A stretch of DNA of 32,000 nucleotides from contig NC_017448.1 in assembly GCF_000146505.1 (NCBI RefSeq), positions 1,860,001-1,892,000 on the forward strand, read 5' to 3'. Source of the DNA: Fibrobacter succinogenes subsp. succinogenes S85 (GTDB lineage Bacteria > Fibrobacterota > Fibrobacteria > Fibrobacterales > Fibrobacteraceae). The position numbers and the translations under genes were made by a program. The notes under the pieces were generated by a model, which ran no database searches, was not told where the DNA came from, and was given only the letters and a program-made list of their open reading frames with translations. Below, in pieces: positions 1 through 32,000 of this stretch (positions within the stretch are counted from its first letter, which is position 1; the number at the start of each line of letters is the position of its first letter).

Positions 1-30
1 CGTAAAATTAAACGCGCAAGTGTTTGAAAG

Positions 31-57
31 GCCTCCGCAACTGCGGAGGCTTTTTTT
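31..57 (+). terminator. Rho-independent terminator of an off-window upstream + strand gene
   Basis: Perfect 8-bp stem GCCTCCGC / GCGGAGGC (31-38 / 43-50) with loop AACT, followed by a T7 run (51-57). Confidence 0.7.
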
Positions 58-111
58 GTATTCAAGATGTTGGTTCAAGACACCGCTCGCAGGATGCCGC
101 AAAGCGCCCAC

Positions 112-140
112 TTGACATTTCGCACCGCAAAGACGATATT
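112..140 (+). promoter_or_regulatory. Candidate sigma70-type promoter for the PARG-like gene
   Basis: TTGACA (112-117), a 17-nt spacer, then GATATT (135-140). It lies 22 nt upstream of the ATG at 163. Confidence 0.4.
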
Positions 141-162
141 AAGGGAAATACACTAGGTAATT

Positions 163-1020
163 ATGCAAAACAAAATTGACTACAAGAAATTAAACATCGA
201 AGTTTACGAAGACACTGCAGAACGTTGCCGCACAAACGCTCGATTGCGCAATTCTATTGAACGCTCTATACACGAACAGAAATTCACCGGAGAGCGAGAA
301 AACGTCGTTGTTGAGAGCCGCGAAATTTTCGCCGAACGTGCCAACATCATCGTCTCGCAAAAACGTACACTTGAAGCCGCCAAAGCATACGCAAACACAA
401 AAGTCGCAGTCCTTAACTTTGCATCCGCATCGCACCCAGGCGGCGGCGTGACAACGGGAGCAGGCGCCCAAGAAGAAAGCATCTGCAGATGTTCCACATT
501 GCACCCATGCCTCCTGGCACCGAAAATGGAAAAGCTTTTCTACGAGCCGCATTGGCACCAGAAAAATGCGCTCCATGATGACGACTGCATTTACACACCT
601 GGCGTAACGGTCATCAAGACCGACACATCCGCCCCCGAATTGCTAGACGAATCCGATTGGTACAACGTAGATGTTATCACCTGTGCTGCACCGAACTTGC
701 GCAATTTTGAACGCAAAAAAGAGTTGCTAGTTGATAAATACGGCTGCGGTTCTATCACCGACGAAGGTCTAAAGCAACTGCACATCAAGAGGCTCCGCCG
801 CATTTTGGATATCGCCATTTTGAACAATGCCGAAAGCATTATCCTCGGAGCATTCGGTTGCGGGGCATTCATGAACGACCCAAGAATCGTCGCAAACGCC
901 ACCGCCGAAGCCATCAAGGATTACCTGCACGCGTTCAAGAATATTGAATTCGCCGTATTCTGCCGACCCGGCTTTGAGCAGAACTACAAGGAGTTCTGCA
1001 AATTGCGGGAGGTAGGGTAA
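163..1020 (+). CDS. Bacterial-type poly(ADP-ribose) glycohydrolase-like macrodomain protein (DUF2263 / TIGR02452-like)
   Basis: 285 aa ORF. It carries the PARG signature GGG-X7-QEE (GGGVTTGAGAQEE, residues 93-105, nt 439-477) inside VLNFASASHPGGG. Downstream are DVITCAAPN and LGAFGCGAFMNDP, typical of this macrodomain family. Confidence 0.8.
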   Translation: MQNKIDYKKLNIEVYEDTAERCRTNARLRNSIERSIHEQKFTGERENVVVESREIFAERANIIVSQKRTLEAAKAYANTKVAVLNFASASHPGGGVTTGAGAQEESICRCSTLHPCLLAPKMEKLFYEPHWHQKNALHDDDCIYTPGVTVIKTDTSAPELLDESDWYNVDVITCAAPNLRNFERKKELLVDKYGCGSITDEGLKQLHIKRLRRILDIAILNNAESIILGAFGCGAFMNDPRIVANATAEAIKDYLHAFKNIEFAVFCRPGFEQNYKEFCKLREVG

Positions 1021-1043
1021 GGTGTACTTTGTCTTGGGTAATT

Positions 1044-2357
1044 TTAAGCGATAACAGGTGTGAACCCTCTTTTGTGCGTGTAGCACAAAGGAATCTTTTT
1101 CGTAGAATCGTCTGCAATTTTGACAATTGTTAGACTGGTTCGTTCAAGCAGCCAAATATCATCAGCTTCTTGCGTGATTTCCAGGACTTCATTGAGTTCA
1201 GTCAATGGAGCGGGTTTCGGTTCATCAAATTTTGCGCGACTTAGCGGGCAGAGAATCAAAATGGATATATTCAATTCCATGGCGAGATTTTTCAGCGTCC
1301 AAGTCGCCATCTTTAATGATTCAGCCTTATTTGCGCTAGAACGAATTTTCAGCAAATGCAGGTAATCAATGATTAGCACGTCTAATGACTTCAGTTGTTT
1401 GTAGAGTCTTGCTTTTTGAGCCAGCTCTGTAAGATCCATATTGGTCGCATCTTCAATTCGTAGATGCGAATGCATGATTTTACCCACCGATGTCACGAGC
1501 ATTTGAGTCTCGGTTTTATCAAGCGCTTCTTCGCAAATTTTACTATAGTCTACACCAGCATACTGGCAAAGGAGCTGTTCGCCACGCCGCGTTCCACAGT
1601 TATCCAAGCTGAAATAAACGACACCCTTGCCATCATCCAACGCAGCACTCGCCGCAACGTTCAACGCAAACGTTCTGATTCCGACCCCCGCATGCGCCGC
1701 AAGAATTGTCAATGCACCTCTACGAAGACGATTCGCCCAGTCCGCCTTACCCGTGTAAGAGCGTTCCATTTCGGCTTGCAACTTTTTCAGATTATTGATT
1801 TTTTGCGGCAGAAATTTTTCAAGGCATTTCTTTTGCTTCACAAAAATTTTATGAATTGCATCTTCGAGCGAAAGCGGTTCCAACAGCAAGGCGGCACATT
1901 GCGCATTGCCCGAATATTCATCAAGCTGCTTTTGTGCAGAATCATCAAATTCACGCCAAATGCTGGGCTTCGGAAACCACTGTGCAATACTTGTAAGCGC
2001 AAACTTGTGTGTATCTTGTAGCATCCCGCAATTTTTCGCAGACTTTTCTACGCATTCCTTGTCAAAAGCCCCAACAATCGTTTGCATTGTTTCGTAGGCG
2101 CGGATGGCACGAGTCATCTTGTCAAGAGCTTTTGCCTTGTCAGTGGAATTTTCGTCAATTCCATCAGTGGGCGGAAATTCCTTTTCTGCAGGAGCGTACG
2201 CTGGATCAAATTCGCAACAATCATCTTCAAAGACCAAGTCCAGCGAATCACATAGATAACCGTAAAATTCTCGCACGTAATTGTAGTAGCGGAAAGCCTT
2301 GTTAATTTCATTTTCTGCCAACGACTCAAAACTGTCTGTCATCTTGTCTTTGAACAT
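1044..2357 (-). CDS. DnaB C-terminal-domain-like RecA-fold protein with degenerate Walker A and an unknown ~210 aa N-terminal region
   Basis: ORF 1044..2435, with the start moved to the MFKDKM ATG at 2357, which is preceded by AAAGGAGGCTCTT. The C-terminal half aligns by eye to DnaB_C: LAAHAGVGIRTFALNVAA versus IAARPsMGKTAFALNIA, YFSLDN versus FSLEMS, VLIIDYLHLL versus LIvIDYLQLM, CPLSR versus SQLSR, and EITQEADDIWLLER versus IEQDADvVxFiYR. There is no DnaB N-terminal domain. Confidence 0.7.
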   Translation of the reverse strand: MFKDKMTDSFESLAENEINKAFRYYNYVREFYGYLCDSLDLVFEDDCCEFDPAYAPAEKEFPPTDGIDENSTDKAKALDKMTRAIRAYETMQTIVGAFDKECVEKSAKNCGMLQDTHKFALTSIAQWFPKPSIWREFDDSAQKQLDEYSGNAQCAALLLEPLSLEDAIHKIFVKQKKCLEKFLPQKINNLKKLQAEMERSYTGKADWANRLRRGALTILAAHAGVGIRTFALNVAASAALDDGKGVVYFSLDNCGTRRGEQLLCQYAGVDYSKICEEALDKTETQMLVTSVGKIMHSHLRIEDATNMDLTELAQKARLYKQLKSLDVLIIDYLHLLKIRSSANKAESLKMATWTLKNLAMELNISILILCPLSRAKFDEPKPAPLTELNEVLEITQEADDIWLLERTSLTIVKIADDSTKKIPLCYTHKRGFTPVIA

Positions 2358-2431
2358 AAGAGCCTCCTTTGTACATCCCAAAATATACCATGACCATACG
2401 ACAACTGTTGACGCATGAAGCAGGCGGACAA

Positions 2432-3694
2432 TCATCCACTCACAGGAATATACGCGACATGGTTTCGCTTTAGCCTTTTAATCCATTTGGCGTGTTCATT
2501 GTAGTTTGATTTTCCGCAGAGCACCCACAGCACGTCTATGGGGCGCTTGGTGTTGAATTTTGGCGGAGGGGCGTAACCGTCAGTAAAGTAGATGAGTCCA
2601 TCATATTCGGGGTGCGCACAGTAATAATCAGCGGCAGGCTGAAAACTTGTTCCTCCGCGGCCCATGATTTTTACGGTTTTGCGCGCCTTTTTTAACGGTT
2701 CGGGCTCGCCTTGAATTTTGGAATCAAACTGCAAAACATCTAGTTTTTCAACACCATATTTAAAGAGCCGGTTAATCACCGAGAAGAAAAATTGCAAGTT
2801 CTTGTCCGTGACAGACCCGCTCACGTCAACAGCAATGAGTAAATTCGTTGAAAGCTCGTAGCGGCTGCCCATGGCATCAAAACCGAAACGTCGATTAGGA
2901 CGCATGCGAGTAAGTCGACGCTTGCTAGAAATCACTGATGTCTTAAACAGACTCAGCATTTTGCGGTAGTCCATATTGACTTTCTTACTTGCCCTGATAA
3001 CGCCTTGCAACTTCTTAGAAATTGATCCCCAGTTATTACTAGCTTCGGCAATTTCGATAAAGCCATTTATATCACAGCAAGCCGATTCGTCTTCTTCCCA
3101 TAACTCCGAAATTTGCGCATCTAGTTTTTCTTGCGTGTCGTTTTTTCCTTGCGTGCTGCGAGAATTGCCGCTGTTCGCGCACGTTTCTCCAAATTCGCTC
3201 GATTCGCAAGATTCGCCTTCGCCCTGCGCAGCCTCGCTGACATCGTTCGGAATCCCGCGGCCATCCGATGGAGCAAAAGGCATAACTGTATCCTTGAGCA
3301 AACTGTAATACTCTTCAAAGCACAAACCACTAGGTAAATTCAATTCTGCGCCGCTCATCAGTCTTTTGACAACGGGCGGAACTTCATAAACATCGTTAAG
3401 CGTGATGTTGCTCGCTCGTGTGAGCAACTGTTTCATTGCAAACGGAGGTTGTCGCTGATACGGGTGCTTGAGTAAAATGCGGAACATTTCAACTTTCAAA
3501 AATTCAGCCAACACAACATCTGAGACGTTGTTCAAAAGCTTCGGGGCAAATTCAACCTTTCTATTCCCAGTTCGCATTGATACATCAAGCGAATCATTCT
3601 CGTAAAATTCGTGACTGCAGTACACAGCAAACAAGAGCGGTTCCGTCAAGAACCATCGTTCACCAATTTTCTTTATTCTATCCAATACAGTCAT
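2432..3694 (-). CDS. vWA-domain protein of the DUF2201 type (metallopeptidase-like N-domain plus C-terminal vWA)
   Basis: 420 aa. The N-terminus (WFLTEPLLFAVY ... KVEMFRILLKH) resembles DUF2201_N. The C-terminal vWA has the MIDAS motif DVSGS (residues 290-294), then GGTSF and FTDGY. An acidic, Ser-rich linker lies between the two domains. Confidence 0.7.
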   Translation of the reverse strand: MTVLDRIKKIGERWFLTEPLLFAVYCSHEFYENDSLDVSMRTGNRKVEFAPKLLNNVSDVVLAEFLKVEMFRILLKHPYQRQPPFAMKQLLTRASNITLNDVYEVPPVVKRLMSGAELNLPSGLCFEEYYSLLKDTVMPFAPSDGRGIPNDVSEAAQGEGESCESSEFGETCANSGNSRSTQGKNDTQEKLDAQISELWEEDESACCDINGFIEIAEASNNWGSISKKLQGVIRASKKVNMDYRKMLSLFKTSVISSKRRLTRMRPNRRFGFDAMGSRYELSTNLLIAVDVSGSVTDKNLQFFFSVINRLFKYGVEKLDVLQFDSKIQGEPEPLKKARKTVKIMGRGGTSFQPAADYYCAHPEYDGLIYFTDGYAPPPKFNTKRPIDVLWVLCGKSNYNEHAKWIKRLKRNHVAYIPVSG

Positions 3695-3727
3695 AGATTT
3701 AAATTATCAGTTCAACGAGTCTCCGCC

Positions 3728-4807
3728 TTAAATTGACTTGATAAATTCCGTAATTTTCTTATACAGTTTTGGACAATGCATAATGACAAACGTCATCGTT
3801 GACGGGTATAGCGAAGACGAATACAAGTTTGCGAAATGCGCCTGCGCCTCGCGGAATTTTTCGCCCGAAAGGAACTCAAAATAAGCGGCAAAATTCGCAG
3901 CCACCCTTGCCACCATTTCAGTATCTTTCTCGTCGTAGTTTTTCGTTTCAATAAAACGGAAGACTAATTCGTTCACGGAGGCAAGTTCCGGCGTAGAACA
4001 TTTTTTAAGTGCAGTCTTTTGCTTTGCAAAATCACCAAGCAAAATTTCCTTTGCACTTGGCAAGCGTTTCCGGTTGATTGTCGCAAAGAACTTTGTTGCG
4101 GCAGGCATACCGATGATTCCCGCAATAATCGTTTTCAAAAGCGAAGAGACCTCGTTCGTCTGTAATATCTTTGAAACGCGTTTCCATCCGCGACGGTCAG
4201 GAGATTTTTCAAGTCCTTGGTCTTCGCGAGTAAAGGCGGCACCGTCAAGCATTTCCGGATTTTCAGAAATGAAATCAATCACGCGACTGTCCAGCCCCGC
4301 CTTTGAAGCCCACAACAGCCATTCTTGCGCAGTGGGCCTAAATTCGTAAATGTTAAAACGGCTCACAAGTGCCGGATCCAAATCCGTCAACTGATATTCT
4401 TCACCATCGTTCACCGCGCTAATCACACGCGAGCCCTCAGGCAATTTGCGCCCCGCAAGCGTGCGATTTAACGTCAAATCCATAATGGTCTGTAACACTT
4501 CCGGGCGAGCGCGATTCAGCTCATCCAAAAACAACACCACCGGCTTGCCATCCGTCGGGAACCAATACGGCGGCATAAACAAAGTCTTACCCGTTGCCTC
4601 GTCAAGTCGCGGGAGGCCAATCAAATCGCCCGGATCACTCATCTGCCCCAAAAACAGAATCACCACGCGCTCGCCACGCGATGTAAAGAACTTCTCCAGG
4701 ATTTGCGACTTGCCAATTCCATGCTTGCCCGTAAGCATTATATTTTGCGAGGCGGGAGTCGCCTCCAACAAGCTTTCCAGTTCTCGTGCATTTATACGTA
4801 CAGACAT
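3728..4807 (-). CDS. MoxR-like AAA+ ATPase (AAA_5 type)
   Basis: 359 aa. Walker A is GKHGIGKS. Walker B is VVLFLDELNRARPEVLQTIMDLTLNRTL. SAVN and LVSRF segments follow. GAGG lies 7 nt upstream of the ATG, and the gap to the upstream gene stop is only 8 nt. Confidence 0.8.
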   Translation of the reverse strand: MSVRINARELESLLEATPASQNIMLTGKHGIGKSQILEKFFTSRGERVVILFLGQMSDPGDLIGLPRLDEATGKTLFMPPYWFPTDGKPVVLFLDELNRARPEVLQTIMDLTLNRTLAGRKLPEGSRVISAVNDGEEYQLTDLDPALVSRFNIYEFRPTAQEWLLWASKAGLDSRVIDFISENPEMLDGAAFTREDQGLEKSPDRRGWKRVSKILQTNEVSSLLKTIIAGIIGMPAATKFFATINRKRLPSAKEILLGDFAKQKTALKKCSTPELASVNELVFRFIETKNYDEKDTEMVARVAANFAAYFEFLSGEKFREAQAHFANLYSSSLYPSTMTFVIMHCPKLYKKITEFIKSI

Positions 4808-4815
4808 ACAGACCT

Positions 4816-5568
4816 CTACAGTTTTAAGATTCCCTTTGTCATTGAAATATCCACAGGAAACGGCATCGTTTCAAGCAAGCCTTCAACGCTTTTGAGCACA
4901 TTAGGTATTGCAGGAATTCTTTTCGTGAAATTTTTATCGTTCAGCGAAATTTCAATCATTCGTTTTTTACCCAATTCAATCTGGAGCAAAAAGTATTTAC
5001 CCTTGTCAGCCAAATTCCATTCGTGACTCAATTGCGACATCATCTGAGCGACGCATGTTTTCAGGCTTAATCTTGATATTTCCTTAAGCTTAGCTTTCTT
5101 CTCAAATTCAACTTTTTCGTTTTCAAGCGCAGTAAGATGCGCCGGGAAATTATCGATAAAGTTCTTTATATTCTTAATGGTCTGCAGCAAGTCGCAAGTA
5201 TCAACCCGATGAGAAAAGGAGTCAATTCCATCGGTTTTAAAATGCACATAATACAACGAATCAGCCAGAATAAATTCAATTGATGAATTCGCTGCGTTCA
5301 GATCAGTGACAATCCTAATTCCACATATTTTATCGCCCTGCTGGAACATATCCCGCTGGAACGCATCACCTTGACTTTTACCCGACCTCACTACATTGCA
5401 CTTGCACCCTGGATAGTGGCTTTTCATCTCATTGTACGCACAAAGGACCTCCCCTTCGGAAGGCGCACACCCACGTTTTCCAGGGACAAGAAGCCCGCAA
5501 ACCCGTTTTTCCCAATACCAGCGAGCAACCGTTTCAAAACTTTCCTTTTTTAAAATCCTGCTAATCAT
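4816..5568 (-). CDS. Hypothetical protein, first gene of the operon, no recognisable domain
   Basis: 250 aa ORF with an N-terminal Cys cluster (C24, C34, C43, C55, C57) and a central predicted coiled segment (LTALENEKVEFEKKAKLKEISRL). It is tightly coupled to the AAA+ gene. A TATATTAT -10-like box lies about 20 nt upstream. Confidence 0.6.
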   Translation of the reverse strand: MISRILKKESFETVARWYWEKRVCGLLVPGKRGCAPSEGEVLCAYNEMKSHYPGCKCNVVRSGKSQGDAFQRDMFQQGDKICGIRIVTDLNAANSSIEFILADSLYYVHFKTDGIDSFSHRVDTCDLLQTIKNIKNFIDNFPAHLTALENEKVEFEKKAKLKEISRLSLKTCVAQMMSQLSHEWNLADKGKYFLLQIELGKKRMIEISLNDKNFTKRIPAIPNVLKSVEGLLETMPFPVDISMTKGILKL

Positions 5569-5656
5569 ATCTATACCCCACGCATAATATAGAACCGGGA
5601 TACGTCAAATAACGACGCATAGACAAGCCGCGCAAAAAGTCAGGCATTTTTCTTAA

Positions 5657-5676
5657 CGTGTATATGACAATACACG
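5657..5676. promoter_or_regulatory. Perfect 7-6-7 palindrome, candidate operator between the WYL regulator and the operon
   Basis: CGTGTAT-ATGACA-ATACACG lies in the 159-bp gap between the regulator stop (5728) and the operon start (5568). No adjacent T-run is present, so it is not a classical terminator. Confidence 0.35.
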
Positions 5677-5727
5677 CACAATCATTATCGTAATGACTAG
5701 TTTTTTAAGGTTGTATTTTTTTGAAGC

Positions 5728-6741
5728 TCACCCGTAAATTGAACGCAAATATTCCCCATATTCCTTGAGGCGCATTTGCAGCGAAGCGGGCTTTATGACG
5801 CGGGCGGCAGTTGAGAATGACACAACCCAGTTCACCAAAAGCTGGTTCACATCAGCTTTCATTTTCACCAAGATTTCGCCATTTTTGGCTAGTCTCATGT
5901 GCATCGTTCGGTTGAACTTGTTTTCCATAAGGTAAAGGCTAGCGCTCATTTCAAATTCAATTTCAACATCTTCAGGATGGGGTTCCTGCTCGCTCATGAA
6001 CGCAGCCCCTGACGTGACCTGCCGACGCAACTTTTCCAGAACTTTCGGATTTTCCACAAACGTTTCCTTGGAGAGTTGCACCTTAACCATTCGCCGGAAC
6101 TTGAGCGTATAGGTGGCATCTTTGACTTTTTCGGATTCGCAACCCACGTAAATTTCGTTCTGATAAACGATAATCATCAAGGGGATGCGGGTTGATTTCT
6201 TGTAAGCGGAGGCGGTTCTGTAAAACACATCAATTTTACGGTGGTCGTGAATCGCCTGGAGAATCGTCCGCATTTTTTCACTAGCATTTTCTTCAATGTC
6301 CGGCGGAGTCCCCATGAAAATGATTTTCGTGTTCAGCTCTTCACCGAGATGGCGGAGCGATTTCTGTTCGCGGCCCGGCAAACTTTTTTCGATGCGCTCC
6401 AGAAGTTGCGAAATAATTTCACTCGTGGCGGGGTAAATATTCGCGATGCGTTTGAGGAACACGAAATGGAGCATCGTATTTTCAAAATTCGGGAACAGGA
6501 GTCTCTCGGCATTGCGAAGCGCCGAGGTGTAATAAGATGTACGCCCAACAGTATCAACTGCGATGTAGCGGCCACCATCCATTTCCGAAAGGAAGCGCAT
6601 GTCGCGTTGCACATTGCGGCGTTCACTCTCAGGAATTTCAAACGAAGTCATCAAGTCGCTGATGGTAAATTTCTTTTCCGGATTTGAAATCACTTTCGCA
6701 AAAAGTTGCACAGTGCGTTCACCGCGAGTCATGTCCGCCAT
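5728..6741 (-). CDS. wHTH-WYL-WCX transcriptional regulator (BrxR/CapW/YafY-like)
   Basis: ORF 5728..6804, with the start moved to the MADMTRGER ATG at 6741, which is preceded by AGGAGTTTTT. The N-terminal wHTH is FTISDLMTSFEIPESERRNVQRDMRFL. The central WYL-like beta segment is IDVFYRTASAYKKSTRIPLMIIVYQNEIYVGCE...YTLKFRRMVKV. The C-terminus (NWVVSFSTAARVIKPASLQMRLKEY) is typical of the WCX tail. Confidence 0.7.
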   Translation of the reverse strand: MADMTRGERTVQLFAKVISNPEKKFTISDLMTSFEIPESERRNVQRDMRFLSEMDGGRYIAVDTVGRTSYYTSALRNAERLLFPNFENTMLHFVFLKRIANIYPATSEIISQLLERIEKSLPGREQKSLRHLGEELNTKIIFMGTPPDIEENASEKMRTILQAIHDHRKIDVFYRTASAYKKSTRIPLMIIVYQNEIYVGCESEKVKDATYTLKFRRMVKVQLSKETFVENPKVLEKLRRQVTSGAAFMSEQEPHPEDVEIEFEMSASLYLMENKFNRTMHMRLAKNGEILVKMKADVNQLLVNWVVSFSTAARVIKPASLQMRLKEYGEYLRSIYG

Positions 6742-6806
6742 AAAAACTCCTGAAGATGTTTTATTAAAAATATAATCAAATACGACAAATGTGGACGCAT
6801 GCAAAT

Positions 6807-7979
6807 TTAGGCATCAAAGCTTACACCGAATGACTTAGGCATCACAATTTCCTTATAGGCATTCATCAAGTAGTCATCGGTCATTCCAGAGACGTAGTCC
6901 GCGACAATGCGTGGGAGCGAAGTCGTTTCTCTGTACTTTTCGCCCAGCGATTCACACCAGTGATTGATTCCGGTCGCCTTTTTCACGCCAGACTGGAGTT
7001 CATCAAAACATTCTTCCAAGACTGTCCGGAACATCATCTTGATCTTTTCGTCTTGGGTTGACTTTTTCGGATTCAAATAGATGTTTTTGTAGTTCCAGTC
7101 TTTCAGCTGGTTAAGCGCATCAAAAACTTCCGGCGAAAAGACGAGCGTTTCTTTGTCTAAACTATTATTGACAAGGTCTGTAATAAGCGTGTTGACGATT
7201 TCGCTATTTTTGCTTCCGAGAATTTTCGTGATTTCTTGGGGGATGTCTTCGCGCTTCACTAGTTTCAAGATGATGGCATCTTCAATGTCGCGGCCAACGT
7301 ACGCAATCACGTCCGAAATTCGCATGACACAGCCCTCCAATGTCATCGGGACCATCTCTTTTGATTTCAGCGTTCCGCTTAAGCTGTTTTTGTATTCTTC
7401 CAGCAGTTTTTCTGGAGTTTTGCTGCGGTTACAGCCGTATTCATTTTTCAGTATTTCGCCGTTGTGGCAGATAATTCCGTCGAGCACTTGCGCGGTAAGA
7501 TTCAGTCCTTTGCCGTATGCTTCAAGGTCATTGAACAGCCTAAAACTTTGAACATTGTGTTCAAAAATTCCGTCACCGCAATCTTGCAAAAACTTTGAGA
7601 CAATTTTTTCGCCATCGTGGCCAAAAGGCGTATGGCCGACATCGTGTCCGAGCGAAATAGCCTCAATCAAGTCTTCGTTCAAATTCAAGAAACGCCCAAT
7701 GGTCCTTGCAATTTTTGCGACCAGTTGCACATGCAGCACTCGGTGCGTGATGTGGTCATTTTCAACAAGGTAAAACGCCTGGGTTTTATCAATGTATCGG
7801 CTATAGCAATAAGAATGGATAATCTTGTCCGCATCACGGGAAAAGTTCGGCCGGATATCGTCAGGCAATTCGTGATAGCGGACCGCAGCCGCAGAATTGC
7901 AGGCGTATTCTGCAAGCGAGTTTTCCTTTTCCATCAAGCGGGATTCAATTTGTTTCTTGACTGAAGCGTTCCATTCCAT
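6807..7979 (-). CDS. HD-domain dNTP triphosphohydrolase (dGTPase-like)
   Basis: 390 aa. Motifs seen are FSRDADKIIHSYCYSRYIDKTQAF, THRVLHVQLVAKIAR and LGHDVGHTPFGHDGE, all hallmarks of the Dgt/dNTPase family. Confidence 0.8.
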   Translation of the reverse strand: MEWNASVKKQIESRLMEKENSLAEYACNSAAAVRYHELPDDIRPNFSRDADKIIHSYCYSRYIDKTQAFYLVENDHITHRVLHVQLVAKIARTIGRFLNLNEDLIEAISLGHDVGHTPFGHDGEKIVSKFLQDCGDGIFEHNVQSFRLFNDLEAYGKGLNLTAQVLDGIICHNGEILKNEYGCNRSKTPEKLLEEYKNSLSGTLKSKEMVPMTLEGCVMRISDVIAYVGRDIEDAIILKLVKREDIPQEITKILGSKNSEIVNTLITDLVNNSLDKETLVFSPEVFDALNQLKDWNYKNIYLNPKKSTQDEKIKMMFRTVLEECFDELQSGVKKATGINHWCESLGEKYRETTSLPRIVADYVSGMTDDYLMNAYKEIVMPKSFGVSFDA

Positions 7980-8035
7980 AAAACAGTTCCATTAGATAAA
8001 AATCATTTTCGTTTAATAAAATATATAAAACCAGC

Positions 8036-8073
8036 AAAAAGAAAGCCCTGAAGGTGAACTTCAGAGCTTTTTC
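8036..8073 (-). terminator. Terminator downstream of leuS, bidirectional in form
   Basis: Stem GCCCTGAAG / CTTCAGAGC (8045-8053 / 8059-8067) with one mismatch. It is flanked by an A-rich run on + (T-rich on the minus strand) and by TTTTTC on +. Confidence 0.6.
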
Positions 8074-8098
8074 TAATATTTAGGATTTTATTCGTGGA

Positions 8099-10786
8099 TT
8101 ACTTCACCACGATGTTCACGAGCTTGCCCGGAACGACGATGGACTTCACGACGGTTTTGCCAGCCATAAACTCCTTCACGCGGTCGTTGTCCATGGCGAG
8201 CTTTTCGAGGGCAGCCTTGTCCATGTCCTTCGCGACAGAGGCCTTCGCGCGGACCTTGCCGTTCACCTGGAACACGACTTCGACGGTGTTTTCCACGGCC
8301 TTGGAGTGGTCGGCTTCGGGCCAGGCGACGTTCGTGAGCGATTCGTTGTGGCCAAGGATGCTCCACATTTCTTCGGCGATATGCGGGGCAAACGGGTGTA
8401 AGAGCTTGACGAACGTTTCGCACGGTTCGCGGTAGCGCTTGTCCATCTTCATCATTTCGTTGTTGAAGATCATCAACTGGCTGATGGCGGTGTTGAAGCT
8501 CATGTTTTCAATGTCGTTCGTGACCTTGATAACGCTCTGGTGCATCACCTTTTCGATAGCTTCCGGAGCAGCTTCGTCAACGAAGACCGGGGCTTCATCG
8601 CTGTCGCCGACAACAGAACGCCAGGCGCGGCCGAGGAAGCGGTTCATGCCTTCAATGCCCTTGGTCTGCCACGGCTTCACGGCATCGAGCGGTCCCATGA
8701 ACATTTCGTACAAGCGAAGGCTATCAGCACCGTAATCACGGACAACGTCATCCGGGTTCACGACGTTCTTGAGGGACTTACTCATCTTAGCCACAATCTG
8801 CTTGAGTTCGATGTCAGTACCCTTCTTGAAGTACTTGCCATTCTTTTCTTCAACTTCGTCAGTCGGGACCTTGGAGCCAGCGGCGTCTTCGTATGCGAAG
8901 GCAAGAATCATGCCCTGGTTGAAGAGTTTCTGGAACGGTTCATCGGTAGAGACGAGGCCGAGGTCAAAGAGCACCTTGTGCCAGAAACGGCTGTAGAGCA
9001 AGTGAAGCACGGCGTGTTCGGCACCACCCACATAGAGGTCGACCGGCATCCAGTACTTTTCAAGTTCCTTTGCCACAAATGCGTCGCCATTGCAAGCGTC
9101 GATGTAGCGGAGGTAATACCAGCAAGAGCCTGCCCACTGCGGCATGGTGTTCGTTTCGCGGATACCCTTGCGGCCGTTCTTATCAACGACCTGGAGCCAT
9201 TCGGTGGCGTTAGCGAGCGGAGACTGACCGCCGTCACCCGGCTTGTAGTCCTTGAGTTCCGGCAAGAGCACCGGAAGTTCGGCATCGTCCACCGTAGAGA
9301 TTTCGCCATCTTCCCAGTGGATAATCGGGAACGGTTCGCCCCAGTAGCGCTGACGGCTGAAGAGCCAGTCGCGGAGCTTGTAGTTCACGGTAGCCTTACC
9401 GATCTTGTTGGCTTCGAGCCATTCGATAACCTTGGCGATACCCTGCTTCTTGTTGAGACCGTTCAAGCAAAGCGTTGCATTTTCGCTGTTGATGTAGGTG
9501 CCGTCGGCAGCCCAGCAAGCTTCGCCCTTGAGCACGAGCGGCTTTACATCTTCGGGGCAGCTTGCATCCGGCTCCATGATGCAGATAACCGGCAAGTTGA
9601 ACTTCTTTGCAAAGTCAAAGTCACGGGTATCGTGGGCCGGCACAGCCATGATAGCGCCAGTGCCATAGCCCGTCAAAACGTAGTCAGCAACCCACACCGG
9701 AATCTTCGTGCCGGTGAGCGGGTTCACAGCGTAAGAACCTGTAAACACACCGGTCTTTTCCTTGGCGAGTTCCGTACGGTCGAGATCGCTCTTGAGAGCG
9801 GCGGCATGCACGTATTCTTCCACGGCGACCTTCTGTTCGGCAGTCGTGAGTTCCGGCACCATAGCGTGTTCCGGAGCAACGACCATGTAGGTGGCACCGA
9901 ACAGCGTATCGCAACGGGTCGTGTAAACGCGGAGCTTCTTTTCGGTCGGCTTGCCTTCAGCATCGGCAATGGCAAAATCAACTTCGGCACCATAGCTCTT
10001 GCCGATCCAGTTCTTCTGCATGTCCTTCACGCCCTGCGGCCAGTCGAGCTTGTCAAGGCCCTTCAGCAGGCGGTCGCCATACAGCGGAATACGCATGAGC
10101 CACTGCTTGAGGTTACGGCGTTCCACTTCCTTGGTGCCGCACTTTTCGTGAGAACCATCGTTCAAGACTTCTTCGTTTGCGCAAACAATCTTGCAGTGCT
10201 TGCACCACCACACCTGAGCGTCGGCATAGTAAGCGAGGCGCTTCCCATCCTTGTACTTGCGGACTTCTTCCTTGCCCTTTGCTTCGACATCGGCCGGAAT
10301 CGGGAGTTCTTCAATGGGGCGGCCCTTCTGCTGGTCTTCATCGAACCAGGTGCCGTAAAGGCGCTTGAAAATCCACTGCGTCCACTTGTAATACTTCGGA
10401 TCGGTGGTGTTGACTTCCTTGTTCCAGTCGTAAGAGAGGCCGAGGCGCTTGATCTGGCGGCGGAAATTGTCGCAATTCTTCTTGGTCGTAATGGCCGGGT
10501 GCGTACCAGTCTGGATGGCGTACTGTTCAGCAGGGAGGCCGAAAGCATCCCAACCCATCGGGTGAAGCACATTGAAACCGCGGCTGCGCTTGTAGCGGCA
10601 AATGATATCCGTTGCAGTGTAACCTTCCGGGTGGCCCACATGGAGGCCAGCACCACTCGGGTACGGGAACATATCCAAGCAATAATACTTCGGCTTGGAC
10701 TTGTCTTCGCCAGTCTTAAACGTCTGATGTTCTTCCCAGTAGGCTTGCCACTTGGTTTCGATTTCTTGCGGATTATACTTTGCCAT
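8099..10786 (-). CDS. leuS: Leucyl-tRNA synthetase
   Basis: 895 aa. It has a class I HIGH motif (HVGHPEGY), a KMSKS motif (AKMSKSLKN) and a typical LeuRS N-terminus ([16 protein letters not shown]). Confidence 0.95.
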
Positions 10787-10814
10787 TTGCTTTGTACCTC
10801 GTATGGTTCTGCTA

Positions 10815-10851
10815 GACGAGAGACGAAAGACGAGAGACGAAAGAATTCGTC
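10815..10851. repeat. Tandem 2 x 14 bp repeat (GACGAGAGACGAAA) plus an inverted TCGTC, in the leuS leader
   Basis: Copy 1 is 10815-10828 and copy 2 is 10829-10842. Together they give four GACGA pentamers at 7-nt spacing. An inverted TCGTC sits at 10847-10851. The element lies 29-65 nt upstream of the leuS ATG. Confidence 0.8.
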
Positions 10852-10919
10852 AAGCCTGTCCAACAGTCTTGCCGCTTGCAGGACTTCATTAAATTTCGAG
10901 GCAAAATTTAGAAAAATAT

Positions 10920-11954
10920 CTAGAAGGATTCACATTCTTCCCAGTCGTTCTGCTCATTGAACCTGTAGCATTTCGTGCCATCAGACATTACAACAGAACA
11001 AGTATCGCCGACAACGGTATCCTCTTTTTGGCAATTAGCGATTATTTGAGCCTTATCCGTAAGCGAAAGTGAAGTTTCTTTCCAAGCTCCATTCCCAATA
11101 TAGGTGTAAGAATACTTGGAGCAACCAAGACCCGCAAAACATGCTTCCTTAGTGCATATGTCACCAACAGCAACACCCGTCGTATCACAGGTTATTCTCC
11201 GGTCTCTTAAAGTCCACAGACCCTTTTCGCACCTGTAATAATCTGTATGTCCAACAGAACGGAATCTAGGATTGCTTGCACCCACCCACGCAGAATCCAC
11301 CTTGCCTTCTTCTTCAGCAGAGCACGTCAATGAGGCATCATCTTCTGCCGAACTACTCGAAAGTTCAGAATCACTATAATATTCATCACGTCCGATTTTC
11401 ACCCACTGACTGTCAGCGCACTTGTAATATAAGGCGCCTGGCCAACGCATATTATGAAAAACATAAATTTCCTTACGGCCTTCATTTTCGGCATTGCATT
11501 TTACTTCTTCCCATCCATTTCCTGCATAGGAATAAAGAGAAATTTCAGCATGGTCCAAAATCGAAAACGTTTCTTCGATACTTGGGCCATAGGCTTCGCC
11601 CAAACAAAAATACTCCGTCTTCACGCCGTCAAACGCAGCGATACTAACAGCATCGTGTCCTTCTCTGCATTTTTCATTCATTTTTTCCAACGACGGGCGC
11701 TCAATTTCTTGAACAGAACTACTCGAAGCCACATTGCTAGAAGACTCAGGGCTTGAAACAGCCTCGCTGCTAGAAGATACTGGACCTGAGCCAATCTCAT
11801 TACTAGAAGCCACGCTACTCGAAGATTCTACAGCCGACGATCCAGTCGCTGCGGGAATCGGGTTACTCACGGCATCGTCACCGCACGCCGTAAAAGACAA
11901 AACTGAAATAGATGCTAGCATCGCTAGCACTGAAGCATGATTCCTTTTGAACAT
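10920..11954 (-). CDS. Secreted lipoprotein with a Ser-rich linker and Cys-containing repeat modules
   Basis: 344 aa. The signal peptide with lipobox is LSFTAC. A Ser-rich linker follows, then repeated modules: C.AE.EG...YY[KR]C..G.W, CDTTGVAVGDIC and YIGNGAWKE. It is a paralog of the next gene. Confidence 0.7.
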   Translation of the reverse strand: MFKRNHASVLAMLASISVLSFTACGDDAVSNPIPAATGSSAVESSSSVASSNEIGSGPVSSSSEAVSSPESSSNVASSSSVQEIERPSLEKMNEKCREGHDAVSIAAFDGVKTEYFCLGEAYGPSIEETFSILDHAEISLYSYAGNGWEEVKCNAENEGRKEIYVFHNMRWPGALYYKCADSQWVKIGRDEYYSDSELSSSSAEDDASLTCSAEEEGKVDSAWVGASNPRFRSVGHTDYYRCEKGLWTLRDRRITCDTTGVAVGDICTKEACFAGLGCSKYSYTYIGNGAWKETSLSLTDKAQIIANCQKEDTVVGDTCSVVMSDGTKCYRFNEQNDWEECESF

Positions 11955-12055
11955 AAAAATTCCCTATACGTTCCAAAATTTTATCCAAAAATATCAACTT
12001 ATTTTATCAAAAGACTCTTTATCCAATAAATGTAAGCAAAAAAGAATTTCATTTT

Positions 12056-13390
12056 TTACTGAGCCTTTTTCTCTGGATAAATAAAGGAGATTCTCACAAT
12101 AGAATTATCCTTGCATCCAACCACACGGCTTAACCTATATCGACTCGCAGGAATCGTATCCCGAACGCTTTGGGGGTCTTCAGATTTGCTACACACTGTG
12201 TTATGGAGTAGTTCGTCAGCAATTTCTTCATCTGTAGTTTCCAAAGTCCAAGTTCCATCTTCCCGGTAGCGATAATAATTCTGAGGCAAGCAATAACTAT
12301 ACTGAAAACCGATATCATAATTATGCTCTAGCTTTTGCGCCAAGAGAACATCCTTATCCCAGCAATCTTCAAGCAAGCCTGCAGCACGATCATTTACAGA
12401 AGCTTCTTTAGGCAAATCCAGAACATCGTATTCCTCGTCAGTCAAGCCCTTTTTCCGAGGATCCGTATATTGTTGCGGAATAAGTTTTGTGGGTTTCCAT
12501 TTACCTTCATCACAATAATAGAACGCACCATCAGATTCTTTAAAACGTTGTCTATAATACGCGTATTCACGAATCGGGCATGCGCCCAATTTAGGGTCAA
12601 AATTACTCTCATACCAATAGCCATCCTCAAATAGATAATACTGCTTTTCACCTTGCGATTCAAACGAGCAAGAATCTCCTTCAACAGTTTTACTAGTCGT
12701 GCAGTTATAAACAACTTCATCTACGAGTTCCCACACAATACCTTCGTCATGCGCCCCTCCTAAATCAGAATGCACAACATGTAAGCATTGATAGTATGCC
12801 GTATATCCATTTGAATATGTAATTTTTCCAGTATCCCATTCATTTTCAGCATTGCATTCTTTGGCGGGAGCCTTCAAGCATTCGCTTTCATTCCAGATTC
12901 CGTTTCCCACATATTCATAGCATTTTCCCCAACGATCGCCACAGCAGTAAAAGCCGCCCTCCGAAATATGCACATTACAAAGACTCCCTACAGATACCCC
13001 CGCAGTATCGCAAGCGGCAACCGGCTCCGCCTCATACCAATTGCCCTTTTCGCACTTATAATAATTAATCGTAAAGCCATATTTAGCATTACCATTCCAT
13101 ATCGAATCGACAGCGCCCTCATTGTGCGCATCACACTTTGAAAGTTGCGTTAAATTCACGATTCTTGATGCACTCGAAATTTCAGAACGACTCGAAGCCA
13201 CATCACTAGAAGATATTGGATTTGAAAAGGTTTCGCTACTTGAAGATTCCGTAGCAGACGACTCTATCGCCGACGATCCAGCCGCCACGGGCATCGGATT
13301 ACTCCCAGCATCGTCGCTGCATGCCGCGAACGGCAAAACCGAAATAGACGCTAGCATTGCTAGCACATAGCCATGATTCCTTTCGAACAT
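12056..13390 (-). CDS. Secreted lipoprotein, paralog of 10920-11954
   Basis: ORF 12056..13507, with the start moved to the MFERNHGYVLAML ATG at 13390, which is preceded by GGGAG. The lipobox is PFAAC, followed by a Ser-rich linker. Modules seen are KCDAHNEG...YYKCEKGNWY, CDTAGVSVGSLC, YVGNGIWNE, ECNAENEW...YYQC and FYYCDEGKWKP. The 5' end is nucleotide-similar to that of the neighbouring gene. Confidence 0.7.
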   Translation of the reverse strand: MFERNHGYVLAMLASISVLPFAACSDDAGSNPMPVAAGSSAIESSATESSSSETFSNPISSSDVASSRSEISSASRIVNLTQLSKCDAHNEGAVDSIWNGNAKYGFTINYYKCEKGNWYEAEPVAACDTAGVSVGSLCNVHISEGGFYCCGDRWGKCYEYVGNGIWNESECLKAPAKECNAENEWDTGKITYSNGYTAYYQCLHVVHSDLGGAHDEGIVWELVDEVVYNCTTSKTVEGDSCSFESQGEKQYYLFEDGYWYESNFDPKLGACPIREYAYYRQRFKESDGAFYYCDEGKWKPTKLIPQQYTDPRKKGLTDEEYDVLDLPKEASVNDRAAGLLEDCWDKDVLLAQKLEHNYDIGFQYSYCLPQNYYRYREDGTWTLETTDEEIADELLHNTVCSKSEDPQSVRDTIPASRYRLSRVVGCKDNSIVRISFIYPEKKAQ

Positions 13391-13535
13391 AAAAACAACT
13401 CCCATTATGTTCCAAAATTTATCAGTAAAATACAAACTCACAACTTCAAAAATCATTTCTACAAAAAATTGTAAGAAAAAAAGAAGCCCTGAATGGCGGC
13501 CACCCATCCAGAGCTAAAATTATAAGTCTACGCTG

Positions 13536-13979
13536 TTAGTTTTCACCGTTTCGCATTTCAGTCTGCTCACGGTCCATGGTGTAGGTCAGGTATTCTCTAA
13601 AGTCACGTTCGATCTCCACTTCTGGAGTTTCGTTAACATAACCGGCGAAAATTTCAAAAAGATCCGGATTGTCCGTCCAGCCAAGCACACCGACAGCATT
13701 AAACGTCATGGACTTATCGCCCGGAGCACTGGCTATGTATTCAATCTTGGACTTTTCGACCCAGCCTTGTCCACAGCTTCCTTTTACGAGAACTTCCGTG
13801 TCAGCATCCCTGACAATCGTAAGAGCGTCGTTAAAGCCTGCCGTACACACGACTTTGCCACCACCTTTTTCTGATGTAACATTGATATCACCCAGCTTAG
13901 ACTTTACTTGCCTCGCCGCAAAAGAAGACGAGACCAGAACAGACAAAGCAAGGAACATCATCAACTTTGCGGTTTTCAT
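13536..13979 (-). CDS. Small secreted protein of unknown function, possibly SH3b-like
   Basis: 147 aa with a cleavable-looking signal peptide (MKTAKLMMFLALSVLVSSSFAARQ). AGGAGG lies upstream of the ATG. No catalytic motif was recognised. Confidence 0.55.
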   Translation of the reverse strand: MKTAKLMMFLALSVLVSSSFAARQVKSKLGDINVTSEKGGGKVVCTAGFNDALTIVRDADTEVLVKGSCGQGWVEKSKIEYIASAPGDKSMTFNAVGVLGWTDNPDLFEIFAGYVNETPEVEIERDFREYLTYTMDREQTEMRNGEN

Positions 13980-14223
13980 GATTGACCTCCTTTATTTATT
14001 AGGGGTGGGACATCCACCCACTTTTCAAATTACAAAGTAAAGTTTACATAGACCAGAAAAACCTTAGTTCAACTTAGAATAGAGACTAATCGTCCCGCTT
14101 TGATTCAGCACGCCCAGCAAGTAACGCACGAGTCCATTCTGTAAACTTTCTTTTTCTGTTTATTTAACCCTTATTAAAATATTTTTAAGTCGTTGAACCT
14201 CCACGATTTGTTATTATTCCGTC

Positions 14224-15084
14224 ATGCTTTTAAGAAAATCTTGTCTTCTTGCGTCTATGGTTTTAGCACTTACCACAAGTGCATTCGCTCAAAGTTCCGA
14301 CGATGACGAATGGGTTTCTGTTGATTCACCGAGGCCAGCCTCCGAAACCGACAAATCCGGCTCTTACGACGGATCCAACGACAGCGAATTCGCAAATGAC
14401 GAAGAATACGCAAGCGCTTACGCCAGATACAAGACACAGACAACGTCTCGCTCCGAAATCAGCAAGCAGCGCAGTGAAGGGTTCTCGCAGTCCGTGTTCC
14501 TTGGAGCACGTCTGCAGGGCGGATTTAACACGTTCCTCGGTTCTAAATCCGATGGTTGGGGCGCTGGCTGGAATGCAGGCGCAGGCCTTATCATCAAGAT
14601 TTCGATGTTCACGAAAAACTTTAGCCTTGTACCGGAACTGACGTTCAACTATCGCCAGTACAATTACGAAAAGGACATGAACGATCTTTACACGAACAAG
14701 GCTAAGATCAACATCATGTTGTTTGAACTTCCTATCATGTTCCGCTACACATTTGACCAATATGACTTCTTTGCTGCCGCCGGTTTGCACCTCGGTCTCA
14801 AGCTGATGGGTAGCGCCGAATATGGTTCCGAACCGAAGGCTGGTGTCATCGCCGATAAGGAAAACAGTGGTTTGAAATCCACTACCGAAATCGCCACGAC
14901 GAACATGGAAGTAGGCTTTGCAATCGAAGGCGGTTACATGCTCACGCGTAACGTTCATTTGAACCTCCGCATTGTCCAGAGCATTACGAACCTCTTGAAC
15001 CAGGGCTTGACGGTCAAGCAGCCGTTTGACAAGGCCACGCTCCTCACGTTCTACACGAACGTCGGTATCGCATTCCTGTTCTAG
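14224..15084 (+). CDS. Outer-membrane beta-barrel protein (OmpA-like/porin-family barrel)
   Basis: 286 aa. The signal peptide ends SAFAQS. An acidic, Ser-rich linker follows, then alternating amphipathic strands and a C-terminal aromatic signature (NVGIAFLF). Confidence 0.7.
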   Translation: MLLRKSCLLASMVLALTTSAFAQSSDDDEWVSVDSPRPASETDKSGSYDGSNDSEFANDEEYASAYARYKTQTTSRSEISKQRSEGFSQSVFLGARLQGGFNTFLGSKSDGWGAGWNAGAGLIIKISMFTKNFSLVPELTFNYRQYNYEKDMNDLYTNKAKINIMLFELPIMFRYTFDQYDFFAAAGLHLGLKLMGSAEYGSEPKAGVIADKENSGLKSTTEIATTNMEVGFAIEGGYMLTRNVHLNLRIVQSITNLLNQGLTVKQPFDKATLLTFYTNVGIAFLF

Positions 15085-15120
15085 TCGGTTAGTTATTAGT
15101 CATTGGTCATTAGTCAATAG
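15082..15120 (+). repeat. Degenerate heptamer repeat TAGTCAT starting at the OMP stop codon
   Basis: The sequence reads TAGTCGGT TAGTTAT TAGTCAT TGGTCAT TAGTCAA TAG. The ~7-nt period places TAG in all three frames. Confidence 0.75.
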
Positions 15121-15131
15121 TTTTTAATTGC

Positions 15132-15166
15132 AAAAAAGGAAGCGCCGAACGCTTCCTTTTGTTTTT
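15132..15166. terminator. Bidirectional rho-independent terminator
   Basis: Stem GGAAGCG / CGCTTCC (15138-15144 / 15150-15156) with loop CCGAA. It is flanked by A6 upstream and TTTTGTTTTT downstream. It lies between the convergent OMP gene and the 1035-aa gene. Confidence 0.8.
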
Positions 15167-15187
15167 GCACAAGACGAGAGTCCGCGC

Positions 15188-15245
15188 TCCCGTCATGTTG
15201 AGCCCACTGGGCGAAACATCCAGTGAAGTATCACGACTGACGGGA
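15188..15245. other. Nested inverted-repeat element in the intergenic 3' region
   Basis: The outer 8-bp stem is TCCCGTCA (15188-15195) / TGACGGGA (15238-15245). The inner pairings are ATGTT / AACAT and GCCCA / TGGGC. No credible ORF is present. Confidence 0.4.
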
Positions 15246-15301
15246 TGTGCCGCCGAATGGCGAGACGCGCATCGTCTGCTCAGGATGACGAGACGCACAA
15301 C

Positions 15302-18300
15302 CTACCTTCTGCGGATTCTCGGGATTTCCTTCTGAATAAGGAGTTTCTCGATCGGGGCAAATTCTTCGTGCGGTTTGATGGCTTCCTTGTAGAGCACGTC
15401 GGCGAGCGTCGGGTTGTGCGCGAGGAAAGCAATCAGAATCGCGTTGCGCAAGAAGAATTCATCCATCGCAGCGACTTCGTACTTCTCGTAGAAATTCGCG
15501 ACATATTCCGCAGCGAGCCTGTAATCCTTGGCACGGGCAGCTTCCATGATGTTGAACTCATCCACGAACGATTCCGGCAGCGCACCTGCATTCACAAGCT
15601 TGCGCACCTTAACGTAAACCTTGTTCGTGTCACGAGCTTCCATCGGGATGCCACGCATCCATTCCACATATTCTTCGCGGAACTTTTTCCAATCCGGAGA
15701 AGTTTCATCCACCTTGAATTTTGGACGCACGAGGCTATCCACCGCCGTCGCTGAATCAACAGAATTTTCCGATACTGCCGCAGCTTTTGCAGAAGAAACA
15801 GCCGCGGAATCCGAGCCCTTTTCAGAATCATCCGCATTGGATTCGAGCATTGCCGAAATACCTTCGAAAACTTTTTTGCGTTTTTTCACTTCTTTGATAT
15901 ACGCCAAGAGCGCACGTTCACGATACTTGTCCGTACCCGCCTTGAGCATGGACTGCACCTTTATCGGGCGGCGCAACGCATAATCCGCCGAGTCCAAATA
16001 TTCCGGCCAGCAAATTTCGCAGCTGTCGAACACCTGCACAATGCGCGCGTTCGAATGTACAAAGCGAGCCTCTTCCGCCTTGTTGTCGACAATCGGGATA
16101 AACGTGCTATTCGGTTCCACTCCATCCAAAAGCGACGTAATCATCTTTGACGTAAAGAGGAAATTCTGTTCGCCAAAGAAATCCGGTTCGCGGTGGATGC
16201 GTTTGAATTCCTTCACGAGCGTCGAATCTGTGCTGAAGCGGCCAATGGCGCGCTGCATCACCGGCTCGTCACTTGCGACAATGATAATGTCAGGCTCCTC
16301 AGGAGCCTTGTACAAACTCACGTACGGGAACGCCACATCAAGCGCCTTCAAGATGTTGAGGAACAGCAAGTCATTGAATTCATACGTTTGGATCCATTGC
16401 ACCCAAAGTCCACCCGGTTTCATGTAGCGGCGCATCTTGGTGTAAAATTCATGGCTGAACAAGCTCGCGACACCGCTCACCCACGGATTACTCGGCACGC
16501 TAATCATCAAGTCGTACTTGCGGCGATTCGTGAGGAAGAACGTCTGCGCGTCATCAATGAAAATGTGGATGCGCGGGTCATCGTAGCCGCGAGCGTTCCA
16601 CGGATAAAATCCGCGAGCAAGGTTCATCATTTCTTCTTCGATTTCCACGCAGTCAAAATCGCGCACCAGCGGATCCGAGAGCAAGTAATGCGCACCCATG
16701 CCACTGCCAAATCCAACCATGGCGGCATCGTACGGTTTGTCCTTCATTGCCATCGGCATAAATGCGGTCGCCGCCTGCGTAAGCTCATCGCCTTCAATCG
16801 GGCGTTCACGATTCTTGCTCATGCTCGCATCGGCCTTGCCGTTCGTCTTCACGTAATAATGCACATCGGATTCATGGAAGCTGATCGTCGCCGTTTTACC
16901 GTCACGCACCACAATCTTTTCATCCGGATGCAAATTCTTGTAAGCGCGGAAGGCGCCAGACGTTATCATGTGCGGATCAAAATTCACAAAGAACGAAGGC
17001 AAAATCATAATCGCCGTCATCACGTAAAAGAGCACGCTATAGCGGAACTTTTTGCGATAAATGACGAGCAAAATAAAGCCAATCATAAAGTCAAGCACAG
17101 CAGCGAGCACAAGCGAGCCCTTGAGCTGCATCAGCGGCAACAGCAAAAGTCCACCGCCAGCAGAACCAAGAATCGATCCTACCGTATTCCAGCCGTAAAC
17201 CTTTCCAATCGGGGCTTCGCTCTTGAACGCACGCGTCAAAATCAGCGTAATCAGCGGAAGCGTCATACCCGCAAAGAAGCTCGTCGGCACCATCCACAAA
17301 ATCGAAAGCGCGTACTTGAAAATGCTCCAGCAAACATAGCCGTCATTCGTCGTATTAAAAATCTGGTTTGCGACATTCATGCCCTCCCAGAACGGCTTGT
17401 AGAAATACAGCGTGCAAAGCGCAAAGAATCCCATGAAAATCTGCGCCAGTGAAAGCACCACGAGCGAGTCCTTCTTCAACAGCTTTCCGCTCACGGCACT
17501 GCCAATGGCAAGCCCTAAAATGAACGCCGAAAGCATTTGGTCAAAGCTGTGGCTCGAAGAACCCATCAACAGCGAAAGCAAACGAATCCAGACGATTTCA
17601 TAGACAAACGAAGTAAGTCCCGTAATTCCAGCAATCCAGAACCACATGTTCTTCGGAGGCATCGCAAGTTTGTGTTCCGCCACATAATCTTCGTTAAGCG
17701 GTTCCGGACGCGCGACATTCTCGCGAACTCCCGCCGCATCCCCGCCAGCAGTCGCCAGCGACCCAGCACCTTCTTCTTCAAGTTCTTCTTCGTACGTCGA
17801 AGGCGTCGTATAGCCGATAAAGCAGAACACCGCAGCAAGCAAGAAGTTGATTGAAGCCGCGACGCAAAGCGTGATGTGGTTTCCAAGTTCCGGAATCAAG
17901 ATGTAGCTTGTGAACAAAATACCAATGGCACTACCGAGGCTGTTCGTAAAGTAAAGCATCGGGAGCGAGACTTCGGCACCGCTCTTGCGCATAAGACCCG
18001 CCGCAATGAACGGGAACGTCATGCCCACCGCAATCGCAATCGGGAGCGTCGAACCCGTCGCCAAAACGACCTTCAAAATTTCCGCACCGCGCGAACTCAA
18101 CCCCGCCACAAAATTCGAATCATAAAAGTAATCCGTGAGCCAAATGTACATCGGGTGGTAAATCAGCCCGCCAATGCCAATTGCAAGTTCCACCGCCGCG
18201 TACCCGAGCAGCGGCCTCTTCACGCGCTCCACCAGTTTGCCCGCGACAAAACTGCCAATCGCAAGCCCGCCCATGTAAATGCAAAGCGTGAGCACTTGAC

Positions 18301-18409
18301 CATAGCTCGAATGTCCGAGGAAAAGTTTAAGGTACCTGGCCCACGACCCCTCATAAATGAGACCCGCAAAACCAGAGAGAGCAAAAAGCGCGTAAATAAC
18401 GATATTCAT
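15302..18409 (-). CDS. Fused polytopic membrane domain / spermidine-synthase-like aminopropyltransferase with a long C-terminal extension
   Basis: 1035 aa. The N-terminal ~480 aa form many hydrophobic helices. The central Rossmann methyltransferase-fold is MVGFGSGMGAHYLL...DCVEIEEEM...IFIDDAQTFF...YDLMISVPSNPW, typical of SpeE-like domains. The C-terminal ~300 aa were not recognised. Confidence 0.75.
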   Translation of the reverse strand: MNIVIYALFALSGFAGLIYEGSWARYLKLFLGHSSYGQVLTLCIYMGGLAIGSFVAGKLVERVKRPLLGYAAVELAIGIGGLIYHPMYIWLTDYFYDSNFVAGLSSRGAEILKVVLATGSTLPIAIAVGMTFPFIAAGLMRKSGAEVSLPMLYFTNSLGSAIGILFTSYILIPELGNHITLCVAASINFLLAAVFCFIGYTTPSTYEEELEEEGAGSLATAGGDAAGVRENVARPEPLNEDYVAEHKLAMPPKNMWFWIAGITGLTSFVYEIVWIRLLSLLMGSSSHSFDQMLSAFILGLAIGSAVSGKLLKKDSLVVLSLAQIFMGFFALCTLYFYKPFWEGMNVANQIFNTTNDGYVCWSIFKYALSILWMVPTSFFAGMTLPLITLILTRAFKSEAPIGKVYGWNTVGSILGSAGGGLLLLPLMQLKGSLVLAAVLDFMIGFILLVIYRKKFRYSVLFYVMTAIMILPSFFVNFDPHMITSGAFRAYKNLHPDEKIVVRDGKTATISFHESDVHYYVKTNGKADASMSKNRERPIEGDELTQAATAFMPMAMKDKPYDAAMVGFGSGMGAHYLLSDPLVRDFDCVEIEEEMMNLARGFYPWNARGYDDPRIHIFIDDAQTFFLTNRRKYDLMISVPSNPWVSGVASLFSHEFYTKMRRYMKPGGLWVQWIQTYEFNDLLFLNILKALDVAFPYVSLYKAPEEPDIIIVASDEPVMQRAIGRFSTDSTLVKEFKRIHREPDFFGEQNFLFTSKMITSLLDGVEPNSTFIPIVDNKAEEARFVHSNARIVQVFDSCEICWPEYLDSADYALRRPIKVQSMLKAGTDKYRERALLAYIKEVKKRKKVFEGISAMLESNADDSEKGSDSAAVSSAKAAAVSENSVDSATAVDSLVRPKFKVDETSPDWKKFREEYVEWMRGIPMEARDTNKVYVKVRKLVNAGALPESFVDEFNIMEAARAKDYRLAAEYVANFYEKYEVAAMDEFFLRNAILIAFLAHNPTLADVLYKEAIKPHEEFAPIEKLLIQKEIPRIRRR

Positions 18410-18676
18410 GAGTGCAAATCTATACTAATTAAGTAGTTATAAATCACCCGCAACGCTTTTTCATTGTAACTTTTTAAAGACTTTTCTTTTAGATAAAAAG
18501 CACCCGCAGCCGTCATTGAAATCATTCAACCGATTAATCTACATACCATTTCACTAGGAATATGTAATTTAGGGTATTATGGGTTCATGGCTCGTGACAG
18601 CACGCCGAGCATTTTCTATTTTTATGCATAAAAACAAATATACGCATAAATTCGAATTTTAAACACGGAAATCAAA

Positions 18677-22330
<3,654 letters not shown>

Positions 22331-22513
22331 TGCAAATCAGAACCGCAATCACTTTTGGTTGATGTTCGATGGAGACAAGTTAATCTCGTTCGTTGAATTC
22401 GGATTTGTAAATGAAGGTGTCAGCAATTCCGTCCACGGCGGAGTCGTCTGGTACCAAATGCGTTTAACTTTCTAAGATCGAAGCTCTAAGTTCTGCCAAC
22501 TAAAATCTTGTAA

Positions 22514-22849
22514 TTAAGCTTTACTTTCCGCCTTCCACGGCGTAAGCCCAACGACATTATCGACCGGGAGCGCAAATGCAATCCCCTGCCCCATCGTATT
22601 GAGGCCCGCTTTTTCGTATAGAGAATGGAGCACCGCATCCTTCACATTCAGCGGCACAAGAATCATCACGACTTCTTTTTCAGGCTGGATAGCGATATGG
22701 AAAAACGCTTCTGCTTCCTTATTTGCTGTACCACGGGCGTTCAAGACCGTGCCACCACGAGCTCCCGCCTCTTTAGCGGCTTCCATCACAGTATCGGAGA
22801 ATCCGTTATTCACAATGCAGATAATTAATTCATGTGTATTCGGTTTCAT
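22514..22849 (-). CDS. PII-like signalling protein
   Basis: 111 aa with a beta-alpha-beta-beta-alpha-beta pattern (ELIICIVNNGFSDTVMEAAKEAGARGGTVLNARGT...). It lies directly downstream of another PII-like gene and the DUF1538-like membrane gene. Confidence 0.6.
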   Translation of the reverse strand: MKPNTHELIICIVNNGFSDTVMEAAKEAGARGGTVLNARGTANKEAEAFFHIAIQPEKEVVMILVPLNVKDAVLHSLYEKAGLNTMGQGIAFALPVDNVVGLTPWKAESKA

Positions 22850-22851
22850 AA

Positions 22852-23265
22852 TTACCCTCTCCCTACCTGAGATCGGTTGTCGCTCAAAAAGTTAAATACC
22901 GACTTGCCAATAACGCTTGACATCGGAATCGTATAGGCAATGCCCTTGCCGTTCACAATCGTCCTGAATTTTTCTTCCAGGCATTCCAAGACGGCAGGCA
23001 CATGGTCTTCACCAATGATGCTGATAATCACTGCGCGTTCAGAGTCCGCAAGCCCAAGTGCCGCCATGATTTCGCGCGGAGCCGTTCCGTGGCCGTAAAA
23101 CACGAACTGCATATTCGCACCAAACGACTGGATGTAATCCATGTAAAAGTCCGCCTTTGAACGGTTCACCGTCGTCACCAGAATCTTGAGGCGATTCATC
23201 GAGACTTTCGAATGAACCTTTTGAGGCATCGCCCGTTTCAAAACATTCTTTACTGTTTCAACCAT
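22852..23265 (-). CDS. PII-like signalling protein with an N-terminal extension; start uncertain
   Basis: 137 aa. The core is LKILVTTVNRSKADFYMDYIQSFGANMQFVFYGHGT...AVIISIIGEDH. The gap to the downstream PII-like gene is 2 nt. Confidence 0.5.
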   Translation of the reverse strand: MVETVKNVLKRAMPQKVHSKVSMNRLKILVTTVNRSKADFYMDYIQSFGANMQFVFYGHGTAPREIMAALGLADSERAVIISIIGEDHVPAVLECLEEKFRTIVNGKGIAYTIPMSSVIGKSVFNFLSDNRSQVGRG

Positions 23266-23274
23266 CGCATGCCT

Positions 23275-24807
23275 CTACACAAAGTCAATAATCTGTTCGT
23301 CATCGGCATCCTGCAAGCGACGCATCATAATCCTGTTGCGCCAAAGCCTTGCCACAATTGCCTTGAAACCAAGCACCTGGATCGTAATGAGCGGAGTCAT
23401 TGCGACCATTGCCACAATGCCAAAAGCATAATTCAAAATTGAATCACCGCCGTCGTGAATCACGGAGCACGCGCCAATTGCCAAAGGCAGAATAAAGCTC
23501 GATGTCAAAGGACCACTCGCCACGCCACCGGAATCAAATGCAATCGCCGTATAAAGTTTCGGCACAAAGAACGAAAGCCCAAGCGAAATAAAGTAACCCG
23601 GCAAGAGGTAATAAATAATCGGGAACCCGATAATAATGCGAAGCATCGAAAGTCCAATCGAAATACCCACGCCCACCGAGAGCGCAATCAGCATTGAGCG
23701 CTTAGTCACAAGGCTACCGGTCACTTCTTCGACCTGCTTATTGAGCACGTGCACCGCCGGTTCTGCAAGCACCACCACCATGCCAATGATAAAGCCTGCC
23801 GCCACAAGCGCATGCGGGCGTTTCGCAAGTTCACACCCGATTTCAAAACCGATTGGCAAGAACCCAACCGTCACCGCCGTCAAGAAAATCACAAGTCCAA
23901 AGAACGTGTAAAGAATCCCGACGCCCACTTGCACAAGCTTCACCATCGGGAGCTTGAGTACCGTCCATTGCAGCGCACAGAAAAACACGACAATCAGCCC
24001 AAGCGCCACAAGCACTTCACGGGCAATCACCATCACCGTAGGCAAAAAGTGTTCACCAAGGCTCGCGTCCACCGAGTACGCCGCCGTCGAAAGTTCATAC
24101 GTCAGGTCGCCCTTCGAAAATACCACCAAACCCATCAGCGCCAAAATAGGGCCTACCGAGCAAAGCGCAATCAAGCCAAAGCTGTTTTCCGAAGCATGCT
24201 TACCGCCAATCGCACCCGCAACACCCACGCCAAGCGCCATGATGAACGGCACCGTAATCGGCCCCGTCGTCACGCCACCCGAATCAAACGCGAGCGGCAC
24301 AAACGCATTCCGCCCGACGGACACCATAAGCATCCCGAGCATAAACAGCACCATGTAAAAGAAAATGATAATCAGCGAAAGGTCTTTCTTAAATACAATC
24401 TTCAAAATTGCAAGGAGCAAAAAAATCCCGACACCCACGCCAATCGTCGAAATCAAAAGAATCGGCCGTACCGCATTTTTCACCTGTTCTGCAAGCACGG
24501 ACAAGTCCGGTTCCGCAACCGTAATGAGAACCCCCATCACAAAGCACACCGAAACGAGCAAGAGGAGCCGCCGCGACTTAGTCAAACCCGACCCCACATA
24601 CGCCCCCATCGGGGTCATTGCAAGGTCTGCTCCCAAGTTAAAAAGTCCAATACCGATAATCAAAAAAATCGCGCTAACCGTAAAAACAATCTGCTCTTTC
24701 AGCGAAAAAGTCACAAGCGGGGTATGCGAAACCACCAGCACAATAAGCGTAATGGGCAAAACAGAGGCAAAAGCCTCTTTCAATTTTTCAAAAAGAATTT
24801 TTTGCAT
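23275..24807 (-). CDS. DUF1538-like polytopic membrane protein (putative transporter) with an internal duplication
   Basis: 510 aa with about 12 or more hydrophobic helices. The motif FDSGGV[TA][TS]GP occurs twice (AFDSGGVTTGPITVPF and AFDSGGVASGPLTSSF), indicating a two-fold internal repeat. Confidence 0.65.
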   Translation of the reverse strand: MQKILFEKLKEAFASVLPITLIVLVVSHTPLVTFSLKEQIVFTVSAIFLIIGIGLFNLGADLAMTPMGAYVGSGLTKSRRLLLLVSVCFVMGVLITVAEPDLSVLAEQVKNAVRPILLISTIGVGVGIFLLLAILKIVFKKDLSLIIIFFYMVLFMLGMLMVSVGRNAFVPLAFDSGGVTTGPITVPFIMALGVGVAGAIGGKHASENSFGLIALCSVGPILALMGLVVFSKGDLTYELSTAAYSVDASLGEHFLPTVMVIAREVLVALGLIVVFFCALQWTVLKLPMVKLVQVGVGILYTFFGLVIFLTAVTVGFLPIGFEIGCELAKRPHALVAAGFIIGMVVVLAEPAVHVLNKQVEEVTGSLVTKRSMLIALSVGVGISIGLSMLRIIIGFPIIYYLLPGYFISLGLSFFVPKLYTAIAFDSGGVASGPLTSSFILPLAIGACSVIHDGGDSILNYAFGIVAMVAMTPLITIQVLGFKAIVARLWRNRIMMRRLQDADDEQIIDFV

Positions 24808-24885
24808 CGCTATATAATATAATTAAATAAAAAAATTAACTACCCATGCAACCACCCGTAAACCCCATGCATCAAAAATAACGAA

Positions 24886-25431
24886 ATGGACGAAAAAGTC
24901 ATTATAAAAAAGATTCAACAAGGAAGTCGTGAAGCCCTTGGCATGCTGTGGAAGTCCCATAGCACGAACGTTCTGAACCTCGCGTTCAGAATGCTCAAGA
25001 ATCGCGACGAGGCTGAAGACGTCTTGATGGACATTTTCGTCTCAGTTCCAGGGAAAATCCAAAAGTTCCGCGGCGATAGCGCCCTCAACACCTGGCTATA
25101 CCGCCTCACCGTCAACGAGTGTTTGATGAGGCTCAGGTCCAAGAAGCGCCATGCCGAGCTCGAAGAAGAACATATCGATCTCGTGACGGACTCCGCTCTC
25201 GGGAGCAAGCACGAAGAACAAAAGGATTACGACCCGGAACTCTTAGAAATTGGACTGTCAAAGCTCTCCGCCGAAACGCGAAGCATGCTCTGGCTCAAGG
25301 ACGCCGAAGATCTTGGCATCAAGGACTTATCCGAGATCTACAACATGCCCGAAGGCACTATCAAGGCAAGGCTTAGCCGAGCAAGAACAGTCGTCAAGAA
25401 CTTTTTACAGGAGAACCTGAACTATGCATGA
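24886..25431 (+). CDS. ECF-type RNA polymerase sigma factor
   Basis: 181 aa. Region 2 is EAEDVLMDIFVSV...NTWLYRLTVNECL. The region 4 HTH is EDLGIKDLSEIYNMPEGTIKARLSRAR. Confidence 0.85.
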   Translation: MDEKVIIKKIQQGSREALGMLWKSHSTNVLNLAFRMLKNRDEAEDVLMDIFVSVPGKIQKFRGDSALNTWLYRLTVNECLMRLRSKKRHAELEEEHIDLVTDSALGSKHEEQKDYDPELLEIGLSKLSAETRSMLWLKDAEDLGIKDLSEIYNMPEGTIKARLSRARTVVKNFLQENLNYA

Positions 25432-25765
25432 TAAAATCGATTTTTCAAGACTCGAAAGAATCGAACCCAGGAAAGGCTCCTGGGAAACCGTCTGCGCTAG
25501 ACTCGATTCTTCGAACCAAAAGAAGTTCATCAAGTTTATCCAAGCGAGATCGCTGTACGCCCTCGCCGCAAGCCTGATTGTTGTCTCGTTCCTCACCGTC
25601 TTTACGGTGTACAACTACCTGGATTCCGAAGACATCCTCATGACAAACGTCGCCTCCGACGAACTCGTCTCGTGGTACGGAAATCTCGGTGAAACAAGCG
25701 ATGACGAACTTGAAAATTTGGACACATACAAATCCATCAGCTATTTATTACAGGAGACTAAATAA
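25424..25765 (+). CDS. Putative anti-sigma factor (single-pass membrane protein)
   Basis: 113 aa. Its start overlaps the sigma gene stop by 8 nt (ATGCATGA). It has one TM helix (LYALAASLIVVSFLTVFTVY). Its stop overlaps the next start (TAATG). Confidence 0.55.
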   Translation: MHDKIDFSRLERIEPRKGSWETVCARLDSSNQKKFIKFIQARSLYALAASLIVVSFLTVFTVYNYLDSEDILMTNVASDELVSWYGNLGETSDDELENLDTYKSISYLLQETK

Positions 25766-26445
25766 TGAACGCATCCACCAAGACATTCTTCGCAAGCATC
25801 ATCATTCTCGCTTGCTCTCTCGGATTTGCCATTGGCGCCTTCTGCTTTGCAGACCGCGGCTTCGGCGCTTCTTGCTGCTCCAAGCAGTCCACATGCACGC
25901 CTACGCATAAGCAGTGCGCCTGCGGTTGTGAAAATCACGACTGCGCCAAGAACGACTGTTCTTGCAACTGCTGCAAGCGCGGCGGCATGCATCACGGCAA
26001 ACACCATGGCGAATTCCATGGCGAACGCTTCCACGGCAAGGACTTCCGCGATGGCCACCCTGAAGGTCCGCGCGAACACTTCAAGGAAGGTAAACCGTTC
26101 GACAAGAAGTTTGACTTCAAGAAAGGCCCGGGTCCTGAATTCATGGATTCCATTCTCCAGGTCACACACGAACAAAAGGCCGCATTCGAATCGCTCCGCT
26201 TGAAGACGGATTCCACGTTCAAGGAACTCCGCAAACAAAAGAAGGATGCTGAAAAGGCTCTGCACGAAGCACTCGACAGCAATGACGAAAAGCAAATTGC
26301 TGCAGCCAAGGCAAGCATTCTCAAAGCTCAGGAAGCATTGCTCGACCACAGAATTAACGGAGTAAAGAACTTCAACAAGATCCTCACCAAGGAACAGCTC
26401 GAAAAGTTCAAGAGCTTCCACAAGGATCACCGCAATCATCCCTAG
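25765..26445 (+). CDS. Periplasmic Spy/CpxP/ZraP-like (LTXXQ) protein with an N-terminal Cys/His-rich segment
   Basis: 226 aa with a hydrophobic N-terminus. There are 11 Cys in 34 residues (CCSKQSTCTPTHKQCACGCENHDCAKNDCSCNCC), followed by a His-rich tract (GGMHHGKHHGEFHGERFHGKDFRDGH). The helical C-terminal half carries LTKEQLEKFKSF. Confidence 0.6.
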   Translation: MNASTKTFFASIIILACSLGFAIGAFCFADRGFGASCCSKQSTCTPTHKQCACGCENHDCAKNDCSCNCCKRGGMHHGKHHGEFHGERFHGKDFRDGHPEGPREHFKEGKPFDKKFDFKKGPGPEFMDSILQVTHEQKAAFESLRLKTDSTFKELRKQKKDAEKALHEALDSNDEKQIAAAKASILKAQEALLDHRINGVKNFNKILTKEQLEKFKSFHKDHRNHP

Positions 26446-26476
26446 AATTTTATTTTCATGATTCCTTGAAAAATAA

Positions 26477-26510
26477 GTCTCCGGTCATCCGACCGGAGGC
26501 TTTCTGTTTT
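26477..26510. terminator. Bidirectional rho-independent terminator
   Basis: Stem GTCTCCGGTC / GACCGGAGGC (26477-26486 / 26491-26500) includes one G-U pair and has loop ATCC. TTTCTGTTTT follows on +, and a T-rich tail follows on the minus strand. It lies between convergent genes. Confidence 0.8.
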
Positions 26511-26734
26511 TAAGCATCATCAAAGCCCGATTCGTCCCACATCCGCTCGGCGCGCGATTCATCCAGATGTTGTTCCGCAGTCTCGGCGATTTTTTCATTG
26601 TGGCCGCGCAACGCCGCAAACGGGCTGAAAATTTTTGCACGATTCGCCACAGACATTCTCGGGTGCTTCATCAAGAAATTCCAGTCATTCCGCGGATACG
26701 GCAAGTCAATGATATCTTTGTAGTTGTCAATCAT
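26510..26734 (-). CDS. YolD-like protein (accessory partner of Y-family polymerases)
   Basis: 74 aa. The segment RMSVANRAKIFSPFAALRGHNE is typical of the YolD-like family. Its start overlaps the polymerase stop by 4 nt (ATGA). Confidence 0.6.
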   Translation of the reverse strand: MIDNYKDIIDLPYPRNDWNFLMKHPRMSVANRAKIFSPFAALRGHNEKIAETAEQHLDESRAERMWDESGFDDA

Positions 26735-28131
26735 GCTTTGTGTCCTCCGATTTGCTGGTTGCGCTCACGCGTAGTCGCGCCCTCCTGCATATCCATCCCC
26801 TTGAAAATGGCGTTCTTGCCAAAGCGCTTCTTGATGGCAATCTGCGCCTGCATCATCTTCTTTTCGCGTTCAATCTTTTTCACATCCGTGAAGAGGTCAT
26901 AGCTTTCTTGCGTTGCTTCCAAGACGTTATTCGCCGTGAGGTTCAAGCGCTTCACCGTAAGCAACGGATTCATGATGCGGTCCGCAAGTTTCATCACAGC
27001 TTCCGCAATTGTCGATGCCGATGAAGTGTAATTCATGAGCGGGGCAGTCCCATGCGCAGGCTTCGGGATTTCGCGCCCGTAATTATCAATAACCGTTTCT
27101 CCGTGATATATTCCCTTGTCCACATTTTCGCGATCATAGCCCACATGGAGCGTAAGACCGTTTGTGACCAAGCCTTTCTCGACAAGATCAAGCGCAAGCG
27201 TATCCACCATTTCGCGGATGACGATTTTCGCCTTGGCGCAGTCATACGCACAACTTAAGACCTGCCCGCCGCCAATACTATGCGTCTTGGATTTGTACTG
27301 TTTGATTTCGGCAATGCCGCACGGCTCATAGCCCCACGCATGGTCAATCAGGATTTCGGCATTCACGCCAAACATCTTGTAAAGCGCATCAGGATGCTTG
27401 ACACTAGCACGCGCAAGGTCACCCATCGTAAAAATACCACGACCATTATTCAAATAACAATGCGCGAGGCGCTCTGCAATACCGCGCCCCAGCTGCCAAA
27501 AACTCGTAATCGGCCGATGTCCCCAAAGTTCCTTGCGATACGTCATCTCGTCAAGTTCTGCAATGCGCACGCCATCCGCATCAGGAGCCACATGCTTTGC
27601 CATCACGTCCATCGCAATTTTGCAAAGGTAAAGGTTTGTCCCGATGCCCGCTGTAGCCGTGATGCCTGTCGTTTCAAGCACATCGCGAATCATTTCTTTA
27701 GCAAGTTCCCGCGCCGACTTTTTGTACATCGAAAGGTAATGCGTCAAGTCGATAAAGCATTCGTCAATGGAATAAACATGGATATCGTCTGCGCTCACGT
27801 ATTTCAGATAAACGTTAAAAACGCGGGTGGAATATTCTACGTACTTTGCCATTTGCGGAGGCGCCACAATGTACTCCACATCCTTGCCCGTTTGGCGCTT
27901 GACTTCGCGCACCTTCTGAATGACCTCGAACAGTCGCGCACGTCCGGGAATTCCGTAGGCTTTAAGGCTCGGGCTCACCGCAAGACAAATCGTCTTTTCG
28001 GTACGGCTCGCATCCGCCACCACAAGATTCGTCGAAAGCGGATCAAGTCCGCGGAGCACGCACTCCACAGACGCAAAAAACGACTTCAAGTCGATAGCAA
28101 CATAAGTACGTGTTTCGCGCGGCAATCTCAT
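26731..28131 (-). CDS. Y-family translesion DNA polymerase (UmuC/ImpB/UvrX-like)
   Basis: 466 aa. The N-terminal catalytic motif is YVAIDLKSFFASVECV. SIDECFIDLT carries the DE catalytic pair. A little-finger-like C-terminal part follows. Confidence 0.85.
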   Translation of the reverse strand: MRLPRETRTYVAIDLKSFFASVECVLRGLDPLSTNLVVADASRTEKTICLAVSPSLKAYGIPGRARLFEVIQKVREVKRQTGKDVEYIVAPPQMAKYVEYSTRVFNVYLKYVSADDIHVYSIDECFIDLTHYLSMYKKSARELAKEMIRDVLETTGITATAGIGTNLYLCKIAMDVMAKHVAPDADGVRIAELDEMTYRKELWGHRPITSFWQLGRGIAERLAHCYLNNGRGIFTMGDLARASVKHPDALYKMFGVNAEILIDHAWGYEPCGIAEIKQYKSKTHSIGGGQVLSCAYDCAKAKIVIREMVDTLALDLVEKGLVTNGLTLHVGYDRENVDKGIYHGETVIDNYGREIPKPAHGTAPLMNYTSSASTIAEAVMKLADRIMNPLLTVKRLNLTANNVLEATQESYDLFTDVKKIEREKKMMQAQIAIKKRFGKNAIFKGMDMQEGATTRERNQQIGGHKA

Positions 28132-28167
28132 ACGTCAAATATAGAAATTACTGCACAAAAAGTCACT

Positions 28168-29541
28168 CTACCGATATTTCAATTCCGGATTGGCCATGTA
28201 ATAGGCATTCTTGTCGGCGTACATGCACTCGTCAGCATGACGCATGGCAGCACGTATATCCATTTCGCCATAACTCAAGCCTATTGAGAAACGGACATCA
28301 TCCGTAATCTTTGACAAGTAATGGACTTGGTCTATACGGCGTTGCGCTTCGCTCTCATCAATTTCGGACACGAGCACCATGAACTCGTCACCACCTGCAC
28401 GGAATACTTCCCCATCATGGAAAATACTTTGCAGAATCGAGGCCGCCTTGCGCAACATCTTGTCGCCCGCCACATGCCCCTGTTCATCGTTCACGCGCTT
28501 GAGACCGTTCAGGTCTGCAAAAAGCACAGCCTTCGGCATCGGCACCTGACCTTCAACAATCTGGTCCACGTAATTATTCATCACGTTTCTGTTCTTGATT
28601 CCCGTCAAGGAATCAATCGTGCTCATTACTTCTAGCTTGTTCAAAAGCTTATAGCTTGCAATTTCAGAAGCGATAAAGAACGTCGTGAGTTCAAGAGTTT
28701 CCTTAATCTTTATCACATCGTCGATGTTGAAATTGAGCGCCCACATGTAGCCGAGCAATTTACCGCCATGTCGCAGCGGGAAGAGCACCACAGACTTAAC
28801 ACCCGCGTAATCCAGCGAGGCGCTCCAGACAGGATTTTGTTCACGCAACTTGTCCATGTCACGTTCATCTTTCAGAATGATGCAAGTACTACCTGCCAGC
28901 GTACCCGGCCAGGTTTCCGTAATCGTGTAAAAGCCCTCTATATAACGGGCCATCGGATAAAGGCTAGACCCGCGACGGAGAGATTCTGCAAAAATCGAAC
29001 AAGTGCATTTTTCATCATCCGTCAACAGAATACAGCAATGGTCGGAGCCACAAATTTGGCGAATATCTTCAACAACGTCCTGGAACGCATGCTTGATATC
29101 GCCCGAGCCGCGAAGCTTGATGCAAGCCTTCAGCACATCCGCAGCGGTATCCGCAGAAAGGTCTGCCATCGCCGAGGAGTCCGCCTTGGGAGTCACGTCG
29201 TAACAGTAAATGCAGTAGCCGATATTTTCCTGGTCCGAATCCAGCGGAAGCAGGAACATGTTAAGCCAAAGGCCCATCATATAAAGGTCTACATAGGCAT
29301 GGAGCGGCTTGCCTTCATGCACGCAGCAGTAACAATGTTCTTCGAAATTCGGATTCTTGGGGAAGCACGCCTCATAAGGGCAGCCAGGTTCAAACGGATG
29401 ATTGAGCGAAGCCATGTCATCACAGTGGGCCTTGTTGCCCGCAACCACACGGATATTTCCGTATGTTCCATCCGGGAAAAATTCAACAGATACAATGCAG
29501 GCTTTGGCCTTATAGTGAGACAGTAACTCGTCAAAATTCAT
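28168..29541 (-). CDS. Diguanylate cyclase (Cys-rich N-terminal sensor - GAF - GGDEF)
   Basis: ORF 28168..29580, with the start moved to the MNFDELL ATG at 29541, which is preceded by AAGGGG. The GGDEF domain has DSLTGIKNR...ADLNGLKRVNDEQGHVAGD...RAGGDEFMVL. A central GAF-like segment is also present. Confidence 0.8.
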   Translation of the reverse strand: MNFDELLSHYKAKACIVSVEFFPDGTYGNIRVVAGNKAHCDDMASLNHPFEPGCPYEACFPKNPNFEEHCYCCVHEGKPLHAYVDLYMMGLWLNMFLLPLDSDQENIGYCIYCYDVTPKADSSAMADLSADTAADVLKACIKLRGSGDIKHAFQDVVEDIRQICGSDHCCILLTDDEKCTCSIFAESLRRGSSLYPMARYIEGFYTITETWPGTLAGSTCIILKDERDMDKLREQNPVWSASLDYAGVKSVVLFPLRHGGKLLGYMWALNFNIDDVIKIKETLELTTFFIASEIASYKLLNKLEVMSTIDSLTGIKNRNVMNNYVDQIVEGQVPMPKAVLFADLNGLKRVNDEQGHVAGDKMLRKAASILQSIFHDGEVFRAGGDEFMVLVSEIDESEAQRRIDQVHYLSKITDDVRFSIGLSYGEMDIRAAMRHADECMYADKNAYYMANPELKYR

Positions 29542-29580
29542 AGCGATCCCCTTTTTTACACACTTGTTAATATAGTACAA

Positions 29581-31227
29581 TTATCCATTCATGATATATT
29601 CGGCATTTTCAAGGATATATAAATCCTTTGTCTTCATATCTTCGGGGAGGCGGTCAAACGGGATGATATCATGACGTGTAAACGTCCGTTCATCGGTAGG
29701 ACCCGAGCGGTAGCCCATCAAAAGCATGGACATCATCCAGCGGCGATGTTCGGCTTCGCGGAGCAGGATATCGTCATCCGAGATTTCAAAACAACGTTTA
29801 CGAAGCGGGAGCGCGTTTGCGCAGTAAATGGCGGAAGTCTTGTCGGCTTCGCTCAAGCGGTACCACATTTTTTCTTCGGCATCGCGGGTATCGGGATTTA
29901 AGTGTCGTTCGCGCACATAGTTTGCACGTTGGCCACGTTCCACGCGCTTGGACTGCACGAATTCCTTCATTTCATCAATGTCACCCATGATTCGCACATA
30001 GCCGTACATTCCACTTTCATTGATATGCCTGATAATGTCGTCGTTCGCTTCGCGCCAGTAGACGGCAATGTCTGCGTTATCGTAGACGGCACGCGGCAAA
30101 TGCACAAGCGTCGAAATCGCCCTGGAGGCATCTTCCTTACAGATGCACACGACAAGGCGTTCCTTGGGACTTGCGGCTACGGCAGCAATAAAGTTACGAG
30201 CCAGGTCCGCTTCGCAGTAGGCATCGACAAAATTCCATTCCACATCGAGGTAGTCACCACGCATCGTTTCCGGATCGTGCGTAACCTTGTTTCCATTGGC
30301 ATCAACGTAGGTGTACTTCGAGAGTCTAAAGAGTCCCATGCGGGAGACCACCAGGCGGTCCACCCATTTTTCGCAGTCCTCATCGACAAACGTAATGCAA
30401 GTCTTCAAGCCCGTGCGGCTGTAATTCGGATAGTGGCAGATATTCGCAACGGCAAACGCAACTGCCTGCGCAATCGGTCCCGTGCCAATCAGCACGACAT
30501 GCAGGCGCTCATTTTCCGCTTCACGGATAGTCGGCAAAAAGTCCGTCCCCACAAGCAGCTGTTCCGACATGAATTCGTATTCGTTAAAGATATCGACGAG
30601 CAAATGCCCTTTGTTCTGTTCAGGCGCCTTCAGGTACCACAAGATTTCAGAAGACGAAGGGTCGCTCAACAGCAAATGGCAGTGGATATCGCGCGGGGCC
30701 TTTTCGCACAAGTTACGCAGCACCTCAATGCAGTGCAAGTTACGGGAATCGCGTTCCGGACCATCTTCGCCAATCACGAGAATCTGGTCTGCTAAAAGAG
30801 CACCCGCAAAAAGCAAATCAGCATCGCTTTCGTAATCCTTTTTGTAATGGATAAAGTGGCCGTCGATATCATGGAGGCTCACGACAACAATCGGGCGTTT
30901 GTCACCCTTGAGCGCGCGCAAAATACTTTTGAGCTGATGGCCTGCACCAAGCACAAGCACATGACCACGGACATCGACGTGCTTTTTGCCCTCTCGCATG
31001 GATTCGGACGTGTTCTTGAAAACGTTGATCATCACGCTGATGAACAGCACGGCAAAGACGACGTAGCCAGACAAGAAACCTTTCCAGCCAAGCGTCTTTT
31101 CGCCAAGCACCCAAGAACCAAGCAGAACGCCGATGACAAAGATAACCAGGGAAAGGCCAAGTAAAATCAAGAGTTTCTTGGCGATGCCATTCGACCAGGC
31201 GCCTTTAATAAGTCCGTTATAATTCAT
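29581..31227 (-). CDS. Membrane protein with two Rossmann-like (TrkA-N-like) segments and a C-terminal RyR-like domain
   Basis: 548 aa with two N-terminal TM helices (about residues 17-41 and 50-70). The Rossmann-like segments are HVLVLGAGHQLKSILRAL and HVVLIGTGPIAQAVAFAV. The C-terminus (EAEHRRWMMSMLLMGYRSGPTDERTFTRHDIIPFDRLPEDMKTKD) resembles the RyR domain consensus (HerW...GW.yG...k.hp.lvpf.eLpe..K..D). Confidence 0.6.
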   Translation of the reverse strand: MNYNGLIKGAWSNGIAKKLLILLGLSLVIFVIGVLLGSWVLGEKTLGWKGFLSGYVVFAVLFISVMINVFKNTSESMREGKKHVDVRGHVLVLGAGHQLKSILRALKGDKRPIVVVSLHDIDGHFIHYKKDYESDADLLFAGALLADQILVIGEDGPERDSRNLHCIEVLRNLCEKAPRDIHCHLLLSDPSSSEILWYLKAPEQNKGHLLVDIFNEYEFMSEQLLVGTDFLPTIREAENERLHVVLIGTGPIAQAVAFAVANICHYPNYSRTGLKTCITFVDEDCEKWVDRLVVSRMGLFRLSKYTYVDANGNKVTHDPETMRGDYLDVEWNFVDAYCEADLARNFIAAVAASPKERLVVCICKEDASRAISTLVHLPRAVYDNADIAVYWREANDDIIRHINESGMYGYVRIMGDIDEMKEFVQSKRVERGQRANYVRERHLNPDTRDAEEKMWYRLSEADKTSAIYCANALPLRKRCFEISDDDILLREAEHRRWMMSMLLMGYRSGPTDERTFTRHDIIPFDRLPEDMKTKDLYILENAEYIMNG

Positions 31228-31247
31228 GAAACGCTCCCGATAAATCC

Positions 31248-31262
31248 AGCTATATTATAGCT
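31248..31262 (-). promoter_or_regulatory. 15-bp perfect palindrome containing a TATAAT box upstream of the RyR-domain gene
   Basis: AGCTATA-T-TATAGCT reads TATAAT on the minus strand, about 25 nt upstream of the ATG at 31227. Confidence 0.35.
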
Positions 31263-31274
31263 AATTTTCAGGAT

Positions 31275-32000
31275 TTATGGCGCAAGGAATTTCTTACGGT
31301 AATATGCACCCCGAACTTTGCGGCCATCATTGACAATACGACCCAAGGCGTTATACGTTTTCTTCAAATTGACCATACGGGGGTTGCCGCCAATCGTTTT
31401 GGAGCGTGCAATATCGACCGGACCAACATCAATTATAGTGGTATCCTTATAGCCGCGACCATAGTAAATAAACGGCTTTTCTGTACGGTAAGTCCATTCT
31501 TCACCATCAACAATCAGTTTTCCAAGCGTGCTGTTAGAATTGGCAGTCCCCACGCTATAAGGGCTATCGTCTGCATGTTCAGCATCCACATCAACGTACA
31601 CCATCACAACATCCGGTGTAATAATAATGTTACCACCATGGCTATAGATTCCGGCCCCAAGTCCCGAAGAATACCTACCGCCCGTGGATTTCACCGTTCC
31701 ACCAGTGATGATGATATCGCCAAAAGTTTTGTACTCGCTAGCAACGAAGCCCGCGCCTCCAATACCCGGAGCATCACGGCCACCGACAGCTGTAACAGCA
31801 CCGCCTGATATCACCACAGAATCTTCACTGCAGATTCCCGGGACCTCATAAGTTCCTGTTGCAGTCACGTCACCACCGCTAATCAAGACAGCGCCTCTGC
31901 CACCGCCAATCGCAGCCCCAGCATTCGTTCCTGCCTCAGAGACAACAGACCCGCCGCTAATTTCAACAGTAGCACACATTGTCCCAAATCCATTATAATC
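31275..32000 (-). CDS. Beta-helix repeat secreted protein with a basic C-terminal tail (5' end off-window)
   Basis: The frame stays open upstream of the Met at 31979 to the window edge. There are repeats of about 25-30 aa ([IV][IS][ST]GG.V.A.GG...PGIGG). The C-terminus (NALGRIVNDGRKVRGAYYRKKFLAP) looks like a sorting-type basic tail. Confidence 0.6.
   Translation of the reverse strand, partial: DYNGFGTMCATVEISGGSVVSEAGTNAGAAIGGGRGAVLISGGDVTATGTYEVPGICSEDSVVISGGAVTAVGGRDAPGIGGAGFVASEYKTFGDIIITGGTVKSTGGRYSSGLGAGIYSHGGNIIITPDVVMVYVDVDAEHADDSPYSVGTANSNSTLGKLIVDGEEWTYRTEKPFIYYGRGYKDTTIIDVGPVDIARSKTIGGNPRMVNLKKTYNALGRIVNDGRKVRGAYYRKKFLAP

What the first reader, a model, noticed from the sequence alone, without database searches (positions are those of the whole stretch)
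1044..6741. WYL (BrxR/CapW-type) regulator followed by an uncharacterised four-gene operon: candidate novel NTP-dependent conflict/defence system
Seen in sequence: a wHTH-WYL-WCX regulator (5728-6741) sits 159 bp upstream of, and co-oriented with, a compact operon. The operon genes are a 250 aa orphan (4816-5568), a MoxR-like AAA+ (3728-4807, 8-nt gap), a vWA/DUF2201 protein (2432-3694, 33-nt gap) and a DnaB-C-like protein with a broken P-loop (1044-2357, 74-nt gap). Established knowledge: regulators with this architecture (BrxR for BREX, CapW for CBASS) typically lie immediately upstream of phage-defence operons. MoxR-vWA pairs are the core of comparative-genomically predicted NTP-dependent conflict systems. 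Inference: I know of no named defence system with orphan + MoxR + DUF2201-vWA + inactive DnaB-like components, so this may be an undescribed system. A dNTPase and a PARG macrodomain gene flank the block, which fits a defence-island context.
Basis: partly seen in the sequence, partly recalled or inferred. Interest (0 to 1): 0.85.

Follow-up and report, generated by a model that had tools for sequence, protein, structure and literature searches.

The report
WYL-linked MoxR–vWA conflict-type gene system
The five genes are real and belong to an undescribed family, found in four bacterial phyla, built around an ATP-driven motor, a metal-site adaptor with a dead protease domain and a fast-evolving partner protein; it looks like a phage-defence or conflict system, but no function has been tested.

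Summary
Window = Fibrobacter succinogenes S85. All five minus-strand genes, their gaps and domain calls hold. The DnaB-like domain lacks its Walker-A lysine, catalytic Glu, sensor Gln and Arg finger.

The interpretation needs revision:
- The conserved unit is three genes, not four: a ~240 aa third component (TC), a MoxR AAA_5 ATPase, and a DUF2201 vWA protein.
- The "orphan" is the Fibrobacter branch of a TC superfamily also found in Treponema, Bacteroidia and Elusimicrobia, sometimes fused to WGR or FlhB-C domains.
- In every bacterial vWA inspected, the zincin HExxH is lost while the MIDAS site is intact. Phage homologues keep HExxH.
- The DnaB-like gene is swappable cargo. Its helical N-domain is fused elsewhere to a Fic/Doc-type domain. 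Related islands carry fragments of DnaE, FlhA, FlhB and FliG.
- A WYL regulator recurs in 20 of 85 loci across phyla.
- Genomic position varies, and PADLOC has no match for the operon proteins.

Best reading: a new variant of the computationally predicted MoxR–vWA ternary conflict systems, in which a Midasin-like motor releases an effector. This is inferred, not tested. The S85 locus itself sits among housekeeping genes.

The parts
5728..6741 (-). WYL-WCX transcription regulator, 337 aa. WYL domain is about residues 156-222 (window 6076-6276); WCX is about 256-327 (5761-5976). The N-terminal wHTH is presumed.
   Evidence: Pfam WYL and WCX. PADLOC WYL models, 3.9e-18 and 3.5e-13. An 81% identical orthologue lies upstream of the triad in L004. 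The same BLAST family is present in 20 of 85 related loci across phyla. No solved-structure relative by sequence.
5569..5727 (-). 159-nt regulator-operon intergenic region. It contains a 7-nt inverted repeat, CGTGTAT-N6-ATACACG, at 5657-5676. This may be a promoter or operator (inference only).
   Evidence: Sequence read; coordinates. The sigma-70 scan gives nothing above shuffle expectation.
4816..5568 (-). Third component (TC), 250 aa, FSU_1615. The N-half carries an invariant PSEGE loop (window 5449-5463) and conserved Cys residues. The C-terminal module (residues ~126-237, window 4858-5193) is shared by the whole TC superfamily.
   Evidence: No Pfam, NCBIfam, PHROG or PADLOC hit. 32 homologue clusters at 42-100% identity. 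hhalign links F3-F9 (7.6e-09) and F2-F7 (3e-12). HMM cross-hits. 147 representative clusters, mostly matching profile positions 125-237. AF2 model has pLDDT 81.5 and is alpha+beta, not a P-loop fold; no Foldseek PDB hit with E<0.03.
3728..4807 (-). MoxR-type AAA+ ATPase (AAA_5), 359 aa. Walker A is GKHGIGKS (window 4706-4729). Walker B is LFLDE (4520-4534). Both are intact.
   Evidence: Pfam AAA_5. phrog_1297, 5.7e-55. 87-92% identical across Fibrobacter species, 57-70% in Treponema, Elusimicrobia and Bacteroidales. Closest solved relative by sequence is the Midasin AAA domains, 1e-09.
2432..3694 (-). DUF2201_N zincin-like domain with HExxH lost (VEMFRILLKHPYQRQP, window 3446-3493), followed by a C-terminal vWA domain with an intact MIDAS site: DVSGS (2813-2827), GRGGT (2648-2662), FTDG (2576-2587).
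   Evidence: Pfam DUF2201 and DUF2201_N. phrog_1314, 8.7e-36. An alignment of 82 bacterial homologues plus phage PAP02 and AR9 proteins was built. All 15 bacterial sequences printed have xE..R + LLKHPYQR; both phage proteins keep HExxH; MIDAS residues are conserved in all sequences shown.
1044..2357 (-). Cargo/effector candidate, 437 aa. A conserved all-helical N-domain (residues ~1-200, window 1758-2357) is fused to a DnaB-C (RecA-like) domain (about window 1128-1730). Degenerate catalytic motifs: Walker A 1671-1694, Glu->Asp 1599-1613, Gln->Pro 1236-1250, Arg->Asn 1188-1202.
   Evidence: Pfam DnaB_C, 3.1e-35. Motif alignment against genuine DnaBs. The N-domain is 60-92% identical in proteins whose C-termini are DnaB_C-like, Fic (P0050) or unknown 400-419 aa forms. 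AF2 model has pLDDT 82.9 and is a helical bundle; no Foldseek PDB hit with E<1.
6807..7979 (-). HD-domain dGTPase-like triphosphohydrolase at the island edge. Whether it belongs to the system is uncertain.
   Evidence: Pfam HD and HD_assoc. PADLOC dGTPase, 5.7e-63. NCBIfam housekeeping-type models score best, and none reaches its cutoff. 80% identical orthologues lie next to the island in L006, L011 and L013, behind a different upstream gene (F15 rather than leuS). It is absent from that position in the 97%-identical contig L096.
163..1020 (+). Microbial-type PARG / TIGR02452 macrodomain gene, convergent with the operon. Probably only a neighbour.
   Evidence: Pfam PARG_cat_microb 1.1e-35; TIGR02452 7.9e-50. 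It is a singleton among the 85 related loci. It remains adjacent in L096, whose match to the window spans 1-6764.

Best explanation
The block is the F. succinogenes S85 copy of a horizontally spread, ATP-driven remodelling system, and it is most likely a conflict (anti-phage or anti-mobile-element) module.

Shown:
- A conserved triad: a fast-evolving third component (TC), a very conserved and catalytically intact MoxR AAA_5 ATPase, and a vWA protein with an intact MIDAS site and a zincin domain that has lost its metal-binding histidines.
- A frequently linked WYL regulator.
- Variable cargo genes.

Inferred mechanism:
1. The WYL protein keeps the operon repressed until a ligand or damage signal appears, as BrxR and CapW do.
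2. The vWA MIDAS site holds an acidic loop of TC or of the cargo.
3. The dead zincin domain acts as a peptide clamp rather than a protease.
4. TC's variable N-half senses an invader-derived cue.
5. The MoxR ring then pulls on the MIDAS-bound partner, as Midasin does with its MIDAS domain, and releases or activates the cargo.

In S85 the cargo is a helical adaptor domain fused to a catalytically dead DnaB-C domain. I propose that it poisons or traps replicative-helicase assemblies and stops DNA replication. In sister loci the same position is occupied by a Fic/Doc-type toxin domain.
For: Anatomy and intact or lost motifs.

Triad conserved while the fourth gene varies.

Evolutionary rates: MoxR 87-92%, vWA 70-80%, TC 41-70% identity between Fibrobacter species, against 80% for the neighbouring dGTPase.

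Patchy, cross-phylum spread: 354 of 185,579 species genomes matched. Fibrobacter, Treponema, Elusimicrobia and Bacteroidales share 57-92% MoxR identity.

Variable chromosomal position and shuffled gene order.

WYL in 20 of 85 loci, in several phyla and in different relative positions.

TC superfamily with swapped N-terminal domains (WGR, FlhB-C).

Cargo logic: the same N-domain is fused to DnaB_C-like, Fic (motif HSFSDGNKR) or unknown domains.

Defence-type neighbours in sister loci: McrBC; NERD-UvrD; ResIII plus methyltransferase and DUF3800; GIY-YIG; HNH; SNF2.

Not phage- or plasmid-borne: 1 of 2.9 million viral contigs for MoxR, none for TC, and 4 distant megaplasmid hits.

Concept precedent: MoxR-vWA ternary conflict systems with inactive peptidase domains (PMC7159879; PMC12839542).

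Mechanistic analogue: Midasin is the closest solved relative by sequence.
Against: There is no experiment, and no known defence HMM hits any operon protein.

The S85 locus itself lies among housekeeping genes.

Many homologous MoxR-vWA pairs (22 of 51 loci of at least 15 kb) have no detectable TC. Most have no WYL and sit beside housekeeping genes.

The very strong conservation of MoxR would also fit a housekeeping chaperone.

The S85 operon has no obvious enzymatic toxin.

Enrichment near defence genes was not measured against a background.

Protein contacts (TC-vWA, cargo-vWA) are pure inference.
Confidence: 0.45

Rival explanations
1. Housekeeping or assembly chaperone. Like CbbQ-CbbO, NorQ-NorD or RavA-ViaA, the MoxR-vWA pair matures or activates a cellular complex. 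TC and the other genes would be substrate adaptors, and there would be no conflict role.
For: MoxR is more conserved than the neighbouring dGTPase. Many loci are embedded among housekeeping genes such as Lon, AspRS and LeuS. Treponema loci carry paralogues of flagellar proteins (FlhA-C, FlhB-C, FliG-C), which could point to an assembly role. Known MoxR-vWA pairs are chaperones (background quoted in PMC8926400).
Against: It is present in only ~0.2% of species genomes and is patchy across phyla. Position varies even within one genus. The partner evolves fast and swaps domains. It is linked to WYL regulators, nucleases and Fic domains. Fibrobacter and Bacteroidales are not flagellated (from my own knowledge), so no common client is evident.
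Confidence: 0.2
2. Relic or domesticated phage or mobile-element module. The MoxR + zincin-vWA + helicase arrangement would be a phage replication-region cassette that now serves an integrated element, for example for takeover or anti-defence, rather than the host.
For: PHROG hits: phrog_1297 5.7e-55 and phrog_1314 8.7e-36. N4-like phage PAP02 has ATPase - hypothetical - DUF2201 - helicase - DNA polymerase; AR9 has the pair behind an early promoter. A phage MoxR of the rV5 group is reported as needed to overcome defence system DS-28 (10.1101/2025.11.20.689424). GC is slightly lower over 1-8000 than in leuS.
Against: There is no integrase, tRNA or structural gene in the window or in the recurrent neighbour families. 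Phage proteins are only ~25-30% identical and keep HExxH, whereas the bacterial sequences inspected have lost it. The phage helicase is SF1, not DnaB-like. The subfamily is almost absent from 2.9 million viral contigs. The genes are intact and under purifying selection across species.
Confidence: 0.12
3. Co-located but independent units. Only TC-MoxR-vWA is a system. The WYL gene and the N-domain/DnaB-C gene would be separate single-gene elements that share a recombination hotspot.
For: In L017 the N-domain/DnaB-C and WYL genes lie 5-8 kb from the triad, in a different order. In L089 an N-domain-Fic gene has no MoxR within the 10 kb shown on either side. Many triads lack both genes. Fibrobacter islands between tonB/TPR and addB have shuffled content.
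Against: In S85 the spacing is tight (8, 33 and 74 nt) and the genes are co-oriented. The WYL-TC-MoxR-vWA order recurs in S85, L004 and L009. WYL closes the operon in nine Treponema loci. N-domain genes remain within the same islands in L002, L017 and L092.
Confidence: 0.2

Closest known systems
MoxR-vWA-centric ternary conflict systems (VMAP, iSTAND, FtsH and beta-propeller subtypes) predicted by Kaur, Burroughs, Iyer & Aravind, eLife 2020 (PMC7159879)
   Same: A core MoxR AAA+ plus vWA pair with a distinct, rapidly evolving third protein. Variable effector domains, including inactive enzyme or peptidase domains. Adaptor-domain logic, where the same domain appears on a core component and on effectors. 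Patchy phyletic distribution.
   Different: The third component is neither VMAP nor an inactive STAND P-loop: the AF2 model is alpha+beta and has no P-loop NTPase hit. MoxR has no N-terminal extension; Walker A starts at residue 27. The vWA protein carries a dead DUF2201_N zincin domain at its N-terminus and no C-terminal effector. Effectors are separate genes. The hosts are rumen and gut Fibrobacter, Treponema and Bacteroidales rather than multicellular bacteria. No Fibrobacter or DUF2201 entry was found in the one held supplement.
Phage MoxR ATPase + zincin-vWA (DUF2201_N/DUF2201) pairs in N4-like (Schitoviridae) phages and AR9/PBS1 jumbo phages, and the MoxR ATPase of rV5-like phages (phrog_1297 / phrog_1314)
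   Same: The same two Pfam families, in the same gene order, with similar lengths (356 and ~410-470 aa).
   Different: Only ~25-30% identical. The phage proteins keep HExxH, so they are presumably active proteases. They sit in early or replication regions, with no TC or WYL. Proposed roles are virion assembly (PMC7824862) or anti-defence.
Midasin/Rea1 (eukaryotic AAA_5 ring with a MIDAS domain)
   Same: It is the closest solved structure by sequence to the S85 MoxR (1e-09). It uses an AAA_5 motor together with a MIDAS site that grips an acidic loop of a partner and removes it mechanically (mechanism from my own knowledge).
   Different: Midasin is a single giant polypeptide with six fused AAA domains and works in ribosome biogenesis. 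Here the motor and the MIDAS protein are separate genes, and the clients are unknown.
BrxR / CapW-type WYL regulators of defence operons
   Same: WYL + WCX architecture, ~330 aa, encoded at the edge of an accessory operon and co-oriented with it.
   Different: No detectable sequence similarity to any solved structure. The HTH was not detected by Pfam. Ligand and operator are unknown.
E. coli yehF/yehH(molR)/yehI - yehLMPQ cluster (WGR proteins next to a MoxR ATPase and a vWA protein)
   Same: WGR-domain proteins are encoded upstream of a MoxR AAA+ ATPase and a vWA protein. This parallels the WGR-TC fusion upstream of the orthologous MoxR/DUF2201 pair in L097.
   Different: YehL is only 24% identical over 206 residues, so it is a different MoxR subfamily. 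The accessory genes differ (YehM; YehI with DUF4132). It is also uncharacterised.

Membership tests
MoxR (AAA_5) ATPases | AAA_5 domain with intact Walker A (GxxGxGK[ST]) and Walker B (hhhhDE) | tested here: met
   Pfam AAA_5, 1.2e-09. GKHGIGKS at residues 27-34 and LFLDE at 92-96.
MoxR (AAA_5) ATPases | Encoded next to a vWA/MIDAS protein | tested here: met
   The vWA gene lies 33 nt downstream. The pair is adjacent in 82 of 85 related loci.
DUF2201_N/DUF2201 'zincin-vWA' proteins | Both Pfam domains present | tested here: met
   DUF2201 6.9e-13 and DUF2201_N 2.9e-05; both exceed the curated cutoffs.
DUF2201_N/DUF2201 'zincin-vWA' proteins | HExxH metallopeptidase motif | tested here: not met
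   The aligned position reads VEMFR, where phage homologues have HEIEH or HELLH. The same loss is seen in all 15 bacterial sequences printed from the alignment.
DUF2201_N/DUF2201 'zincin-vWA' proteins | MIDAS motif DxSxS ... T ... D | tested here: met
   DVSGS, GRGGT and FTDG are conserved.
Kaur et al. VMAP ternary systems | MoxR with the specific N-terminal extension (WxhapG / PsWRxa motifs) and a VMAP third protein | tested here: not met
   Walker A begins at residue 27, leaving no room for an extension. The third protein is 250 aa with no known domain. Definitions from PMC7159879.
Kaur et al. iSTAND ternary systems | Third component is an inactive STAND P-loop NTPase; vWA has a CoxE-type 4-helix N-domain and C-terminal effectors | tested here: not met
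   The AF2 model of TC (pLDDT 81.5) has helices plus antiparallel meanders and no Foldseek PDB hit with E<0.03. The vWA N-domain is DUF2201_N, and vWA is the C-terminal domain.
Kaur et al. MoxR-vWA ternary systems (general theme) | MoxR + vWA + a conserved but fast-evolving third component, with variable effector or inactive-enzyme domains | tested here: met
   Triad conservation and rates. TC superfamily. Dead zincin, dead DnaB_C and Fic cargo.
Replicative DnaB helicase | DnaB N-terminal domain plus a C-terminal RecA-like domain with Walker A Lys, catalytic Glu, sensor Gln and Arg finger | tested here: not met
   All NCBIfam DnaB models score far below their cutoffs (112 versus 385 bits). No DnaB N domain is present; the N-domain model is an unrelated helical bundle. 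Four catalytic positions are substituted.
BrxR/CapW-type WYL regulators | wHTH + WYL + WCX domains | tested here: inconclusive
   WYL and WCX are met. Pfam did not report an HTH at E<=0.01. A PADLOC WYL model covers residues 18-321. No hit to solved structures.
BrxR/CapW-type WYL regulators | Represses an adjacent defence operon and responds to a ligand or to DNA damage | not testable with these tools
   Only the adjacency (159 nt upstream, co-oriented) and a 7-nt inverted repeat are seen.
Any named defence system in PADLOC-DB 2.0 | HMM match of the component proteins | tested here: not met
   No match for TC, MoxR, vWA or the DnaB-like protein at E<=0.01. Only the WYL and dGTPase models hit the flanking proteins. 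DefenseFinder and later PADLOC releases were not available.

The most novel reading that the evidence does not exclude
The family may be an 'integrated decoy' immune system. Its islands carry catalytically dead or truncated copies of essential host machines: the DnaB C-domain, a DnaE palm/finger fragment, FlhA-C, FlhB-C and FliG-C. These would act as baits for phage-encoded hijackers or inhibitors. Binding of a phage protein to a bait held on the MIDAS site would be read out mechanically by the MoxR ring, in a Midasin-like way, and would trigger toxins such as Fic/Doc, HNH or GIY-YIG. This would be a prokaryotic counterpart of plant NLR integrated decoys. It would also be the first function assigned to the widespread DUF2201/MoxR pair, including its phage versions.
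Probability: 0.15. Interest if true: 0.9.

Novelty: new variant of a known kind. Interest (0 to 1): 0.68.

Why it matters
MoxR-vWA pairs are among the most common uncharacterised ATPase modules in bacteria and phages. The MoxR-vWA 'ternary conflict systems' predicted from genomes have, as far as I could find, no experimentally worked example.

This locus defines a compact subtype of three core genes plus a regulator and cargo. Several features make it tractable:
- clear catalytic handles (Walker B, MIDAS);
- a naturally dead protease domain that contrasts with live phage homologues;
- a swappable effector position that holds either a Fic/Doc-type domain or a dead helicase domain.

If it defends against phages, it would add a new mechanistic class: a Midasin-like mechanical release of dominant-negative or decoy fragments of core machines. 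It would also give a first handle on why N4-like, rV5-like and jumbo phages carry the same pair.

It also matters for rumen microbiology, because the family is concentrated in Fibrobacter, Treponema and Bacteroidales from ruminants.

Tried and rejected

iSTAND identity of the third component was considered and rejected on fold grounds.

A DnaB N-terminal-domain identity for the N-domain was rejected.

Ancestral MoxR-vWA-DnaB linkage through N4-like phages was rejected, because the phage helicase is SF1.

Orthology with E. coli yehL was rejected: 24% identity over 206 residues.

The IetA hit of the neighbouring 2xAAA protein (F6) covers only the generic AAA domain (profile positions 112-270 of 374), so I did not file it as Iet.

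tRNA, Rfam and promoter/terminator scans gave nothing useful for boundaries or regulation.

Literature searches for DUF2201, COG3864, PF09967, the FSU locus tags and WGR+MoxR found no functional work.

The PADLOC scan of 143 recurrent neighbour families lists defence-like hits. It has no background control, so I use it only qualitatively.

My own ORF caller mis-called some genes: WYL in L004 and MoxR in the GC-rich viral contig L100. Counts of WYL and TC are therefore lower bounds.

The first hhalign batch timed out and was rerun.

Full report
**Origin and observation**

The 250-aa protein is 100% identical to FSU_1615 of Fibrobacter succinogenes S85. The window maps to CP001792.1.

Five co-oriented minus-strand genes occupy 1044-6741, with gaps of 159, 8, 33 and 74 nt.
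- WYL + WCX (5728-6741)
- no family (4816-5568)
- AAA_5 (3728-4807)
- DUF2201_N + DUF2201 (2432-3694)
- DnaB_C in the C-terminal half only (1044-2357)

The flanking genes are an HD dGTPase-like gene and a microbial PARG/TIGR02452 gene. Homologue N-termini and the NCBI gene call support the 2357 and 6741 starts.

The 'broken P-loop' is real and goes further than stated. Compared with genuine DnaBs, the family has:
- G[I/M/L][K/R]T instead of GKT (GIRT in S85)
- Asp/Asn for the catalytic Glu
- mostly Pro for the sensor Gln
- Asn/Ile/Thr for the Arg finger

Only Walker B is kept. MoxR has intact Walker A and B motifs.

**What the conserved unit is**

I looked at contigs that carry homologues of the 250-aa protein. 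I also looked at 80 loci retrieved with the MoxR protein from one genome per species. ORFs were called and clustered by my own scripts.

MoxR is followed by the DUF2201 vWA gene in 82 of 85 loci. The gene after vWA varies:
- the DnaB-like gene in S85;
- a paralogue of the 250-aa protein in L002, L005, L010 and L016;
- other unknown genes, or nothing, elsewhere.

So the conserved core is a triad, third component (TC) - MoxR - vWA, not a four-gene operon.

Between Fibrobacter species, MoxR is 87-92% identical, vWA 70-80% and TC 41-70%. The adjacent dGTPase is 80% identical.

**The 'orphan' is not an orphan**

Profile-profile comparison links the Fibrobacter family (F3) with a Bacteroidia family (F9; E 7.6e-09). 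It links the Treponema family (F2) with the C-terminal two-thirds of another Treponema family (F7; E 3e-12). Weaker links join all of them.

HMMER cross-hits and a bridging Treponema protein (L018) confirm one superfamily with 87-88 members in the 85 loci. A profile built from Fibrobacter sequences alone finds 147 clusters among 1.84 billion representatives. Most match only profile positions ~125-237, the C-terminal module.

N-terminal parts are swapped:
- a Cys-rich region with an invariant PSEGE loop in Fibrobacter;
- an FlhB C-terminal-domain homologue in Treponema F7;
- a WGR domain followed by two TC modules in ~560-600 aa proteins.

One WGR-TC fusion sits directly upstream of an orthologous MoxR and a DUF2201_N gene.

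The AF2 model of the S85 protein (pLDDT 81.5) has two helices, a five-stranded meander, a long helix, a three-stranded meander and a final helix. It has no significant PDB neighbour. It is therefore not the inactive-STAND P-loop third component of the described iSTAND systems.

**The vWA protein**

I aligned the 82 bacterial homologues with phage proteins. The MIDAS residues (DxSGS, T, D) are conserved in every sequence shown. The HExxH of the zincin-like domain is replaced by xE..R followed by a strongly conserved LLKHPYQRQP in all 15 bacterial sequences printed. Phage PAP02 and AR9 proteins keep HExxH.

The bacterial clade thus has a functional metal-ion adhesion site and a dead peptidase domain.

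**The DnaB-like gene is swappable cargo**

Its first ~200 residues form a conserved helical domain. The AF2 model has pLDDT 82.9 and no PDB neighbour. This domain is 60-92% identical in Fibrobacter proteins whose C-termini differ:
- the dead DnaB-C domain;
- a Fic domain (P0050, motif HSFSDGNKR; from memory this is the Doc-type variant of the Fic motif);
- unknown 200-aa domains.

These genes lie in the same islands as the triad in L002, L017 and L092.

Related islands contain other stand-alone pieces of core machines:
- DnaB-C-only proteins, some degenerate (F17);
- a 368-aa DnaE palm/finger fragment;
- in Treponema, a soluble FlhA cytoplasmic domain (FHIPEP 3.3e-63), the FlhB-C-TC fusion and a FliG-C protein.

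Nucleases (HNH, GIY-YIG), Metallophos proteins and a 2xAAA protein also recur.

**Regulator**

The same WYL family occurs in 20 of 85 loci, and in 17 of the 51 loci of at least 15 kb:
- upstream of TC in S85, L004 and L009;
- at the operon end in nine Treponema loci;
- divergent after vWA in Bacteroidia;
- nearby in Porphyromonas.

These counts are lower bounds, because my ORF caller missed some WYL genes. No solved-structure relative is detectable by sequence. The 159-nt intergenic region contains a 7-nt inverted repeat, but the promoter scan gives nothing above shuffle expectation.

**Genomic behaviour**

The family is rare and patchy: 354 of 185,579 species genomes matched the pattern scan. 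It spans Fibrobacter, Treponema and other Spirochaetaceae, Elusimicrobia and several Bacteroidales families, mostly from rumen or gut, with 57-92% MoxR identity.

Within Fibrobacter the island occupies at least five contexts:
- leuS-dGTPase | PARG in S85;
- tonB/TPR[-dGTPase] | addB-like in five or six species, with shuffled content;
- after SUI1/GH10;
- after a NERD-UvrD helicase;
- after ffh.

A contig 97.2% identical to the window over 1-6764 diverges exactly upstream of WYL.

Neighbours in sister loci include McrBC, a NERD-UvrD helicase (PADLOC RTasNERD-Hel, 1.7e-35), a type III R-M-like pair, DUF3800 and an SNF2 helicase.

Against a mobile-element origin:
- no integrase or tRNA in the window, and none among the top recurrent neighbour families;
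- only one of 2.9 million viral contigs carries this MoxR subfamily, and none carries TC;
- only four distant megaplasmid hits.

The S85 flanks are otherwise housekeeping genes. PARG is unique to S85 among the 85 loci. The dGTPase is nearest to housekeeping-type NCBIfam models, though it passes none of their cutoffs. It does, however, travel with the island edge in two different contexts.

**Comparison with known systems**

No PADLOC-DB 2.0 model matches the four operon proteins. No paper in the searchable library treats a bacterial DUF2201/MoxR system.

The nearest concept is the MoxR-vWA-centric ternary conflict systems of Kaur et al. 2020, restated in 2026. The general theme is met: MoxR, vWA, a fast-evolving third protein, and variable and often inactive effector domains. 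The defining features of each described subtype (VMAP, iSTAND, FtsH, beta-propeller) are not met.

Phage pairs of the same two Pfam families exist in N4-like and AR9/PBS1 phages, and rV5-like phages carry the MoxR ATPase. For these, a virion-assembly role has been proposed. One phage MoxR is reported as an anti-defence gene.

By sequence, the closest solved relative of the MoxR is Midasin. Midasin is an AAA_5 motor that uses a MIDAS domain to pull a partner off a complex (mechanism from my own knowledge).

The E. coli yehF/H/I-yehLMPQ cluster is an architectural analogue (WGR + MoxR + vWA) but not an orthologue.

**Mechanism (inferred)**

I propose the following sequence:
1. WYL represses the operon until a signal arrives.
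2. The vWA MIDAS site, together with the dead zincin clamp, holds TC and/or the cargo.
3. TC's variable N-half senses an invader cue.
4. MoxR ATP hydrolysis remodels the complex and frees the cargo.

In S85 the dead DnaB-C domain would act as a dominant-negative subunit or a trap for helicase assemblies. This fits the observation that a Fic/Doc-type domain occupies the same position in paralogues.

An alternative reading is that the machine fragments are baits rather than effectors (the decoy model). The main rivals are a housekeeping chaperone, a phage-derived module serving a mobile element, and mere co-location of independent units in a hotspot. None is excluded.

**Verdict**

The locus is best classified as a new variant of a computationally predicted kind, with several unusual features: the dead zincin-vWA, the TC superfamily, and cargo made of fragments of core machines. 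These make it worth experimental follow-up. Function remains untested.

Noticed in passing
window 8099-10786; L072 12375-14924; L019 1-774: leuS lies immediately next to the MoxR-vWA pair in S85, in a Treponema MAG and in a Spirochaetaceae MAG. This could be coincidence or a shared insertion hotspot.
   Followed up: no
window 5657-5676: A 7-nt inverted repeat, CGTGTAT-N6-ATACACG, lies in the 159-nt gap between the WYL gene and the operon. It could be an operator.
   Followed up: no
window 6764 (L096 position 6861): A metagenomic contig 97.2% identical over window 1-6764 diverges just upstream of the WYL start. It carries a 747-aa MORN-repeat gene there instead of dGTPase/leuS.
   Followed up: partly
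L089 13434-14540: A 368-aa stand-alone fragment of DNA polymerase III alpha (part of the DNA_pol3_alpha domain plus the finger domain). It sits in a Fibrobacter island with the N-domain-Fic gene, Metallophos, a ResIII/methyltransferase pair, DUF3800 and WYL.
   Followed up: partly
L035 8089-8412, 12418-13392, 16869-17642; L046 6431-7555: Treponema versions of the island encode several extra genes: a cREC_REC receiver domain gene, 2-4 tandem TC paralogues, a soluble FlhA cytoplasmic domain, an FlhB-C-TC fusion, an HNH/NUMOD4 protein and a truncated FliG-C protein on the opposite strand.
   Followed up: partly
L097 2513-5829: A 589-aa protein with an N-terminal WGR domain and two TC modules lies directly upstream of an orthologous MoxR and a DUF2201_N gene. 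A Peptidase_S8 gene lies just before it.
   Followed up: partly
L006, L010, L012, L014, L017 (family F6, ~777 aa); L035 4122-6356: A large protein recurs in the islands; the Fibrobacter F6 form has two classical AAA domains. It hits PADLOC IetA models only over the generic AAA domain. It resembles the extra AAA+ component of the 'FtsH ternary systems' described in PMC7159879.
   Followed up: partly
window 6807-6816 and 6835-6844: An exact 10-nt direct repeat, TTAGGCATCA, occurs twice 28 nt apart at the 3' end of the dGTPase gene, just upstream of the WYL gene.
   Followed up: no
window 10920-11954 and 12056-13507: Two adjacent genes for Ser-rich, Cys-containing proteins with similar N-terminal, signal-peptide-like sequences. 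They have no relation to the finding.
   Followed up: no
window 8540-10960 (+), 19382-22297 (-), 23749-24822 (+): Long ORFs antisense to leuS, to the 1217-aa gene at 18677-22330 and to a membrane-protein gene. They are almost certainly non-coding shadows of the sense genes.
   Followed up: no
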